Position numbers and translations under genes: made by a program | In this document: positions 1 to 64,000 of the stretch, in pieces | Position numbering within the stretch: the first letter of the stretch is position 1 | Layout of the letters: the number at the start of each line of letters is the position of its first letter | The notes under the pieces: generated by a model | The model's input: the letters and a program-made list of their open reading frames with translations, nothing else | What the model was told of the DNA's origin: nothing | Databases searched by the model: none | Origin: Nitrospinota bacterium | GTDB lineage: Bacteria > UBA8248 | Direction of reading: 5' to 3' | Length of the DNA stretch: 64,000 bases | Assembly: GCA_036231405.1 (NCBI GenBank) | Contig: JAZAHK010000012.1 | Span: forward strand, 17,324 to 81,323

Positions 1-549
1 CAACAGCTTTGAAAGTGATGTTTCATCAAAAGAAGTTCCAGTAGGATTATTAGGATTAGCCAAGAAGATTATCTTAGTCTTTTCGTTAACTCTCTTCGAA
101 ATATCTTGCAAATCATGTGTAAAATCTTTCATCAAAGAAATATTCATTTCACAACAACTTAGTTGTGAAACTATTTGATAGACAATAAAGGCACCTTCTG
201 AAAATACAACAGAATCATGTGGATCTAAAAATGCATGTGCTATAATTTCTAGAATTTCGTTAGTTCCATTGCCCAAAATAAAACAGTCATCATGTAAACC
301 ATGAAAATCCGATAAAGCTTTTTTCAGATAAAAACCACTCCCATCCGGATATCGATTGAGATTAGCAAATCCGCTCTTTATCGCCTCAACGGCAAGAGGA
401 GAAGGTCCAAGGGGATTCTCATTAGACGCAAGCTTAACGGTTGTTTTTAGCCCAAGTTCCCTCTCCAACTCTTCTACAGGTTTCCCAGGAAGGTATACAG
501 TAATATTTTCAATGCAATTTGATGTTCTTGAAATTAACTCCAAAATCAT
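1..549 (-). CDS. hisC: Histidinol-phosphate/aromatic aminotransferase (class II PLP aminotransferase), N-terminal 183 aa; 3' end runs off the window
   Basis: Absent from the ORF track because the window edge truncates it. My translation of the minus strand from ATG 549-547 gives MILELISRTSNCIENITVYLPGKPVEELERELGL..VKLASNENPLGPSPLAVEAIK..NRYPDGSGFYLKKAL..FILGNGTNEILEII..KIIFLANPNNPTGTSF. SNENPLGPSP and ANPNNPTG are hallmark HisC-family motifs. It starts 14 nt downstream of the pheA stop. Confidence 0.75.
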   Translation of the reverse strand, partial: MILELISRTSNCIENITVYLPGKPVEELERELGLKTTVKLASNENPLGPSPLAVEAIKSGFANLNRYPDGSGFYLKKALSDFHGLHDDCFILGNGTNEILEIIAHAFLDPHDSVVFSEGAFIVYQIVSQLSCCEMNISLMKDFTHDLQDISKRVNEKTKIIFLANPNNPTGTSFDETSLSKLL

Positions 550-563
550 CTCCGACTATTAAT

Positions 564-1421
564 TTATCCAGAAAAAATATCCTTGGGATAAGAACCCAAA
601 ATCCGAAAAAAACTCACTTCATTTTTTAACTCATTTATCGTTTCAACTAGAACTGGATCCTCAGAATGACCTTCTACATCAACAAAAAAAACATAATCCC
701 ATGCTTGTCTTTTTGAGGGTCTAGATTCTATTTTTGTCAAATTTAATTTCCTCTCAGCAATAGGTTTTAAAAACCTATATAGGGCACCAGGCTGGTTCTT
801 TAAAACAAACAAGAAGCTTGTTTTAGATTCTTTGTCTGTTTGTTTAGCTCTTTTGCCAATAACAAAAAAACGTGTTGAATTGCTCTCAGATGTATCTAAT
901 TTTTCGACAACTATATTAAGCCCGTACACTTCAGCTGCTATTGCGCTACTAAGGGCACCTAAACTTGGATCTTCTGAAGTATATTTAGCTGCAAGAGAAG
1001 TACTACTAACTTCCTGGAAATCTATTTCAGGAGCATTCTCCCTAAACCAATTCCTACACTGAGCGATAGCATGAGGATGGCTCAGCACTTTTTTTATATT
1101 TTCCAAATTGCTGGATTTAGATAATAAATGAATATCAATCGGAAGGTAAATTTCACCTACAACCAAGACAGTTGACTCGATAAGTAAGTCCAAAGTGATA
1201 TTAACAGTGCCTTCCAATGCGTTTTCTATAGGAACAATCCCATACATAGCTTCATCATTTTCTACACTCTTAAAGATAGAGATGATATCTATCTCAGGTT
1301 TAAATGTAATAGTCCCCTGTCCAGAAAAAAAACGTAAAGCCGCTTCATGTGTAAAAGTAGCCTCAGGTCCAAGATAGCTTACCCTATATGATTTCTCATC
1401 ATCTTTAACCATTTCCTGCAT
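564..1421 (-). CDS. pheA: Prephenate dehydratase (PDT domain plus ACT domain, no fused chorismate mutase)
   Basis: 285 aa. Carries the conserved TRF (NSTRFFVIG) and ESRP (TKIESRPSK) motifs of prephenate dehydratases, with a C-terminal ACT-like regulatory region. Confidence 0.9.
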   Translation of the reverse strand: MQEMVKDDEKSYRVSYLGPEATFTHEAALRFFSGQGTITFKPEIDIISIFKSVENDEAMYGIVPIENALEGTVNITLDLLIESTVLVVGEIYLPIDIHLLSKSSNLENIKKVLSHPHAIAQCRNWFRENAPEIDFQEVSSTSLAAKYTSEDPSLGALSSAIAAEVYGLNIVVEKLDTSESNSTRFFVIGKRAKQTDKESKTSFLFVLKNQPGALYRFLKPIAERKLNLTKIESRPSKRQAWDYVFFVDVEGHSEDPVLVETINELKNEVSFFRILGSYPKDIFSG

Positions 1422-1484
1422 AACGAATCCTTTTCAATACAAATCAACAATTCTAAGGGACCAAATCCTATAAGTCAGGAAATA

Positions 1485-2315
1485 TCAACTCCCTCTAAGT
1501 TCTTTAACTAACTCTTCAGGACAAGAGGATTTCATCAGAGATTCACCAACAAGAATCGCATCTATTCCTGCATGAACAAGTGGTTCTACATCCACCCAAC
1601 CATTTATCCCGCTTTCAGAAACAAGAACAAAATCTTTCTTGTCTGATGGTGAAATATTAGAAAAGATTCTTAATGTATTTCCAGTATCCACCTTGAAAGT
1701 TTTTAAATCTCTATTGTTAACTCCAATTATTTTAGATCCAGCATCTAGTGCTCGCTCTAAATCCTCTTCAGAATAAACTTCAACAAGGGAGTCCATCCCA
1801 TATTCTTCAGCTAACAATCGTAAATCAGCAAGGAGATTAGTTTCGAGAATTGTAGTTATTAACAAAATCGCATCTGCACCAGAAGCCCTAGCTTCAAAAA
1901 TTTGATAAGGATCAAAAATAAATTCTTTTCTCATAACTGGAATTTTGACACTGGAAGATACTTCAGAAAGATCGGAAAGGCTACCCATAAATTTTCTTTT
2001 TTCTGTCAGAACTGAAACAGCAGAGACTCCTGACTTTTCATACGTAGTCGCAATCCTAGAAGGAGAAAATTCATTCACCAAAATACCTTTGGATGGAGAA
2101 GCTTGTTTGACCTCTGCAATCACGTTAATTCTATGACTTTTACGACTACTTGTTGAAGTCGGATTTTTCAAGGCATCTACCATACTTCGAGTAGATGGCA
2201 AACCACTCAATGATTTCCTTAAATCGCTTTCACCCATTTTTAATTTACTTGAAGCGAGATCTTCTTTGACTCCATTTACAATTTCATCAAGAATTGTTTT
2301 TGTTGAAAGTATCAC
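1485..2315 (-). CDS. trpC: Indole-3-glycerol phosphate synthase
   Basis: 276 aa. IGPS motifs VIAEVKQASPSKG, IGVNNRDLKTF and SESGI. Overlaps the trpD stop by 4 nt. Confidence 0.92.
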   Translation of the reverse strand: MILSTKTILDEIVNGVKEDLASSKLKMGESDLRKSLSGLPSTRSMVDALKNPTSTSSRKSHRINVIAEVKQASPSKGILVNEFSPSRIATTYEKSGVSAVSVLTEKRKFMGSLSDLSEVSSSVKIPVMRKEFIFDPYQIFEARASGADAILLITTILETNLLADLRLLAEEYGMDSLVEVYSEEDLERALDAGSKIIGVNNRDLKTFKVDTGNTLRIFSNISPSDKKDFVLVSESGINGWVDVEPLVHAGIDAILVGESLMKSSCPEELVKELRGS

Positions 2316-3322
2316 GAATTAGTAACCTCAACTAATTGATCTAATTTTCTATTTGCGTCGCCATTATCTAAAACTTCACCCGCTAAATTAACTCCCTCCT
2401 CAAAATTATCCACTTTTCCAGAAACTAAAAGAGCAGCCGAAGCATTCATAAGTACAATATCCCTTTTTGCTCCTTTTTCTCCACCTAGGATACTTCTAGT
2501 TATTTCTGCATTTTCTTTAGGATTCCCTCCAAACAATTCCTTGCTTTCTACTTCTTGCAAACCAAAATCTACGGGCTTTAGTGTATACGTACTAACCTCT
2601 TTCCCGTTCCATTCTGACACTTGAGTGGAACCACATAGTGTAATTTCATCCATACCATCAGAACCGTGAACAACAAAAGCTCTCTCACAATCAAGCTTTG
2701 ACAACACCTCAGCTATCAACTCAGTAAGAGACTCTGAATACACTCCTACCAAAAGAGTTTCCGCATTTGCAGGATTAGTCAAAGGCCCCATCACATTGAA
2801 AATACTCCTCATAGCAAGTTCTCTCCTAGGACCAATCGCGTGTTTCATTGCCCCATGTAGTAATGGAGCAAAAAGGAAAGCAATTCCAACTTCATCTAAA
2901 CAATCACCAATTTTTTCTGGAGTTATTTCAATATTCACACCTAAGTCCCTTAATACGTCAGCAGAACCCGAATTACTAGAAACTGAACGGTTCCCATGCT
3001 TAGCTACAGGTTGCCCAGTAGCAGACACAACTAAGGCAGTTGTAGTACTGATATTAAAAGTATTGATTCCATCTCCTCCAGTTCCAACCACATCAACTAC
3101 ATGAGGATGACTAGTGTTAATTTTTGTAGATTTACTTCGCATAGAACGAACACTCCCTACTATTTCATCTGGAGATTCTCCAAGCATCCTTAAAGCAACA
3201 AGATACCCACCAATTTGCGCTTCTGTCGCCTCACCACTCATAATCTGTTCCATAACCTCTTCAGCTTCAACAGCAGTCAGATGAATATTTTCCACCAGCT
3301 TACCTATTGCTTTTTCGATCAT
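2312..3322 (-). CDS. trpD: Anthranilate phosphoribosyltransferase
   Basis: 336 aa. DVVGTGGDG motif, KHGNRSVSS and PLTNP, typical of glycosyl transferase family 3 TrpD. Confidence 0.93.
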   Translation of the reverse strand: MIEKAIGKLVENIHLTAVEAEEVMEQIMSGEATEAQIGGYLVALRMLGESPDEIVGSVRSMRSKSTKINTSHPHVVDVVGTGGDGINTFNISTTTALVVSATGQPVAKHGNRSVSSNSGSADVLRDLGVNIEITPEKIGDCLDEVGIAFLFAPLLHGAMKHAIGPRRELAMRSIFNVMGPLTNPANAETLLVGVYSESLTELIAEVLSKLDCERAFVVHGSDGMDEITLCGSTQVSEWNGKEVSTYTLKPVDFGLQEVESKELFGGNPKENAEITRSILGGEKGAKRDIVLMNASAALLVSGKVDNFEEGVNLAGEVLDNGDANRKLDQLVEVTNS

Positions 3323-3362
3323 AGAATCTTCCTTATGAAATTTAGAATTGATGAAAAAACCA

Positions 3363-3941
3363 TCAAAAACTACTCATATCTAACGCATTCTTAAGTAAAA
3401 GTTTTCCATCAACAGATAAAATAGACTCAGGGTGAAATTGAACGCCAAAGACTAAAGTGTTTTTTACATGAATACCCATAATTTCGTCTCTTTCTGTCCT
3501 AGCAGAAACTGTTATTCTTTCAGGTAAAGTTTCATTTTCTAGGATAAGACTATGATAACGAGTTGCAGTTACTGGATTCGAAACTCCTTTAAATAAATCC
3601 TTGCCATCATGAAAAACTTCTGATGTCTTTCCATGCATAATACGTTCTGCACGTATTACTTTAGCACCAAAAACCGCGCCTATAACCTGATGACCAAGAC
3701 AAACCCCAAGGATCGGATACTTTTCAGAAAATGTTTGAACAACTTCCATCGAAAGTCCTGCATTCTCGGGTCTACTAGGGCCAGGAGAAATTACAATTAA
3801 ATCAGGATTATAATTTTCAATATCCTCAAGATTAAATGAATCATTTCTCCAAACGTGTACGTCTGATCCGAGTTCAGAAAAATACTGAAATAAATTGTAA
3901 GTAAACGAATCGTAATTATCTACCATCAAAATCTTAGACAA
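3363..3941 (-). CDS. trpG: Anthranilate synthase component II (glutamine amidotransferase)
   Basis: 192 aa. Class I GATase motifs GVCLGHQ (catalytic Cys) and VQFHPES. Directly abuts the trpE stop. Confidence 0.9.
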   Translation of the reverse strand: MSKILMVDNYDSFTYNLFQYFSELGSDVHVWRNDSFNLEDIENYNPDLIVISPGPSRPENAGLSMEVVQTFSEKYPILGVCLGHQVIGAVFGAKVIRAERIMHGKTSEVFHDGKDLFKGVSNPVTATRYHSLILENETLPERITVSARTERDEIMGIHVKNTLVFGVQFHPESILSVDGKLLLKNALDMSSF

Positions 3942-5468
3942 TTACTTTTCCTCACAATCTTCATCGATTGAGACCCCCTTTGCTACCTGAATCGCCCGTA
4001 ACATTCCCTTTGCTTTATTAATAGTTTCTTCAAATTCAAAATCCGGCTTTGAGTCTGAAACAATACCCGCACCTACTTGCAGATATATCTTGCTATTCTT
4101 TATATAAACAGTTCTGATTGCTATACACGTATCCATGTTTCCATCAAAACCGAAGTAACCTACAGCGCCTGCGTATGGCCCTCTCCTCACGGGCTCTATT
4201 TCTTCTATAATCTCCATAGCCCTTACTTTAGGTGCACCAGAAACAGTACCGGCTGGAAATGTAGCACGAATCACATCAAATGCATCCTTCCCATTAACAA
4301 GTTTTCCTACAACATTGCTAACAATATGCATCACATGACTATAACGTTCTATAACCATTTTTTCGGTCACACAAACTGTTCCAGGCTTACAGATTCGTCC
4401 AATATCGTTTCTCCCAAGATCGAGCAACATAATATGCTCCGCAATTTCCTTTTCATCTGAGAGGAGTTCTTTTTCTAATTCAAGATCTTCTTTTTCATCT
4501 TTTCCCCTCTTCCTTGTCCCTGCAATAGGACGAACTTCTACAGTGTCATTCTCAAGTCTAACAAGGACTTCAGGAGAAGCTCCTACTAAAGTAATTTCAT
4601 CAAGTACAAGAAAAAACATATAAGGTGAAGGATTAACTCTTCGAAGAGAACAATAAAGAGAGAATGGGTCTACATGCAGTTCCCTTTCAAGACGCTGCGA
4701 CAGAACTACTTGAATAGCTTCACCTTCATTAATCATTTCAACAATTTTACTCACAGAATCTTTAAAGTGAGAAGAAGTAAAGGAAGAGGTAAATTCACCC
4801 TCTACACCTAATTCTCCATCTTTTACAAACTTGTCATTTTTCTTGAATTTAACAGCATACGATTTTTCTACTAAAAGGCGATCAATCAAATAATCGATGG
4901 ATTCAATTGCATTTGCATAAGAATTTTCCGATCGATCATTAAGAAATGCATTAACAACTACCTTCATCGAATTATTCAAATTATCAAATATTACCATCGA
5001 CTGAGTAAGCATAAAAAAGAGGTCAGGTAAATTAAGATCATCTATTGAGTTTTCTGGAAGTGTTTCTACAAAACGTATCGCATCGTAGGAAATATACCCT
5101 ACAGCACCACCACAAAAACGTGGTAATTCTCCTACTCTTACAGGATTATAGGAAGACATAAAATCTTTCATGAATTCGAAAGGATCAGAAACCTCTAACA
5201 ATTCTTTCTGACCCGCTCGTATCACTTCCATTTGAGCACCCTTGCCCCTCAAAATCAATAAGGGGTCATTTCCGAAAAAAGAATATCTTGCCCACTTTTC
5301 TCCGCCCTCAACACTTTCAAATAAAAACGAATATTTTCCTTCTCTAATTTTCATATAAGCAGAAACAGGATCGTCCTTAAGCGCTGGAATTTCTCTATAA
5401 ACAGGAACGACATCGCCTATTTCAGACAATTTTCGAAAATTTTCTATGTCAGGAAAATATTCTTGCAT
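3942..5468 (-). CDS. trpE: Anthranilate synthase component I
   Basis: Chorismate-binding enzyme motifs [42 protein letters not shown] and GPYAGAVGY. The ORF opens at 5495 (TTG), but the ATG at 5468 (MQEYFPD...) is the more plausible start. Confidence 0.92.
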
Positions 5469-5596
5469 ATATAAACATTCCCACTTAAATAACAAATGAA
5501 AGAAAAAATATAAAAGGCTAAGATCAAAATGTTAAAGATCGAACATAACGAATTGATACAGAAACCGTCAACTCTTTTCAATCCAAACTAATCAGT

Positions 5597-6382
5597 TTAA
5601 TCTTCGAAAATCTCTTTCTTATAATCAACCTTGACTAGAGAAAGACCATGAGATGGTGCAGTCGGACCAGCCATTTCTCTATCTCTCGATTCAATCAATA
5701 GAGGCAAAGAATCAACGGGACGTTCCCTCCTCCCAACCTCAACCAGGGTTCCCACAATATTCCTAACCATATGTCTCAAAAAACCGTCTGCAGTAACTCT
5801 CAAAACAATTTCATCAGAACATCTTTCAATATTAAAAGCACTTATTGTTCTCATTGGACATGAGACAATGCTTTTTTTCTTACACAAACTTGTAAAATCT
5901 AGTTTACCTAAAAGATGTTGAGAAGCTTTCTTCATCAGATTTATGTCTAATTCACTTCTGATGTGCCAAGCACGCAACTGGCGCAAAGCACTTTCTGCTC
6001 GTCGATTTAAAATCCTGTATTCATAGGTCTTACATTTTGCGTCATGCTGAGCGTGAAAACTTTTTTTTACCTCTACACATTGCAAAACAACTATATCACC
6101 GCTCATTAAAGAATTAAGAGCTAACCGTATCTTGTCAGGCAAAATTTCTCTGTGTATATCGAAATGGGCAACTTGAGCTAAAGCATGGACACCCGCATCA
6201 GTCCTCCCTGAAGCAACAATTCTAATCAATCTTCCTGAAATTTTCTGAAGTGCATTTTCTATTTCCGATTGCACTGTTCTTTGATTTGGCTGATCCTGCC
6301 AACCCATAAAATTAGTTCCATCATATTCTATTTTTATAGCAAATCTTTTTGGACTGGATATTTTCAAATTGGAATTATCCAT
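5597..6382 (-). CDS. truA: tRNA pseudouridine(38-40) synthase
   Basis: KIEYDGTNFMGWQDQP N-terminus and catalytic-Asp motif ASGRTDAGVHA. I place the start at MDNSN (6382), which removes the 41-nt overlap with uvrA created by the longer ORF (to 6424). Confidence 0.9.
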   Translation of the reverse strand: MDNSNLKISSPKRFAIKIEYDGTNFMGWQDQPNQRTVQSEIENALQKISGRLIRIVASGRTDAGVHALAQVAHFDIHREILPDKIRLALNSLMSGDIVVLQCVEVKKSFHAQHDAKCKTYEYRILNRRAESALRQLRAWHIRSELDINLMKKASQHLLGKLDFTSLCKKKSIVSCPMRTISAFNIERCSDEIVLRVTADGFLRHMVRNIVGTLVEVGRRERPVDSLPLLIESRDREMAGPTAPSHGLSLVKVDYKKEIFED

Positions 6383-6383
6383 A

Positions 6384-9197
6384 TTAGAGACTAGACCGTA
6401 ACAAAAGGCCCGTGGATGAATCATTTGCTAGAGAAATCTGTTCAGGAGGTCCCTCAGCAACTAAATATCCTCCCTCATCTCCACCCTCAGGACCTAAATC
6501 GATCACATTGTCTGAAAAACGTACAACATCCATATTGTGTTCTATGACAATAACTGTATTCCCCTGGTCAACGAGCAAACGCAAGACTGCTAAAAGCTTT
6601 TCTACATCCGAAAAATGTAAACCCGTAGTGGGTTCATCCAGAATATAAAGAGTTTTTCCCGTACCTCTCTTAGAAAGCTCTCTTGCAAGCTTGATTCTTT
6701 GTGCTTCCCCACCACTAAGTGTAGTAGCAGGTTGACCTAACTTAATATACCCCAATCCTACGTCAAGCAAAGTGGATAATTTTTCCCTGATCACCTTAAT
6801 ATTTTCAAAAAGGTCATGTGCTTCACGAACAGTCATATTTAGAACATCAGAAATCGACACCGCTTTATAACGGATTTGGAGAGTTTCTTGATTAAATCTC
6901 CTCCCCAAACAATCTGTGCATTTAACATATATATCAGGAAGAAAGTGCATTTCGACTTTCAAAGAACCTCCGCCTTCACAAGTTTCACATCGTCCTCCTT
7001 TCACATTAAAGCTAAACCTTCCGCTTTGGTATCCACGACTGAGAGAATCCGTTGTTCTTGAGAATATTTCTCTGATTGGCGTAAAAACTCCTGTATAGGT
7101 AGCAGGATTGCTCCGCGGTGTTCTTCCAATCGGGGACTGATCTATATTCACAACTTTGTCAAGATTTTCTACCCCATCTATTACATCGAATTTTCCTGGT
7201 TCCAAGTTTGAGTTATAGAAAATCTTTGATAAAGCACGATAAAGGATACTATCAACTAATGTACTCTTACCGCTTCCGCTAACCCCAGTAACACAATTAA
7301 GAACTCCTAATGGGATTGAAACATCAATTCCCTTTAAGTTGTTTTCTGATGCTCCTTTTATTCTAAGGAATTGATCTTTTTGAACTTCATTAGATTTAGA
7401 AATTGGAATACTCATTCGTCCGGAAAGATACTTGCCGGTTATAGTATCAGAAGATGCGATTTCATCTGGACTACCGACACAAACGATATGCCCACCTTTT
7501 TCTCCAGCGCCTGGCCCCATATCAACTACATAATCAGCATTTTCTATAGTGTCTCTATCATGCTCAACAACTATTATTGAATTTCCCATGTCTCTTAAAT
7601 TTACGAGTGTCGATAACAAGCGATGATTATCTCTAGGATGAAGCCCAATACTCGGTTCATCCAATATATATAGAACTCCAGACAAATTGACTCCAACTTG
7701 ACTCGCAAGCCTAATCCTTTGGCCTTCTCCCCCTGAAAGTGTTCTTGTAGAACGGTCTAATGTAAGATAACCAAGTCCAACAGAATCAATAAACCCTAAT
7801 CTTCCCTCAATTTCTTTAGTAATACGTCCAGCAATAAAATCATCTTTCACGCTTTCAGGAAGTTTACTAAAGAAGTCCTTCAATTTAGAAATAGGAAGTT
7901 CAACCATTTCTTGTAATTTCTTTTGCTGGAAGGTTACTGCCAAACTCTCCTTTTTCAACCTTCCACCCGAACATGATTCACACGGAAAAACACTCATGAA
8001 GTTTTCTAAGTCTGAACGAGTTTTTTCACTACTTGTTTTTTCGTGCAAAACTAACAACTCTTCAAAAATCCCTAAAAATTCTCTTTTCCTTCGAAGCGTA
8101 CGCTTTGAAGTCTTATGGATTACTTTAATTTTTCGTCCTTTAGATCCATAAAACAATGACTTCTTCTGTTTCTCAGAAAGTTCTTCAAAAGGAATATTGT
8201 CAGGGATCCCTAGGATTTCCATAAAAGCATCTAGCGAAGATGAAAGGAGGTTATTTCTTTCTGCGAAAGGTAGGATAGCACCCTCATTTATAGTTTTTGT
8301 AGAATCTGGAACAATTTTTCTAGGGTCCATATTATGTTCTATTCCTAATCCCTTGCAATTTTCGCATGCACCATGAGGGCTATTGAATGAAAACATCCTT
8401 GGCTCCATCTCTGGAATAGTTATTCTACATTCAGCACATCCAAAAAACTCACTTAGTAGAAACTCTTTTTCCATATCAACCACAAATAAAATAAGGCCCT
8501 TTGAAAGAGAACAAGCAGTCTCTATTGAAGATGCTAATCTTGATTCTGAACCTTGCCTAATCACTAATGTATCTACAACGACTTCTATGTCATGGTTTTG
8601 ATTTCTATTTAATTGAATTTCATCAGAAAGTTGATAAAAATTCCTGTCAACTCGAACCTGTGTAAACCCTTTTGCTTCTAACTCATCAAATTCTTTTTGA
8701 TATATTCCCTTTCTGCTACGAACAATGGGAGACAAAATTAAAAGATTAGATCCTTTCTTAAACTCCATGGCTCTTTCAACCATTTTTTCTACACCCATAG
8801 CATTTAAGGATCGACCACAACTAGGACAATGAGGTGTCCCTGATTTTGCATAGAGCAGTCTAAGATAGTCATAAATCCCTGTAACTGTCCCTACAGTGGA
8901 TCTAGGATTTTTGCTAACTGTCTTCTGGTCTATGGAAATAGTTGGAGACAACCCTTCTATTAGGTCAACATCAGGTCTGTCTAATTGGTCTATGAACTGC
9001 CTTGCATATGCAGAAAGAGATTCAATATAACGGCGCTGCCCTTCTGCATAAATTGTATCAAAAGCTAAACTACTTTTTCCGGAACCACTCAAGCCAGTAA
9101 ATACAACAAGTTGATCTCTTGGAATCACCAAGTCAAGATTTTTTAGATTATGTTCTCTAGCGCCTCGAATAGAAATTATTTTTTTAGAAGGCATCAA
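6384..9197 (-). CDS. uvrA: Excinuclease ABC subunit A
   Basis: 937 aa. Two ABC modules with Walker A GLSGSGKSS and GVSGSGKST and LSGGE signatures, plus Cys-cluster zinc fingers (CPSCG, CxxC pairs). Confidence 0.97.
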   Translation of the reverse strand: MMPSKKIISIRGAREHNLKNLDLVIPRDQLVVFTGLSGSGKSSLAFDTIYAEGQRRYIESLSAYARQFIDQLDRPDVDLIEGLSPTISIDQKTVSKNPRSTVGTVTGIYDYLRLLYAKSGTPHCPSCGRSLNAMGVEKMVERAMEFKKGSNLLILSPIVRSRKGIYQKEFDELEAKGFTQVRVDRNFYQLSDEIQLNRNQNHDIEVVVDTLVIRQGSESRLASSIETACSLSKGLILFVVDMEKEFLLSEFFGCAECRITIPEMEPRMFSFNSPHGACENCKGLGIEHNMDPRKIVPDSTKTINEGAILPFAERNNLLSSSLDAFMEILGIPDNIPFEELSEKQKKSLFYGSKGRKIKVIHKTSKRTLRRKREFLGIFEELLVLHEKTSSEKTRSDLENFMSVFPCESCSGGRLKKESLAVTFQQKKLQEMVELPISKLKDFFSKLPESVKDDFIAGRITKEIEGRLGFIDSVGLGYLTLDRSTRTLSGGEGQRIRLASQVGVNLSGVLYILDEPSIGLHPRDNHRLLSTLVNLRDMGNSIIVVEHDRDTIENADYVVDMGPGAGEKGGHIVCVGSPDEIASSDTITGKYLSGRMSIPISKSNEVQKDQFLRIKGASENNLKGIDVSIPLGVLNCVTGVSGSGKSTLVDSILYRALSKIFYNSNLEPGKFDVIDGVENLDKVVNIDQSPIGRTPRSNPATYTGVFTPIREIFSRTTDSLSRGYQSGRFSFNVKGGRCETCEGGGSLKVEMHFLPDIYVKCTDCLGRRFNQETLQIRYKAVSISDVLNMTVREAHDLFENIKVIREKLSTLLDVGLGYIKLGQPATTLSGGEAQRIKLARELSKRGTGKTLYILDEPTTGLHFSDVEKLLAVLRLLVDQGNTVIVIEHNMDVVRFSDNVIDLGPEGGDEGGYLVAEGPPEQISLANDSSTGLLLRSSL

Positions 9198-9263
9198 AGA
9201 CTCTCAGAAAAACCGGAAAGAAAATCGAAGAAAAAAGAAATATTAAGACAAAAAATATTCAAA

Positions 9264-10037
9264 TCAATACCAAATCAAACCACCTGTAAGATTTATATCT
9301 TGACCTGTCATGCGCACAGAATCTTCAGAAGCCAAAAAAACACAAAGAGCTGCATGATCTTCTGGAGTTACAAGAGTTTTTAGTGCCGATGGATCAGTAA
9401 ATGTCTTTTTAGCTTCTTCAAATGTTATCTGGAAACTTTCCGACATATTTTGAATCACACTATCAATGCGTGGGCCTGCAGTTGCACCAGGACAAATAGA
9501 ATTAACTGTAATACCAAACTCTCCTAATTCAAAAGCAAGAGTTCTTGTAAAACCAATAACGGCCATTTTTGATGAAGTATAAGGAGTTCTATTTGGCAAT
9601 GGTCGTTTTCCACTCATAGAACTAACATTAATTATGCGACCATAACGTTTTTCCTTCATCAAGGGTATTACATATTTCGTAACTAAAAACATCCCCTTCA
9701 TATTCACAGAGAAACAGTCTTCCCATTCCTCTAAAGTAACATCCTCACAGGGTTTTGTAGGTCCAGCAACTCCAGAATTATTCACAAGAATATCGACAGA
9801 TCCAAGTTCTGAACTTACTTTCCCAATTAAATTCCGTACTGAAATTTCATCACTTACGTCAGTTTGCACAACCAAAGAACTTGAACCAATCTCTGACGCA
9901 GTTACTTTTAAATTATTAAGATTCCTAGAAGCCAAAACCGTCCTAGCACCATCTTCTGATAGTGCCTTCGCTATTGATTTTCCTATACCTTGTCCAGCGC
10001 CCGTTACTAGAGCTATCTTCCCATCTAATTTTCCCAA
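9264..10037 (-). CDS. Short-chain dehydrogenase/reductase (FabG-like); substrate unknown
   Basis: 257 aa. TGAGQGIG (TGxxxGxG) cofactor motif, NNSG, and catalytic YTSSK (YxxxK). Confidence 0.8.
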   Translation of the reverse strand: MGKLDGKIALVTGAGQGIGKSIAKALSEDGARTVLASRNLNNLKVTASEIGSSSLVVQTDVSDEISVRNLIGKVSSELGSVDILVNNSGVAGPTKPCEDVTLEEWEDCFSVNMKGMFLVTKYVIPLMKEKRYGRIINVSSMSGKRPLPNRTPYTSSKMAVIGFTRTLAFELGEFGITVNSICPGATAGPRIDSVIQNMSESFQITFEEAKKTFTDPSALKTLVTPEDHAALCVFLASEDSVRMTGQDINLTGGLIWY

Positions 10038-10071
10038 ACGAAACCCTCGCTGAATGCATGAGAACTAAACA

Positions 10072-10485
10072 TTAAACTTCAAATCCAGAAAACCAATAGG
10101 CAATTTCTTCTGAAGCAGTTTCAAGCGCATCAGAGCCGTGAGTAGAATTTCGTTCTATGCTTTCTCCAAATTCTTTTCTCAAAGTTCCAGAATTAGCCTC
10201 TTCTGGATTCGTTGCTCCCATCACAACTCGCCAGTGAGAAATTGCTTCCTCTCTTTCTAGCACCATCACTACTGTCCTTCCTGAGGACATATAACTCGTG
10301 AGATCATCAAAAAAAGGTCGTTCAGAATGAACAGCATAAAATCCTTGAGCTTGTTTTTTACTCATTGCTATCAATTTCAAACTCAAGATCTTAAAACCTT
10401 CTTGTTCGACCCGAGCAAGAATCTTCCCAATCAAGTTCCTCTCCACTGCATCCGGCTTAATCATTGCAAACGTTTTCTGCATCAT
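10072..10485 (-). CDS. ndk: Nucleoside diphosphate kinase
   Basis: 137 aa. [11 protein letters not shown]-terminus and active-site His in NSTHGSD. Confidence 0.95.
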
Positions 10486-10500
10486 AAATCTCCAAAATTC

Positions 10501-11400
10501 TTAATTTGAAACTCCTAAAACTTTAGCCATAGTGAGACCCATTTCAGCAGGACTCTCAGTAACATGTATGCCTGATTTAGACATAATCTTCATTTTTTCT
10601 TGTGCAGTACCCTCTCCACCAGAAATAATTGCACCGGCGTGACCCATTCTTCTTCCTGGAGGAGCAGTTTGACCTGCAATAAAACCTACCATCGGTTTGG
10701 AAATATTTTCTTTCGCCCAAATAGCGGCATCCGGCTCTGCAGTTCCACCTATTTCTCCAATCATTATAATAGCTTCTGTATTCTTGTCTTTTTCAAAAAG
10801 TGTAAGGAGTTCAATATACATAGTGCCTATTATCGGGTCACCACCTATACCAACACATGTACTTTGCCCTAATCCCTGTTCGGTGAGTTGAGAAACAACT
10901 TCGTACGTAAGAGTCCCACTCTTCGAAATAACACCGATTGAACCCTCTTTGTGAATATGACCAGGCATAATTCCCATTTTACAACCGCCTGGAGTAATGA
11001 CACCCGGACAATTTGGGCCAATTAGTTTTGTATCTTTCCCTTCCATATATCTCTTAACATACATCATATCTTTGACAGGGATCCCTTCAGTTATACAAAC
11101 GACAATAGGCAAATTAGCATCTACAGCCTCTAGAATTGCATCTGCAGCAAATACAGGAGGAACAAAAATCAAAGAAGCATTAGCACCAGTTTCAGAAACT
11201 GCTTGCCCGACAGTATTAAACACAGGAATTCCATCGAATTTCTCTCCACCTTTTCCTGGAGTAACACCAGAAACGACATTTCCTCCACCAGAAGCATATT
11301 CTTTACTGTAATTCATGCACTGCTTCGCGTGATAACCACCTTCCCGTCCTGTAATCCCCTGAACTACCACACGAGTTTCTTTATCGACTAAAATACTCAC
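10501..11400 (-). CDS. sucD: Succinyl-CoA synthetase alpha subunit
   Basis: 299 aa. [10 protein letters not shown] CoA-binding N-terminus and phosphohistidine loop MGHAGAII. Confidence 0.95.
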
Positions 11401-11411
11401 TATTGTATCCT

Positions 11412-12572
11412 TTAAATTTTTAGTGACTCGACTACTTTTTGAGCAGCGTCTGCCATTCCATTTCCAACTTTAAAGTCAAGACCAGAGGACTCAAGAATGT
11501 TTCTACCCTCCTCCACATTAGTCCCTTCCATTCGGATAATAACAGGGACATCAACATTCACACTTTTTACTGCGTCCACAACACCTTGAGCAAGAATGTC
11601 GCAACGCAAAATGCCCCCAAACACATTTATAAAAACTGCTCTAACGGACTTATCGTCCATGAGGATTCTGAAAGCATTTTCAACCATTTCCCGGCTAGCA
11701 CCACCGCCTACATCAAGAAAATTTGCAGGAGATGAACCAGCTAGCTTGATAATGTCCATTGTGGCCATTGCAAGTCCCGCACCATTGACCATACAGCCAA
11801 CTTCCCCGTCTAATTTAATATAATTTAAATTAAAAGAAGATGCTTTTACTTCTAACGGATCCTCTTCGTCAGTGTCTCTCATTTCTTTTAAGTCTTCATG
11901 CCTTGAAAGTGCGTTGTCATCAAAGTTCACTTTAGCATCGAGTGCCAAAAGACGACCATCATTCGTTTGGACTAATGGATTGATTTCTACTAAAGAGGCA
12001 TCCATTTCTTCATAAAAGTTATACAGATTGATAATGAATCGAACTCCATCTTTTATTAAGTTATCTGGCAAGCCTAGTCCATACGATATTTTCCTAGCAG
12101 TAGAGGGCCAAATCCCAAGCAATGGATCAACAGGTATCTTCAAAAGTTTCTCTGGATACTTTTCAGCTACTTCTTCAATATCCATACCACCTTCAGTACT
12201 AGCCATTATCGTTGGAAGACCTTTAGACCTATCTAAAACTATTCCTAAATATAATTCTCGGAAAATATCGCTTGCTTCCTCAACCCAAACTTTCTTGACT
12301 AGCCTTCCTTCTGGTCCAGTTTGGTGAGTAATAAGCGTCATTCCTAAAATTTCTGAGGCAATTTCTTTTGCCTCAGAAACGTTCTCCGCCAACTTTACAC
12401 CACCGCCTTTACCGCGACCTCCAGCATGTATTTGAGCTTTTACTACAACTTTTCCAGAAAGATCTTTTGTTATATCAGCTGCTTCGTCTGGGGTACTTGC
12501 AACTCCTCCTTTTGGGACAGCCACACCAAATCTTGCAAGAAGTTCCTTGGCCTGATATTCATGTATATTCAT
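11412..12572 (-). CDS. sucC: Succinyl-CoA synthetase beta subunit (ADP-forming)
   Basis: 386 aa. [13 protein letters not shown]-terminus, ATP-grasp fold and [11 protein letters not shown] ligase-CoA motif. Lies 11 nt upstream of sucD. Confidence 0.95.
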
Positions 12573-12609
12573 GCATCTTCTCCCTTGTCAGGAGTAATTA
12601 AAAAAATAA

Positions 12610-13539
12610 TTAGAGTGAAGAGGTTAACTCCCGAACATGGTCTGCAGATTTCTTAAACTGATCCATTTCCTCAGGTTTTAAGTCAAGCTCGATAATTTCT
12701 TCTACCCCACCTGCACCTAACTTTATAGGTACACCCATGAAAATATCTTTCTGTCCGTACTCCCCTTCCAACAACGCTGCACAGGGAAGAATCCTTTTCT
12801 TGTCTTTTAGAATAGATTCCACCATCTCAACAATTGAAGCTCCTGGTGCATAAAAAGCACTTCCGGTTTTCAAATAATCGACTATTTCAGCACCACCGTC
12901 TCTAGTTCTTTGCACTAATTCTGCAATTCTCTTCTCATCCATTAGCTTAGTTATAGGAACTCCTGCTACAGTGCTATATCTAGGTAGTGGAACCATACTG
13001 TCTCCATGACCTCCCAATACTAACGCATGCACATCTTCAACGGACACATTCAGTTCCAAAGCTATAAAAGAACGAAACCGCGCACTATCTAAAATTCCAG
13101 CCATCCCCATAATTCTTTCTCGTGGGAACTTGCAGTGTCTATGTGCGACTGTAACCATCACATCAAGAGGGTTTGAGACAATAATCAAAAAACAGTTTGG
13201 AGAATGCTCTACGATAGAATCAGTTACCGATCCTACGATATTTGCATTTGTTGAAATTAAATCATCCCTACTCATCCCAGGCTTTCTTGCGATACCTGCC
13301 GTAACTACAACAACGTCCGAATCTTTCGTGTCTGTATAATCATTCGTTCCTACAATTGCGGCGTCAAATCCTTCAACTGGGGAACTCTCATACAAGTCAA
13401 GTGCTTTTCCTTGAGGAATACCATCTACAATATCTACAAGTACAATATCTCCTAACTCATGGGACGCAGCCCAGTGAGCAGCCGTTGCTCCAACATTACC
13501 AGCACCTACTATCGTTATTTTAGGTCTACCTATCGACAT
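12610..13539 (-). CDS. mdh: Malate dehydrogenase (LDH-like type)
   Basis: 309 aa. [12 protein letters not shown] Rossmann motif, [13 protein letters not shown] and GGHGDSMVP, typical of LDH-like MDH. Confidence 0.9.
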
Positions 13540-13559
13540 CTCATCTCCTTAAAATCTTT

Positions 13560-14810
13560 TCACATATTTTTTATTATTGCCTTTCCAAAATCAGAGCAAG
13601 AAACTTTTTTGGCTCCCTTCATCTGTCGATGAAGATCATAAGTAACTGTTTTCTTCCCAATAGCCTTAGTTGTCCCGGCTACGATTAAATCAGCCGCTTT
13701 CTGCCAACCCATATATCCTAACATCATGACTGCAGACAAGATGAGACTAGATGGATTAACCATATCTTTGCCAGCATATTTTGGAGCGGTTCCATGAGTT
13801 GGTTCAAAGAAGTGGATTTTATCTCCTATGTTCGCTCCAGGAGCCATTCCAAGACCACCAACTTGAGCAGCAACAGCATCTGAGAGATAGTCTCCGTTAA
13901 GATTTGTACAACAAAGGACCTCATATTCTTTAGGTCTTGTTAATACTTGCTGAAAAATGTTGTCTGCGATTCTATCATTAACAAGAATCTTTCCCTTAGG
14001 AAGTTTTCCGTTAAACTTCTTGCTCCACAACTCTTCTTCCGTAACAATGTACTTTCTATATTTCTTTTTCAAAAAAGCATACCCCCAATCCTTAAAAGAA
14101 CCCTCTGTGTATTTTTGTACGTTACCCTTATGAACTAAGCAAAAATATTTTTTCTTATTTTGAATGGCATACTCTATGGCTTTTTTAACAATTCTTTCAC
14201 TTCCGTAAACCGAAATCGGTTTAATTCCAATTCCACTATCTTTTCGAACAGAACAACCCATTTCTTTATTCAAAAAATTGATAACTTTTTTTGCACCCCT
14301 AGAATTTAGTTCCCATTCGATACCAGCATAAACGTCTTCTGTATTTTCTCTGAAAATACACATATTGACGTAGCTAGGATTTATAACCGGGGAGGGCACA
14401 CCAGGATACCATAGGACTGGTCTCACGCATGCGTACAAATCATTAATTTGGCGAAAAGAAACATTCAAACTTCTAAACCCACCACCAATAGGTGTATAAA
14501 GTGGCCCTTTAATTGCAAAGTAGTAATGTCTGATTGCTTTCATTGTCTCTTCAGGCATCAACTCACCATACAACTCCTGAGCATCCTCTCCAGCAAATAC
14601 CCTAAACCATTCAATACGTTTTTTACCCCTAAAAGCTTTCTGCACAGCTGCATTTACAACATCCTTCATAACAGGAGTTATATCAACACCAATGCCATCA
14701 CCTCGAACGTAACAAACTATCGGGTCATTAGGAATCTGTAGGTTGTTGCCCTTATACGTTATACGGGTACCTTCTTTTGGTGCAGTTATTTTATTGAATT
14801 TTATCGCCAT
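13560..14810 (-). CDS. icd: Isocitrate dehydrogenase (NADP-type homodimeric family)
   Basis: 416 aa. Isocitrate/isopropylmalate dehydrogenase signature NLNGDYLSDA, plus FRSLNVSFRQ (substrate Ser region). Confidence 0.9.
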   Translation of the reverse strand: MAIKFNKITAPKEGTRITYKGNNLQIPNDPIVCYVRGDGIGVDITPVMKDVVNAAVQKAFRGKKRIEWFRVFAGEDAQELYGELMPEETMKAIRHYYFAIKGPLYTPIGGGFRSLNVSFRQINDLYACVRPVLWYPGVPSPVINPSYVNMCIFRENTEDVYAGIEWELNSRGAKKVINFLNKEMGCSVRKDSGIGIKPISVYGSERIVKKAIEYAIQNKKKYFCLVHKGNVQKYTEGSFKDWGYAFLKKKYRKYIVTEEELWSKKFNGKLPKGKILVNDRIADNIFQQVLTRPKEYEVLCCTNLNGDYLSDAVAAQVGGLGMAPGANIGDKIHFFEPTHGTAPKYAGKDMVNPSSLILSAVMMLGYMGWQKAADLIVAGTTKAIGKKTVTYDLHRQMKGAKKVSCSDFGKAIIKNM

Positions 14811-14938
14811 TTATAATTCCCCTTTACATTAACCAAACGGACTGGAAACTAATTTACAAAATTATTTTCAATCAAAAAAAAAAAATTAAAACTGATACTA
14901 AGAAGCAGTAAATCAAAAATCAACAGGTTAAATCAAAA

Positions 14939-14968
14939 TTGACAGAAAAATGTACTTGAAATTATAGA
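14939..14968 (+). promoter_or_regulatory. Candidate sigma70-type promoter for rsmA
   Basis: Exact TTGACA at 14939-14944, an 18-nt spacer, then TATAGA at 14963-14968, 24 nt before the rsmA ATG. The background is AT-rich, so this could be a chance match. Confidence 0.3.
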
Positions 14969-14991
14969 AGTAAATCGGCAATCTGCAACTC

Positions 14992-15804
14992 ATGTATAAA
15001 AATTCGACAAAAAAACTTGGACAACATTTTTTACACGACGAATCTCTTCTGAAAGAAATTTGTACCCTTGGAAGTATAAAAGCAGAAGACAGAATACTTG
15101 AAATTGGAGCAGGAGAAGGAACCCTTACAAAAAACCTTCTTGAATCCAAGGCAAAAGTCACGACAGTAGAAATAGACAATAGATTGATTCCGAAATTGAA
15201 AAAACTAAGAACGGAGTGGCCTAATCTTGAAATCATCCACGGAGACGCAACAAAATTAAATTTCAAGAAATTCACTCATCCGACTAAGATAATTTCAAAT
15301 CTGCCATACCAAATTGGCACAAAAATCATTGCTGAAACTTGCAACTACCCTGAGATTTTCAATCTCATGATAGTCATGCTTCAACTAGAGGTTGCAAACC
15401 GAATAGTTGCAAAAGCAGGGGGAAAAGAATACGGCAGCCTCACTCTTTGGGTTCAACATAGGTTTGAAACTAAATTACTGAAAATTGTTCCACCCGAAAT
15501 GTTTTCTCCACCACCAAAAGTAAAATCTGCGATCGTAAGTTTAATTTCAAGAAAATTTCCTATAGTAGATTTACAACATTATGAAGAACAGTATTTTAAA
15601 TTAATCAAAACGTCCTTTATACATAGAAGGAAAACACTTGCAAATAATTTAAAAAATTCTAATGTGTCGTTTATCAAAAATATCAATATAGAAAAATTGC
15701 TTGAATCTTCAGGTATCTCTAAGAACTTGAGAGCCGAAACTATGACAGCTAAAGATTTCGCCACCCTTTTTGAAGAAATCAGAAAAGAATCCGATGAATT
15801 GTAA
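14992..15804 (+). CDS. rsmA: 16S rRNA (adenine1518/1519-N6)-dimethyltransferase
   Basis: 270 aa. KKLGQHFL signature, SAM motif LEIGAGEGTLT, and NLPYQIGT. Confidence 0.93.
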   Translation: MYKNSTKKLGQHFLHDESLLKEICTLGSIKAEDRILEIGAGEGTLTKNLLESKAKVTTVEIDNRLIPKLKKLRTEWPNLEIIHGDATKLNFKKFTHPTKIISNLPYQIGTKIIAETCNYPEIFNLMIVMLQLEVANRIVAKAGGKEYGSLTLWVQHRFETKLLKIVPPEMFSPPPKVKSAIVSLISRKFPIVDLQHYEEQYFKLIKTSFIHRRKTLANNLKNSNVSFIKNINIEKLLESSGISKNLRAETMTAKDFATLFEEIRKESDEL

Positions 15805-16735
15805 ACATTCAATTTATCTACACAGGGTTGGGGCACTCGGAGACACATTGTTAACGATTAAGCTTCTTATGATTCTTAAAAAATACTACCCAGAATCAGT
15901 AATAAGTATGGGAGCAACCCCAAATCATGCAATTCCACTCCTTGAATCAGATCTAGTATCTCAAATAGTAGATGCTACTAGGAGACCTTTTCATCTTTTT
16001 GAAACTCCTTATTCTCCTGAAGATGATTTAACAAAAGAACTAAAGAAATACGATATGATGATCGTTTTCAAAAAAGATGAAAATGGAATGATCAGAAACC
16101 GCTTAGAAAAGATGGGAACTAAAAATTTTGTAATACAATCTCCTTTTCCTCCTAAAAAAAGCAAACTACACGTTTCAAAATGGTTAGAAAGAGCGGTAAT
16201 AAAGCTTAACCAAAATGAACCAAATGAAATTCAAGATATAAAACTAACAATTCCAGATAGCACATTAGTTCTATCTGAATTAGAGATAAAAAAAAATCAA
16301 TTAAAGAGCCCTTTTCTTTCAATACATCCTGGAAGTGGATCCAAAAAAAAATGCGCTCCAATAAATATAATTATAAAAATTGCAAAACAAATAGTTTCCC
16401 TACATGATCTACAACCTGTCCTAATAGAAGGAGTCACAGATGAATCAATATGCAACGAATTTCGTAGGAATTGGGGAAGTGAGATAATCAAAATAAAGAT
16501 AAATTCCCTAAAAATTCTTGCGGGAATATTGATCAAATCTAGAGGATATTTGGGCTGTGACTCTGGGATTAGTCATCTCTCATCTCTATACGGTGTCCCT
16601 ACACTCGTGTTATTCGGACCTTACTCGAACCCAATCCAATGGGGTCCGATTGGGAACAAAAGCTATTGGACGTATTGGGATGAAAAAAAATGCAAAAAAA
16701 CATTAAACAACTTATTTGGAAGCCAAAACAATTAA
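15794..16735 (+). CDS. Glycosyltransferase family 9 (LPS heptosyltransferase-like)
   Basis: N-terminal HRVGALGDTLL and C-terminal GCDSGISHLSSLYGVPTLVLFGP motifs typical of GT9. I prefer the ATG at 15794 to the ORF opening at 15770. Confidence 0.75.
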   Translation: MNCKHSIYLHRVGALGDTLLTIKLLMILKKYYPESVISMGATPNHAIPLLESDLVSQIVDATRRPFHLFETPYSPEDDLTKELKKYDMMIVFKKDENGMIRNRLEKMGTKNFVIQSPFPPKKSKLHVSKWLERAVIKLNQNEPNEIQDIKLTIPDSTLVLSELEIKKNQLKSPFLSIHPGSGSKKKCAPINIIIKIAKQIVSLHDLQPVLIEGVTDESICNEFRRNWGSEIIKIKINSLKILAGILIKSRGYLGCDSGISHLSSLYGVPTLVLFGPYSNPIQWGPIGNKSYWTYWDEKKCKKTLNNLFGSQNN

Positions 16736-17436
16736 TTAAGGACCTTTCCAATACGATTCCATCTGGGCGAACCTAACTCACTGTTCCATGACCAATAAAC
16801 TAAAAAAGCAACACCTCGTATTTTATAATCCCAACATGGATTTTTCCAAACAGAGCAAGGAAAGGGGAAATTGAACTGCAAGGTCCCAAATCGTATAGGT
16901 ATAAAATTTTTAAATTCTCCGATTTTTAATAGACCCCAGTACCTACCATCCTGACTATTGTTCCTATTGTCTCCAAGAACTAACAAATGATCTTTTGGAA
17001 TTGACACCGGACCCCAAGAACTACCATGTAGTTCTGGAACACCATGAGGTTTAAAAACCACATAAGGTTCATCAAGGGGTGAACAATTCGACTTAAAAGA
17101 TTGACTATTGCAATTCAAGTACAACTTACCTTCTCGCAACATAACTTTTTCCCCAGGAAGACCAACAACTCTCTTAATAAAATCCCTTTTTTCATCCAAT
17201 GGAAAACGGAAAACTACCATATCTCCCCTTTTGGGGTTTCGGAACCAATACGAAATTTTATTTACTAAAATATGATCGCCAATTAGAAGAGAATTTTCCA
17301 TTGAACCAGATGGTATTTTGAATGCCTGAACTATAAATGCTCTTACAAAAAAAGCAAGCAAAAGTGCAACAATAATCGCTTCCGAATATTCTCGAAATGT
17401 TGATTTTTTATTCCTCTTATTTTTTTTGTTAGCCAT
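16732..17436 (-). CDS. lepB: Signal peptidase I
   Basis: 234 aa. N-terminal TM segment, Ser box PSGSMENSL, Lys box IKRVVGLPGE, and box E GDNRNNSQDGRYWG. Confidence 0.92.
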   Translation of the reverse strand: MANKKNKRNKKSTFREYSEAIIVALLLAFFVRAFIVQAFKIPSGSMENSLLIGDHILVNKISYWFRNPKRGDMVVFRFPLDEKRDFIKRVVGLPGEKVMLREGKLYLNCNSQSFKSNCSPLDEPYVVFKPHGVPELHGSSWGPVSIPKDHLLVLGDNRNNSQDGRYWGLLKIGEFKNFIPIRFGTLQFNFPFPCSVWKNPCWDYKIRGVAFLVYWSWNSELGSPRWNRIGKVLN

Positions 17437-17441
17437 AGGAC

Positions 17442-19244
17442 TTAGTCCTTATCCAAGTTCAGTACCGCCATAAACGCTTCCTGGGGAACTTCAACTGTCC
17501 CAATATTTCTCATTCTCTTCTTTCCTTCTTTTTGTTTTTCTAGCAATTTTCTCTTTCTTGTGATATCTCCACCATAACACTTAGCGATAACGTCTTTTCG
17601 CAAGGCCCTTATAGTCTCTCTGGCAATTACCCTACTTCCAAGTGAAGCTTGAATTACTATTTCAAACATCTGTTTCGGAATGAGGCTTTTCATTTTTGCA
17701 ACTATAGCGCGACCATAATAATAGGCTTTATCTTTGTGAATGATGGTAGAAAATGGGTCAATGAGTTGACCATTTAGAAGAATATCTAATCTAGAAACAT
17801 TCGATTCTTTGTAACTAATATGTTCATAGTCGAAACTTGCAAATCCTTTACTCAATGATTTTAATTTGTCGAAAAAATCATAAAGTATTTCACTGAATGG
17901 CAGCTCATAAACAATCTGCACTGTTGAAGTGTCTATGTATTGTAGCGACCTTTGAAATCCTCTTTTTTCTTGAGCGAGTTTAATAGTTGCACCAACAAAT
18001 TCAGAAGGCACTATAATCGTTCCGAGAATAAATGGTTCTTCAATTCTGTCAATACCTGCCATATCAACTAGTCTAGAAGGACTATCTATATTTTCTGCAG
18101 TGCCGTCGGTTCTAACAACACTATAAATTACATTTGGAGCAGTAATTATAAGGGTAAGATCATACTCTCTTTCTAACCTCTCTCTTATTACATCCATATG
18201 CAACAGTCCAAGGAATCCACATCGAAATCCAAAACCTAATGCTACTGATGATTCAGGTTCATATGAAAATGCCGAATCATTTAACCTTAATTTCTCAAGT
18301 GCAGTTCTTAACTCTTCATAATCGGCATTGTCTGCAGGATATAGTCCACTAAAAACCATAGATTTTGGTTCTTCAAAACCAGGAATCTCTTTCTTACATG
18401 GTGTTTTAGAAAGAGTAATTGTATCTCCAACCCGAGTATGACTTACCTCTCGTATTGCTGCTGTTAAAGTCCCAACCTCTCCAGGTCCAAGCTTCGTCAC
18501 AATCTTAGGTTGCGGAGTATAGACACTAAGGCTTTCTACTTTATATTTATTTTTGTTAGAGAAAAACTGTATTTCATCCCCTTTTTGTATTGTTCCATTG
18601 AATACTCGAAAAAGTGGAATTGCTCCTTGGTATGAATCAAACCAAGAATCAATTATTAGCGATTCTAAAGGCACATCATCTTTTGCATCTGGAAATGGTA
18701 TTCGTTCGATAATACTTTCAAGAAGTTCCCGAACTCCAGTCCCATTTTTTGCGCTAACTAAAAGACATTCGGAAGAATTGATCCCTATTGTATCCTCAAT
18801 TTGTCTCATTACACGCTCTGGATCTGAAGCAGGCAAATCTATCTTGTTTACAACTGGAATAATCGCGAGTTCCTGCTCTAACGCTAGATATGCATTTGCA
18901 ATTGTTTGTGCTTGTACACCCTGCGTAGCATCTACTAAAAGCAAAGCACCTTCACACGCTTGTAAACTTCTCGAGACTTCATACGAGAAATCAACATGTC
19001 CTGGAGTGTCGATCAAATTGAATAAGTACTCGTTCCCACTCTGCGACAAATAGTTGAGGCGAACGGCAGCAGCTTTAATAGTAATACCTCTCTCACGCTC
19101 TAACTCCATCGAATCTAAAACCTGAGATGACATTTCTCTTTCAGTTAATGCACCAGTAACTTCAAGTATACGGTCTGCTAAAGTAGACTTGCCATGATCT
19201 ATATGTGCAATAATAGAGAAATTGCGTACGTTTTCAAAAGGCAA
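17442..19244 (-). CDS. lepA: Elongation factor 4 (translational GTPase LepA)
   Basis: 600 aa. G1 [10 protein letters not shown]3 DTPGH, G4 NKID, and the LepA-specific C-terminal domain. Confidence 0.97.
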
Positions 19245-19344
19245 AAGACACTCCTTGAAATAAAAAAAGTAGGTCTAGAAAATACTCCTCAAACAATGAA
19301 TAAATAAATTTATATTTTTCAAACTATTTTAAAAACAAAAAAGT

Positions 19345-20502
19345 TCAAGAAAAAACAGATTCTCCTGGAAAGAGTTTCCTGAATTTCTGAAGAGCATATC
19401 TATCTGTCATCCCAGAAAGATAATCGCATATCAATCGAAATTTTCCCTCTGAACCTTCTTTTTGCAAATAACGCTCGGGGAGACCTTTTGGATTAGAAAC
19501 ATAAAACTCAAAAAGGCTTGTGAGAACTTTTTCTGCACTATCCTCCAATTCAGCTATTTTTACATTCTTGTACATTCGTTCCATTAAAAAATTTTTTAAT
19601 TCTAAATTTTTCAATGTCATCGAATCGCTAAACAAACAAATATCATGTCCTCTATCCCTTACATCTGAACCGCTCTCTATTCCTCTTGATTTAACGCGAT
19701 CTTCAGTAGAAACAATAAGATCCATTACCTGTCCATTTATCATTCTACGAATTGTTTCAAATTTCAGAATTCTATGACTTGCATTAGGGAATCTATCCTT
19801 CGTTGCTGACAAGAACTCTGACCATAACCTCAGATCACTCAAATCTTCGAAATCGAATAAAGAGGAAGAAAGCCCATCATCTAAGTCATGGTTGTTGTAT
19901 GCAATCTCATCAGCCATATCAACTAATTGCGCCTCAATAGTTGGGGATATTTGATTTGTTAACCCTTCTGGCATTTTCCCTTTATATTTTTCAAGATACT
20001 TTATTATCCCTTCTCTTGTCTCCCAAGTAAGATTTAGCCCTTGGAAATCTGGATACCTATCCTCAATTTTTTCAACAATTCTTAATGACTGTAAATTATG
20101 TTCAAAACCACCATGATCAGACATGAGAGAATCTAAAACTTTCTCTCCTGCGTGTCCAAAAGGAGGGTGTCCTAAATCATGAGCAAGTGCAATCGCTTCT
20201 GCCAATTCTTCATTTAATTTCAAAACTCGCGCAATTGAACGGGCAATCTGACTTACTTCAATTGTATGCGTAAGACGAGTTCTATAATGATCGCCCACAT
20301 GGTTCACGAAAACTTGAGTTTTATATTCTAATCTTCTGAAAGCAGTAGTATGTATAATCCTATCCCTATCCCTTTGAAATGCCGACCTTATCGGATGTTC
20401 TTCTTCTGGGTATAATCGACCTAAACTCTTCGCACTAAAAGAAGCATATGGGGCAAGTAATTCTAATTCTCTTTTATCTAAAGAAAAAGGGGATGAAAAC
20501 AT
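19345..20502 (-). CDS. dgt: dGTPase-like deoxynucleoside triphosphate triphosphohydrolase (HD domain)
   Basis: 385 aa. RTRLTHTIEVSQIAR and AHDLGHPPFGH HD-domain motifs, characteristic of the Dgt-like family. Confidence 0.85.
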   Translation of the reverse strand: MFSSPFSLDKRELELLAPYASFSAKSLGRLYPEEEHPIRSAFQRDRDRIIHTTAFRRLEYKTQVFVNHVGDHYRTRLTHTIEVSQIARSIARVLKLNEELAEAIALAHDLGHPPFGHAGEKVLDSLMSDHGGFEHNLQSLRIVEKIEDRYPDFQGLNLTWETREGIIKYLEKYKGKMPEGLTNQISPTIEAQLVDMADEIAYNNHDLDDGLSSSLFDFEDLSDLRLWSEFLSATKDRFPNASHRILKFETIRRMINGQVMDLIVSTEDRVKSRGIESGSDVRDRGHDICLFSDSMTLKNLELKNFLMERMYKNVKIAELEDSAEKVLTSLFEFYVSNPKGLPERYLQKEGSEGKFRLICDYLSGMTDRYALQKFRKLFPGESVFS

Positions 20503-20569
20503 CGGAATCTACCCTGATGAAACTAAATTAAAGAAATCTTGACCGTCAAATAAGTAAAAGCGGTTGCCG

Positions 20570-20803
20570 TTAACAGCAAGAACAACCTCCACCACACGAA
20601 TGCCCTGAATTGTATGAAGAAAAATTAGAATTATCAAAAGAAACTGAACTTGTGGCCACACTAGAAAAAACAGATAATTTTCTTTTTACATTTTTGCCCG
20701 ATTCACATGAGGGACATTTTATTAGACCTTCTAAATCTGAGTTTCTCAAGATTTTTTCAAAGTCGGTATTACACTCAGAACATAAAAACTCATATATGGG
20801 CAT
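20570..20803 (-). CDS. FmdB-family zinc-ribbon protein
   Basis: 77 aa. MPIYEFLCSEC...CPSC double CxxC ribbon, a Ser-rich linker and a Cys/Gly-rich tail (GHSCGGGCSCC), as usual for this family. Confidence 0.75.
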   Translation of the reverse strand: MPIYEFLCSECNTDFEKILRNSDLEGLIKCPSCESGKNVKRKLSVFSSVATSSVSFDNSNFSSYNSGHSCGGGCSCC

Positions 20804-20833
20804 TAGCTTCTCCTGAAAAATTAATTGCAGACC

Positions 20834-21484
20834 TTATTTTTGCGCCGCATTCCAATCGGAGAGGAATTTATCCAGACCAATGTCGGTTAATGGATGTTTT
20901 AAAAGTTGTTTAATCAAACTGAAAGGAATAGTAACTACATCAGCAGCCATTTGTGCTGCTCGAAGAAAATGCATTGGATGCCTAACGCTCGCAACCAAGA
21001 CCTCTGTTGGAAGGTCGAATGAATGAAAGATTTCTACTATAGTCTCAGTCATTTCCATACCAGATTGTGAAATATCATCAAGTCTACCCACAAATGGGCT
21101 GACATAAGATGCTCCAGCTTTTGCAGCTAGCAATGCTTGAGAAGGATTGAAAATTAAAGTGACATTTGTATCTATATCTTTGTCTCTTAAAGATTTGACA
21201 GCTTTTATTCCATCATATCCAATCGGAATTTTCACAACCACGTTCCCATGAATGGCCTTGAGTTCACACCCCTCTTTAACCATCTCTTCCCAATTTGTGG
21301 AGACAACTTCCGCACTGACCGGACCATCTATTAGGGCACATATTGCTTTTATGTGTGTTTTGAAGTCGACCTTTTCTTTTGCTATCAAGGAAGGATTAGT
21401 TGTAACTCCATCAATCACACCAGATGAAGCAGCTTCTCTAATTTCATCTAAATTTGCAGTATCTACAAAGATTTTCATGTCCAT
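20834..21484 (-). CDS. tal: Short-type transaldolase / fructose-6-phosphate aldolase (subfamily 3B)
   Basis: 216 aa. [25 protein letters not shown]-terminus and Schiff-base Lys region VVKIP. The true start may be the second ATG (21478). Confidence 0.9.
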
Positions 21485-21572
21485 GCCAATCTAAAAGATT
21501 TATAAATAAAGGTCAATTTCATGCTCAATCAATGGGATGAAAATGTCAACTTGCCTGAGCGAAACGAAAAAG

Positions 21573-21821
21573 TTATTTATTCCCTGTATCGAAAGATTCC
21601 ATACATTCCTTAGAACAAAATTTTTTATCTTTCGAGAAAACATTATATGCAACACCAATTTTGGAAGGGAAATAAGTACCACAATTTGGGCAAGAAATCA
21701 TTTCATCCTCTAGCAAATTTGTTCCAGATGTATCATTTCGATTTTTCTTTCTTTTAAAGAAAGATGAGAACAAAGAAAATACAACCCAAAATAACAACGC
21801 ATATAAGATGAAACGGAACAT
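21573..21821 (-). CDS. Small membrane-anchored zinc-ribbon protein (PP0621-like)
   Basis: 82 aa. N-terminal TM helix, a basic stretch, then CPNCGTYFP...FCSKEC. Family assignment is from memory of the pattern only. Confidence 0.5.
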   Translation of the reverse strand: MFRFILYALLFWVVFSLFSSFFKRKKNRNDTSGTNLLEDEMISCPNCGTYFPSKIGVAYNVFSKDKKFCSKECMESFDTGNK

Positions 21822-21864
21822 AGGAAAGACCTTTTTAAATTAATCCGATGATTGATATTGCAAA

Positions 21865-24800
21865 TTAATGAAATTTTCCTGAATGGTAAGATTGCAACGG
21901 ACAAACAGTTATCTCATTCTTATCCAAATCCCTAAGAGAACCTACCGCAGCTCTTGCTGCAGACAATGTAGTGCAGTAAAAAATATCTCTTAAAAGAGAG
22001 GTTCTTCTTATAGACCTGCTATCCTTAATTGATTGCACACCAGAAGTAGTGTTGAGAACAAATTGAATTTGGTCCTCTTCCATAAGGTCAACAATATGAG
22101 GTCTTTGCCCATCTTTGACCTTAAAGACGTGTTCAGCATCCATTCCGTTACTCAGGAGGGACTTATAGGATCCTTCAGTGGCAACCAACTCAAAACCTAA
22201 CTCTAGAAGGGACTGTGCTACAGGAATCATAGCAGCCTTATCTTCATCTCTGACTGAAATAAATGCTCTCCCTTTAGTTGGTATTTTACATCCTGCTCCC
22301 TCTTGAGCCTTCAAAAAAGCTGGCCCGAATGTAGAAGCTATTCCCATCGCCTCTCCCGTAGACTTCATTTCAGGGCCTAGAATAACATCAACACCAGGGA
22401 ATTTTTTAAAAGGAAAAACTGCTTCTTTTACCCCGAAATATTTTGGTAATGGGTCACTCTGAAATCCAAGATCTTTTAAACTTTTTCCTGCAATAACTTT
22501 TGTAGCAACTTTTGCAAAAGGGATTCCGACAACCTTACTAACGAATGGAACGGTCCTGCTTGCTCTAGGATTAACTTCTATAACAAAAACTTGCCTCTTA
22601 TGAACTGCAAACTGGACATTATTAAAACCAACTACACCTAGAGATTTCGAAAGAATTCTTGTCTGTCTCTTCAATTCTTCTACTATCTCAGGTCCTAGAG
22701 AATAGGGAGGGAGAGAACATGCAGAATCTCCGCTATGTATACCAGCTTCCTCTATATGTTCCATGACCCCAGCTATTAGAACTTCATTCCCATCTGAAAT
22801 AGAATCGACATCCACTTCTATCGAATCTTCAAGGAAATGATCAATGAGTACCGGACGATCAGATGAGGCTTTTACGGCATCACTCATATATCTAGAAAGT
22901 TCTTCACTATTATGCACAAGTACCATTGCTCTTCCACCAAGGACATAACTAGGTCTAACAAGCACAGGATAGCCGACCGAATCTGCAATTTTTTTTGCAC
23001 TCTCATAATTCGTTGCTGTTCCAGAAGGGGGTTGTGTAAGATGAAGTTCTTTTAGAAGTTCACTAAATCTTTCTCGATCCTCTGTAAGATCTATGCTATC
23101 AGGGATAGTACCCAAAATAGGGACATTAGATTCTACTAAACTATTGGACAACTTTAACGGTGTTTGTCCTCCAAATTGAACAACCACACCTTTCGGCATC
23201 TCTCTATAGACTATCTCAAGAACATCTTCCAAAGTAAGTGGTTCAAAATATAGTCGATCGCTTATATCATAATCAGTACTGACTGTTTCTGGATTACAAT
23301 TGATCATGACAGATTCAAACCCTGCTTCTGAAACGGCTTGCACTCCGTGAACACAGCAGTAATCAAACTCGATACCTTGCCCAATTCTATTAGGGCCACC
23401 ACCAAGAATTATGATTGATTGATTTTCTTTCATATCTTTCAATTCATCTTCGTAGTCATATGTAGAATATAGATAGGGAGTATAGGCCTCAAATTCAGCC
23501 GCACAAGTATCTACCTTTTTAAAAACAGGTCTCAAATCAAGTTTGTATCTTGATGAACGAACCTCCGATTCTTCCACTCCTCGGATAGCTGCAATTTCAC
23601 GATCAGAAAATCCATTTTCTTTTAACAATCTCAAGGAATCATAATCTTCAAGGAGACCAGGAACCTTGCAATTTTTTTCTAACTCAACCAAATCGGATAT
23701 ATGGCTCAGAAACCATGGGTCGATTTGTGATTTTTCCCAAATCACTTCAAAATCAAAACCAAGTCGGAAGGCCCTTGCAATCGACCATAGTCGATCAGGA
23801 TTTGGAATTGAAATTGATTCAAATATTTTTTCTTCGAGTTTTCCTCCATGCAAATCACTAAAAATTTCATGGCAGGGATCAGACAAGCCATATCTATCTA
23901 TCTCTAAGGACCTAATAGACTTCATTAAAGCTTCCCTGAAGGTTCTTCCTATCGACATGACTTCACCAACCGAACGCATTTGAGTATCAAGAATCGGTTC
24001 TACCTCAGGAAATTTCTCGAAATTGAATCTTGGGAATTTAACGACACAATAATCTATGGACGGCTCAAAAGAAGCAGGAGTTTCCTTTGTAATGTCATTT
24101 GGAATTTCGTCCAGTGTAAGACCTACGGCAAGTTTTGCTGCAATTTTTGCTATAGGAAATCCTGTTGCTTTACTTGCAAGGGCCGAAGATCTTGACACTC
24201 TTGGATTCATCTCAATAACAACCATTCTGCCGTCATGAGGAGAAACACCAAACTGTATATTCGATCCTCCACATTCAACACCTACTTTTCTAATACAATC
24301 AATGGCAGCATTTCTCATTTTTTGATATTCACGATCTGAGAGCGTCTGAGCAGGAGCCACCGTAATAGAGTCTCCTGTATGAACTCCCATAGGATCAAAG
24401 TTTTCGATTGAACAAATAATGGAAACATTGTCCTGTAAATCTCTCATTACTTCTAGTTCAAATTCCTTCCAGCCTAAAATACTCTCTTCTATTAGAACCT
24501 GATTGACTGGGCTCTCTGACAGGGCCCAAGACAATTTTTCCTTGAAGTCTTCAAAACCATATGCCACCGCGCTACCACTACCACCCAAAGTGAAAGCAGG
24601 ACGTAATATTATTGGGAACCCTATTTCTTGTGATAATTCACATCCTTTCTCAAGAGATTCGACAATTTCACTTTTTGGTAGATCAAGACCAACCTCCCTC
24701 ATTGCTTCTTTAAATAGGAGGCGATCTTCAGCACATTTAATTGCTGGCAATTGGGCTCCTATTAGTTCTACATCGTATTTCTGAAGAACCCCTGATTCAG

Positions 24801-25107
24801 CTAAGACAACCGCAATGTTTAAAGCAGTCTGACCTCCCATAGTTGGGAGAAGTGCATCGGGCAATTCTTTTTGAATTATCTTCTCAACAATCTCAGGAGT
24901 GATAGGTTCTATATAAGTAAAATCTGCAACCTCTGGATCTGTCATGATTGTAGCAGGGTTTGAGTTGACTAAAACAATATCAAAACCCTCCTCTTTTAAA
25001 GATTTGCATGCTTGGGCACCTGAATAATCAAACTCACATGCCTGTCCTATTACTATAGGGCCAGACCCTATAATCATAATTTTTTTAATGTCAGTTCTTC
25101 TCGGCAT
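21865..25107 (-). CDS. carB: Carbamoyl-phosphate synthase large subunit
   Basis: 1080 aa. Duplicated ATP-grasp halves ([19 protein letters not shown] and [18 protein letters not shown]) and an MGS-like C-terminal domain. Confidence 0.98.
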
Positions 25108-25132
25108 TTGAACATTCCTAATTTATAATCAT

Positions 25133-26242
25133 TTAAGAATCACATTTTCCAGAAAGACAAAAATCATAAAAAAAATCAAATAATTTTCTTGCATCATGAG
25201 GACCTGGTGATGCCTCAGGATGGTACTGTACACTACACACCCTTAACTCGTTAGAAATTAACCCCTCACAAGTCATATCATTTAAATTTAAATGTGTTAC
25301 TTCTACATCTTTAGGCAAACTGTCGAGATCAACGGAAAAGGAATGATTTTGTGAAGTGATATCAACTTGACTGCCTGTCACTTCCCTAACAGGATGATTC
25401 ACCCCATGGTGACCAAATTTTAATTTATAAGTTTTTCCACCAAGAACCTGAGCTAAGATTTGGTGCCCTAAACAGATCCCAACTATCGGTATTTTTCCAA
25501 GTAATTCTTTGACATTAGATATTATATAATCCAACGCAGAAGGATCACCTGGTCCGTTTGATAAAAACACAAGAGAAGGACCCTTTTTCAATACTGTTTC
25601 AGCAGTCTCCGAACAAGGAATCACCTCCAAATCAAATCTTTCAGATAGTTGCTTAAATATGGCGCGTTTCCCACCCAAATCATAGGCTACGCAGGATGGT
25701 CTGCTTTTTTTTTCGCCGAAAAAAAATGATTTTTTGCATGATACTCCCGTAACCAAATCCCTACCCTCTAGTCCAGGGGATTCCTTTGCACGATCAATTA
25801 GAACATCTTTGTTAGTTTCAATACTTGACAAAACAGCCTTCAAAGAACCATTTTCCCTAATATGACGTGTCAAAAAACGTGTATCGATCCCTTCAATTCC
25901 AGGAATTTTATACTCTTTTAAGTATGTATCTAAATCCTTAACAGAATTATATTTATAGAACCTTCTACAAAGTTCTTTTACTATAAAAGCCTCAACCCAA
26001 ATATTGTCGGATTCTTCGTCTCCATCCACAACACCATAGTTTCCTATATGAGGATAAGTCATTACAACCATCTGGCCTCTATATGACGGATCTGTAAGTA
26101 CCTCTTGATAACCAGTCATTTCAGTATTAAATACAAGTTCTCCTTCCGCATCAATATCAAAACCAAACGACTTTCCTTCAAGGACAAGACCGTCTTCCAA
26201 AGCCAAAATTGCGGGTTTAGAATCAATATTATTAATTTTCAC
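25133..26242 (-). CDS. carA: Carbamoyl-phosphate synthase small subunit
   Basis: 369 aa. CPSase small-chain N-domain, GATase Cys in GICLGHQ, and VQYHPEASPGPHD. Confidence 0.96.
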   Translation of the reverse strand: MKINNIDSKPAILALEDGLVLEGKSFGFDIDAEGELVFNTEMTGYQEVLTDPSYRGQMVVMTYPHIGNYGVVDGDEESDNIWVEAFIVKELCRRFYKYNSVKDLDTYLKEYKIPGIEGIDTRFLTRHIRENGSLKAVLSSIETNKDVLIDRAKESPGLEGRDLVTGVSCKKSFFFGEKKSRPSCVAYDLGGKRAIFKQLSERFDLEVIPCSETAETVLKKGPSLVFLSNGPGDPSALDYIISNVKELLGKIPIVGICLGHQILAQVLGGKTYKLKFGHHGVNHPVREVTGSQVDITSQNHSFSVDLDSLPKDVEVTHLNLNDMTCEGLISNELRVCSVQYHPEASPGPHDARKLFDFFYDFCLSGKCDS

Positions 26243-26261
26243 AATTTAAGATCCCTTAAAA

Positions 26262-27545
26262 CTATCCAACATTATTCATTACAAATACACCATCTACTAT
26301 AGTTGCGACTGGACATCCTTTTAGTTCCCAACCCGAAAATGGAGTGTTTTTTGCCCTACTTTTAAAATCGTTAGGAATAACTGTATATATTTTTTCTAGA
26401 TCAAGTATTGTTAAATCAGCAAAAGACCCCTCTTCTATTTTGGCGCATGGTATACCGATTGCTTTCGAGGGACCTGAAGTAAATTTCTCTATCATTTCAC
26501 TCAAAGTTAAAATACCTGACTGCACAAGACGATCTAGAGCTATTGGAACAGCGGTTTCAAGCCCAACTACTCCGAATGGGACCCTATCAAATTCAACTTC
26601 CAAGTCAGCCTGATCATGTGGAGCATGGTCTGAAGCAATAACGTCAATCGTTCCATCTTTTAATCCATCAATAAGTGCCATGCGATGTTCTTCATCCCTA
26701 AGCGGTGGTGCCATCTTATAAGAAGAGTTAAATCCTCGAATTTCCTCGTCAGTAAGAGAAAAGTGATGGGGTGTAACCTCACATGTCACATTCACCCCTT
26801 TCTTCTTAGCATTTCTTATTAAATCTACTGCACCTTTTGAAGAAACATGCAAAATATGAATTTTACCTCCTGTTAGTTCTGCTAATCTCAAATCACGATA
26901 GACACAGATATCTTCACTTGCATCTGGATTAGCAGAAAGACCCAAAGTGGTAGAAACCACACCCTCGTGCATGACTTTGTCCTTAGAAAGACTCATATCT
27001 TCGGCGTGATCTAGTATCGCCACACCCAACATTTTTGAATATTCTAAGGCAGATCTCATAATAAAAGAGTCTTTAACTGGGAAACCGTCATCACTGAATG
27101 CAACAGCTCCTGCTAAAAATTGATCGGATAATTCCGAAAGTTTCTCGCCCTTTAAACCAACAGAAACAGAACCTATGGGATAGACCTTACAATAACCAAC
27201 TTCACGGGCTTTCTTTAAAATCCTCTCAGTGATTGAACTTGAATCATTAATTGGATCTGTATTTGCCATGCAGGCAACTGCCGTGAAACCACCAGCAACG
27301 GCAGAACTTGTACCACTTTGAATGTCTTCTTTATATTCTTGTCCAGGCTCTCTAAAATGAACGTGCATGTCTATAAATCCAGGGCAGATAACCAGATTCG
27401 ATGCATCCAGAACTTCGGTTCCTGTTTTTTTCCTAATACTTTTAGATTTCTTTACAATTTTTCCATTTTCTATAAGAAGATCAAGAATTTCATCAGTATT
27501 AGTTATAGGGTCAACTATTCGACCATTTTTTATCAAAAATGACAC
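26262..27545 (-). CDS. pyrC: Dihydroorotase
   Basis: 427 aa. Amidohydrolase metal motif DMHVHFREPG and SDHAPH. Confidence 0.93.
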   Translation of the reverse strand: MSFLIKNGRIVDPITNTDEILDLLIENGKIVKKSKSIRKKTGTEVLDASNLVICPGFIDMHVHFREPGQEYKEDIQSGTSSAVAGGFTAVACMANTDPINDSSSITERILKKAREVGYCKVYPIGSVSVGLKGEKLSELSDQFLAGAVAFSDDGFPVKDSFIMRSALEYSKMLGVAILDHAEDMSLSKDKVMHEGVVSTTLGLSANPDASEDICVYRDLRLAELTGGKIHILHVSSKGAVDLIRNAKKKGVNVTCEVTPHHFSLTDEEIRGFNSSYKMAPPLRDEEHRMALIDGLKDGTIDVIASDHAPHDQADLEVEFDRVPFGVVGLETAVPIALDRLVQSGILTLSEMIEKFTSGPSKAIGIPCAKIEEGSFADLTILDLEKIYTVIPNDFKSRAKNTPFSGWELKGCPVATIVDGVFVMNNVG

Positions 27546-27585
27546 TAGTTAGATCCCCCTAATAAGATGGAAAAAATCGGGCAAT

Positions 27586-28509
27586 TTACCCAGACAACAA
27601 ATAGAGAATAGACATCCTACAGGCAACTCCGTATTCAACTTGTTCTAAAATTACAGAAAAAGGGCCATCAGCAACATCTGGCGACATTTCAACACCTCTG
27701 TTAATTGGGCCCGGATGCATAATTAACAACTCACTGTTGGCATTTTCTAGTCGTGCCTTATTGATTCCAAAAGTATTTGCGTACTCTCTAGCACTTGGGA
27801 ATGCCATACCCCCTCCACGCTCTAATTGGATTCTAAGGGTAATTAAAACATCCGCATTGCTAATAGCTTCGTCTAGGTTAGTCGTTACCTTTGCCCCTAG
27901 ACATTCTGCCCTGGCAGGTATCATTGTTGAAGGACCACAAATTGTGACATTCGCTCCTAGCTTTAACAAACCGGCAACGTCAGACCTTGCAACTCTACTG
28001 TGAGCAATATCTCCAACAATGGAGACATTTAGATCATTAAACTCTTTCTTATGTTGTCTAATTGTATATAAATCTAGCAAAGCTTGCGTAGGATGTTCAT
28101 GGCTCCCATCGCCAGCATTGATAACCGCACAACTGAGTTCACGACCGAGATATTCAGGAGCGCCCGAAGAAGGATGACGAACGACTAGTACATCCGTTCC
28201 CATTGCCTCAATATTCCTAGCTGTATCTCTCAGGGTTTCACCTTTCTGAGATGAACTAGTCGTCGAAGAAAGATTAATAACATCTGCAGAAAGTCGTTTC
28301 CCTGCAATTTCAAAAGATGCACGGGTTCTTGTACTAGCTTCAAAGAACAGATTGACAACGGTTTTCCCACGTAATGTAGGAATTTTCTTAATATCCCTTT
28401 CGTTTACTTCTCGAAATGAATCAGTTTGATCTAGAAGAAAAAGTATTTCGTCTGGAGTTAATTCACTTACGGAAAGGAGATCTTTTTTACTATATCTTTC
28501 TGTACTCAA
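27586..28509 (-). CDS. pyrB: Aspartate carbamoyltransferase catalytic subunit
   Basis: 307 aa. Carbamoyl-phosphate motif EASTRTRASFE, plus HPTQALLD and HPGPINRG. Confidence 0.96.
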   Translation of the reverse strand: MSTERYSKKDLLSVSELTPDEILFLLDQTDSFREVNERDIKKIPTLRGKTVVNLFFEASTRTRASFEIAGKRLSADVINLSSTTSSSQKGETLRDTARNIEAMGTDVLVVRHPSSGAPEYLGRELSCAVINAGDGSHEHPTQALLDLYTIRQHKKEFNDLNVSIVGDIAHSRVARSDVAGLLKLGANVTICGPSTMIPARAECLGAKVTTNLDEAISNADVLITLRIQLERGGGMAFPSAREYANTFGINKARLENANSELLIMHPGPINRGVEMSPDVADGPFSVILEQVEYGVACRMSILYLLSG

Positions 28510-28560
28510 ATAATTATCCTTTCCTTATTTATAACTTTTCTCTTCAAATTATCTATTTAC

Positions 28561-29091
28561 TTAAGCAATGGAGACGATTCCGTCTGTCCCATCAATTTCT
28601 TTAAATAAGACTTTAACAACTTCCTGATTCCCAATCGAAAGGTTCTTCCCTACAAAATCAGCTTTAACTGGAAATTCCCTCATTCCCCTATCGACCATAA
28701 CCGCCAAACGCAAGAATTTAGGACGGCCGAAATTAACTAAAGAAGACAAAGCCGCTCTGATTGTCCTCCCAGTCTGAAGAACATCATCTACCAAGATGAG
28801 TTGTTTTCCCTTGCACGAAAAAGGAATTGAGGTTTTTCCTACAAGTTTCGTTCTTTTAATAACGCTTGATAGATCATCCCTGTAAAACGTTACATCCAAG
28901 TTGCCAACTGAAGGAGTAACATTGCTTATCTCTTTGATGATAGAAGAAAATCTTTGTGCCAAATAAACTCCTCTAGTTTTAACTCCTATGATAGCCAACG
29001 GAGAGCTTGAATCTACGTTTTCTAAAATTTCATGAGAAAGTCGTTTGATAGCGCTCCTAAATTTTTGTTGAGATAAAATCTCTGTTTTCAA
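28561..29091 (-). CDS. pyrR: Bifunctional pyr operon regulator / uracil phosphoribosyltransferase PyrR
   Basis: 176 aa. TTG start with GGAG 6 nt upstream. PRTase PRPP loop LILVDDVLQTGRTIRAAL. First gene of the pyrR-pyrB-pyrC-carA-carB run (gaps 51, 40, 19 and 25 nt). Confidence 0.9.
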   Translation of the reverse strand: MKTEILSQQKFRSAIKRLSHEILENVDSSSPLAIIGVKTRGVYLAQRFSSIIKEISNVTPSVGNLDVTFYRDDLSSVIKRTKLVGKTSIPFSCKGKQLILVDDVLQTGRTIRAALSSLVNFGRPKFLRLAVMVDRGMREFPVKADFVGKNLSIGNQEVVKVLFKEIDGTDGIVSIA

Positions 29092-29100
29092 AATATCTCC

Positions 29101-29131
29101 AAAAAAAAACCCCCAATCAAATGACTGGAGG
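29101..29131 (-). terminator. Intrinsic terminator/attenuator hairpin immediately upstream of the pyrR RBS
   Basis: The minus strand reads CCUCCA-GUCAUUUGAU-UGGGGG followed by U9, then GGAGAU and the TTG start. The stem is 6-7 bp, G/C-rich with one G-U pair. It could terminate the upstream surA-like gene, act as the PyrR-controlled attenuator, or both. Confidence 0.6.
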
Positions 29132-29178
29132 TAAACAAGACCCGATATTAATCAAATGTAAAAACATAACTTTTAAGA

Positions 29179-29210
29179 CCTTTTGCGCCTCACTGGACGA
29201 CAATTAAAGG
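29179..29210 (-). promoter_or_regulatory. Candidate PyrR-binding RNA stem-loop (anti-antiterminator)
   Basis: The minus strand reads CCUUUAAUUGUCGUCCAGUGAGGCGCAAAAGG. The inner stem CGUC/GGCG closes a CAGUGA hexaloop. This matches the published PyrR box ARUCCAGAGAGGYU (stem RUC/GGY, loop CAGAGA) with one loop substitution, and an outer CCUUU/AAAGG stem encloses it. The site lies about 50 nt upstream of the terminator. Confidence 0.55.
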
Positions 29211-29271
29211 AAATATCGAAACAAAAGATAACATAATCTAAACAAAAATCAACTCTAATTTTGTTTTTTTC

Positions 29272-30732
29272 TCACTGCACACTTTGATTTCCTGACTTCA
29301 AACTGTGTGCAATGAGAAAATCCACATTCAAAACAATTTCTAATTTTTTTTCGTCAGTCACAAAAGTGAAATTTTTTTGTTTTCGATTCAAAGAAACTTT
29401 CTTAATAATATCCGCAAAACTTAAGCTTCCTAAATACTCATCTGTCATTAACAATCTACTACGATACCAAAATAACTTAAGAGCAGGATCTGGATTTACA
29501 AATGTAGAAAAATTTTGTGGAATCCCTTGCAAAATTTCGGAGTCAAAATTATTTTTCTTGCTCAACTTAAATGTATCTGTTGCCCAACGAGAATCCCCTT
29601 TCTTAATACCAAGCTTCCACAAAATCTTTTCTCTGCCAAAGAGTGGAAAAGAGGTTAACAACTTTATTTGAATAATTCTAAATACAACATGCTCTTCTAT
29701 ATTTTTGAAAAGCAAATCTAGAGTCGAATTCCCTTTGCGAAGTCCTGAACTATAACTAATCTCCAAAAAGGAGGACTTCTTTAATTCTGAAATCCACTTC
29801 TTCCTTAGTAGAACAGATTTCTCTTTAATAATCATTTTTCTTATTTCATTAGATACATCTTTAAATGGGGTAGTTTTTCCAGGAATAACTTCGTATACGA
29901 AGGCGATATGAAACCCAGCACGTGTTTGAATTAGTCCACTAATATCATTCTCATCAATTGAAAAAATAGCTTTTTCAAGTTTGGGGAGTATCTCCCCTTT
30001 TTTTACAACTCCTAGTTCTCCTCCATGGATTGCAGAGGGTCCTTTTGAGTACTTTCTTGCCAAATCTGAAAATTGGTTTGGATTCTTTTTTATTTCTTTT
30101 AAAACCATTTCAGCTAAATTTTTCGTTTTTTGAATATCATTTTTTGACATTTCTTCATTTAATGGGAAGAAAATCTGTTTGACCTTCCTAGAACCACCTT
30201 TTTTCATTTTAGCTAAATTATCATTATAATATTCTCTTATTTCTTTTTTTGTTACAGTTATAATAGTGTTAACAAAAATGTTCTCAACTTTTTTGATTAA
30301 CAATTTCTCTCTTGTCTCTGACTTAAATTTAACAAGACTTGAACCAGTTGAACGAAGATATTTTTTTAACTGTTCTATAGTAATTTTCGCTCTGTTCAGA
30401 ACGGAGGAAATAGCAACATTTAATTCTCTTTCCGAAACAGAAAGTCGAATCTTCTTTGCCTTTTGTATCAATAATCTTTTTTCTACTAGATTATCGAGCG
30501 CTTTCTGTTCAAGGTCCTGAATCTTTCGCCCTAAATTTTTACCTTTATATTTTCTCTTAAGTTCAAGTTTTGCCAAGCGAACATATTCTTGCAGTTCACT
30601 AAGCGTGACTATTTCTTCATTAATTTTTGCAACAATTCTTTCAATTACAACTGAACGGGCAGCAAGAGATTGCACGAAGAAAAATTGAACAATAATTAAA
30701 AAAACCATTAGGGATTTTTTCATAATGTTCAT
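29272..30732 (-). CDS. Periplasmic SurA-like chaperone with one parvulin PPIase domain and a ~157-aa C-terminal extension of unknown type
   Basis: 486 aa. Signal peptide (MKKSLMVFLIIVQFFFVQSLAA), SurA-N-like helical region, and parvulin domain (GGELGVVKKGEILPKLEKAIF..TRAGFHIAFV). I could not assign the sequence after ..FLEISYSS to any family. Confidence 0.7.
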   Translation of the reverse strand: MNIMKKSLMVFLIIVQFFFVQSLAARSVVIERIVAKINEEIVTLSELQEYVRLAKLELKRKYKGKNLGRKIQDLEQKALDNLVEKRLLIQKAKKIRLSVSERELNVAISSVLNRAKITIEQLKKYLRSTGSSLVKFKSETREKLLIKKVENIFVNTIITVTKKEIREYYNDNLAKMKKGGSRKVKQIFFPLNEEMSKNDIQKTKNLAEMVLKEIKKNPNQFSDLARKYSKGPSAIHGGELGVVKKGEILPKLEKAIFSIDENDISGLIQTRAGFHIAFVYEVIPGKTTPFKDVSNEIRKMIIKEKSVLLRKKWISELKKSSFLEISYSSGLRKGNSTLDLLFKNIEEHVVFRIIQIKLLTSFPLFGREKILWKLGIKKGDSRWATDTFKLSKKNNFDSEILQGIPQNFSTFVNPDPALKLFWYRSRLLMTDEYLGSLSFADIIKKVSLNRKQKNFTFVTDEKKLEIVLNVDFLIAHSLKSGNQSVQ

Positions 30733-30747
30733 AGAATCCTTTTTCTA

Positions 30748-31686
30748 TTATTCGAAATATATTATCTTTGCATTTTTCCTTAAAACTTTTATCCATTTTT
30801 TCAATGATTCTCGACCTTTTTTCAAAATCAATTCCTCTCTTATCATATTCTCAACAGACCGGAAAGGTTTAATGTATGCAGATCTAATTTCTGTAATCTG
30901 AAAGATATGATATCCAGATGGGGATGACACTACTTTACTAATTTCTTCAACAGATAGATTTTCTAGAGCCTGACGTAATGAGGAAGGTAAATTCTTCAAC
31001 TCAAGATATCCTAAATCACCACCTAAAAAAGAATTGGGACCAATCGATTTTTGCTTTGCTAGAACAGGAAAAACCGACCCTCTGACTAATTGAGAGTGAC
31101 TCTTCAATGCCATTTGTTTTTTTTCAACAACAATTTGCCTAACTCTTAAACGACGGGAACTACTATATCTAGATAAATTATTTTTATAAAAAACCTGTTT
31201 TTCATCTTCTTTCACTTGGAACTTAGAATAGATTTTCTCCCTAATAACTTTATTAACCTTTATTATTTCTCGAATCGTTTTAATCCATTCATCTATTTCA
31301 CCTTTTTTTTCAGATATTTTTTTTTGCAAACTTTTTTTATCTAATGGGAAAAATAAACTTTCAAAGTAGCTGTACACTTCTGAATCTTCGACTTTTACAT
31401 TCATTGATTTAGATGCTTGCAGAATCAATTTTCTTCTAATCAACTGGTCAATAAAGATACGAGCATTTAAGTCTTTTCTTCCAATTTTATTGTCAGATTT
31501 CCAAATTATGGAAAAGTTTAATTCAAGGTCTTTTGCGGTAATAAATTCATTATTAACCTGTGCGATGTTTGGATTTATTTGCCTAGACTTACTCAGACTA
31601 GACTCACGTTCACAACCACCTTGAAAAATAGCAAACAAAATAAGGAGATAACAAATTAGAAGTAATTTTGGCTTAGATACAAACAT
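30748..31686 (-). CDS. Parvulin-type peptidyl-prolyl isomerase (SurA/PrsA-like), secreted or membrane-anchored
   Basis: 312 aa. N-terminal hydrophobic signal ending FQGGC (a possible lipoprotein Cys, non-canonical lipobox). Parvulin domain GGDLGYLELKNLPSSLRQAL..SPSGYHIFQI. Confidence 0.7.
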   Translation of the reverse strand: MFVSKPKLLLICYLLILFAIFQGGCERESSLSKSRQINPNIAQVNNEFITAKDLELNFSIIWKSDNKIGRKDLNARIFIDQLIRRKLILQASKSMNVKVEDSEVYSYFESLFFPLDKKSLQKKISEKKGEIDEWIKTIREIIKVNKVIREKIYSKFQVKEDEKQVFYKNNLSRYSSSRRLRVRQIVVEKKQMALKSHSQLVRGSVFPVLAKQKSIGPNSFLGGDLGYLELKNLPSSLRQALENLSVEEISKVVSSPSGYHIFQITEIRSAYIKPFRSVENMIREELILKKGRESLKKWIKVLRKNAKIIYFE

Positions 31687-31689
31687 AAT

Positions 31690-34600
31690 TTATAGTCTCC
31701 TTCCTTCGAAAAGATCTTCATTAAGAAAAGAAACTTCTAAGCAACCCAATATTTGCTCTATCTCCATGGAACATTCCTCCCAACTTGCAGGAACTTCCAA
31801 ACTAAAATCGTAATTGTCACTAAAAATGATTGTTGGAACAGCAAGAAGTTTCTCAGGAAATCTATACTCTCCCGGAACCAATCTTATCCAAAGCTTTTTC
31901 CCACTTACTCGCAAAAGGGATATTTTCAATTTCCTAGCTCTCAAACGAATCTTTGTCACTTCGAACAAACGCAAAACCTCTTCTGGGAATTCACCAAAAC
32001 GCTCTGACAACTCATCGTAAATTTCTTCTAATTCAGGAACTGACTTGAGACTAGAGATTCGGTGATATATTTCAAGTCTTACATCTCTTTCCTCAATCCA
32101 TGAAGCTGGAAGAGAGCCTGAAACAGGCAAGATAATTTCTGGTTCATGAAATCTTGAAGTTATTCCCTTAGCGTCATTCACGATTTCTTCTAAGATCCTA
32201 CAATACATTTCAAAACCTACGGACGCTATATGACCAGATTGTTTATTTCCCAATAAATTGCCAGAACCTCTTATCTCAAGATCTCTCATAGCGACTTTAA
32301 AACCTTCTCCAATTGATTTCACATCTTGAATCGCTTGCAGACGATCTCTTTCTTGCGCTTTTAATAATTTAAGTGACGGAACTAGCAAATATACATGTGC
32401 CTGATGACGATCTCTTCCTACTCTCCCTCGCAATTGATAAAGTTGAGCCATTCCAAATCGATCCGCTCGATCAATAATAATAGTATTTACCGTAGGAATA
32501 TCCAAACCACTTTCAACTATTGATGTACTCAAAAGAATATCAGATTCTCTTGAAATAAATTTATGCATTATTTCTTCCAATTCTTTTTCAGGCATCTGAC
32601 CATGTGCAACTAAAATTTTAGCTTCCGGCAAAAGTCCTAAAAGCATCTTGTGAATCGATTCTAGATTGCTAATTCTATTGTGAACGAAAAAAACTTGCCC
32701 TCCTCTCAAAAGTTCTCTCTCTATCGCCTTAGAAATAACAGTCTCATCAAAATCACTAACATATGTACGTGGGGGGAGCCTATCTCTTGGAGGAGTTTCT
32801 ATGATACTCAAATCCCTTGTTCCAGAAAGCGCTAACTGTAAAGTTCTTGGAATAGGAGTTGCTGTAAGAGTCAGCACATCAACCCCAATACTAATTTTTT
32901 TAATTTTTTCTTTATGAGTAACGCCGAACTTATGCTCTTCGTCAATTACTAGCAGCCCTAAATTATTAAACAACACATCATTTTGCAGCAATCTATGAGT
33001 TCCAATCAATATATCGATTTTAGAATTAGTTAGTTCTTCTAAAATTTTCGATTGTTCTTTTCTAGTCCTAAATCTGGACAACATCTCGACCTTAACAGGT
33101 AGGTTTTTAAATCTTTCCCTAAAAACTTCAAAATGTTGATGGGCCAAAAGAGTAGTTGGGACAACAAGCGCAACTTGTTTTCCCGACGAAATAGAACGAG
33201 TAGCAGCACGAATTGCAACCTCAGTCTTCCCAAAACCCACATCTCCACAAACAAGTCGATCCATAGGAGAACTGCTTTCCATATCTGTAAGTACATCGTT
33301 AATTGCTTGAAGTTGTCCAGGAGTCTCTTCGAATTCAAAAAGGGAATTCACTTCATTTTCAAAATTTACATCTGGCTCAAAGGGATACCCTTTCGACTGG
33401 TTTCTTTCTGCATAAAGACTAACAAGATCTTTTACCATCTCGTTTAGAGATTTTTTTACCTTAAGTTTAACCTGAGACCATCTTAAGCTATCAAGCCTAT
33501 CAAGTTTCGGAGAATCTGCCCCACGAAATTGATTCACTTTCTTAAGGTCGTGCATCGGAATATAAAGTTTATCCCCTCCAGAATATCCTAATGCCATAAA
33601 TTCATCTTTAACTTCGGAATCTTCAAAAAATACCTCTCCCAAAAATTTCCCAATTCCATATTCATCGTGAACAACAAAATCCCCTTTTTTTAAGTCTTTA
33701 ATCCATTCTGAAGAAATTTGTAAAAACTTATTTTCATTTTTTTTTGCCTTAACATTGCCAAATAAATCTTCAACCTTAAAAAAGACAATTTTTTCGTTTG
33801 GGATTCGTATCCCTGATGACAAAGAACCTTCCAACAAGATGAGCTTAGAGTACTTGAAATCTATTTCTTCTCTCGCAGTGAAAATCGAGACCCTTATTTC
33901 TCTTGCTTCTAATAAGTTTTTAACCCTGTACAATTCTGTTCTGTCACGGGCTACCAATACTATTAGTGCTCCAGACAAAATCCATTCGTTTATCTGTTCA
34001 AAAAAGTAATCAAATCTTCCTCTAAAATATTCTATTGATTCAGTGTAAAAAGGATTTTTATTTTCAATTTCGTCTTCTTTATCTCCTTCCTCTGAAGATA
34101 AAGTCTCAAGTTCTAAAGATGGCCATAGTTCAATGAATTCGAATATTTGATTGGGTACAATCCACTTGCGTTTTGGATCAAAACCAATCAATCCTCTCTC
34201 TGCTGAAAGTGCAAATTCTTCTTCTAACAAAGACCATAAAGTTTTGCCTTCTTCCATTAAATTTTCTTTGTCAGAAAAAATCCAGTGAGTTTTTTCTGGG
34301 ACAATATCAAAAAAAGAAGAAATATCCTTTGAAAATAGTGGGGACATATTTTCAATACCAGGGAAATATTTTTCGGACTCAAACAACTCACACATTGCCT
34401 GGATTTTAAAATTACTACTACTTCCATTATCTATAATCGACTTTAACTTTTCAGAACAACTATTTTTTTCTTCTGAATCTAACAAGATCTCTCTACACGG
34501 GAAAATTTCTGAACTTCCAATAGATCTATTATTTCTCTGCGTATCAGGATGAAACTCCTTAATAGAATCTATTTCATCTCCTTTCAATTCAATTCTTGTC

Positions 34601-35214
34601 GGCATCTTAGAATGAGAAGAGAAAAAGTCAATAATTCCACCACGAACAGAAAATTCACCTTTTGATTGAACTACCGAACGTTTTTCGTATTTCATTTCAT
34701 GTAGACAAAATATCAAATCTTCATGCCGAAACTCTTGTCCTTCTTGAAATGCAACAACTTGATCTAAAGATTGATTGAGACAAGCAATTTTTTCTGAAAT
34801 AGCTTGAATAGTAGTCAATAGAATCCCATTCGACCCATTTCTAAGGAAATTTAGAGATCTAAAGCGTTCGCCTATATTATCAGCAGTAGGTGACAAAAAT
34901 GAAAATGGATAAACATCCCTTGAGGGAAAGACATGTACAGAATCAAAGGAAGAAAAAGAGGACTGTTTCAGATCAAGAAAAATGTGTAGATTTTTCTGAA
35001 TTCTTCTAATCTCTTTTTCGTTTTTCCCTATATAAACAATTACTCTAGAATTCACTTGCAAAAGTGAGTTCAGCCACCAAGCCACAGAGGCTTCGTTAAA
35101 ATTTGTAACTGGAAATTTTAAAAAAATTTTTTTGCTGATAAGCGAAGGATAGTAATTTGTTCCCATTATACTTATCAAGGAAGAATCATGACAAAAAAAT
35201 GTGAGATATAACAA
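31690..35214 (-). CDS. mfd: Transcription-repair coupling factor
   Basis: Up to 1174 aa. CarD/TRCF RNAP-interaction domain (DFVVHDEYGIGKF), SF2 helicase motifs GDVGFGKTEVA and DEEHKFG, and a TRCF C-terminal domain. The ATG at 35166 (MGTNYY...) is an alternative start that avoids overlap with the upstream gene. Confidence 0.95.
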   Translation of the reverse strand: MLYLTFFCHDSSLISIMGTNYYPSLISKKIFLKFPVTNFNEASVAWWLNSLLQVNSRVIVYIGKNEKEIRRIQKNLHIFLDLKQSSFSSFDSVHVFPSRDVYPFSFLSPTADNIGERFRSLNFLRNGSNGILLTTIQAISEKIACLNQSLDQVVAFQEGQEFRHEDLIFCLHEMKYEKRSVVQSKGEFSVRGGIIDFFSSHSKMPTRIELKGDEIDSIKEFHPDTQRNNRSIGSSEIFPCREILLDSEEKNSCSEKLKSIIDNGSSSNFKIQAMCELFESEKYFPGIENMSPLFSKDISSFFDIVPEKTHWIFSDKENLMEEGKTLWSLLEEEFALSAERGLIGFDPKRKWIVPNQIFEFIELWPSLELETLSSEEGDKEDEIENKNPFYTESIEYFRGRFDYFFEQINEWILSGALIVLVARDRTELYRVKNLLEAREIRVSIFTAREEIDFKYSKLILLEGSLSSGIRIPNEKIVFFKVEDLFGNVKAKKNENKFLQISSEWIKDLKKGDFVVHDEYGIGKFLGEVFFEDSEVKDEFMALGYSGGDKLYIPMHDLKKVNQFRGADSPKLDRLDSLRWSQVKLKVKKSLNEMVKDLVSLYAERNQSKGYPFEPDVNFENEVNSLFEFEETPGQLQAINDVLTDMESSSPMDRLVCGDVGFGKTEVAIRAATRSISSGKQVALVVPTTLLAHQHFEVFRERFKNLPVKVEMLSRFRTRKEQSKILEELTNSKIDILIGTHRLLQNDVLFNNLGLLVIDEEHKFGVTHKEKIKKISIGVDVLTLTATPIPRTLQLALSGTRDLSIIETPPRDRLPPRTYVSDFDETVISKAIERELLRGGQVFFVHNRISNLESIHKMLLGLLPEAKILVAHGQMPEKELEEIMHKFISRESDILLSTSIVESGLDIPTVNTIIIDRADRFGMAQLYQLRGRVGRDRHQAHVYLLVPSLKLLKAQERDRLQAIQDVKSIGEGFKVAMRDLEIRGSGNLLGNKQSGHIASVGFEMYCRILEEIVNDAKGITSRFHEPEIILPVSGSLPASWIEERDVRLEIYHRISSLKSVPELEEIYDELSERFGEFPEEVLRLFEVTKIRLRARKLKISLLRVSGKKLWIRLVPGEYRFPEKLLAVPTIIFSDNYDFSLEVPASWEECSMEIEQILGCLEVSFLNEDLFEGRRL

Positions 35215-35599
35215 AAAACAACATAAGAAGTATTGCCAAATAAAAACTATTTAGAAGTTTTCTCCTCTCGTTCTTCAAAGACGGTCTGAAAGTAGAGTCA
35301 CTCATTGTATCGTCTACTAACTCAAAAATTCCTTTTTCCTCGTCGTATTTTTTCAACACAACATTGGGATCCAATTTCAGGAATATAGCAACTGCCTTCA
35401 AAAAGCCACGAGCGATAACATCTGCAGGCAATGGAGTAAGATCATTGGATTCAAAGCACTCGAGATAAAACTTTCGAATCTTCGTCTCATTTGAAACATC
35501 GACAAGAGACAATTCGAGTTCTTCCCTGGCAGACTTAAGATAATCACCTAATCGTTCTTCATTTGTTTTTTGGTTTAAATCATCTTCTGTATCATTCAT
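35186..35599 (-). CDS. RodZ-like helix-turn-helix protein with C-terminal membrane anchor
   Basis: About 137 aa from the ATG at 35599 (the ORF opens at 35611). HTH region LGDYLKSAREELELSLVDVSNETKIRKFYLECFE..ARGFLK resembles the RodZ/HTH_25 N-terminus. There is one C-terminal TM helix. Confidence 0.55.
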   Translation of the reverse strand: MNDTEDDLNQKTNEERLGDYLKSAREELELSLVDVSNETKIRKFYLECFESNDLTPLPADVIARGFLKAVAIFLKLDPNVVLKKYDEEKGIFELVDDTMSDSTFRPSLKNERRKLLNSFYLAILLMLFFVISHIFLS

Positions 35600-35639
35600 A
35601 CCAACCACCAAAAGTTTAAATGAAATTAGAAATCAAAAG

Positions 35640-36659
35640 CTAGAATTCACGTTGAACAGCATCGGCAAAAACTTTCAGTTCACTCATTAACTGCTTAAAT
35701 ATTTCAGGTTTCAGTGACTGGGCTCCATCTGACATTGCTTTAGAAGGATCCGGATGAACTTCAATCATCAGGCCATCGGCACCACAAGCAATCGCTGCCT
35801 TTGCAAGCGGATCAACAAATCTCCACGCACCCGCAGCATGGCTAGGATCAACCACGACTGGTAAATGAGTAAGCTCTTTTAGAACGGGAACCGCAGTTAT
35901 ATCTAAAGTATTTCGAGTAGAATTTTCAAAAGTCCTAATTCCTCTCTCACATAATACTACATTAGGATTACCTTGACTCAAAATATATTCTGCTGACATA
36001 AGAAACTCTTCTATGGTTGTTGACATACCTCTCTTTAGAAAAACCGTTTTTTTCGTCGTACCTACTTTTTTAAGCAAAGAAAAATTTTGAATATTTCTGG
36101 CGCCGATCTGTAAAACATCCGCGTATTCACAAACCAAATCGACATCAACAGTGTCCATAACTTCAGTTTGAATTGGTAATCCAGTCTCATCTCTTGCTTC
36201 GGCAAGTAGTTTCAAACCTTCTTCTGCCATACCCTGAAAGCTGTAAGGCGAAGTTCGAGGCTTATAGGCCCCACCTCGTAGAACGTGACCACCACCTTCT
36301 TTAACCGCAGAAGCGGAAGATAAAATCTGCTCTCTACTCTCTACAGAACATGGGCCACCTACCACAATAATTTTTTTCCCACCGATTGAAACACCTTCAC
36401 CCATTGGGATGATGCTCCGTTCAGGCATTCCCTCGGAACTAGCGAGTTTATAAGGTTTTAAAATAGGGACCACGCTTTCAACTCCCGGGAGTGTTACTAG
36501 TGATTCAAGCATATGCTTTCCTCTTTCGTCTCCAACAGCACCAATCACGGTTCTCAATACACCTTCTATAAGATGCTCCTCAAGACCAAGTTCTCTGATT
36601 CTTGCCACGATCCTTTCAATCTCGTCAGGTGTAGCATTTTGCTTCATGACAACTATCAT
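35640..36659 (-). CDS. aroF: 3-deoxy-7-phosphoheptulonate (DAHP) synthase, type I-beta with N-terminal ferredoxin-like regulatory domain
   Basis: [33 protein letters not shown] and DPSH motifs of the KDO8PS-like DAHPS class. I place the start at ATG 36659 ([15 protein letters not shown]...), preceded by GAGGAG. The 30-aa hydrophobic extension up to 36749 is probably not translated. Confidence 0.88.
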
Positions 36660-36864
36660 CTCTAACTCCTCAGAGAGAGAAAAATAAATAAGTATTAAAA
36701 TGCAATAAAAAAACAAAGGGATACTAACCCTGAAGCAAGAAAACAACAAGTCTAAAAAAACTTAGCAAAACAAATTTGTAATAAATATTTATAACAAAAT
36801 AGAATTGTATTGGACAGTAATACTAAAAATAAATCTAAAATCTTCCCGTTTTCTTAAATCTAGT

Positions 36865-36893
36865 TTGACAAAAAAAAAAATCAGCAAGATTAT
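36865..36893 (+). promoter_or_regulatory. Candidate sigma70-type promoter for the acd-yqeB-AAA-VWA-yqeC-xdhC operon
   Basis: Exact TTGACA at 36865-36870, a 17-nt spacer dominated by an A tract, then GATTAT at 36888-36893 (TATAAA follows at 36891). It sits about 45 nt upstream of the ATG at 36939. Weak evidence. Confidence 0.25.
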
Positions 36894-36938
36894 AAAAAAC
36901 GTCAAAGCATTTTAAAACCATAAAGGGGACTTGGAACC

Positions 36939-38087
36939 ATGTTGTTCGACTTAAGTGAATCGCAAAAAATGTTAAAACAAACGGTTCGAGAATTATCTGA
37001 ACGATACATTAAACCAAGGGCTTCAGAGATTGATGAAAACGAAGAATATCCTGAAGATATATATCAACTCCTTAAAGAACATGATCTTTTGGGTATTTTT
37101 TTGCCAGAAAAATATAATGGGGCAGGAATGGGCTTTCTCGGCGGGTGTATAGTTATTGAAGAAATAGCAAGATTTTGTTCCAATAGTCCACTTTTCATAG
37201 TCTTAAATATGCTCTCTAGTAGAGTCATCGAACTAAGCGGGAACGAGGAACAAAAGGATTTTTATTTGAAGGGGTTAGCAAAAGGGGAATTAAGAGGTTC
37301 TTATGCCCTAACTGAACCACACGCTGGATCAGATGCAGGGAATATAAGGACTAGAGCATCTCTTGAGGGAGAGGAGTGGGTTTTAAACGGAACCAAATGC
37401 TATTGCTCTGGACCTGACAAAGCTGATTTTATTACCGTAGCCGCAAAAACTGATTTCAACTTGGGAACGAAGGGAATTACTTATTTTTTAGTCCCCACCG
37501 AAACAAAAGGTTTTAGCGTGGGAAGACATGAAAGAAAAATGGGAATGAAAGGCATATCCACATGCGTTTTGAATTTTGAAAATGTCGCTATTCCTAAAGA
37601 AAATCAAATTGGAGAACTCAATAAAGGATTTAAATCTGCGATGATCGGATTTAACCAGATGCGTCCAGCTATAGGAGCACGTGCAGTCGGTCTTGCGCAA
37701 GGATGTTTTGATTATTCAAAGAACTATTCAAAAGAAAGGGAAGCTTTTGGGTCTCCTATCTCGAATTTTCAAGCAATTCAATTTATGTTAGCAGATATGT
37801 TTATGCAGATAGAAGCAGCACGACTACTAGTGCATAAAGCTGCGAGTTTGGTCGACTCTGGAGAAATAGGAAAAGAAAATGCTCGATACTTTTCTACTGC
37901 TAAGGCATTCGCAGCGGATATGGCCATGAAAGTAGCTATAGATAGCATACAGATTTTAGGTGGTGCAGGGTATATGAAAGACCATCCCCTCGAACGGTTC
38001 ATGAGGGATGCAAAACAAATTCAAATAGTCGAAGGGACAAGTCAAATACAACGTTTGATTATTGCAAGAAATTTATTAGACATATAA
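36939..38087 (+). CDS. Acyl-CoA dehydrogenase (short/medium-chain type)
   Basis: 382 aa. YALTEPHAGSDAGN motif, the C-terminal catalytic-Glu region QIVEGTSQIQRLIIAR, and GGAGYMKDHPLERFMRDAK. Confidence 0.9.
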   Translation: MLFDLSESQKMLKQTVRELSERYIKPRASEIDENEEYPEDIYQLLKEHDLLGIFLPEKYNGAGMGFLGGCIVIEEIARFCSNSPLFIVLNMLSSRVIELSGNEEQKDFYLKGLAKGELRGSYALTEPHAGSDAGNIRTRASLEGEEWVLNGTKCYCSGPDKADFITVAAKTDFNLGTKGITYFLVPTETKGFSVGRHERKMGMKGISTCVLNFENVAIPKENQIGELNKGFKSAMIGFNQMRPAIGARAVGLAQGCFDYSKNYSKEREAFGSPISNFQAIQFMLADMFMQIEAARLLVHKAASLVDSGEIGKENARYFSTAKAFAADMAMKVAIDSIQILGGAGYMKDHPLERFMRDAKQIQIVEGTSQIQRLIIARNLLDI

Positions 38088-38119
38088 AACATATTTTAAA
38101 TTATCTTTGAATTCTATAA

Positions 38120-38980
38120 TTGGGACAAATATTGAGAAAAACATTTCCTGAAAATGAAATAAAAAACTCACTTGTTATTCTTAGGGGTGGAGGAGACATC
38201 GCTTCTGGAATAGCGCAAAAGATTTTTCGTTCAGGATTCCCAATAGTTATCACGGAAACTGACAATCCAACAATGGTAAGAAGAACTGTTTCTTTCGCAG
38301 AATGCATCTACTCAGGGCGAACAAAAATTGAAGACCTTGTTTCAGAAAAGGTACAAGGAGAAACTTTTAAGAAGAAATTTGATTCTGCTATTCAACTTTT
38401 AGCAGATAGTACAATACCTGTTATAGTTGATCCAGAATGCAAAATACTTGAGTTTGCAAGACCTAAAATTCTAATAGATGCAATATTGGCAAAAAGAAAC
38501 CTTGGCACGCAAATCGATCAAGCTCAAATAGTGATAGGAGTTGGACCTGGATTTGTGGCGGGCTCTGACTGTCATGCAGTAATTGAGACTGCGAGAGGGC
38601 ACGATATTGGAAGAATCATATTCAATGGCAAGGCTGTCGAAAATACCGGAGTTCCAGGTCCAATTGCAGGATACACAACAGAGAGACTCCTTCGCTCTCC
38701 AAAAAAAGGGACATTTAAGTCGATCAAAAAAATAGGAGACCAAGTTGCCAAAGGAGACTTAATAGCCCAAGTAGACGAACATAAAATCTTTTCAAAGATA
38801 CCTGGGGTCATAAGAGGATTACTCAGGGACGATCTTTTCATTCCAAAGGGATTCAAGGTCGGTGATATAGATCCTAGAGGAAAACCAGAACACTGCATGA
38901 CTATTTCAGATAAATCAAGAAATATCGCAGGAGGTGTTCTTGAGGCGATATTGATTTTACTTAACGAGCAATCAATTTAA
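38120..38980 (+). CDS. yqeB: YqeB/EF2563-family protein (selenium-dependent molybdenum hydroxylase system accessory protein)
   Basis: 286 aa with a TTG start (uncertain). VILRGGGDIASGIAQKIFRSGFPIVITETDNPTMVRRTVSFAECIYSG matches my recollection of the N-terminal Rossmann-like signature of this family. The assignment is recalled, not searched. Confidence 0.6.
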   Translation: MGQILRKTFPENEIKNSLVILRGGGDIASGIAQKIFRSGFPIVITETDNPTMVRRTVSFAECIYSGRTKIEDLVSEKVQGETFKKKFDSAIQLLADSTIPVIVDPECKILEFARPKILIDAILAKRNLGTQIDQAQIVIGVGPGFVAGSDCHAVIETARGHDIGRIIFNGKAVENTGVPGPIAGYTTERLLRSPKKGTFKSIKKIGDQVAKGDLIAQVDEHKIFSKIPGVIRGLLRDDLFIPKGFKVGDIDPRGKPEHCMTISDKSRNIAGGVLEAILILLNEQSI

Positions 38981-38997
38981 AAAAACGGAGTTTAAAA

Positions 38998-39882
38998 TTG
39001 ACTATTGAAATTCGAAAAGAAAGGACAGAAAATGGCACATATAAAATTGGAAGAAGTAAGATAACAGTCAATGAAAACGAAGAGAATCCGTATGTCCCAG
39101 AACCTCAATACTATGTTCCAGTGGGGGACGATTTAGAAAAGACGGCTTGGGCAGTAAGTAAAGATCTTCCAGTATTACTTATAGGCGAAACTGGTGTTGG
39201 AAAAACTCTCTTAGTTCGACATTTAGCGCAAATGACAAACAATGGATTTCGCAGAGTAAATCTAAATGGCATGACTACCGTTGACGAATTTGTTGGTAAA
39301 TTGATGATTAATAAAAACGGCACCTATTGGGTCAATGGAATTCTTATAGATGCAATGGAATCAGGAGAATGGCTCCTTATAGATGAAATCAACGCATGTC
39401 TTCCTGAAATTGCATTTTGTCTCCATAGCCTTCTTGATGACGACAAAATGATAGTTTTGACAGAATATGATGGGAGAATCATCAAACCACACCCAAATTT
39501 CAGAGTTTTTGCAAGTATGAATCCTAACGAAGACAGAAGGTACGCCGGAACTAAAGCGCTCAATGAAGCTCTTCTGGATCGATTCCCAGTTTCAATAAAA
39601 ATGAACTATCTTCCCTACGAAATAGAAGTAGATGTTGTAATGAATCAAAGTGAAAATAAGGACAAGAAATTAATAGAAAAAATGGTTAGGGTTGCAAATG
39701 ATGCAAGAGAAGCTATCCAAAACGAAAAAATATTTTGTACATTCAGCACGCGAAGGTTAATTGACTGGGCACGTATGTCTGTTTCATTCAGCCCTTCTGA
39801 ATCAGCTATTTCAACGATTTACGGCAAAATTAATGAGTTCGACGCAAAAGTAATAGAAGACATAATTGACAACTATTTTTAA
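38998..39882 (+). CDS. AAA+ ATPase, AAA_5 / MoxR-type (CbbQ-NorQ-CobS-like)
   Basis: 294 aa. TTG start with GGAG upstream. Walker A GETGVGKT (39184-39207), Walker B LLIDEIN, and FRVFASMNPNE..GTKALNEALLDRF (sensor / Arg-finger region typical of AAA_5). Confidence 0.8.
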   Translation: MTIEIRKERTENGTYKIGRSKITVNENEENPYVPEPQYYVPVGDDLEKTAWAVSKDLPVLLIGETGVGKTLLVRHLAQMTNNGFRRVNLNGMTTVDEFVGKLMINKNGTYWVNGILIDAMESGEWLLIDEINACLPEIAFCLHSLLDDDKMIVLTEYDGRIIKPHPNFRVFASMNPNEDRRYAGTKALNEALLDRFPVSIKMNYLPYEIEVDVVMNQSENKDKKLIEKMVRVANDAREAIQNEKIFCTFSTRRLIDWARMSVSFSPSESAISTIYGKINEFDAKVIEDIIDNYF

Positions 39883-39892
39883 AAACCAACCT

Positions 39893-41635
39893 ATGGAAAA
39901 AAGAAGAGTAAGACTAGAGGTTTTAGCACAAGTAGTAAGTAAGAACTACGAATTAAATCTTGAATTCGGTGATTCTGACTCTGAGAATTCTTCGAAAGAA
40001 AAAATTCAAATAGAAAAACCAGAAAAATCCCTAGAGAACCTAAGTGGGGAAACAGACGAGGGACATTTTTTAAAATATCAAAAAGGGATGACCTTAATTG
40101 AAGCATCCCATCTAAGATTCAAGGATAGAAAATGGCTCGCTAAGATCATCCAAGACAACAAAGAAAAACCAGGAATCTTTCGCTTATGGCATACTCTTGA
40201 TGATACTCGCTGCGAGAATCTTCTCACCTTTTCACTTCCTGGAACTAAAAAGAACCTAATAGAATTCATAAGACCTTCTATTGAATCTGCACACTCTGCG
40301 ATGAGAATTGGAGATTTGCCTCTTCTTTTACAAATTCAATGGGGAATCTATCTAACAGGCGCTACATATATAAAAGAGAACAAAGAAGTAGATTTAAATA
40401 TAGGAATAATGAAAATACTAGATCCGAAAGTCTCCGAAAGCTTAGAAACCTTAAAGTTGAAAATAAAAGAGGCCTGTGAATCGGCAGATGGAGAAATTAC
40501 CTATGAGTGCTCTCATGAAATTTACGATTTCTTAAACAAAAAGTTGACAGATGAAGATATCGAAAACTTCAGGGAAGATAAAACTATCGATTCAGAAATT
40601 GAAGACATGAAAATCGATCAAAGCGAAAATAATGAGCCTCACGAAAGCCAGACTCAAGAAGGTACAATTAATGATGATGATGAAGAAATCTCATCTTTCA
40701 TTGAAGAAGAAGTTGCGACATTAGGTCACTGGTCTACTCCATGGTTCCAATTGGAAAATAAAAAGAAAGAGATTCACCCTTCTGCAATCCAACGAGACGA
40801 ACTAACCACAATGACACCACCAGATGGAAAATCATCTGAATATTCAGAAATCCTCGAAAATATTTCAAGTGAAATTAAAGTTTTAACTGCAAAACTATTA
40901 CAAATTATTCAAGAAAAAACCTACACGAGATACATAGGAAACTATAGGTCAGGGAAACTTAATGCACACAAGCTTTGGAAACAGAGATTGGAGAAGTATG
41001 ATCTTTTCCAAAGACGTGAAGATCCGGAGAAATTAGATATTTGCTTTAGTTTACTAGTGGATGAAAGCGGCAGTATGAACAGGGAATCAAAGTACCTTGC
41101 AGCCAGAGAAGCAACTGTTGTGTTCGCTGAAGTTTTAGACCGTATTAGAGTTCCTTTTGAAGTAATAGGATATTCTACCGAAAATTCTGAAGCAGCAATG
41201 GCAGCTTCACTTGGACATATCCCTGCATTTAAATTTAGGCATATCCGTCATTCGAAATTACAACATAGAATCTATAAATCTTTCGATGACACGTTCACTC
41301 AAACCAAGAATAGATTAGTAAATATTTATCCTCGCTTTAATAACTGGGACGAAGAACACCTTTTATTTGCATTCAAAAGGATTTTACAAAGAAATGAGAA
41401 AGAGAAAATAATTATAATCACGTCTGACGGTCAGCCTAATGGAGACGCATCCCACTTAATTTCTACTGCAAGTGAAATTACAAAACACGGTGTTAGGCTA
41501 ATAGGAGTAGGGGTAGTAGATTCCTTTGTTGAACAAATTTACGAAAATCACATAGTAGTGAAAGAATTGACTCAGTTGACACAGGAAATAATCGAAATCC
41601 TAAGAAAAGAATTATTGGGAAATAGATCGAGATGA
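39893..41635 (+). CDS. Large VWA-domain protein with central acidic region (NorD/CbbO/CobT/CoxE-like partner of the AAA+ ATPase)
   Basis: About 580 aa from ATG 39893 (the ORF opens with TTG at 39866). Acidic low-complexity stretch at about 40547-40714 (DEDIENFREDKTIDSEIEDMKIDQSENNEPHESQTQEGTINDDDEEISSFIEEE). C-terminal VWA domain with MIDAS DESGS at 41060-41074 and ITSDGQPNG. The stop overlaps the yqeC start (ATGA). Confidence 0.75.
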   Translation: MEKRRVRLEVLAQVVSKNYELNLEFGDSDSENSSKEKIQIEKPEKSLENLSGETDEGHFLKYQKGMTLIEASHLRFKDRKWLAKIIQDNKEKPGIFRLWHTLDDTRCENLLTFSLPGTKKNLIEFIRPSIESAHSAMRIGDLPLLLQIQWGIYLTGATYIKENKEVDLNIGIMKILDPKVSESLETLKLKIKEACESADGEITYECSHEIYDFLNKKLTDEDIENFREDKTIDSEIEDMKIDQSENNEPHESQTQEGTINDDDEEISSFIEEEVATLGHWSTPWFQLENKKKEIHPSAIQRDELTTMTPPDGKSSEYSEILENISSEIKVLTAKLLQIIQEKTYTRYIGNYRSGKLNAHKLWKQRLEKYDLFQRREDPEKLDICFSLLVDESGSMNRESKYLAAREATVVFAEVLDRIRVPFEVIGYSTENSEAAMAASLGHIPAFKFRHIRHSKLQHRIYKSFDDTFTQTKNRLVNIYPRFNNWDEEHLLFAFKRILQRNEKEKIIIITSDGQPNGDASHLISTASEITKHGVRLIGVGVVDSFVEQIYENHIVVKELTQLTQEIIEILRKELLGNRSR

Positions 41636-42474
41636 AAAAGACTTTCATTGAAACCTATATAACAAAAGCTTTAGGATTACGGAACGGAGAGGTAATTTCC
41701 GTCGTGGGTGGAGGTGGAAAGACTAGCATCATCAAAAAACTTGCAAAAGAAATGTTGGAATTCAATTCTGCTTCAATTTTAATCACAACCACCACAAACA
41801 TTTTTTTTCCTGAAAATGAACTAGAATCCTCAGTCATTTTGGGAACAGAGCAAACTATCGCGGAAATGTTGAACACTAAAGTTGAAACAAAAAATACAAT
41901 CCTTACACTTGCGAGAAAAAAAATTGGGAAAGAAATAGTCCCAAACCAAACTGACAAAAACTTAAAATATATGAAACTGAAAGGATTCAAAAAAGAAAAT
42001 ATCAAACAATTTATCAAGAATGACAGAATTATCTTGGTTGAAGCCGATGGATCGAAGGGGCTCCCTATTAAGGCTCCAAATAGCGACGAACCAGTTGTCC
42101 CTGAAGAATCAAACTATATTTTAGGTGTTATTGGATTAGACGCGATTGGCCTACCTGTCTCAAAAGAGAATGTTTTTAGACAAAAACAATTTTGTGAAGT
42201 GACTGGGATGAAAAAGAAAATGAAAGTTAGTCCTGAAAGCATCGCATCTCTAATAAGACATCCAAATGGGATTTTTCAAAACAGCCCGAAAAATGCAAAA
42301 AGAGCAATAATATTGAACAAAGCAGATTGTATTAAAAATATAGACGAAATTGAAAAAATCGCTTATATTATCAATAAATTAGCGCACTTCCCAAGAGAAC
42401 AGACGGACAGACTCGTAATAACTAGTTGTCATTCTTGGGAGTCGAGCTTAGTATATACTGGTGTTACAAAGTAA
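41632..42474 (+). CDS. yqeC: YqeC-family P-loop protein (putative selenium cofactor biosynthesis / selenium-dependent hydroxylase accessory protein)
   Basis: 280 aa. LRNGEVISVVGGGGKTS P-loop-like N-terminus and LVEADGSKGLPIKAPNSDEPVVP, the pattern I associate with YqeC. Translationally coupled to the VWA gene. Confidence 0.65.
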   Translation: MKKTFIETYITKALGLRNGEVISVVGGGGKTSIIKKLAKEMLEFNSASILITTTTNIFFPENELESSVILGTEQTIAEMLNTKVETKNTILTLARKKIGKEIVPNQTDKNLKYMKLKGFKKENIKQFIKNDRIILVEADGSKGLPIKAPNSDEPVVPEESNYILGVIGLDAIGLPVSKENVFRQKQFCEVTGMKKKMKVSPESIASLIRHPNGIFQNSPKNAKRAIILNKADCIKNIDEIEKIAYIINKLAHFPREQTDRLVITSCHSWESSLVYTGVTK

Positions 42475-42506
42475 AATTTTAGTCGTTTGATATAGGAATT
42501 GGTTTA

Positions 42507-43640
42507 ATGTCAAAAAGTATTTTCAATACGATGGAAGATCTCATACAAAAAGGTGAACCCGCGTCTATTGCTACAATAGTTAATCGTAAAGGGTCTGCAC
42601 CTATGAGTAGTGATGCAAAAATGCTTGTAAGGCAAGATGGAAGCATAGAAGGCACAGTAGGAGGAGGCTGTCTCGAGGCAGAAGTCTGGCAAGCTGCTAT
42701 GGACGTTCTAGAAAATAAAAAATCTGAAAAACTCCGATTTGACCTTACAGAGAAGGATGCGGCCGATAGCGGACATATTTGTGGTGGAATAGTTGAAATC
42801 TTCGTTGAACCTTTAGAAAGCTATACAATTGAGTTACTTACTGCAGTTAATAAGATTAGAAGAACGGGAGGGAGTGCAGCTATGGCTACCCAAATATCTC
42901 CTTCAGAAAATGCAAACAACAAACTTCTAATTCTAAAGGATGGAAGTACCGTTGGAAGCCTCTCAAAGTACGAAGCAGAAATTTGGCGTGAAAGTTCTCG
43001 GATTATGAGAGAAGGACAACCCACGACATTAGAATTTGGAAAAAATAAACTAGGTGATGGCACATCAAAAGAAGAATTACCTAGTACAGAAATTTTCATA
43101 GAACCTATAGCAATGCAACCTAAAATTTACCTCTTCGGAGGCGGTCATGTTTCCTTTTGCGTAGCGCAAACTGCACACCTTGCTGGATTTCGCACAGCGA
43201 TAGTAGAAGATAGACCGAGTTTTGCTAACAAGGAAAGATTCCCTATGGCTGAAGATTTTTATGTAGGAGAGTTTCCTGAAATCTTTAATTCTCTCGAAAT
43301 TGATGAATCTAGTTATCTAGCAATAATTACACGCGGTCATGCAAATGATGAGATAGTTTTAGAATGGGCACTTTCTACACCTGCACGTTACATAGGAATG
43401 ATAGGTTCAAAGAGTAAAGTACTTCTCACTTATCGTCACTTACAAGAAAAAGGGTTCAAGAGAAATGACCTCATAGAAAGAGTCCACGCGCCAATCGGCT
43501 TAGATATCGGTGCAGACAGCCCCGGAGAAATAGCTGTATCAATCGTTGCAGAGTTAATTAAAAATAGAAGACTAGGGCAAGAACTAGCACTAAAGTCGAT
43601 CCAGTCGAAACGAGTGCCTTTCCCAAGCGAAAAAAAATAA
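42507..43640 (+). CDS. XdhC/CoxI(CoxF)-family molybdenum-cofactor insertion chaperone
   Basis: 377 aa. XdhC_CoxI N-domain (ATIVNRKGSAPMSSDAKMLVRQDGSIEGTVGGGCLEAEV) and a Rossmann-like C-domain (IYLFGGGHVSFCVAQTAHLAGFRTAIVEDRPSFAN..ITRGHANDE..IGMIGSKSK). Confidence 0.85.
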   Translation: MSKSIFNTMEDLIQKGEPASIATIVNRKGSAPMSSDAKMLVRQDGSIEGTVGGGCLEAEVWQAAMDVLENKKSEKLRFDLTEKDAADSGHICGGIVEIFVEPLESYTIELLTAVNKIRRTGGSAAMATQISPSENANNKLLILKDGSTVGSLSKYEAEIWRESSRIMREGQPTTLEFGKNKLGDGTSKEELPSTEIFIEPIAMQPKIYLFGGGHVSFCVAQTAHLAGFRTAIVEDRPSFANKERFPMAEDFYVGEFPEIFNSLEIDESSYLAIITRGHANDEIVLEWALSTPARYIGMIGSKSKVLLTYRHLQEKGFKRNDLIERVHAPIGLDIGADSPGEIAVSIVAELIKNRRLGQELALKSIQSKRVPFPSEKK

Positions 43641-43740
43641 ATTAAGCCCAACCAAGGACATGTTCGTGCTGATAAAAGAGGACGAAATCGTCAATAAAAG
43701 TGTAGCGGTCAGTCTTCTCATAGGAAATAAATTGTGATAG

Positions 43741-44787
43741 TTACCTTGATTTAACCATTTTAGATGCAAGAACTAATGCGTCTATCATACTCATTTCACT
43801 TGCGATACCTTTCCCTGCAATTTCAAAACCTGTCCCATGTTCGACTGAAGTACGTATGATTGACAAACCTAGAGTAACATTTACAGCACGTACCATAGTT
43901 CCTTCTTTTCTTCTGAAACTAAAACCTATCATTTTTCCCGGGATATGCCCTTGGTCGTGATACATCGCTATAACTCCATCAAACACCCCGTCTCTATTCA
44001 TAGAAAAAACAACATCAGGAGAAACAGGACCTGTTACGTCCATTCCTAAAGATTTCAATTCTTTCACCGCAGGTAGAATCTCTTTAATCTCCTCAGAACC
44101 AAATAAACCCCCTTCTCCAGAATGAGGATTTAAAGCAGCAACAGCAATTCTTGGATTTTCAAAACCCATCGATTGCAAGGAGTTGAAAAATGTTTTTCCA
44201 ACAAACACAATTTGTTTTTTTTTCACTTTTTTCAAAGCATCTTTCAAACTACAGTGTGTAGAAAGATGCGCGATTTTCACTTTAGGATGACAAAACATCA
44301 TAACAGGCTTCCCACCACCAACTAAGGAAGCAAGAAATTCTGTGTGTCCAGGAAACATATATCCTGCAGAATTAAAAGCTTCTTTATGTATAGGCCCAGT
44401 AACAATTGCATCTGCGATTTTTGACCTGATTAATTCGACACCTTTCTCAATATACTTTGCAGATGCTTTTCCAAAAGAAGAACGAATTTTTCCAAACATT
44501 TTGTCATGAACTCTTACATTCTTGAGATCAATCACAGGTGTAAAATCTAAAGTTTTACCCTTAAATTGAGAAACTTTTGAAGATTTAATAGGTTTTAAAT
44601 TACAGTCAATTTTCATTTTTTGTGCATGAAACTGTAATGTTTTGAGATCACCGATAAGAATAGGGATGCAATTTTTTCGAACTCTGGTTTTAGAAAGTGC
44701 TTTCAGGCATACCTCTGGACCAACTCCTGCTGGATCACCCATAGAAATCGCTAGGACAGGGACATTCGACAAAATATACACTTTCAA
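43741..44787 (-). CDS. pdxA: PdxA-family NAD(P)-dependent 4-hydroxythreonine-4-phosphate dehydrogenase or paralog
   Basis: 348 aa. ISMGDPAGVGPEV N-terminal motif, HPHSGEGG-like NPHSGEGGLFG, YHDQGHIP, and EHGTGFEIAGKGIA. I cannot tell from the sequence whether this is the housekeeping PdxA or a sugar-acid-phosphate dehydrogenase paralog. Confidence 0.75.
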   Translation of the reverse strand: MKVYILSNVPVLAISMGDPAGVGPEVCLKALSKTRVRKNCIPILIGDLKTLQFHAQKMKIDCNLKPIKSSKVSQFKGKTLDFTPVIDLKNVRVHDKMFGKIRSSFGKASAKYIEKGVELIRSKIADAIVTGPIHKEAFNSAGYMFPGHTEFLASLVGGGKPVMMFCHPKVKIAHLSTHCSLKDALKKVKKKQIVFVGKTFFNSLQSMGFENPRIAVAALNPHSGEGGLFGSEEIKEILPAVKELKSLGMDVTGPVSPDVVFSMNRDGVFDGVIAMYHDQGHIPGKMIGFSFRRKEGTMVRAVNVTLGLSIIRTSVEHGTGFEIAGKGIASEMSMIDALVLASKMVKSR

Positions 44788-44882
44788 AAATTAAAAAATA
44801 TTTTCTATATTGACGTAAGAGAACATATAAACAAATATAATGTATCAGATTTTCAATAACAACAGAAAATAGGGAATACGAG

Positions 44883-45389
44883 ATGTCTCAAGGTGTGAGT
44901 GCTCAGAAGATCTTAAATAAAATAAAAGAATTGCAATTCAACCATGTCCTTATGATTCCGGATTCAGAGAGTCGTCTTCTCTATGAAAGTATAGAAAAAG
45001 ATACATCTATAGAATTAATAACCCCGTGTCGAGAAGGTGAATCGATAGCGATTGCCGCAGGACTTTGGACTGGTGGGGCTAGCCCTCTGGTAGTAATACA
45101 AAATACAGGTTTAATGGAAGCAGGAGATTCTCTTAGAGGATGTGGAATGGGACCACGTGTCCCGCTTAGAATGATAATTGGATGGAGAGGATATGGAAAC
45201 GCAATGTCAAATAAATTACCTATAGATTCTGCCTATACCTATACTGAACCACTTCTAAACGGTTGGGGAATCCCATATTGGCATCTGATGAATGATAGTG
45301 ATTTAGAAGCAATGGACAAAATGGATAAAACTGCTGAAGAAACTTCTATGCCGGCTGCTGTAATTACCGGGTACACATTCAAACAATAG
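44883..45389 (+). CDS. Split TPP-dependent decarboxylase, alpha (PYR-domain) subunit; sulfopyruvate/phosphonopyruvate decarboxylase family (ComD-like)
   Basis: 168 aa. Layout and motifs (CREGESIAIAAGLW.., VVIQNTGLMEAGDSL) parallel archaeal ComD as I recall it. It pairs with the following beta subunit, 16 nt away. Confidence 0.55.
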   Translation: MSQGVSAQKILNKIKELQFNHVLMIPDSESRLLYESIEKDTSIELITPCREGESIAIAAGLWTGGASPLVVIQNTGLMEAGDSLRGCGMGPRVPLRMIIGWRGYGNAMSNKLPIDSAYTYTEPLLNGWGIPYWHLMNDSDLEAMDKMDKTAEETSMPAAVITGYTFKQ

Positions 45390-45405
45390 GATAAGAAGGT
45401 CAAAG

Positions 45406-45990
45406 ATGATTGAAAGAATGGACATGCTCAAAACTATTGCAGAAAATAGAACTAACGAAGTAGTAGTTATGACTATGACCACAACCTTACAATGGCCTCT
45501 CGTTTCAGATCATGACCTTGATTTCGACTTTTTAGCCTTTGGAATGGGACATGCTGCAGATTTTGCTATGGGAATTGCACTTTCTCAACCAGAAAGAAAA
45601 ACGATTGTTTTTAAGGGTGATGGGGGGTTATTGATGAGTCTTGGCTCAATGATTACACTTTCAAAATATGCCCCAGAAAATATGCTAATCTTCCTACTTG
45701 AGAATAGATGTTACGAAATGGTAGGAGGTCAGGGATTTTCGCAGAGAGTAGATTTTGAAAAAATAGCTAGTGGATCTGGTTTTGAGGGAGGAGGAAGAAC
45801 AGGAAAAGGTAAAATTGAAAAGATTGACAATCTCCAGGTTTTACAGGACTCTCTTCCAAGACTACTTTCAGAACCAGGCCCTCATTTCGTTATAGTTCCT
45901 GTAAAAAATAGTGAAAAACTGCCTCCTGTAAATCATTCTGATCATGCAGAAAGAATCATTAAGCTTAGAACTAATCTACTCCAGAAGTAA
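45406..45990 (+). CDS. Split TPP-dependent decarboxylase, beta (PP-domain) subunit (ComE-like)
   Basis: 194 aa. Thiamine-diphosphate binding motif GDGGLLMSLGSMITLSKYAPENMLIFLLENRCYE (GDG-x24-EN). Confidence 0.6.
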   Translation: MIERMDMLKTIAENRTNEVVVMTMTTTLQWPLVSDHDLDFDFLAFGMGHAADFAMGIALSQPERKTIVFKGDGGLLMSLGSMITLSKYAPENMLIFLLENRCYEMVGGQGFSQRVDFEKIASGSGFEGGGRTGKGKIEKIDNLQVLQDSLPRLLSEPGPHFVIVPVKNSEKLPPVNHSDHAERIIKLRTNLLQK

Positions 45991-46962
45991 TTATGGAGAA
46001 AGAACAACCTTCCCCACGAATTTCCCACTTAAAACAAGTTCATGTGATTCGTTAGATTCTTCTAGTCTCATTTCTTTTCCAATATGTGGTCTTATCTTTC
46101 CAGATGAAAGAACGGATGAAATTCTAGCCATTGCCTCTGGAAGATGAGGGGTGAGATTTCCAGAGGAAACACCATAGATTCTAACATCACGCCTACTAGC
46201 AGCTCTTATAGAAAATTCCACAGGGAAATCTTTTCCCGTTCCAGTTCCGACCATAACTATCCGGCCGTCTAATCCATACAGTTCTAAATCGTCCTTCAAA
46301 TTATCACACGCAGCGGTCTCAACGACAATATCAACCCCTTGCCCATTTGTTAATTCCATAACTTTATCTACCACGTTCTCCACTCTATAGTTTATTGTTG
46401 CATCGGCACCCAACTGAAAACAAAAATCAGATTTCTCACTAGAACTTACGGTAGCAAGAACACGACAGCCCAACATACATGCAAGTTGAATCGACAAATG
46501 TCCTACTCCACCTGCACCTCCTTGTACCAAAACCACGTCCCCAGGTTTTGCTTCTCCCTTTAACACTAAAGCATTCCAAGCAGTTAAGAGAGGTATAGCC
46601 AAAGATGCACCTTCTGAAAAAGTATAATTTTCAGGAAGTTTTCCTAACAGTGGAGGGCTTAAAACAGCATATTCTGCATAAGCTCCTTGAGAACGACCCC
46701 AAACCCTGTCACCAGGTTTAAAATTTTCTATATCCTTTCCAACTGAATCAACTGTTCCTGAGAGATCACTACCACATACATAAGGGAACTTCATTTGTGC
46801 TGCACGTGGATGATCTCCCGAACGAATTGCAATTTCAAGAGGATTGACACCTATGGCCTCTATTTTAACTAAAACTTCCCCGTCTCCTGGAGAAGGTGTA
46901 GGAATTTCGTCTATGACCATTGGGGTATCTAGCCCAAATTCATTAACCATGACCGCCTTCAT
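45991..46962 (-). CDS. MDR-family NADPH:quinone oxidoreductase-like protein (paralog 1)
   Basis: 323 aa. Zeta-crystallin/QOR pattern GVNPLEIAIRSG and cofactor motif VLVQGGAGGVGHLSIQLA. Lacks the zinc-ligand Cys pattern of classical ADHs. Confidence 0.8.
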   Translation of the reverse strand: MKAVMVNEFGLDTPMVIDEIPTPSPGDGEVLVKIEAIGVNPLEIAIRSGDHPRAAQMKFPYVCGSDLSGTVDSVGKDIENFKPGDRVWGRSQGAYAEYAVLSPPLLGKLPENYTFSEGASLAIPLLTAWNALVLKGEAKPGDVVLVQGGAGGVGHLSIQLACMLGCRVLATVSSSEKSDFCFQLGADATINYRVENVVDKVMELTNGQGVDIVVETAACDNLKDDLELYGLDGRIVMVGTGTGKDFPVEFSIRAASRRDVRIYGVSSGNLTPHLPEAMARISSVLSSGKIRPHIGKEMRLEESNESHELVLSGKFVGKVVLSP

Positions 46963-47019
46963 AAAAACACTCCTATAATTTTAATTTGATATTATAAACT
47001 TCATTTAATAACCCATACG

Positions 47020-48033
47020 TTAACTAAAAGATGTTCCTAAAAATATTTCCAAAATTATTAAAGGAACAAGGATAACTTTCCCTAAAAACTTTCCTTCAAG
47101 AATATATTCATGGGACTCATTGGCTTCATCAAATTTAAAAACTTTATCTATATTCAAAGAAAGAGAACCCTCTTCCAAAAGAATAGAAAAACGTCTTATT
47201 AATTCAGGCATTTTTGGAAATAAGTTAATAACTGCCAACCCATGAATATGAACATCTTTCGTCATTACTGCAGGAACACGGAATTCAGTTTCAGGGCCTT
47301 TTCCTGTTCCTGTACCAACAATAATAATTTGTCCATCAACACAAACTGCGTCGATGTCCTTATCAAAATTGTCACATGCACACAATTCAACAATCGTATT
47401 CACACCTTTGCCACTTGTAATATCCAGACTTCTTGAAACGAAATCCTCTTCTTTATAATTTATCGTAAAATCTGCCCCTATAGATTTACAAAACTCTGAT
47501 TTTTCTTGAGAACTAACCGTCGTGATTACGACACACCCGAGTCTCTTTGCTAATTGAATTGCAGCAGAACCTACACCACCTGCGCCTCCTTGAATAAGTA
47601 CAAATTCACCAGGTCGAACTTGAGCTTTGATAACCAACGCATTCCAAGCTGTATAGAAAGCAACAGTCATAGAAGCTCCTTGTTCAAAGGAACATGAGGA
47701 TGGAAGAACAGCCGAAGCTTTTGCGTCTAAACGAACAAATTCACAGTATGCACCATCTATCGCTCGACCATAAACTCTTTGTCCTGGGGAGAAGTTACTT
47801 ACCCCATGACCTAGTTTTACAATTTCGCCAGAAGCCTCTGCGCCTGGGATATAAGGTGGCTTCACAAGTTTTGCATATGGATGGTTTGCTGCACGGATAG
47901 CAATATCAACTGGATTAAGACCCACTGCTTGCACTTTAACGAGTATCTCTTCATCTTTGGGTTCAGGAGTGTCTATCTCATCAACTCTCATAGGTGAGTT
48001 TAGATCAAAATCGTGAACTCGAACGGCTCTCAT
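47020..48033 (-). CDS. MDR-family NADPH:quinone oxidoreductase-like protein (paralog 2)
   Basis: 337 aa. GLNPVDIAIRA and VLIQGGAGGVGSAAIQLA. Clearly alignable by eye with paralogs 1 and 3 along the whole length. Confidence 0.8.
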   Translation of the reverse strand: MRAVRVHDFDLNSPMRVDEIDTPEPKDEEILVKVQAVGLNPVDIAIRAANHPYAKLVKPPYIPGAEASGEIVKLGHGVSNFSPGQRVYGRAIDGAYCEFVRLDAKASAVLPSSCSFEQGASMTVAFYTAWNALVIKAQVRPGEFVLIQGGAGGVGSAAIQLAKRLGCVVITTVSSQEKSEFCKSIGADFTINYKEEDFVSRSLDITSGKGVNTIVELCACDNFDKDIDAVCVDGQIIIVGTGTGKGPETEFRVPAVMTKDVHIHGLAVINLFPKMPELIRRFSILLEEGSLSLNIDKVFKFDEANESHEYILEGKFLGKVILVPLIILEIFLGTSFS

Positions 48034-48155
48034 TTCGTCTCCTATATTTTGATAAATAGAAAAATCTTTTATTTTGATTGTTCATTATTGTATTCTAAAA
48101 CGAACTGTTAGACTAGATCTTAAGATGAGAAACGCGGCTTTCATAGGAGAACGAA

Positions 48156-49463
48156 TTGCGATTCAAACTTCCCGACAAAGTTATGTATGTCATAAAAACA
48201 ATTAAGGGACAAGGGTTTGATTGTTATTTAGCTGGCGGAACTATTCGAGATCTAATTTTAGGCGATGAACCAAAAGATTGGGATCTTGCAACAAACATTC
48301 ATCGAAAAGAACTCTCAAAATTGTTTCAAAATCAACTAAGTATCAAATCAGATTACCACGTTTCAAAACTAATTTTCGATGACACAGAATTACAAATTGC
48401 AGAGTTTAGAAATGAAGGAGGTTATAAAGACGGTCGTCATCCAGATTTTATTGAAACTGGAGTAACACTTGAAGAAGATGCAAAGAGAAGAGATTTTACA
48501 GTCAATGCAATTTACTATGACCCTATCAAATCAAAAATTTTTGATCATGTGGATGGAATGATTGATATAAAGAAGAAACAGATAAGAACAATAGGGGAAC
48601 CTTCAACTCGATTTTCAGAAGATCATCTAAGAATTCTCAGAGCTATACGTCTGGCTGGAAAACTAAATTTTAAAATTGAGAAAAAGACTTTCAGTGGCAT
48701 TGTCAGCACTTCCAGTTTAACAAAAAAAATTGCAGGAGAAAGAATAACATCTGAAATTTCTTCCATGCTCTTATCAAAAAACACTTTTCATACAATAGAA
48801 CTTTTAGCAAAATCAAAAATTTTGCATCTTTTATTCTCTAGAGATTTAAGTCTGCCAGAATTCAATGAAAAAATTCTAAAAGACTTCAAACATACGAAGA
48901 AAATATTTCAATCGATTTTCACAACTTCATTGCCAGTTTTATGGGCTATTTTTTTAAGAAGTCTATATACCAATCATAATGATAGAAAAGGATCTTCAAA
49001 AATTAGCCCAGATAGTGAGCAAATATGTGACGAAATTTCAAACCTTTTGAAATTAAGGTTGAAGTTTAATAATACCAAGAAAAATCATATTTTAGCTATT
49101 TTTCAGAATCAAGATGCTATTACAAACTCAAACAGGAAGGAAAGCAAAATCTGGAAAAGGACCTTAAGAAAGCCGTTTTTCAAAGAATCTTTAGAGTTCT
49201 ACGGAATTATGCGTACATCTAATAGAAAGGATTTGGAAATATTTGATTTTTGGCAAGAAAAATTAGCAAATACGACACCATCCGAATTTAACCCTAAAAA
49301 GCTTATTAAAGGAAATGACTTGATCAAGTTAGGATTCAAAGAAGGTCCAGAACTACATAAAATCCTTAATGTAATAGAAGAAGAGCAATTAGAAAATAAA
49401 ATAAAAAATAAGGAAGATGCAATAGAGTTCATAGTAAGAAAATTCAAAAAATCAATAAATTAA
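48156..49463 (+). CDS. tRNA nucleotidyltransferase (CCA-adding) / poly(A) polymerase family protein
   Basis: 435 aa. TTG start with GGAG 6 nt upstream. Nucleotidyltransferase head motif YLAGGTIRDLILGDEPKDWDLAT, RRDFTVNAIYYD, and EDHLRILRAIRLA. Confidence 0.8.
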   Translation: MRFKLPDKVMYVIKTIKGQGFDCYLAGGTIRDLILGDEPKDWDLATNIHRKELSKLFQNQLSIKSDYHVSKLIFDDTELQIAEFRNEGGYKDGRHPDFIETGVTLEEDAKRRDFTVNAIYYDPIKSKIFDHVDGMIDIKKKQIRTIGEPSTRFSEDHLRILRAIRLAGKLNFKIEKKTFSGIVSTSSLTKKIAGERITSEISSMLLSKNTFHTIELLAKSKILHLLFSRDLSLPEFNEKILKDFKHTKKIFQSIFTTSLPVLWAIFLRSLYTNHNDRKGSSKISPDSEQICDEISNLLKLRLKFNNTKKNHILAIFQNQDAITNSNRKESKIWKRTLRKPFFKESLEFYGIMRTSNRKDLEIFDFWQEKLANTTPSEFNPKKLIKGNDLIKLGFKEGPELHKILNVIEEEQLENKIKNKEDAIEFIVRKFKKSIN

Positions 49464-49490
49464 AGATGGATTTTTGGAGGCAAACTTAGT

Positions 49491-50045
49491 TTGAGAGATA
49501 TGAGCAAATACAACCTTCTTGTAAACGAAGAAGGTCTCATGAAAATTATAAAAAAGATTGCATCAGAAATAGAGAGTTCAATTCTTAAAGAAGAACAAAT
49601 AGCAATCATTGGCATAAAAACACGCGGAGAACCCTTAGCATATCGTATAAAAAAAATCATAAACAAAATAAATCCCAGAAGAGAAATTTTACTAGGGTAT
49701 ATTGACATAGGAGAACATCGTGACGATTTCACTAAATTTAGTCCTATACCACCTTCTAGAGACACAAGAATTGATTTTGATATACAGGGGAAATCTTTGT
49801 TTTTGATTGACGATGTTTTTAATACTGCCAGAACTACAAGAGCAGCAATCGATACTATTTTAGAATATGGGAGACCTTCAAGAATATGGTTAACTGTTCT
49901 AATTGACAGAGGGCACCGCGAGTTACCATTCATTCCAGACATAACTGGGAAAAATATACCTACAGCGAAAGATGAACACATATTTGTTCGTCTAAAAGAA
50001 ACAGACAATCAAGATGGAATATGGTTACAAAAAAGCGAAAATTAA
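49491..50045 (+). CDS. Second PyrR-family protein (PyrR/uracil phosphoribosyltransferase paralog)
   Basis: 184 aa. Collinear with PyrR at 28561-29091 (AIIGIKTRGEPLAYRI, LGYIDIG..RDD, PRPP loop LFLIDDVFNTARTTRAAI, LTVLIDRGHRELPFIPDITGKN). Lies 27 nt downstream of the cca-like gene. The minus-strand ORF 49460-50008 is its shadow. Confidence 0.75.
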   Translation: MRDMSKYNLLVNEEGLMKIIKKIASEIESSILKEEQIAIIGIKTRGEPLAYRIKKIINKINPRREILLGYIDIGEHRDDFTKFSPIPPSRDTRIDFDIQGKSLFLIDDVFNTARTTRAAIDTILEYGRPSRIWLTVLIDRGHRELPFIPDITGKNIPTAKDEHIFVRLKETDNQDGIWLQKSEN

Positions 50046-50048
50046 AAC

Positions 50049-50088
50049 AAGCTCCCCGTGAAGAAAAATCATCCCTTACGAAGAGCTT
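50049..50088. terminator. Possible bidirectional terminator hairpin between convergent genes
   Basis: AAGCUC..CGUGAAG-loop-CUUACG..GAGCUU, an imperfect 12-bp stem with a bulge, between the pyrR paralog stop (50045) and the hydrolase stop (50097). The flanking U tracts are weak. Confidence 0.3.
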
Positions 50089-50096
50089 TCTAAAAA

Positions 50097-51320
50097 TTAG
50101 AAATATTTCTGTCCAGTATCTACGGTTGCATTCCATTCAGCATCTGTATCAAAAGGCCCTAATCCATTCTCCTTGACGTAGGCAACTCTACTATCATTTG
50201 CCGTTCCATCAGAAAATAATCTCGAGAACCAGTCTAAAATGTATTGATGATTATCCAAACCTCCTAAATTCTTTAAATTCACAAGTGGATGGAACTGATT
50301 TTCAAAAACCCACATTTCTTTTTTACAAGTCAGATCATTAAATACTTCAATTGCATCTTCAAGAGGGCAAAGGGGATCAAACTCCCCTGTAACCAATAGA
50401 GTCGGACATTGTATTTTGTCCATATACCCTTTTACTGTCATTTCTTTAGCCATTTTGTCGAATTCATCCTCATCATCCATCCCTGCCATGTACATAAAGA
50501 CTTGTTTAAATCTGGGAGAAGACTCTGTGAAAATTGTATTGTTGGGATTAAAACACGCAACTGCACTCGCTACTGCTGCCGCCCTATGGTCATAACTAGC
50601 TAAACGCAATGACCAATAACTTCCCATACTGATTCCATAAATTCCAAGTTTTGATGAATCAACTTCTTCTCTTTCTAACAGGTAATCGATAACGGCAGCT
50701 CCTGCCCTCTCATAATTATCTCCGACAGCACGGATCTTCTGTATATTTGAGTTTCCTTGCCCAGGACCATCCATTGTAAGAACATGGAATCCTCTTTCTG
50801 CTGCAACATTATGTCTCACATGCGGGAATGATTCTTTAGTTTGATCCATACCAGGAACATAAATAATACATGGAGCATTCCTTCGATCAGGAAGCAAATG
50901 AAGCAAACATGAAATCGTTTTTCCATCATCAAAAGGAACCTCTACCCTCTCAATTGGATAAGGAGCAACTTCAGAACGGCGATCGACCATTTCTTTCAAT
51001 TTATCGCACAAATAAATCTTCACTGGATTGTCATCATAAAAAATAGGATGTTGAGCCATACGGTAAGACTCAACAGCATGATCAAAATGTTCCGTGGCCG
51101 TATGGTTGAATCCTTCCTTCTGCGCCTTTTTCCCAAGATTTTCGTGGAACTCTCCAGCCTCTCTCCAAACCTTTGGTAACATCTGATAGTTGTGCGCAGT
51201 CTTTCCTTCTGGCACCTCTAAATAATCTCTCTCAAAGTTCTGAACCCTACCCCTCGTTTTTAGAGCAAGATCTAACATCCACTGCTGATTATCTCTTTTA
51301 GTTCTAAGATTTTTGATCAT
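50097..51320 (-). CDS. Large alpha/beta-fold hydrolase with N-terminal helical domain (possibly a C-C bond hydrolase/esterase)
   Basis: 407 aa. Nucleophile elbow GISMGS (GxSxG), with downstream Asp (GEFDPLCP) and His (NQFHPL) candidates. Size and layout recall the 2,6-dihydroxypseudooxynicotine-hydrolase/FrsA-like group; this is an inference only. Confidence 0.65.
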   Translation of the reverse strand: MIKNLRTKRDNQQWMLDLALKTRGRVQNFERDYLEVPEGKTAHNYQMLPKVWREAGEFHENLGKKAQKEGFNHTATEHFDHAVESYRMAQHPIFYDDNPVKIYLCDKLKEMVDRRSEVAPYPIERVEVPFDDGKTISCLLHLLPDRRNAPCIIYVPGMDQTKESFPHVRHNVAAERGFHVLTMDGPGQGNSNIQKIRAVGDNYERAGAAVIDYLLEREEVDSSKLGIYGISMGSYWSLRLASYDHRAAAVASAVACFNPNNTIFTESSPRFKQVFMYMAGMDDEDEFDKMAKEMTVKGYMDKIQCPTLLVTGEFDPLCPLEDAIEVFNDLTCKKEMWVFENQFHPLVNLKNLGGLDNHQYILDWFSRLFSDGTANDSRVAYVKENGLGPFDTDAEWNATVDTGQKYF

Positions 51321-51376
51321 TTTCTCCTCCTTTTAATTTCAAAATTATTTTTTCATATAAAAAAATCAAAAGATTT

Positions 51377-52558
51377 TTAAGAATGCGGGAGTAGGACTCC
51401 AAACTCTCGCAGCCTCAATATCTCATCATCGCCTAATCCAAATTCAGATAGAATTTCGTCAGTGTGCTCCCCCAATATGGGAGGAGGCAATCTCACTGTA
51501 GATGGGGTCTCACTAAATCTAACAGATGGAGCAATCATTTTCAATTTTCCATATTTTTCATGGACTATTTCTGACAAATAAGACATAGCCTCCATTTGTT
51601 CATCTTCAAGCAAACGTGCAGGCAATCTCACCTTTGCACACGGGACTTCTGCTTTATCAAATCTTTTAACCCAATCATCTGCAGTTTTTTTAAGTAAGGC
51701 GTTTTGCACAAGGGGAATAATCTCACCTCTTGAATCATGGCGATCTCTAAAAATTTTCCACTTAGAATTTTCAGTCAATTCAGACAATCCAAGTACTCCA
51801 CATGCCCTTTTCCAGAATCTGTCAACATCCATATACAAGTAAATATGTCCGTCCAAAGTATTATATATCCTTGCTATTCGATCAGTTAGTGGATCTCGAA
51901 CATTCTCAAGCTTTTCCCTATCACTTGCCCAAGTAAGTCTTCCTTGTTGTAAGGAAGCAGCACCCCCTAGTAGAGATGAATCTATATACTGACCCAACCC
52001 GCTTCTTTCTCTTGAAAACAATGCCATAGAAACTGCAGTACTAGACAAAGAACCAGTAAAATAATCTATGAAATGACCTTGAACAAGCTGTGGATCTTCA
52101 CTACTACCCTGTTCGGCTGGAATACCGGAATAGGTCTGAACAATTGGATCTATGCCTCTTCTTGATTTCAAAGGACCAGATTGTCCAAAGGCTGAAATTG
52201 AAAGATAAACAAGCCTTGAATTACGTTTAATTAGTTCCTTTGGACCAAGACCAAGATTTTCTACGACACCTGGACGATAACCCTCTACAAAAACATCGAT
52301 CTCTTCGCACATTTTAAGAACTAATTCTTTTCCCACATCTTCTTTCAAATTTATCGCTATACTCCGTTTATTTCTGTTCAAACCTAAAAACAAACGGCTC
52401 TCTCCATCAAATGTAGATGGAAACTCCCTGATAATATCACCACCCAAAGGCTCCAACTTAATTACATCTGCACCAGCATCTGCAAGTAGCAATGTACAAA
52501 ATGGCCCAGCTACATAATGGGTAAGATCTAAAACCTTGATTCCATCTAGAGAACCCAT
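51377..52558 (-). CDS. Family III CoA-transferase (CaiB/BaiF/Frc family)
   Basis: 393 aa. LDGIKVLDLTHYVAGPFCTLLLADAGADVIKLEP is the canonical N-terminus of this family. Confidence 0.88.
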   Translation of the reverse strand: MGSLDGIKVLDLTHYVAGPFCTLLLADAGADVIKLEPLGGDIIREFPSTFDGESRLFLGLNRNKRSIAINLKEDVGKELVLKMCEEIDVFVEGYRPGVVENLGLGPKELIKRNSRLVYLSISAFGQSGPLKSRRGIDPIVQTYSGIPAEQGSSEDPQLVQGHFIDYFTGSLSSTAVSMALFSRERSGLGQYIDSSLLGGAASLQQGRLTWASDREKLENVRDPLTDRIARIYNTLDGHIYLYMDVDRFWKRACGVLGLSELTENSKWKIFRDRHDSRGEIIPLVQNALLKKTADDWVKRFDKAEVPCAKVRLPARLLEDEQMEAMSYLSEIVHEKYGKLKMIAPSVRFSETPSTVRLPPPILGEHTDEILSEFGLGDDEILRLREFGVLLPHS

Positions 52559-52570
52559 AGTTATCCCATA

Positions 52571-53545
52571 TTAAACAGACAGCACAATTTTCCCAAACAC
52601 AGACCCTGTCATTAAAATCTCGTGTGCACGTGGAGCATCGGATAAGTCGAGGACTTCACCTACAACTGAACGAATCTTTCCATCACGAAGTAAAATTTCT
52701 AATTGATTAGTCATGCTAGAGAAAAAACAATCAGAATTAAAAAGACTCATTCCTCTAACATCAATATCTTTTGAATAAAAAGGTGGATACGTTACAGTTC
52801 CACTAGGTTGTTTGCCAGTCCCTGACCCTAATAAAACAATAGTTCCAAATTTTTTCACGGCCTGACAATCTGAATCAAAATTTTCACTTGCAACCATTTC
52901 AATAATCGAATCGACACCTCTTCCAGATGTTTTCTCTATGCATTTGGAAACCCAATCTTCCTCGTGATAATTAAAAACATTATCTGCTCCTAAACCCTTA
53001 CAAAATTCAGCTTTCTCTTGAGAACTAACCGTACAAAAAACATTAGCTCCTGCCGTCTTCGCAATCTGTATTGCCATACTTCCAACTCCCCCGGCTCCAC
53101 CATGAATTAAAACCGTCTCTCCTGGCTTTATGGAAGCTTTATACACAAGAGCGTAATATGCTGTATATAAAACACACGGGAAGGAAGCTCCTTGAATAAA
53201 ATCAAAATTATCAGGCAATATCGCAGACCGGTGTGCACTCAAAAGAGAAAGTTCTGCATAGCTTCCACTTAAAGAGTTTCCAAAAACTCTATCTCCATTT
53301 TTGAAATTTTCTACTCCCTCACCTACGGCAACGACCTTACCTGAGGCATCAATACCTGGAATCCAAGGTAATTTCAACCCTTTAGATAGAGGATGCGCAC
53401 CAGAACGGAAAGTTGTGTCGACCGGATTGACACCTGCCCCTTTAACTTCAATGAGGATTTCTCCTTCTGAGGGAATTGGGTCATCAATCTCTCCTAATTT
53501 CATAACGCTAGGTTCTCCAAAGGAATTAACCTGAATTGCTTTCAT
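52571..53545 (-). CDS. MDR-family NADPH:quinone oxidoreductase-like protein (paralog 3)
   Basis: I place the start at ATG 53545 (MKAIQVNSFGEP), preceded by GGAGGTG. The ORF extension up to 53629 is probably untranslated. GVNPVDTTFRSG and VLIHGGAGGVGSMAIQIA. Confidence 0.8.
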   Translation of the reverse strand: MKAIQVNSFGEPSVMKLGEIDDPIPSEGEILIEVKGAGVNPVDTTFRSGAHPLSKGLKLPWIPGIDASGKVVAVGEGVENFKNGDRVFGNSLSGSYAELSLLSAHRSAILPDNFDFIQGASFPCVLYTAYYALVYKASIKPGETVLIHGGAGGVGSMAIQIAKTAGANVFCTVSSQEKAEFCKGLGADNVFNYHEEDWVSKCIEKTSGRGVDSIIEMVASENFDSDCQAVKKFGTIVLLGSGTGKQPSGTVTYPPFYSKDIDVRGMSLFNSDCFFSSMTNQLEILLRDGKIRSVVGEVLDLSDAPRAHEILMTGSVFGKIVLSV

Positions 53546-53687
53546 TTTCTTTACACCTCCCGAAAAAATATGTTTTTGATTTTTTATAAACGTTTCAAGA
53601 AATCTATACCTAGAAAGAAATTCAATCAATCATCGAATCTAATAAGAAATTAATTATTAATTCATAACTAGTAAGTCCAATTAGTTG

Positions 53688-53717
53688 CTTGACAAGAAAA
53701 GCGAGCGGAAGATATGG
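53688..53717 (+). promoter_or_regulatory. Candidate sigma70-type promoter for the TAXI-TRAP/VOC/MBL/ACS operon
   Basis: Exact TTGACA at 53688-53693, an 18-nt spacer, then TATGGT at 53712-53717, about 150 nt upstream of the ATG at 53869. A perfect AT-only inverted repeat AATTAAT-t-ATTAATT sits at 53647-53661 just upstream. Confidence 0.25.
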
Positions 53718-53868
53718 TCTTATTACACATTAAACTTTAATTTTATGGTTCTCAAGGAAACGAGAGTAACTAGGAGTTTACATAAGTTTGCTACTTGTAT
53801 CATGCAGAATTTCTCACAATGTGTTTTCGTGGACACTGAAATGTTTTTTAACTAAGGAGGAGTTTTCA

Positions 53869-54867
53869 ATGCGTAAAATCTTTTTTGTTTTTATTTCAAC
53901 ACTAGTTGTTGTTGTTTTTGGATTAAGTTCTGCAAACGCTTTAGAAAGATATAAATTTGGTAGTGGTCCTGCTGGTGGTGGTTGGAATCCTGCTATTGGT
54001 GCAGGCGTTCAACTTCTCAATAAATCTGTAGCGGGCAAAGGTCTAAAATTTGCCCACGTTCCATCTCAAGGTTCTGTGGCAAATATACGTCGAGTTGCAA
54101 AGGGAAGTTTCCATACTACTTGGGGACACATTGTTCAAGTGGTACAACAATGGAATGGAACTGGAAAATTTAAAAAAGATGGAGTCCAAAGAGATTTCAG
54201 AATTGTTGCGAATGTTCGAGCACAATCACAGATTATTGCAGTACTTGCAGATAGCCCAATCAAGTCTTTTTCTGACATGGTCGGAAAAAGAGTAAATCTA
54301 CTCTCTCGTGGAACAGGAAGTAATGTGAACTGTATGAATATTTTCAAGGGCGCTGGAATTTTTGATAAAATTAAAAAACGTTTTCTCGGATTCCGTGATT
54401 CGGGCAGAGCATTAGGTGATCGTCAAATAGATGTTTACTGTTCTGCGGGTGCACCGTTCACGATTCCTGCACTTACCCAACTATCTGTCAGAAAACCTGT
54501 CCGTTACGTTGGCCTAAGTAAATCTGAACAAAAAAAAGTTGTTAGTTCCTTTCCTTTCTATACCCCAATTACAGTCCCACCATTAGCAGAGGTGAAAGGA
54601 CAGACTACCCATGCAAGGTCTATTGCATATGACGTTTTCTGGGTCGCACATAAATCTATGTCTGACAAAGGCATTTCCGCAATGTTGAGTACAATTGCAG
54701 ATCCAGGGAATCTAAAGAAACTAACAAAAGCTGCAAGGTATTGGGCTAAATTAAGTGGAAGATTTGACAACCTTAAAGTGCACAAGGTATGGGTTCATCC
54801 TGCTGCTGCCCGTTACTGGAGGAGTCGTGGAACGAAGGTACCAGGTAGCGTGGTAAAAGGTTACTAA
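53869..54867 (+). CDS. TAXI-family TRAP transporter solute-binding protein
   Basis: Start at ATG 53869 (MRKIFFVFISTLVVVVFGLSSANA signal peptide), preceded by AAGGAGG. YKFGSGPAGGGWNPAIGAGV resembles the TAXI G-x-GG-x-GG-x-Y/W N-terminal motif. Confidence 0.8.
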   Translation: MRKIFFVFISTLVVVVFGLSSANALERYKFGSGPAGGGWNPAIGAGVQLLNKSVAGKGLKFAHVPSQGSVANIRRVAKGSFHTTWGHIVQVVQQWNGTGKFKKDGVQRDFRIVANVRAQSQIIAVLADSPIKSFSDMVGKRVNLLSRGTGSNVNCMNIFKGAGIFDKIKKRFLGFRDSGRALGDRQIDVYCSAGAPFTIPALTQLSVRKPVRYVGLSKSEQKKVVSSFPFYTPITVPPLAEVKGQTTHARSIAYDVFWVAHKSMSDKGISAMLSTIADPGNLKKLTKAARYWAKLSGRFDNLKVHKVWVHPAAARYWRSRGTKVPGSVVKGY

Positions 54868-54883
54868 AAGTAGATTTCAATTT

Positions 54884-54914
54884 TTGAGAGGGGCGATAAA
54901 TTCACCCCTCTCAA
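54884..54914 (+). other. Intercistronic stem-loop between binding-protein and permease genes
   Basis: Perfect 10-bp stem UUGAGAGGGG / CCCCUCUCAA with an 11-nt loop (cgataaattca), and no strong downstream U tract. It starts 17 nt after the TAXI stop and ends 45 nt before the permease start. Confidence 0.6.
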
Positions 54915-54959
54915 AACATTTCGTTGCTTTCATAATTTCATAGAATTTTAGGAAAATAG

Positions 54960-57437
54960 ATGCTTAAAAGATTGATGCCCCTTTTAATTAAAATTGGGAT
55001 TATATCTGAAGAATTTGTCGAGCCCAGAAAAATTTCTGGTATTTCTCGTATTTTTATATCGATAATAGCAGTTGGATTCTCTTATTTCTTCATACATGTA
55101 GCTTTTTTTGGTCCACCAATTACTGAAATTTTCAAAGGCACATATATTTTAGGCACAGCTCTCCTAACTCTCCTATTGTATAAAGGAAGACAAAAAACCA
55201 TCCGTCAAAATTTTGTGATTTTGGATGAACTATTTGCATTCTTATCTATCACTACAATATGTACCTTTAGTGCAATTTGGCTATATTGGTTTTTTATTTC
55301 TCCCGTTGAAGCTTGGAATAAATTTTATGGAACTACTCCATTTCTAGTCGGTGTTGCCGGTTCGATAATAGGTGCCTTAATCTACTTAAAAGAAGCAACT
55401 ACTCCAGTAAATAATCGTTTGTCTATTTCTGATTTTATTTATATATCAGGAGTAACAGCATCGATGATTTGGTGGCGTTATGCCAATGAAACTCTTCAAG
55501 AAGAAATGGGTGGAGATGTTCCCACAATTCTAGTTATAGCTGCATGGCACGTTATCCCGGTTAGTATGGAAATAGCGAGAAGGGTCGTGGGGCCCATTAT
55601 TCCACTCATAGGTTTTTGTTTTTTAGTATACAGTTTCAGACCTGTCGCACATACTTTTCCAGGGCTCCTTTGGCATGATGGGAATAACATTGACCGAATT
55701 TCTGAATTTCTGATGCTTCAGACTGAAGGAATCACAGGTCTAATTGCCGATGTTTTTGCAAATTACATGGTCATTTTTGTTGTACTTGGAGCATTCCTAG
55801 AAAAAACTGGTCTAGGTGCGCTTTTCATAGATACAACTTATCGTCTTACAGGTCAAAAAACTGGAGGGCCAGGACTAACTGCAGTCGTTTCCAGTGGTCT
55901 TTTCGGCATGATATCCGGAAGTGGAGTTGCAAACGTTGTCACAACGGGAACATTTACAATTCCTCTTATGAAGAGAGTGGGTTATAAACCTGAATTTGCA
56001 GGCGCTGTCGAAGCATCTGCTTCCACCGGCGGCGCGTATATGCCGCCTATTATGGGTTCGGGTGCTTTTTTACTAGCGCAGTTTACAGAGATCAGCTATT
56101 TCGAAGTTATAAAATACGCTATTATACCTGCAATTCTATACTATTTATCAGTTGGTTATATAGTATATATTCGAGCGGTTAACAGGGGTCTAACAGGGGT
56201 TCCTGTTTCAGAGTTGCCCCTGTGGAGTAAAATAGTACCCAGACTGTATCTCCTTATTCCTATTCCTTTAATGGTTTATTATTTGGTAGTTGGTGATTCG
56301 GCTTTCCTTGCAGCTTTTAAAACTATTTGTGCTATTGTTTTATTGAAAACTACGGATTTGCTTACATCCATACGAACTCCTTTTACAAGAAAATTCTCAA
56401 AACCAATTCTTTTCTTGACTATTGGACTAGGAACTATCGTCTATTTCTTTGGACTAAAAATAGGTGCACCCTTTTCATGGTTCGCTGATACCCAAAGAGG
56501 GTTAAACTTTGGAGATGCCATTTTTTGGACTTTAGTTTTCTACACAGTTTTGAAGATTTTTGAAGTACTACTTGCTTCTTTCACACATCATGGCATGAAA
56601 CAAGATTCCCTTTCAGAAGAAACATCTGAGACAGAAGTTTGTGGAACTAATGCTTTAATTTCACTGAAAGAAAGATCTGTAGATTTAGTTAAATCGATCT
56701 GGATATCCTTAGAGTCAGGTGCAAAAAGCTCCGTAATCGTAGGTTGTATTGCTGGAGTCCTGAGTATTCTTTTATCAACTGCAACACAGTGTGATTTGCC
56801 GGGAAGAGTTTCAGATCTACTCATACAATTTAGTTTTGGACTCTTGCCGATGACGATATTTTGGATAATCGTTGCCGGATATATTGTCGGTATGGGTCTA
56901 CCAATTGCGGCTAGTTACGTTGTTCTTGTGATTTTTGGAGTTTTATCACTAACAAATTTAGGTGTCCCAACCCTTGCAGCTCATTTAATCTGTTATTGGG
57001 TCGCAGTTGTTAGTGCTGTAACACCCCCAGTCGCATTGGCAGCATATGCAGCAAGTGCAATAGCATCGTCAGACCCTATTAAAACTGGATTCCAGGCCAT
57101 GAAGCTTTCATCATGGATTTTTATTATGCCTTTTTTGTTTGTATATACTCCACTTCTTTTAACAGGTACTTACTTTGAAATTTCAGTTACCATTCTTGCT
57201 TGCCTTTTAGGAATTATTGCCTGGGCAAGTTTCATGGAAAATTTCCTAATAAAACAAACTAAATTATTAGAGTGGGTCTTACTCTTTTTTGCATCTATTT
57301 GCCTACTGCTTCCAGTCGATAATTTGCTCACATGGGTTTCTCCTTTGAAAGGTCAATTCGATTGGATTTTTTACTCTATAGGAGCCATTTTATTAGTCTC
57401 AACATTTTTACTACAAACTAAAAGGCAAGAAGCGTAA
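54960..57437 (+). CDS. TRAP transporter fused (4TM/12TM) permease, TAXI-associated type
   Basis: 825 aa. Highly hydrophobic with many TM segments. The size and position right after a TAXI receptor are typical of the fused DctQM-like permease. Confidence 0.8.
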   Translation: MLKRLMPLLIKIGIISEEFVEPRKISGISRIFISIIAVGFSYFFIHVAFFGPPITEIFKGTYILGTALLTLLLYKGRQKTIRQNFVILDELFAFLSITTICTFSAIWLYWFFISPVEAWNKFYGTTPFLVGVAGSIIGALIYLKEATTPVNNRLSISDFIYISGVTASMIWWRYANETLQEEMGGDVPTILVIAAWHVIPVSMEIARRVVGPIIPLIGFCFLVYSFRPVAHTFPGLLWHDGNNIDRISEFLMLQTEGITGLIADVFANYMVIFVVLGAFLEKTGLGALFIDTTYRLTGQKTGGPGLTAVVSSGLFGMISGSGVANVVTTGTFTIPLMKRVGYKPEFAGAVEASASTGGAYMPPIMGSGAFLLAQFTEISYFEVIKYAIIPAILYYLSVGYIVYIRAVNRGLTGVPVSELPLWSKIVPRLYLLIPIPLMVYYLVVGDSAFLAAFKTICAIVLLKTTDLLTSIRTPFTRKFSKPILFLTIGLGTIVYFFGLKIGAPFSWFADTQRGLNFGDAIFWTLVFYTVLKIFEVLLASFTHHGMKQDSLSEETSETEVCGTNALISLKERSVDLVKSIWISLESGAKSSVIVGCIAGVLSILLSTATQCDLPGRVSDLLIQFSFGLLPMTIFWIIVAGYIVGMGLPIAASYVVLVIFGVLSLTNLGVPTLAAHLICYWVAVVSAVTPPVALAAYAASAIASSDPIKTGFQAMKLSSWIFIMPFLFVYTPLLLTGTYFEISVTILACLLGIIAWASFMENFLIKQTKLLEWVLLFFASICLLLPVDNLLTWVSPLKGQFDWIFYSIGAILLVSTFLLQTKRQEA

Positions 57438-57438
57438 A

Positions 57439-57828
57439 ATGAATGTAATTGAATCATTTCACCATGTTCATCTTATATGCGCTGACCCCGTAAAAACTTC
57501 GCGGTGGTATGTCAGCGTATTGGGAGCAGAAATTACACACGAAGAAAAAAAACATGGCGCTATAAACATAAGATTATTAATAGGGGACCTAAATCTCTTC
57601 ATACGTGCATTAAGAGAAAACGAAGAATTTCCCTTAGAACAAAACCATTTACAGGAAGGTATCCATCATATTGGTCTTATGGTTGACGACATACAAGAAA
57701 TGATGAAAGAAACTACAGAAAATGGAGCAATAGAAATAGAAGAAATCCATACTGGAACAACAGGCAATTGGGTTGCATTTATTAGAACCCCTGAAGGAGT
57801 GTTAATTGAATTCCTCCAAAAAAAATAA
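57439..57828 (+). CDS. VOC-family protein (glyoxalase I / methylmalonyl-CoA epimerase-like single module)
   Basis: 129 aa. Metal-ligand pattern FHHVHL ... IHHIGLMV ... GVLIEFLQ. The start lies 1 nt after the permease stop. Confidence 0.75.
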   Translation: MNVIESFHHVHLICADPVKTSRWYVSVLGAEITHEEKKHGAINIRLLIGDLNLFIRALRENEEFPLEQNHLQEGIHHIGLMVDDIQEMMKETTENGAIEIEEIHTGTTGNWVAFIRTPEGVLIEFLQKK

Positions 57829-58486
57829 CGACAAGAAACAGATAAATACAAAATCAAAAGACAAATCATTCTCCCCGAAATTAAATCGTATCCAACACGT
57901 TGGGATTAAAGTACACAATCTAGATTTGGCGGTTGAATTTTATAGAGACGTCATGGGAATGAGAATTTCTGACAGATATGAACCTGGAGACAATCCACAT
58001 AATCCCTGGGGAATCTGTTTCATGAGAAGTGGTCATCTCCATCACGAAATATCTCTTGTCGGTTACGCGAAAGAAGAAAACCTCAAACCAAACGAAATTG
58101 GATTCAGAGAACCTGGAGTAGGCCTGCATCACATTGCATTTGAAGTAGATTCAAAAGAAGAATTTATGTCCTGGGTAGAACACTTAAAAAAACATGGAAT
58201 TGAATTTGCTGCTGGTCCATTAGTTCATAGCCCTACACATCCTGAGGGAGACGGCACACTTGGCGAAAATAGGGCTCTATACTTTTACGATCCTTCTGGA
58301 AACGGAATCGAAATTTTCTGTGATTTGGCACCAATCGACGATAATAACAATTCTATAAATGAGAAATGGTTTAGGGATCGTTTGGAGAAAGATGGATATT
58401 CCAGAGATGCATCCAATCCATCTAGGCCATGGGAACCCGGTCGTTCAAGTATGGAAGACGCTCTCGAAAAATTTGGAAAAAAATAA
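57806..58486 (+). CDS. VOC-family protein, one-domain extradiol-dioxygenase-like
   Basis: 226 aa. TTG start with GAAGGAG 6 nt upstream and a Lys-rich N-terminal tail. IQHVGIKV, LHHIAFEV and ALYFYDPSGNGIEIF resemble the His/His/Glu ligand segments of type I extradiol dioxygenases. Overlaps the preceding gene by 23 nt. Confidence 0.7.
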   Translation: MNSSKKNNDKKQINTKSKDKSFSPKLNRIQHVGIKVHNLDLAVEFYRDVMGMRISDRYEPGDNPHNPWGICFMRSGHLHHEISLVGYAKEENLKPNEIGFREPGVGLHHIAFEVDSKEEFMSWVEHLKKHGIEFAAGPLVHSPTHPEGDGTLGENRALYFYDPSGNGIEIFCDLAPIDDNNNSINEKWFRDRLEKDGYSRDASNPSRPWEPGRSSMEDALEKFGKK

Positions 58487-58534
58487 GAATTTACCTGATA
58501 TTTCATTTTTTTAAATATTTATTCCGGAGAATAA

Positions 58535-59350
58535 GTGGATAATCAAAATTGGTATAATGTTCAGGAATTTGCCCCTGAGACTTTTCAGTTCAATGAAGCT
58601 GAACTTTGGAACATGTTTCTGATAATAGGCGAAGAAAAAGCTCTATCTATTGATGGAGGAATTGGAATAGGAAGTGTGCGGAAACTCTGTGAGAGTATCA
58701 CGTCCCTCCCTATTGAACATATCCTTACCCATACTCACTGGGATCATTTAGGCTCTATCCATGAATGGGATTCCATATCTGTTCATAAAAACGGGGAGGG
58801 AAATCTCAATAATGATTTTGCAGAAGGCTGTAAAGACTTTGTTTTAAATTGGACGGGGAAATCATTTCCTAAAGGTTTTTTTCCAGAAAACTTCAAGTTA
58901 AAACCTGGAGTATTTGGTCAATCCTTATGTGAAGGTCAGATAATTGATCTTGGGAATAGGAGACTACACATATATGAAACACCTGGTCATTCACCAGATA
59001 GCATATCAATTTATGATGAAAAAGAATCTGTATTAATAACTGGAGATTTAGTAAAACCACACATGCCACTTTTTTTACAAGTGCCTACTGCTGTGCTCTC
59101 GGATTATGGTCCCTCTTTAAGAAAGCTTGAATCAATTGCAAAAGAAAACAAAGTGCAATGGATATGCTCGGGGCATTCAGAGCCATTCACTGACATAAGT
59201 ATAATAGGAGAAATGGCTGACTTCGTTGAGAAAATTGAAAATGACACCCTAGACAAGCCAGATAAAATTCAAGCAGGTAAATGGGGAATGGTAGATGAAT
59301 ATCGCGCAGAAAGATTTCAAGTTTGGATTAACGATAACGCGCGTAGATAG
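58535..59350 (+). CDS. Metallo-beta-lactamase-fold hydrolase
   Basis: 271 aa. GTG start with GGAG upstream. HxHxDH motif (LTHTHWDHLG), downstream ETPGHSPDS, and a GD..SGH ligand pattern. Confidence 0.8.
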   Translation: MDNQNWYNVQEFAPETFQFNEAELWNMFLIIGEEKALSIDGGIGIGSVRKLCESITSLPIEHILTHTHWDHLGSIHEWDSISVHKNGEGNLNNDFAEGCKDFVLNWTGKSFPKGFFPENFKLKPGVFGQSLCEGQIIDLGNRRLHIYETPGHSPDSISIYDEKESVLITGDLVKPHMPLFLQVPTAVLSDYGPSLRKLESIAKENKVQWICSGHSEPFTDISIIGEMADFVEKIENDTLDKPDKIQAGKWGMVDEYRAERFQVWINDNARR

Positions 59351-59364
59351 TATAAAGGCATAAG

Positions 59365-61311
59365 ATGACAAACAAGAATGTGATCTGGCAACCAAACGAA
59401 GACTTTTTGCAAAACAGTAATATTGCTCTCCTGATGAAAAAATTAAATTTCACAGATTATCGAGAATTTCTTGCGTGGTCTGTAAAAGACATTCATAGTT
59501 TCTGGGAAATCATCTTGGAAGATATGAATTTTCAATGGCATAAAAAATATCACACACTATTAGATCTTAGTGATGGTTTCCCTTGGGCTAAATGGTTCGT
59601 AGGTGGAGAAACCAATATAGTAACAAACTGTTTGGACAGACATCTTCATGGCAGCCGTAAGAGTAAAACTGCGTTAATCTGGGAAAGTGATGATGGCAAT
59701 AAAATAACTTTCACATACGAGCAACTCTCTGAGGAAGTGAATAAAGTTGCTAATGCTTTGAGAAACTCAGGATTAAAACCAGGAGACGTCGCTGGAGTTT
59801 TCCTTCCACTTTTACCCGAAGCAGTCATAGCAATGTACGCATGCTTTAAGACTGGTATCGCTGTACTCCCAATTTTCTCTGGATTTGGTCCTGAAGGACT
59901 CGCAGAGAGACTTATTCATTCGAAAGCAAAAATTTTATTTACTTCAGATGGTGCAATTAGAAGAGGAAAAACAATACCACTCAAAAACACGGTAGATTCA
60001 GCTTTAAAACAAGAAACATCTATACAGAAAGTTATACTAGTTGAAAGAGCAGAAATTGAGGTCAACTTACAAGAAGGCAGAGATCTAACTTGGAACGAAT
60101 TTATATCTTCTGAATCTGATAACTCGGAAACAGAGAATTTACCTGCTAACGCAATTTCAATGATTATGTATACCTCAGGGACCACTGGAAAACCGAAAGG
60201 TACTGTATATTCGCATGCCGGATTGATGAGTGGACCTGGAAGAGAATTAAAATACTGCTTTGATATGAGAGATAACGATACAATGTTCTGGGTTACTGAT
60301 TTCGGGTGGGTAATGGCCCCTTATGAACTTGTTGGTTCGCATTTTAATGGACACTCATGTTTCCTCTACGAAAGCGTTCCAAATCACCCTGAACCAGACA
60401 GACTTTGGAAAATCATTTCCAATTCAAACATCACACATCTTGGACTATCACCTACAGCGGTAAGAGTTTTAATTGGAGAAGGAAACAATTGGGTAGATAA
60501 ACATGATCTTTCCTCTTTAAGAATCCTTGGCTCTACTGGGGAACCTTGGGACGCAGAATCTTATCTTTGGTATTTCAATAAAGTCGGATCAAAGAAATGT
60601 CCAATCATGAATATTTCCGGGGGAACGGAAATAGGCGCTTGTATACTACAACCACTACCCGTCATGGATCTAACTCCATGCACACTTGGAGGCCCTGCAA
60701 TGGGGACTGATGCAGATGTCTTTGACGATGAAGGTAATCCAATTAGGAATGAAGTTGGTCATCTCGTCTTGAAACAACCTATCCCTTCTTTAACAATGGG
60801 ATTTTTAAACGATTCAGAAAGATATTTAGAAACTTATTTTTCTCGCTGGGATAATGTTTGGTACCACGGGGACTGGGCTAAAGTCGATGAGGATGGATTC
60901 TGGTATCTTTTCGGGCGTTCAGACGACACGATTAAAGTTTCGGGGAAAAGAATTGGTCCTAACGAAATTGAATCAGAACTTCAAAAACATCCCGGGGTTA
61001 TAGAAACTGCAGTTATAGGAACTCCTCATCCTGTAAAAGGAGAAGCTATTACCTGTTTTATAGTTCTTGCAAACGGATATGAACCCAACGATAAAATGAG
61101 GGAAGAACTCAAGGATCAAGCGGTCAAATATTTGGGGAAAAGTCTTAGGCCAGACGAGGTAAAATTTGTAGAGTATCTTCCTAAAACTAGATCTGCAAAA
61201 ATTGTAAGAGGAGCAATCAAAAAAATCTATCTTGGAGAAGATATCAAACACATGGACTTAAGTTCCCTTGAAGACTCCGCACATCTTGATGCTATTAAAG
61301 AAGCAAAATAA
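59365..61311 (+). CDS. AMP-forming acyl-CoA synthetase, acetyl-CoA synthetase family (paralog A)
   Basis: 648 aa. ACS-type N-terminal domain (FWEIILEDMNFQW, PWAKWFVGGETNIVTNCLDRHL), AMP-binding motif YTSGTTGKPKG, GSTGEPW, YHGDWA, GRSDDTIKVSGKRIGPNEIE, and a C-terminal LPKTRSAKIVRG. Confidence 0.88.
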   Translation: MTNKNVIWQPNEDFLQNSNIALLMKKLNFTDYREFLAWSVKDIHSFWEIILEDMNFQWHKKYHTLLDLSDGFPWAKWFVGGETNIVTNCLDRHLHGSRKSKTALIWESDDGNKITFTYEQLSEEVNKVANALRNSGLKPGDVAGVFLPLLPEAVIAMYACFKTGIAVLPIFSGFGPEGLAERLIHSKAKILFTSDGAIRRGKTIPLKNTVDSALKQETSIQKVILVERAEIEVNLQEGRDLTWNEFISSESDNSETENLPANAISMIMYTSGTTGKPKGTVYSHAGLMSGPGRELKYCFDMRDNDTMFWVTDFGWVMAPYELVGSHFNGHSCFLYESVPNHPEPDRLWKIISNSNITHLGLSPTAVRVLIGEGNNWVDKHDLSSLRILGSTGEPWDAESYLWYFNKVGSKKCPIMNISGGTEIGACILQPLPVMDLTPCTLGGPAMGTDADVFDDEGNPIRNEVGHLVLKQPIPSLTMGFLNDSERYLETYFSRWDNVWYHGDWAKVDEDGFWYLFGRSDDTIKVSGKRIGPNEIESELQKHPGVIETAVIGTPHPVKGEAITCFIVLANGYEPNDKMREELKDQAVKYLGKSLRPDEVKFVEYLPKTRSAKIVRGAIKKIYLGEDIKHMDLSSLEDSAHLDAIKEAK

Positions 61312-61315
61312 GAAC

Positions 61316-63271
61316 ATGCCAAAAAAGAAAAATTCCGAGATCATATGGAACCCGAATCAGGATTTCATGAATAGAAGCAACATCGCTCTATTGATGAAAA
61401 AGAACAACATTGCAAACCATTCAGAACTAATAAAGTGGTCACAAAAAGATTCTACTCCCTTCTGGGAAATTATTTTAGAAGAAATGAAAATTGAATGGTA
61501 TGAGGAATTTCGAGAAGTGTTAGATTCTAGCAAGGGTTTCCCCTGGGCAAAATGGTTTTCGGGTGGAAAAATCAACATTGCTCATAATTGTATCGACAAA
61601 CATCTCACCAACGGAAAGGGGGGGCATCTTGCACTGATATGGGAAGGAGATGATGGAAGTAAAAGAACATTTACCTATGAGGAAATGTCTTCTGAGGTAT
61701 CTAAACTTGCAAATGCCATGAAGGAATCTGATCTTAAAGTTGGAGATACAGCAGCAATTTTCATGCCTATGGTTCCAGAAACTATTTTTGCAATGTTTGC
61801 TTGCTTTAAAATAGGTGTAATAGCGGTCCCTATTTTTTCTGGCTTCGGACACGAAGCTGTTGCCGAACGCCTTACAAACGCACAAGTCCAACTTGTATTT
61901 ACTTCGAATTATGGACTTCGAAGAGGGAAGATAATAGCTATCAAAGAACTATTAGACAAAGCACTTCAAATTAATACCTCTGTAAAAAAAGTGATTGTCT
62001 ACGAAAGGACTGAAAGTTCCTATTTTACTCAAAATAATCGAGATATAAAATGGCGCGACTTTATACATAACAAGTCTATAACAGCTGAAACAATACAACT
62101 AGACTCTGAAGCAATTTCCATGATCATTTATACTTCCGGAACAACTGGGAAACCAAAGGGAACATTACACACTCATGCAGGGTGTCTAACTACCATCACT
62201 AAAGAAGTTAAATACTGCATGGATCTAAGAGATAACGATATTCTTTTCTGGCTTACTGACATAGGGTGGATGATGGGACCCTGGGAAATGATTGGGACTC
62301 AGTGTCTTGGACAAACTTATCTTGTATATGAAGGGACACCAAATTGGCCCAAACCAGACAGAATTTGGAAACTCATATCCGATCATAAAGTCACACATCT
62401 CGGGATTTCTCCTACTGCTATTCGTTTACTTATAAGTAGTGGTGAAAAATGGACAAAAAATTACGATCTTTCAACCTTAAGAGTTCTTGGTTCAACTGGA
62501 GAGCCATGGGATCCTGAATCATATATGTGGTTTTTTGAGAAAATAGGAAATAAACGTTGCCCGATAATGAACATTTCTGGTGGAACAGAAATTTGTGGAT
62601 GCCTTTTACAACCTTATCCAATTATGGAGTTATCAAAGTGTTCACTAGGAGGTCCTGCTTTAGGAGTTCATACTGACGTCTTCAATGAAGAAGGTAAACC
62701 TATCCGCGGAGAAATAGGACATCTTGTCTGCAAAAAACCGATGCCCTCGATGACTAAAAGTTTTCTTATGGATGACAATCGATATTTAGAGACCTATTTC
62801 TCGAGATTTCCCAACACCTGGTATCACGGGGATTGGGCGATGGTTGATGAATTTGACCAATGGTTTCTCTATGGTAGATCAGACGATACAATCAATGTGG
62901 CAGGGAAGCGAGTAGGTCCTGCTGAGGTCGAATCTGAGTTAATTCGTCACCCCTCTGTTGTTGAGGCTGCAGTCATTGGTACTCCCCATCCTATAAAAGG
63001 CGAAGTTCTAACGTGTTTCGTAGTTATCAAGGATGAATTTGATGCCTCCGATCAGCTTAGAGAAGAGTTGAAAGATGAAACAACAAAATATTTAGGAAAA
63101 AGTCTACGTCCTGAGACAGTTAAATTTGTTGAAGGGTTACCCAAAACTAGATCTTCTAAAATCGTAAGAGGCGCAATCAAGAAGTTGTTTTTAGGAACTA
63201 GTATAAACGAAATCGACACCTCTTCTATAGAAGATCCAACACTTTTAGACGCTATTTCGAGGGCAAAATAA
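61316..63271 (+). CDS. AMP-forming acyl-CoA synthetase, acetyl-CoA synthetase family (paralog B)
   Basis: Start at ATG 61316 (MPKKKNSEIIWNP), 4 nt after the paralog A stop; the ORF opens at 61268 inside the upstream gene. Same motif set (YTSGTTGKPKG, GSTGEPW, GRSDDTINVAGKRVGPAEVE, LPKTRSSKIVRG). Collinear with paralog A at roughly 55-60% identity by eye. Confidence 0.88.
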   Translation: MPKKKNSEIIWNPNQDFMNRSNIALLMKKNNIANHSELIKWSQKDSTPFWEIILEEMKIEWYEEFREVLDSSKGFPWAKWFSGGKINIAHNCIDKHLTNGKGGHLALIWEGDDGSKRTFTYEEMSSEVSKLANAMKESDLKVGDTAAIFMPMVPETIFAMFACFKIGVIAVPIFSGFGHEAVAERLTNAQVQLVFTSNYGLRRGKIIAIKELLDKALQINTSVKKVIVYERTESSYFTQNNRDIKWRDFIHNKSITAETIQLDSEAISMIIYTSGTTGKPKGTLHTHAGCLTTITKEVKYCMDLRDNDILFWLTDIGWMMGPWEMIGTQCLGQTYLVYEGTPNWPKPDRIWKLISDHKVTHLGISPTAIRLLISSGEKWTKNYDLSTLRVLGSTGEPWDPESYMWFFEKIGNKRCPIMNISGGTEICGCLLQPYPIMELSKCSLGGPALGVHTDVFNEEGKPIRGEIGHLVCKKPMPSMTKSFLMDDNRYLETYFSRFPNTWYHGDWAMVDEFDQWFLYGRSDDTINVAGKRVGPAEVESELIRHPSVVEAAVIGTPHPIKGEVLTCFVVIKDEFDASDQLREELKDETTKYLGKSLRPETVKFVEGLPKTRSSKIVRGAIKKLFLGTSINEIDTSSIEDPTLLDAISRAK

Positions 63272-63276
63272 TTTCT

Positions 63277-64000
63277 TTAAGAGGAATGCTTGTAAAAGTC
63301 TTTCACAAGCTTAACAACGGCCATACTTTCTCTCGCGGGAACCTTCGTCTCCCTCGTCAAAAGTATTGATTCTACGAAGTCAGAATGGTTCCTATACATT
63401 GAGAAGAGTTTAGGAGAAATAATCGAAGGGATTTCTAGTTCATCTTCATATGTCGGTTGGCTTATCTCCTCTTTATGCGACCAGTTAACCATCCCTTTTC
63501 CTTCAACAAAAGTACAACTTCCACGAGTACCATATAGGGACAACTTCTCTGGAGAGTTAGGAAATGTAACTGTAGAAGCAGTCACTACACCCAAAGCACC
63601 ACTAGAGAGTTCAATAATACCAACGGCCACATCTTCTTCATCGTAATTTGGACGGACGGTTTTAGTGAACCCTGATATTCTCTTATGAGGACCAAGAAAC
63701 CATAGGAGTAAATCCAAATAATGAATTCCTTGATTCATCAAGACTCCTCCACCCGATTCACTACCAGAAGAACGCCAAGGGGATTCTAAGAAATAATGTT
63801 CATCTCTATGATAATTTATGGATATTTCTGCTAAAAAAATATCTCCTAACAAGCCCTCTCCTATTGCAATTTTGAGAGATTGCACAGCAGGATGAAAACG
63901 TTTTTGTGATACTACAGACAAAATCAATTTTTTTTCTTCAAAAAAACGAATTAAAGATTCACAAGATTCTAAGTCTATTGCAAGAGGTTTCTCGATAAGA
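63277..64000 (-). CDS. Gfo/Idh/MocA-family oxidoreductase, C-terminal part; 5' end runs off the window
   Basis: The ORF track starts it at 63927, but the same frame stays open to the window edge. My translation of 63999-63928 gives LIEKPLAIDLESCESLIRFFEEKK, which contains the family EKP motif, so the Rossmann N-domain lies beyond 64000. Confidence 0.75.
   Translation of the reverse strand, partial: LIEKPLAIDLESCESLIRFFEEKKLILSVVSQKRFHPAVQSLKIAIGEGLLGDIFLAEISINYHRDEHYFLESPWRSSGSESGGGVLMNQGIHYLDLLLWFLGPHKRISGFTKTVRPNYDEEDVAVGIIELSSGALGVVTASTVTFPNSPEKLSLYGTRGSCTFVEGKGMVNWSHKEEISQPTYEDELEIPSIISPKLFSMYRNHSDFVESILLTRETKVPARESMAVVKLVKDFYKHSS

Follow-up and report, generated by a model that had tools for sequence, protein, structure and literature searches.

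Eubacterium barkeri nicotinate dehydrogenase NdhF/S/L/M (PDB 3hrd) is a structurally characterised, selenium-dependent molybdenum hydroxylase. Among the CGN/CobS-type MoxR AAA+/VWA pairs, NorQ/NorD insert FeB into cNOR, CbbQ/CbbO function as Rubisco activase and CobS/CobT, together with CobN, constitute the cobalt chelatase. The CO dehydrogenase of Oligotropha carboxidovorans acquires its [CuSMoO2] site through the action of CoxD, CoxE and CoxF (PMC4240915). The YqeB and YqeC families, together with SelD, mark a selenium-cofactor trait (Haft and Self, 2008, PMC2276186), and matches to the YqeB model TIGR03309 were confined to genomes with selD (PMC2276186). An XdhC domain is the partner of YqeB in this trait. 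In C. difficile, selenium-dependent purine use requires YqeB, as it requires selD, and YqeC is dispensable (PMC11448449). An AAA+/VWA pair located between yqeB and yqeC was not reported in the literature searched.

A six-gene cluster in a Nitrospinaceae genome

The window, i.e., the whole stretch of 64,000 nt that was analysed, comes from a member of the Nitrospinaceae, a relative of a marine nitrite-oxidiser. Six co-directional plus-strand ORFs at 36939-43640 encode an acyl-CoA dehydrogenase (ACAD), YqeB, an AAA_5/CbbQ_C ATPase, a CobT_C-type VWA protein, YqeC and XdhC, with intergenic gaps of 32, 17, 10, -4 (ATGA overlap) and 32 nt. An earlier note on this DNA, made from the sequence alone, had given the same coordinates and gaps, and its family calls for all six genes were borne out by Pfam and NCBIfam/TIGRFAMs HMM matches. 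No terminator-like site was found on the plus strand between the six genes, and the ACAD gene is probably co-transcribed with the downstream module in this window. The best sigma-70-like match, TTGACA-17-GATTAT (36865..36893, plus strand; 10/12 match), lies 46 nt 5' of the ACAD start and is a possible, though weak, operon promoter candidate; as a scan of the region returned 32 promoter-like sites where 26 are expected by chance, the match is only suggestive.

The yqeB gene (38120..38980, plus strand) encodes a short-form protein of 286 aa that scores 358.8 bits with TIGR03309 (cut-off 220), while the product of yqeC (41632..42474, plus strand), a P-loop protein of 280 aa, scores 176 bits with TIGR03172 (cut-off 73) and 131 bits with PF19842. 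Both are members of the families named in the earlier note by curated HMM, well above the respective cut-offs, and YqeB is, judged by its sequence, an accessory protein of the selenium-dependent molybdenum hydroxylase trait. It shares 46% identity with residues 262-529 of E. coli YqeB, and YqeC shares 35% identity with E. coli YqeC. C259 and the ETxRGH, GDxDPR and SDK motifs are invariant among 24-38 YqeB homologues, as are GxGGKT and EADG in 36 YqeC homologues. The AF2 model of YqeB (pLDDT 91.7) has no close PDB fold. At the end of the cluster, xdhC (42507..43640, plus strand) encodes an XdhC-family Moco-binding chaperone of 377 aa (XdhC_CoxI, 91 bits; XdhC_C, 132 bits; NF045664, 337.8 bits, below the cut-off of 350). 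It is the counterpart of the N-terminal half of the fused E. coli YqeB, with whose residues 2-249 it shares 31-36% identity, and yqeB and xdhC together represent the split form of that protein; XdhC is therefore an intrinsic partner of YqeB. The cluster thus differs from the described trait in its short YqeB and separate, terminal xdhC, and also in its host, as the Nitrospinota are aerobic chemolithoautotrophs whereas the trait is known from Firmicutes, Enterobacteria and Halobacteria.

The ATPase (294 aa; 38998..39882, plus strand; AAA_5, 98 bits; CbbQ_C, 37 bits) belongs to the MoxR class and is, on sequence grounds, a CobS/CbbQ/NorQ-like motor subunit, with PDB matches to CobS (9ujv, 95 bits), CbbQ (5c3c, 86 bits) and NorQ (9qhd, 79 bits). 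Walker A (GETGVGKT), Walker B (DE), the sensor-1 N, the R of LLDRF and STRR are invariant in 62 homologues. The VWA/MIDAS adaptor (580 aa; 39893..41635, plus strand; CobT_C, 69 bits; VWA, 24 bits) was assigned the ATG at 39893, from which 19 full-length homologues align, rather than the TTG at 39866 where the mechanical ORF begins; its stop codon overlaps the yqeC start. A helical N-terminal domain is followed by a disordered acidic linker and a C-terminal CobT_C-type VWA domain, whose MIDAS residues (D390-x-S392-x-S394, T429, D512) are invariant in 20 homologues. The description of this protein as acidic holds for the linker (65 residues, 226-290; 20 D/E, pI 4.05) but not for the whole protein, which has a pI of 5.4. 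In Foldseek searches with its AF2 model (pLDDT 75), the VWA domain of NorD, as present in NorQD complexes, and the MIDAS domain of midasin ranked highest. By sequence and fold, NorQ/NorD, CbbQ/CbbO and CobS/CobT are therefore the closest described pairs, and the ATPase and MIDAS motifs are intact; however, client genes of the nor, cbb or cob type are absent and the scores fall far below equivalog cut-offs.

The parallel to CoxD/CoxE drawn in the earlier note stands as an analogy of logic, since in both systems an AAA+ protein, a VWA/MIDAS protein and a protein with XdhC motifs would act post-translationally on an XO-family molybdenum site. It fails as family membership: the ATPase is of the AAA_5/CbbQ_C type instead of MoxR-proper, and the VWA protein, with its length of 580 aa, helical N-domain and acidic linker, is CobT_C/NorD-like and shows no match to PF05762 (VWA_CoxE). 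In addition, neither copper-related features nor coxG were seen, and the partners of the pair are YqeB and YqeC.

The absence of a molybdenum hydroxylase and of selD from the window, as observed before, was confirmed and extends to mocA: hydroxylase subunits, E. coli SelD and MocA gave no tblastn match in the entire 64 kb, and Pfam scans covered 46 window ORFs of at least 110 aa, i.e., all such ORFs but eight of less than 340 aa in 564-3941, 5597-6424 and 9264-11400. The resulting "orphan" placement is less odd than was claimed. In a Chloroflexi MAG, yqeB alone is located beside a MocA-like gene, and in C. difficile both yqeB and yqeC are likewise unlinked from hydroxylase genes and selD (PMC11448449).

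Conservation of the ATPase/adaptor pair and its genomic partners

The AAA/VWA pair forms a small, distinct family, present in about 70 species among 185,579 and divided into three clades. Clade A comprises the Nitrospinota and shows the arrangement of the window; clade B is arranged as yqeB-AAA-VWA; in clade C, from Chloroflexota, AAA-VWA directly follows the genes of a four-subunit hydroxylase. The core order yqeB-AAA-VWA-yqeC-xdhC was found in 24/24 full-flank Nitrospinota loci, each from a separate GTDB species, and again in JGI metagenome contigs, a recurrence far beyond chance. The pair, which the earlier note had allowed might be a one-off insertion, instead belongs to the conserved yqeB...yqeC-xdhC cluster and is translationally coupled within it. 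Trees of the AAA and VWA proteins agree in topology, (C,(A,B)), indicating that the pair co-evolved as a unit.

In clade A, none of the 24 loci carries a hydroxylase, selD or mocA gene closer than 10 kb to the module. In the sister clades, linkage to hydroxylases is observed directly. Genes for FAD, FeS and split large subunits are located immediately upstream of AAA-VWA in 16/16 full-flank clade C loci, much as coxDEF follows coxMSL, and genes for XO-family FAD, large and FeS subunits lie ~4.7 kb downstream of yqeB-AAA-VWA in two of four full-flank clade B loci and at locus L108. The idea of an ATP-driven machine for molybdenum hydroxylase maturation thereby gains independent support. The clade C large subunit finds its best PDB match, over its full length, in 3hrd_A, the large subunit of E. 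barkeri nicotinate dehydrogenase (246 bits; next match, 163 bits), and shares the L/M split with this enzyme, as well as the four-subunit layout; every NCBIfam equivalog cut-off is missed by the clade C hydroxylase, and this look-alike belongs to Chloroflexota, outside the window and its clade. For the clade B hydroxylase, the best match is to the alpha subunit of 4-hydroxybenzoyl-CoA reductase. With the clade B large subunit as query, no clade A chromosome was among the best 120 matches listed, and the N. gracilis genome paper does not mention an XO-family enzyme. Neither yqeB nor yqeC was seen within 10 kb of the clade C pair, which may therefore serve hydroxylase maturation generally rather than selenium insertion.

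Client, chalcogen and the upstream ACAD

Database names such as "cobaltochelatase CobT-related protein" would make the pair an aerobic cobaltochelatase, and its best curated matches (CobS, TIGR01650; CobT, TIGR01651 and PF11775) and PDB matches do include CobS and CobT. Scores of 93.6 bits against a cut-off of 558.55 for CobS and of 50.4 against 759.05 for CobT, an alignment of CobT restricted to the C-terminal half of the VWA protein, and a gene context of YqeB/YqeC/XdhC or hydroxylase genes, with no CobN or other cob gene in the window or any related locus, effectively refute this identity and leave it a negligible probability. That the pair serves a different metalloenzyme, e.g., nitrite oxidoreductase, as a general chaperone of the MoxR type, or remodels YqeB/XdhC, its position merely reflecting co-regulation, is improbable but deserves more weight. 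MoxR/VWA pairs have many different clients (PMC9976466), distant CobS/CobT-like pairs adjoin aldolase, enolase and TpiA in P. sabiae and kinases and a HEAT-repeat protein in Halomicrobium, and the clade A loci offer no neighboring hydroxylase. Nevertheless, an XO-family hydroxylase (clades B and C) is the only recurrent structural-gene partner of the family, a feature which, together with the adjoining cofactor chaperones, sets it apart from NorQ/NorD, CbbQ/CbbO and CobS/CobT, and in clade A accessory genes specific to hydroxylases flank the pair on both sides in an invariant order (24/24 species), with translational coupling of the pair to yqeC.

Sulfur in place of selenium, with the same machine maturing an ordinary Mo=S hydroxylase of aerobic nitrite oxidisers and family names overstating selenium, is the strongest of the alternatives, though still unlikely. 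It is favored by a window devoid of selD and selenoprotein genes, where no UGSC gene or TGA-interrupted ORF candidate was found, by clade C pairs tied to hydroxylases that lack yqeB and yqeC nearby, by the sulfurated cofactor being the normal cargo of XdhC chaperones (PMC2997495, PMC4240915) and by the proposal that YqeB or YqeC alone may act in selenium-unrelated processes (Peng et al., PMC5029168). YqeB and YqeC occur here together, however, a combination described in the literature as the signature of the selenium-cofactor trait, both far exceed their equivalog cut-offs, and the clade C hydroxylase most resembles a selenium-dependent enzyme. Moreover, the cluster of close relatives contains a UGSC gene with an in-frame TGA in 23/23 loci; these relatives therefore use selenium, and SelD should be available. 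The molybdenum enzyme served by the operon probably needs selenium.

The earlier note had remarked on an operon opening with an ACAD. The gene is present (36939..38087, plus strand; 382 aa) and its product has the three Pfam domains Acyl-CoA_dh_N/M/1, but it is not a member of the conserved system; since its best NCBIfam match, acryloyl-CoA reductase, scores 398 bits, short of the cut-off of 640, no equivalog assignment can be made. A functional part for the ACAD, as client or as an enzyme of the hydroxylase pathway acting on a CoA thioester (cf. 4-hydroxybenzoyl-CoA reductase, the best match in clade B), is very unlikely, despite the uninterrupted 32 nt to yqeB and its occurrence upstream of the module in 21/24 full-flank clade A loci. 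The gene is absent from all 20 clade B and C loci, and in most clade A loci 1-4 genes (a second ACAD, the UGSC selenoprotein, a 357-aa protein, RidA) intervene before yqeB. The DAHP synthase...PdxA stretch is syntenic throughout the phylum, so that vertical inheritance can explain the ACAD-yqeB adjacency, and ACADs are not known to require maturation of the Mo, Se or VWA type. The ACAD is a lineage-specific neighbor conserved within Nitrospinota, outside the maturation core, and most likely an unrelated metabolic gene brought next to yqeB by loss of intervening genes.

A putative ATP-driven maturation module

We favor, with reasonable though not high confidence, the interpretation of yqeB-AAA-VWA-yqeC-xdhC as a post-translational maturation module for an XO-family molybdenum hydroxylase encoded elsewhere in the genome. 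The analysis establishes which genes are present, that their catalytic motifs are intact, that the cluster is conserved and that the AAA/VWA family is physically linked to hydroxylase genes in sister clades; the client, the choice of selenium over sulfur and each of the following biochemical steps are inferred. XdhC would bind the pterin-molybdenum cofactor and keep its ligand-modified state. The labile terminal chalcogen, for which selenium provided through SelD is the likeliest candidate, would be delivered or put in place by YqeB, which carries the invariant Cys259, together with the P-loop protein YqeC. The AAA+ protein may assemble as a hexameric ring with the VWA protein probably docked in its pore, as NorD in NorQ and CobT in CobS, and the MIDAS face would grip either the apo-hydroxylase in its folded state or the donor complex of XdhC and YqeB. 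ATP hydrolysis would then pull and twist the adaptor, opening the buried active site for the cofactor or the Se/S ligand; finger- or shaft-in-pore mechanisms have been published for such ATPase/adaptor pairs (PMC13036017; bioRxiv 10.64898/2026.07.21.739949). The motor/adaptor pair would add an ATP-driven element to the YqeB/YqeC system, to which the literature searched does not link it.

The operon and its gene products

The six plus-strand ORFs described in the earlier note were all recovered. They encode an acyl-CoA dehydrogenase (ACAD; 36939-38087), YqeB (38120-38980), an AAA+ ATPase with Pfam AAA_5 and CbbQ_C domains (38998-39882), a VWA protein with Pfam CobT_C and VWA domains (39893-41635), YqeC (41632-42474) and XdhC (42507-43640), with gaps of 32, 17, 10, -4 and 32 nt, and every family call was upheld by the Pfam and NCBIfam HMM scans proposed there. 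The start codon chosen for the VWA gene (ATG at 39893) is preferable to the TTG at 39866 of the mechanically called ORF, as 19 full-length homologues align from the ATG. The top promoter-like match of the operon region, a weak pattern match, is located 46 nt 5' of the ACAD gene, and pattern matching of similarly weak power found no plus-strand terminator-like sites between the six genes.

YqeB matched TIGR03309 with 358.8 bits (cut-off 220) over residues 19-279 and profile positions 1-255 of 256. YqeC matched TIGR03172 with 176.1 bits (cut-off 73.05) and PF19842 with 131.5 bits; its GxGGKT (P-loop) and EADG motifs are invariant in 36 homologues, and no sequence relative of it was found in the PDB. 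XdhC carries both the XdhC_CoxI domain (90.6 bits) and the Rossmann domain XdhC_C (131.8 bits), and scores below the equivalog TIGR02964 for xanthine dehydrogenase XdhC (118.5 vs. 161.6 bits) and narrowly under NF045664, the “XdhC family aldehyde oxidoreductase maturation factor” (337.8 vs. 350). The 541-aa YqeB of E. coli is a fusion in which residues 2-249 resemble the XdhC of the window (31-36% identity) and residues 262-529 its YqeB (46%). Consequently, the five-gene core begins and ends with the two halves of one known protein, and the ATPase pair and YqeC are encoded between these halves.

To our knowledge, neither YqeB nor YqeC has a described biochemistry. Among YqeB homologues, Cys259 and the ETxRGH, GDxDPR and SDK motifs are invariant. 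The YqeB model (pLDDT 91.7) showed no whole-fold likeness to PDB structures (best TM 0.24-0.32), and its mechanism is not readable from such a prediction; an E1/ThiF-like Rossmann domain and a lipoyl or aspartoacylase-like beta domain are weakly indicated in the structure. A weak hint of a lipoyl/biotinyl-type domain is also present in the sequence and was remarked on by the authors of a C. difficile study (PMC11448449). In that organism, yqeB is needed, like selD, for selenium-dependent growth on xanthine and urate, yqeC is largely dispensable, and neither gene is linked to the other, to selD or to a hydroxylase gene (PMC11448449). In a Chloroflexi MAG (L088, 9391-10810), a gene for a MocA-like nucleotidyltransferase has its end overlapped by yqeB, and this pair stands alone among housekeeping genes (RecG, LepA). 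The placement of yqeB and yqeC away from a hydroxylase, regarded as unusual in the earlier note, is therefore not unusual.

Tblastn searches with the FAD, FeS and large subunits of hydroxylases of the xanthine-oxidase (XO) family and with E. coli SelD yielded no match window-wide, in agreement with the initial reading of the sequence; MocA likewise had no match anywhere in the window (tblastn). Pfam scans, covering the window apart from eight small ORFs (<340 aa) in 564-3941, 5597-6424 and 9264-11400, identified the surroundings of the operon as ordinary chromosome. Its genes encode Mfd, a RodZ-like HTH protein, DAHP synthase, PdxA, a split TPP decarboxylase, Zn-dependent dehydrogenases, CCA enzyme, pyrimidine and carbamoyl-phosphate functions, LepA, UvrA, TCA-cycle enzymes, a CoA-transferase, a TRAP transporter and two acetyl-CoA-synthetase-like proteins. 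The G+C content is ~37%, tRNA and Rfam scans of the window gave no tRNA genes or Rfam matches, and the closest relatives are uncultured Nitrospinaceae MAGs with protein identities of 78-81%. The split TPP-dependent decarboxylase (44883-45990; 168 + 194 aa) adjoins pdxA, resembles sulfopyruvate/phosphonopyruvate decarboxylase and is found in this arrangement in synteny across Nitrospinota. At 59365-63271, the two acetyl-CoA-synthetase-like genes (648 and 667 aa) are arranged in tandem with an ORF overlap of 44 nt, and upstream of them the TRAP transporter, whose 825-aa membrane component is a fusion, is encoded together with two glyoxalase-fold proteins and an MBL-fold protein.

Genomic context of the AAA/VWA family

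A profile search with the VWA protein in one genome per species (185,579 species) retrieved 84 loci, of which ~70 represent true family members; these were sorted into three clades by a tblastn survey, and the presence counts refer to loci with full flanks. The AAA/VWA pair forms a small, distinct family with three architectures. Clade A, from Nitrospinota, comprises 38 loci (24 with full flanks) with the order DAHP synthase (minus strand), ACAD, an optional second ACAD, optional genes for a UGSC-family protein and an unknown 357-aa protein, optional RidA, YqeB, AAA, VWA, YqeC, XdhC, an optional ComF-like gene and, further downstream, PdxA (minus strand). The neighbourhood survey suggested in the earlier note thus showed a conserved arrangement, with YqeB, AAA, YqeC and XdhC each present in 24/24 full-flank loci. 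Within 10 kb of these 24 loci, neither a hydroxylase (0/24) nor selD was found.

Clade B consists of five loci together with L003/L004 and L108 and exhibits the order YqeB-AAA-VWA, without YqeC or XdhC. Two of its loci (L044 and L046) carry genes for the FAD subunit, an unsplit large subunit and the FeS subunit ~4.6 kb downstream on the same strand, and a third (L108) carries FeS and large subunit genes at the same distance and orientation. In L044, a Mo-bisPGD (DMSO-reductase-family) oxidoreductase gene, which seems to be broken into two or three ORFs by a frameshift or assembly error, is located between the VWA gene and the hydroxylase (13530-15876). A comparison of the clade B large subunit with 5.8 billion proteins returned clade B members and then a very large family at 53-57% identity, which fills the list of the best 120 matches; no clade A hydroxylase was found among these 120.

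In clade C (27 loci from Chloroflexota/Anaerolineales), the order is FAD subunit, 2Fe-2S subunit, large subunit split into ~434 + 336 aa, AAA and VWA. Hydroxylase genes were present in 16/16 full-flank loci, YqeB and YqeC in 0/16, and XdhC was located 6-8 kb downstream in ~60% of the clade C loci. The hydroxylase, which resembles nicotinate dehydrogenase, and the AAA/VWA genes are situated in a conserved catabolic cluster (L005, 1-21767, and others) whose further members are KduI, a DHDPS-like lyase, a Zn-ADH, an MBL-fold protein, a 2-hydroxyacid dehydrogenase, an aldehyde dehydrogenase, a sugar-phosphate isomerase/epimerase-like protein and a transketolase.

An independent scan of JGI metagenomes recovered the same three architectures and no other; an architecture bridging the hydroxylase and yqeB/yqeC was not found in it. 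Neighbor-joining trees of AAA and VWA, rooted with a Thermoplasmatales pair, are congruent, (C,(A,B)), which indicates that the two genes travelled together, and hydroxylase linkage occurs on both sides of the deepest split in these trees. More distant CobS/CobT-like pairs (ATPase identity 33-38%) on megaplasmids of Burkholderiaceae and haloarchaea are found in unrelated contexts; the association with hydroxylases is therefore specific to this AAA/VWA family, and the plasmid-borne relatives (P. sabiae, Halomicrobium) are uninformative on function. One of them, on pHmuk01 of Halomicrobium mukohataei (L093, 11842-19134), comes after two Ser/Thr kinases and before a 1485-aa HEAT-repeat protein and belongs to a different, uncharacterised MoxR/VWA system.

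The ACAD gene was found upstream of the module in 21/24 full-flank loci of clade A vs. 0/20 in clades B and C. Most relatives have other genes between it and yqeB, and the stretch from DAHP synthase to PdxA is syntenic across the whole phylum. The enzyme, in which the N-terminal, middle and C-terminal Pfam domains are all present, scores below every equivalog cut-off, with acryloyl-CoA reductase as the best match (398 vs. a cut-off of 640). The tight ACAD-yqeB junction of the window is read as a loss of intervening genes and not as a sign of shared function. Of the ACAD-led operon put forward in the earlier note, the adjacency stands and co-transcription is plausible, but the upstream position of ACAD is conserved only within Nitrospinota.

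Relation to known AAA+/VWA systems

The pair has the attributes of a generic MoxR-class AAA+/VWA system, namely intact ATPase and MIDAS motifs encoded by genes 10 nt apart. Walker A, Walker B, the sensor-1 Asn, the Arg of LLDRF and the STRR motif of the ATPase are invariant in 62 homologues, and the MIDAS residues of the VWA protein (DxSxS...T...D) in 20. In the Pfam scan, the ATPase matched AAA_5 with 98 bits vs. 40 bits for AAA_3, and the VWA protein matched CobT_C with 69 bits and VWA with 24 bits. An AF2 model of the VWA protein (pLDDT 75) consists of a helical N-terminal domain, a disordered linker (242-289), a long helix and a C-terminal VWA domain; the linker region is acidic, with 20 D/E in residues 226-290. 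In overall appearance, the pair (38998-41635) resembles a bacterial version of midasin that has one module and is split over two proteins; in the PDB, the ATPase matches midasin with 337 bits as a sum over all six of its AAA_5 modules.

Several characterized systems come into question as closer relatives. Among PDB matches of the ATPase, CobS ranks first (95 bits), followed by CbbQ (86) and NorQ (79). Assignment to the aerobic cobaltochelatase CobS/CobT was nevertheless rejected, with scores of 93.6 bits vs. 558.55 for TIGR01650 and 50.4 vs. 759.05 for TIGR01651; the context also argues against it, as CobN was found neither in the window nor in related loci. The ATPase does combine the AAA_5 core with the CbbQ/NirQ/NorQ C-terminal domain (CbbQ_C; 37.3 bits vs. 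a cut-off of 20.6, residues 210-272), as in the CGN (CbbQ/NirQ/NorQ) subfamily of MoxR proteins, and is not accompanied by the nor or cbb genes of the CGN client context. A parallel to CoxD/CoxE/CoxF, which have a role in CO dehydrogenase maturation (PMC4240915), was drawn in the earlier note and is valid for the formal role, which is the same. It does not extend to family membership: at the Pfam level, the pair falls outside CoxD/CoxE, because PF05762 (CoxE family) was not among the matches of the VWA protein at E <= 0.01, and the window contains no cox or hydroxylase genes, so that the pair does not follow coxMSL. In the Foldseek search with the VWA model, the top matches were the VWA domain of NorD, as bound in NorQD complexes, and the MIDAS domain of midasin. 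The VWA domain of NorQD reaches into the pore of the ring with a finger, and a linker required for metal insertion is twisted upon ATP hydrolysis (PMC13036017); in the case of CobSTN, a shaft of CobT is located inside the CobS ring while the other CobT face binds CobN (bioRxiv 10.64898/2026.07.21.739949). By analogy with these complexes, we infer a comparable mechanism for the AAA/VWA pair. We rate the pair as a MoxR-class AAA+/VWA maturation system recruited to the accessory set of selenium-dependent hydroxylases. No description of such a pair within a YqeB/YqeC system was found in the literature searched.

Selenium and the presumed client

Within the window, the search for selenium traits gave no SelD match by tblastn and no credible candidate in a scan for TGA-interrupted ORFs. 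In relatives at 52-56% identity, a UGSC-family selenoprotein is encoded two to three genes before yqeB, and an in-frame TGA coincides precisely with the U of its motif in 23/23 loci (L001, 6008-6616, and 22 further loci, e.g., L009-L016 and L100-L102). It follows that those relatives must have selenocysteine decoding and SelD. Gene callers miscall the gene as two separate 94-aa ORFs; a U-to-C version of the protein scores above the NCBIfam cut-off (142 vs. 125 bits). It was lost in the window and in its closest relatives (L006-L008). Between the UGSC and RidA genes, 16/24 full-flank clade A loci encode a conserved 357-aa protein (L001, 6630-7703) with no Pfam or NCBIfam match. An “Unknown_1” domain has been reported as fused to UGSC proteins (PMC2398784), and the 357-aa protein may correspond to this domain.

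The split large subunit of clade C has its best match in 3hrd_A, over its full length and with 246 bits vs. 163 for the next. This chain is the large subunit of the nicotinate dehydrogenase of E. barkeri, the structurally characterised Mo=Se enzyme. We know of no sequence signature of selenium dependence; the likeness to 3hrd_A is therefore suggestive of selenium and no proof of it. No prior description connecting Nitrospina with xanthine dehydrogenase or selenocysteine was found in the literature searched.

The most likely function of the five-gene module, and in our view a probable one, is the ATP-driven maturation of an XO-family Mo hydroxylase encoded elsewhere. The maturation machine proposed in the earlier note is partly supported and now has comparative evidence behind it; selenium is the more likely inserted ligand and is as yet unproven. 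A tentative extension of this proposal is that the CobS/NorQ-like ATPase and the CobT/NorD-like MIDAS adaptor might be the missing ATP-driven “insertase” of the labile-selenium Mo cofactor and that Nitrospinota might run an unrecognised Se-dependent Mo hydroxylase. The pair would then open the folded XO-family hydroxylase, and YqeB, YqeC and XdhC would deliver the Se-modified cofactor to the opened enzyme.

Of the routes by which organisms use selenium, the transfer of the labile selenium ligand to a Mo centre is understood least. The conserved operon physically couples YqeB and YqeC to a motor and its adaptor, related systems of which place metals in enzymes that are already folded, and this coupling offers a concrete, testable mechanism. 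The module represents a compact five-gene cassette for reconstitution, and a natural client is available in Chloroflexota in the nicotinate-dehydrogenase-like hydroxylase that adjoins the AAA/VWA pair. For Nitrospinota, which are prominent among marine nitrite oxidisers, the prediction is an unrecognised Mo hydroxylase together with a selenium requirement. If the pair is such an insertase, its occurrence in most of the Nitrospinota sampled would mean that globally important marine nitrite oxidisers possess an unrecognised selenium-dependent Mo hydroxylase.

Follow-up and report, generated by a model that had tools for sequence, protein, structure and literature searches.

A divergent gene neighborhood of marine Nitrospinaceae and a possible ring-cleavage and CoA-thioester route for an imported carboxylate

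What might a chemolithoautotrophic nitrite oxidiser do with a set of genes that looks catabolic? The question is raised by a cluster in a 64,000-nucleotide stretch of DNA (the window) from a low-GC marine Nitrospinaceae MAG. Ten genes form two operons diverging from a 323-bp spacer of 30% GC (53546-53868), as originally described, and Pfam and NCBIfam profiles agreed with the gene families named at that time. The minus strand encodes an alpha/beta hydrolase (ABH, 50097-51320, 407 aa), a family III CoA-transferase (CoAT, 51377-52558) and a quinone oxidoreductase (QOR, 52571-53545). The plus strand encodes a TAXI receptor (53869-54867), a TRAP permease of the Q-M fusion type (54960-57437, 825 aa), two VOC proteins (VOC1, 57439-57828, 129 aa; VOC2, 57806-58486, 226 aa), an MBL-fold hydrolase (58535-59350) and two ACS-family acyl-CoA ligases (ACS1, 59365-61311; ACS2, 61316-63271). 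The gaps in gene order are 56, 12, 323 (the spacer), 92, 1, –23, 48, 14 and 4 nt, so that the plus-side gaps are indeed mostly under 50 nt, save the 92 nt between receptor and permease genes. This gap contains a GC-rich 10-bp hairpin (54884-54914, plus strand), read from the sequence. QOR, TAXI and ABH each have a strong Shine-Dalgarno site upstream. A search for transcription-factor domains found none in the ORFs between 42507 and the end of the window, nor in the 7 kb of contig beyond it, in line with the earlier view that the cluster has no nearby regulator gene.

Two genes bear most directly on ring cleavage. When VOC2 was aligned with XylE and further catechol 2,3-dioxygenases, H31, H109 and E169 fell on the metal ligands, and H80, H141 and Y159 on the second-sphere residues H199, H246 and Y255; the C-terminal signature motif Y-x2-D-P-x-G-x3-E is also present. 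By this alignment, VOC2 keeps every catalytic residue of the type I extradiol dioxygenases, three metal ligands and three second-sphere residues. All five VOC2 paralogs of this genome keep these residues and the motif, and each Nitrospinaceae genome carries 4-11 paralogs. The family was present in 45 of 51 genomes of a phylum sample used for ortholog counts, and is narrow and centered on Nitrospinota: among 5.8 billion clusters, a word-limited search found 65. The structure model of VOC2 was poor (pLDDT 60). Its Atlas neighbors include a cluster named 'biphenyl-2,3-diol 1,2-dioxygenase 2' (one-domain BphC2; 0.90), which serves only as a lead. The one-domain dioxygenases BphC2 and BphC3 of Rhodococcus have, like VOC2, a single VOC module pair of ~190-200 aa.

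ABH was assigned by Pfam to the FrsA-like/Peptidase_S9 group, and its top PDB match by sequence was 2,6-dihydroxy-pseudo-oxynicotine hydrolase (2jbw). Foldseek searches with the AF2 model (pLDDT 81) returned 2jbw (E 1e-20, TM 0.79), Wdyg1p/Ayg1p, AntI and FrsA as top matches, and G-x-S231-x-G, D315 and H344 are invariant across 26 homologues. In the model, the fold is closest to that of the C-C hydrolases (DHPON hydrolase/Ayg1/AntI), with which ABH shares a two-domain architecture and a Ser-Asp-His triad. However, identity to these enzymes is just 17-22%, and their genomic contexts (nicotine plasmid, melanin or anthraquinone biosynthesis) are unrelated to that of ABH. The activity of ABH is a prediction: we consider it a candidate C-C (or ester) hydrolase of the DHPON-hydrolase/Ayg1/AntI/FrsA clade, with a sequence that fits either activity. 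Orthologs occurred in 44 of the 51 genomes. Identity is 79-95% across most of the Nitrospinaceae, with two genera at 74-76%; orthologs from other phyla share 71-78%. In those other phyla they adjoin genes for a tandem-OsmC protein, SDR, IlvD/Edd, amidohydrolase_2 and TTT or DctP transporters, or stand alone beside glyQS; none was accompanied by a VOC2, QOR or TAXI ortholog, and just one by a CoAT ortholog. Given such different contexts, the substrate of ABH may be unrelated to the product of VOC2.

Several of the remaining enzymes suggest CoA-thioester chemistry. CoAT matched PF02515 over its full length (340 bits) and fell under every NCBIfam equivalog cut-off; its PDB matches were led by succinate-hydroxymethylglutarate CoA-transferase (SUGCT, 1e-56), followed by Rv3272 and YfdE, which suggests that it is closest to the dicarboxylate-type enzymes. 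In the nearest relative, a gene for a FlK-like hot-dog thioesterase sits between CoAT and QOR. QOR, a zeta-crystallin/PIG3-type MDR and predicted NADPH quinone/enone oxidoreductase, carries the GAGGVG motif, scored 261 bits with TIGR02824 (cut-off 297) and best matched human zeta-crystallin (1yb5, 1e-57). With the QORs at 45991-48033 it shares 41-45% identity, and it is, as had been noted, the third paralog in the window. VOC1 is methylmalonyl-CoA-epimerase/glyoxalase-I-like (PF00903; TIGR03081 49.7 bits, below cut-off) and, among the loci compared, was found in the window's genus (g1) only. The MBL protein (PF00753, binuclear-zinc type), with HTHWDH at residues 66-71, gave weak PDB matches only and is a lactonase/thioesterase candidate; its orthologs lie beside VOC2 and ACS genes in genera g1 and g6.

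Both ACS paralogs fell short of equivalog cut-offs, ACS1 scoring 622.6 against 657 and 608.7 against 725 with the acetate-CoA ligase models. ACS2, which is 58% identical to ACS1, was started at the ATG at 61316, leaving the 4-nt gap; a longer ORF begins at the TTG at 61268. Salmonella enterica Acs (1pg4/2p2f) shares with the window enzymes three Pfam domains, a similarity level of ~46% and the catalytic Lys motif PKTRSAK. Where the conserved WWQTE would be expected, however, ACS1 has NISGGTE, and SGGTE occurs in both paralogs. The second Trp of WWQTE is Trp414, the wall of the acetate pocket in acetate-specific ACS, and the corresponding position in ACS1 is therefore Gly; two further positions that we take to line the acyl pocket also differ. 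The Trp-to-Gly change suggests a widened pocket in both paralogs and makes acetate unlikely as the main substrate.

The TAXI receptor has a Sec signal peptide, and both transporter components scored above NCBIfam cut-offs (receptor, TIGR02122, 138.7 bits against 84; permease, TIGR02123, 493.6 bits against 320), as in TAXI-TRAP systems to which the titles of PDB entries and of one paper assign ligands. Solved TAXI proteins are remote matches of the window receptor (1e-15 or weaker), so their ligands cannot be transferred to it. Orthologs (58-68% identity) were found in 32 of the 51 genomes and in many Alphaproteobacteria, where the transporter is paired with TauD/TfdA, a ThDP enzyme, FAH, or CoAT/ACAD/MaoC/HpcH. 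The TAXI-TRAP ortholog of Rhodospirillaceae has as neighbors, in another order, a family III CoA-transferase and a hydrolase paralog of the FrsA-like type. A second locus of the window's genome repeats the enzyme combination of the cluster, with MBL-VOC divergent from TAXI-TRAP-enoyl-CoA hydratase-CoA-transferase.

Comparison of ~60 related loci showed that the cluster is a mosaic and not a fixed island. A fixed set of ten genes around the transporter is not supported: TAXI-TRAP is missing from two of the four congeners (G049 and G050), where the enzymes stay in place, and also from a TARA scaffold and other genera. QOR and CoAT are usually present. Two genera carry MBL, ACS1 and ACS2; loci elsewhere continue with a 2-hydroxyacid dehydrogenase, a citrate synthase of the 2-methylcitrate-synthase type, an aconitase of the short type and a PrpF-like gene. 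In all full-length loci of the family, ABH is divergent from an operon led by VOC2, except in three (L033, L106 and L107) that lack VOC2 and are otherwise intact. Five layouts keep this arrangement, with or without TAXI-TRAP, including one with 2HADH/PrpF (G053) and one without QOR and CoAT, in which ABH faces VOC2-kinase-MBL-ACS1-ACS2 (G045). The VOC2/ABH pairing outlasts the loss of every other gene, and in genomes of 35-70% GC no rearrangement has broken the junction between ABH and the VOC2 operon. The original prediction had named failure of the genes to co-occur in related genomes as grounds for giving it up; the core genes co-occur family-wide, so it survives on this point. The housekeeping genes on the flanks (CCA enzyme, PyrR-like PRTase) and the two further QORs are equally syntenic in the family, and synteny by itself is therefore weak proof of function.

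The spacer is also conserved in part. The proposed promoter TTGACA-18-TATGGT (53689-53718, plus strand) scored highest of 27 promoter-like sites (10/12), and its motif occurs once in the genome. It is kept in four congeners whether the first gene is TAXI or VOC1, its 18-nt spacer being nearly invariant as well. The plus operon is predicted to be expressed from this conserved sigma-70-type promoter. A second block nearly invariant in the four congeners (53593-53632, minus strand) is a candidate promoter of the QOR operon. The AT-only palindrome AATTAAT-t-ATTAATT, proposed earlier as a possible operator, does exist, one base off the position first given (53648-53662). Three congeners lack it at this place, and composition-matched simulations gave a probability of ~0.18 for at least one such palindrome; it is probably a chance occurrence and no operator.

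These observations can be joined into one route. That both operons serve it, what class of substrate it takes and in which order its steps run are inferred. TAXI-TRAP would import a carboxylate whose ring is catechol-like (a vicinal diol or enediol), VOC2, as a one-domain dioxygenase of the extradiol type with Fe(II)/Mn(II), would open the ring, and ABH, as a DHPON-hydrolase/Ayg1-type enzyme, would cleave the ring-fission product, a vinylogous 1,3-dicarbonyl, at a C-C bond. The fragments would become CoA thioesters, a dicarboxylate by way of the SUGCT-like CoAT, and QOR would reduce an enone or enoyl group. In the window's genus, ACS1 and ACS2 may in addition activate larger or substituted monocarboxylates, and VOC1 and MBL may act on thioester or lactone intermediates. 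Thioester processing and ring cleavage, offered originally as alternatives, would thus each fit part of a hybrid. Ring cleavage by an extradiol enzyme and a C-C hydrolase has the most direct support (VOC2 residues, ABH fold and their pairing); thioester processing suits its lower part (CoAT, the FlK-like thioesterase, the wide-pocket ACS). The bph, xyl and mhp meta-cleavage pathways share with the cluster a type I extradiol VOC domain with the full residue set, an alpha/beta-fold hydrolase partner and divergent or clustered genes. In contrast to them, VOC2 is a one-domain protein (~200 aa) with a family-specific 9-residue insertion (HSPTHPEGDG), ABH has a helical N-domain and lies outside the BphD/XylF/MhpC MCP-hydrolase family, and the host is a nitrite oxidiser. 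No aldehyde dehydrogenase, tautomerase, hydratase or aldolase of a lower meta-cleavage pathway was found in the island; CoA-transferase, QOR and ACS ligases stand in place of the hydratase, aldolase and dehydrogenase genes.

The losses among relatives (TAXI-TRAP, VOC2 or QOR/CoAT, depending on the locus) could also mean that three or four independent units lie side by side by descent and form no single pathway: a lone, highly conserved ABH; CoAT-QOR; TAXI-TRAP(-VOC2); and VOC1/VOC2-MBL-ACS-ACS. This would explain why ABH is far more conserved (~83%) than its neighbors (58-69%) and is found elsewhere without them, why unrelated flanking genes are equally syntenic, and why Alphaproteobacterial TAXI-TRAP orthologs keep other company. 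We consider it rather unlikely, though a serious contender, since the ABH/VOC2-operon junction outlives all rearrangements, gaps inside the operons are 1-56 nt or overlaps apart from the one of 92 nt, and both the paralogous locus and the Rhodospirillaceae gather similar enzymes around TAXI-TRAP.

The three QOR paralogs, which lie within 7.6 kb and are kept in relatives, raise the thought of quinone and catechol detoxification instead of nutrition, resembling the MhqR regulon of Bacillus subtilis: QORs would form hydroquinones, VOC2 would cleave them, and ABH and the CoA enzymes would clear the products. Retention of the enzymes where the importer is lost, growth of the VOC2 family and a probably constitutive promoter with no dedicated regulator agree with this. 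It is nevertheless improbable, as in most of the family the operon starts with genes for high-affinity carboxylate import, two ATP-spending ligases and a CoA-transferase suggest carbon recovery and not mere disposal, and partners of the thiol-dependent or DoxX type did not turn up. Thioester chemistry alone, acting on acrylate/3-hydroxypropionate, a C5 dicarboxylate or another non-aromatic acid, would make the VOC proteins acyl-CoA epimerases or isomerases, MBL a thioesterase and QOR an enoyl-CoA reductase. It draws on the MMCE-like VOC1, the weak similarity of QOR to acryloyl-CoA reductases, the CoA-transferase, thioesterase and ligases, and the 2-methylcitrate-synthase-type and PrpF-like genes of relatives. 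We think it quite improbable: the His/His/Tyr residues and signature motif of VOC2 are extradiol-specific and not needed by epimerases, QOR is of the PIG3/zeta-crystallin type (261 bits) and not of the YhdH/AcuI type (95 and 86 bits), ABH groups with aromatic-ketone C-C hydrolases, and the citrate synthase/aconitase pair may simply belong to central metabolism.

Our preferred reading, which we hold tentatively and at somewhat less than an even chance, is that marine Nitrospinaceae maintain a family-wide divergent catabolic neighborhood, which would take an imported carboxylate with a catechol-like ring through extradiol cleavage, C-C hydrolysis and CoA-thioester processing.

The island (50097-63271) consisted of two divergent operons, and the coordinates and family assignments of all ten ORFs in the original prediction were confirmed. 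On the minus strand, a 407-aa alpha/beta hydrolase of the FrsA-like/S9 type (ABH, 50097-51320), a family III CoA-transferase (CoAT, 51377-52558) and a zeta-crystallin/PIG3-type MDR protein (QOR, 52571-53545) were separated by 56 and 12 nt. The plus strand encoded a TAXI receptor (53869-54867) and a fused TRAP permease (54960-57437), both scoring above their NCBIfam cut-offs, followed by a 129-aa and a 226-aa VOC protein (VOC1, 57439-57828; VOC2, 57806-58486), an MBL-fold protein with an HTHWDH motif (58535-59350) and two ACS-family ligases (ACS1, 59365-61311; ACS2, 61316-63271), at successive distances of 92, 1, -23, 48, 14 and 4 nt. Strong Shine-Dalgarno sequences preceded both QOR (start 53545) and the TAXI gene (start 53869), which sets the spacer between them (53546-53868) at 323 bp (30% GC). 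Ribosome-binding sites and promoter type in the window were bacterial. An archaeal origin, which the low GC content and the several ACS genes might suggest, was dismissed on the grounds of the strong Shine-Dalgarno sites and the Nitrospinaceae relatives. The source is contig 12 of a 2.09-Mb MAG with a completeness of 92%, and the closest public locus, in an uncultured Nitrospinaceae MAG from Tara Oceans, was collinear over the entire island with a TAXI identity of 90%.

We examined VOC2 using a profile of 14 orthologs aligned to catechol 2,3-dioxygenases (5znh, 1mpy) and to 3b59. In this alignment, H31, H109 and E169 of VOC2 corresponded to the XylE metal ligands H153, H214 and E265, the 2-His-1-carboxylate site of a paired beta-alpha-beta-beta-beta module, and these residues were invariant across the 14 orthologs and five paralogs. 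H80, H141 and Y159 fell on the catalytic second-sphere residues H199, H246 and Y255. In its C-terminal half, Y-x2-[DE]-P-x-G-x2,3-E, the extradiol signature was matched by the segment YFYDPSGNGIE; in the N-terminal half, a family-specific 9-residue insertion, PEGDGTLGE, interrupted the PROSITE pattern. By metal site, second-sphere residues and signature, VOC2 would thus be a type I extradiol-dioxygenase-like member of the VOC superfamily, for which catechol ring fission is predicted. The AF2 model from the 14-sequence alignment (pLDDT 60, pTM 0.54) was too weak for a fold search. The VOC2 family was small and centred on Nitrospinota, with 4-11 copies per Nitrospinaceae genome. The window's genome has five, all with the catalytic residues; the four paralogs lie on other contigs (C23:30229-30744, C9:9641-10165, C33:45238-45771 and C36:26219-26746). 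All family copies shared the signature HS(P)THPEGDG..GENR..Y..DP.GN..EI.CD, and the paralog contexts differed (M24 peptidase/amidohydrolase_2; CLC channel/3-hydroxyisobutyrate dehydrogenase; NAD synthase/nitrilase). Contig 36 also carries a paralogous divergent island (L098: 8333-15388), adjoined by cytochrome oxidase genes. One of its strands encodes an MBL-fold hydrolase together with a VOC2-family protein; the opposite strand encodes a TAXI receptor, a fused TRAP permease, an enoyl-CoA hydratase and a family III CoA-transferase.

The best sequence and fold matches of ABH were 2,6-dihydroxy-pseudo-oxynicotine hydrolase, Ayg1p/Wdyg1p, AntI and FrsA. Foldseek ranks 1-20 were occupied exclusively by 2jbw, Wdyg1p/Ayg1p, AntI, FrsA and SMU_737, and PF06500 was matched at 50.7 bits (cut-off 22). 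The protein combined an alpha/beta core with the N-terminal helical domain that marks the DHPON-hydrolase/Ayg1/AntI/FrsA clade, and its Ser-Asp-His triad (S231 in the G-x-S-x-G elbow GISMG, D315 and H344) was invariant in 26 sequences. Characterised members of this clade cut C-C bonds beside hydroxylated aromatic ketones, and those of the FrsA type are esterases. ABH is accordingly classed as a candidate C-C or ester hydrolase, its sequence being compatible with both activities. Conservation within the orthogroup was unusually high: identities between phyla were 71-78%, over a GC range of 31-70% (loci L111-L181). Outside Nitrospinota, the recurring neighbours were a tandem-OsmC protein, an SDR, an IlvD/Edd dehydratase, an amidohydrolase_2, a cyclase, and TTT or DctP transporters; otherwise the ABH ortholog stood alone, adjoining glyQS.

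The TAXI receptor scored 138.7 bits for TIGR02122 (cut-off 84.35), and its N-terminus, MRKIFFVFISTLVVVVFGLSSANA, is a typical Sec signal. The fused Q-M permease, on the same strand and 92 nt 3' of the receptor gene, scored 493.6 bits for TIGR02123 (cut-off 320.65). Between the two genes, at 54884-54914, lay a perfect 10-bp GC-rich hairpin, TTGAGAGGGG...CCCCTCTCAA, with an 11-nt loop and no U-tract after it.

Among the CoA enzymes, CoAT matched CoA_transf_3 over its full length (PF02515 positions 1-366/366, 340 bits), and its nearest relative was succinate-hydroxymethylglutarate CoA-transferase. It fell into none of the named equivalogs (formyl-CoA, succinate-glutarate, mesaconate, carnitine), scoring 114-198 bits against cut-offs of 413-750. 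The candidate catalytic Asp, D165 (HFIDYFTG), was in the expected region. ACS1 and ACS2, which are 58% identical, stayed below the cut-offs of both TIGR02188 (608.7 and 607.6 bits; 724.95) and PRK00174 (622.6 and 629.7 bits; 657). In both, the conserved WWQTE was replaced by SGGTE (in NISGGTE), placing Gly at the position of the second Trp (Trp414 of S. enterica Acs), which closes the acetate pocket. Given the sub-cut-off scores and this Trp-to-Gly change, acetate is unlikely to be the main substrate of either ligase. The HxHxDH zinc motif of the MBL protein was complete (HTHWDH at 66-71; PF00753, 60 bits), with H152, D171 and H224 as candidates for the later zinc-site residues; comparison with NCBIfam and the PDB reached no named subfamily and no close characterised relative. 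QOR scored 261 bits for TIGR02824, slightly below the cut-off of 296.8, its best PDB match was human zeta-crystallin (1yb5, 1e-57), and the AxxGxxG NADPH site was present as GAGGVG. A DMSP/acrylate route through PrpE and AcuI was not supported, as QOR resembles the PIG3/zeta-crystallin and not the YhdH/AcuI type, and no DMSP lyase family was present.

The description of the island as regulator-less proved correct, since none of the ORFs between 42507 and the end of the window, or within the following 7 kb of the contig, had a transcription-factor domain. Its proposed operator did not hold up: the AT palindrome, located at 53648-53662, was not conserved and had a chance probability of ~0.18. 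The promoter block CTTGACAAGAAAAGCGAGCGGAAGATATGGT was near-invariant in four congeners, whether the first gene was TAXI or VOC1, with TATGGT, TAAGGT and TAAAGT as variants of the -10 hexamer; a binding site could be concealed in its 18-nt spacer, which was likewise almost unchanged. We looked for a regulon sharing the promoter-spacer motif and discarded the idea, as the genome held one exact site and matches with three mismatches were at control level. A second conserved block, at 53593-53632, may be the promoter of the QOR operon. A riboswitch or other RNA element in the spacer or island was discounted: Rfam gave only two sub-threshold chance matches, and the 5' UTR was not conserved between congeners. 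One flank carried PdxA, a split ThDP decarboxylase, two further QORs, a CCA-type nucleotidyltransferase and a PyrR-like phosphoribosyltransferase. The last two, a CCA-adding/poly(A)-polymerase-family gene and its PyrR-like neighbour (48156-50045), are convergent to ABH and are found at this place in many high-GC relatives as well; RNA-binding regulators are known among PyrR-type proteins. Downstream of the island and past the window end (L001:101-4712), genes for a Gfo/Idh/MocA oxidoreductase, LAB_N, a GT2 glycosyltransferase, a PMT_2 (ArnT-like) transferase and a DegT aminotransferase look like an Arn-like envelope-modification cluster, followed by a TauE exporter, an amidohydrolase_2 and an EamA transporter.

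A scan with the TAXI alignment, limited to one genome per species, yielded 80 loci, each of which was scored with the window's proteins. About 25 loci from Nitrospinota and 'Tectomicrobia' (54-70% GC) had a common layout, with ABH-CoAT-QOR divergent from TAXI-TRAP-VOC2, at identities to the window of 58-69% with the exception of ABH (~83%). VOC1 was restricted to the window's genus, and MBL, ACS1 and ACS2 to that genus and one other. In two of the four species of the window's genus and in a Tara scaffold (L099, L101, L105), QOR faced VOC1-VOC2-MBL-ACS1-ACS2, TAXI-TRAP having been cleanly lost between QOR and VOC1; these loci retained the same promoter block, and the genomes contained no TAXI ortholog elsewhere. 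In the other genus, a closed 3.7-Mb genome had ABH divergent from VOC2-MBL-ACS1-ACS2, with a kinase gene between VOC2 and MBL and without QOR, CoAT or transporter. This gene, in a high-GC Nitrospinaceae genome (L182:6241-7587, minus strand), encodes a Hanks-type Ser/Thr protein kinase, possibly a lineage-specific regulator. One further genome had ABH-CoAT-QOR facing VOC2-2HADH-2HADH-PrpF, and VOC2 was missing from three loci. In the nearest relative, a gene for a 135-aa hot-dog protein of the FlK-like type (fluoroacetyl-CoA thioesterase family) separated CoAT from QOR (L002:8303-8710, minus strand), where the window has only the 12-nt gap. In a 51-genome sample of the phylum, ABH orthologs were found in 44 genomes, including 42/42 of the family, VOC2-family proteins in 45 and TAXI orthologs in 32. 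Across these layouts, the constant feature is therefore the divergence of the hydrolase from an operon headed by VOC2, whereas the transporter, QOR/CoAT and the end of the plus operon behave as interchangeable modules.

In the ~25 loci of common layout, VOC2 was followed on its 3' side by genes for a D-2-hydroxyacid dehydrogenase (2HADH), a citrate/2-methylcitrate synthase (TIGR01800), a short PRK07229-type aconitase and a PrpF-like protein. These four genes are a candidate methylcitrate module, which would make propionyl-CoA the product of the route in these relatives. However, the aconitase is of the short PRK07229 type and not AcnD, and the module was not found in the window's genome, whose sole PrpF homolog is 33% identical and located elsewhere.

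That the whole island serves a single route is suggested by the divergent ABH/VOC2 junction, which every rearrangement left in place across widely differing GC contents, and by the tight spacing inside each operon. The second locus of the window's own genome, on contig 36, repeats the arrangement of MBL-VOC divergent from TAXI-TRAP-enoyl-CoA hydratase-CoA-transferase, and in Rhodospirillaceae the TAXI-TRAP ortholog adjoins genes for a family III CoA-transferase and an FrsA-like paralog, in a different order. Against this, the island could be a patchwork of unrelated functions: ABH orthologs (71-78% identity) are common in other phyla without any of the island partners, and unrelated flanking genes are likewise syntenic across the family. 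TAXI-TRAP orthologs (~60% identity) in marine Rhodospirillaceae and other Alphaproteobacteria (L040, L048 and similar loci) are, moreover, divergent from a TauD/TfdA-family Fe(II)/2-oxoglutarate dioxygenase and followed by other enzymes, either an FrsA-like hydrolase with HpcH lyase/MaoC/CoA-transferase/acyl-CoA dehydrogenase or a ThDP enzyme/FAH/class II aldolase. Setting these points side by side, we therefore regard a single route as quite possible, if a little short of probable, and a patchwork as rather unlikely.

Every protein of the island belongs to a known superfamily, and the genes are arranged as in a transporter-linked catabolic cluster, with no new mechanism implied. It differs from classical meta-cleavage operons in its one-domain dioxygenase, its DHPON/Ayg1-type instead of BphD-type hydrolase, its CoA-based tail and its lack of the usual lower-pathway genes. 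Our search of the literature on Nitrospina/Nitrospinae with TRAP or tripartite transporters found no description of the cluster. Nitrospinaceae are the main marine nitrite oxidisers, account for most oceanic nitrite oxidation and much dark-ocean carbon fixation, and are usually treated as obligate chemolithoautotrophs; to our knowledge, little is known of their use of organic compounds. We offer, as a speculative and on balance improbable proposal, that the family carries out O2-dependent ring cleavage of a dissolved aromatic or heterocyclic carboxylate, using one-domain extradiol dioxygenases of a hitherto undescribed, lineage-expanded subfamily with 4-11 copies per genome, together with a DHPON-type C-C hydrolase. 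If true, several TAXI-TRAP systems would be dedicated to aromatic or heterocyclic carboxylates, and Nitrospinaceae metabolism would have an organic-carbon (mixotrophic) or detoxifying side. The island provides an orphan TAXI-TRAP system whose enzyme context is conserved, and points to a compact extradiol-dioxygenase subfamily, two probably non-acetate ACS-type ligases and a very conserved hydrolase that is widespread among marine bacteria. A family-wide gene set for organic-acid import and oxygenolytic degradation would give a concrete means of testing Nitrospinaceae for mixotrophy or metabolite detoxification.
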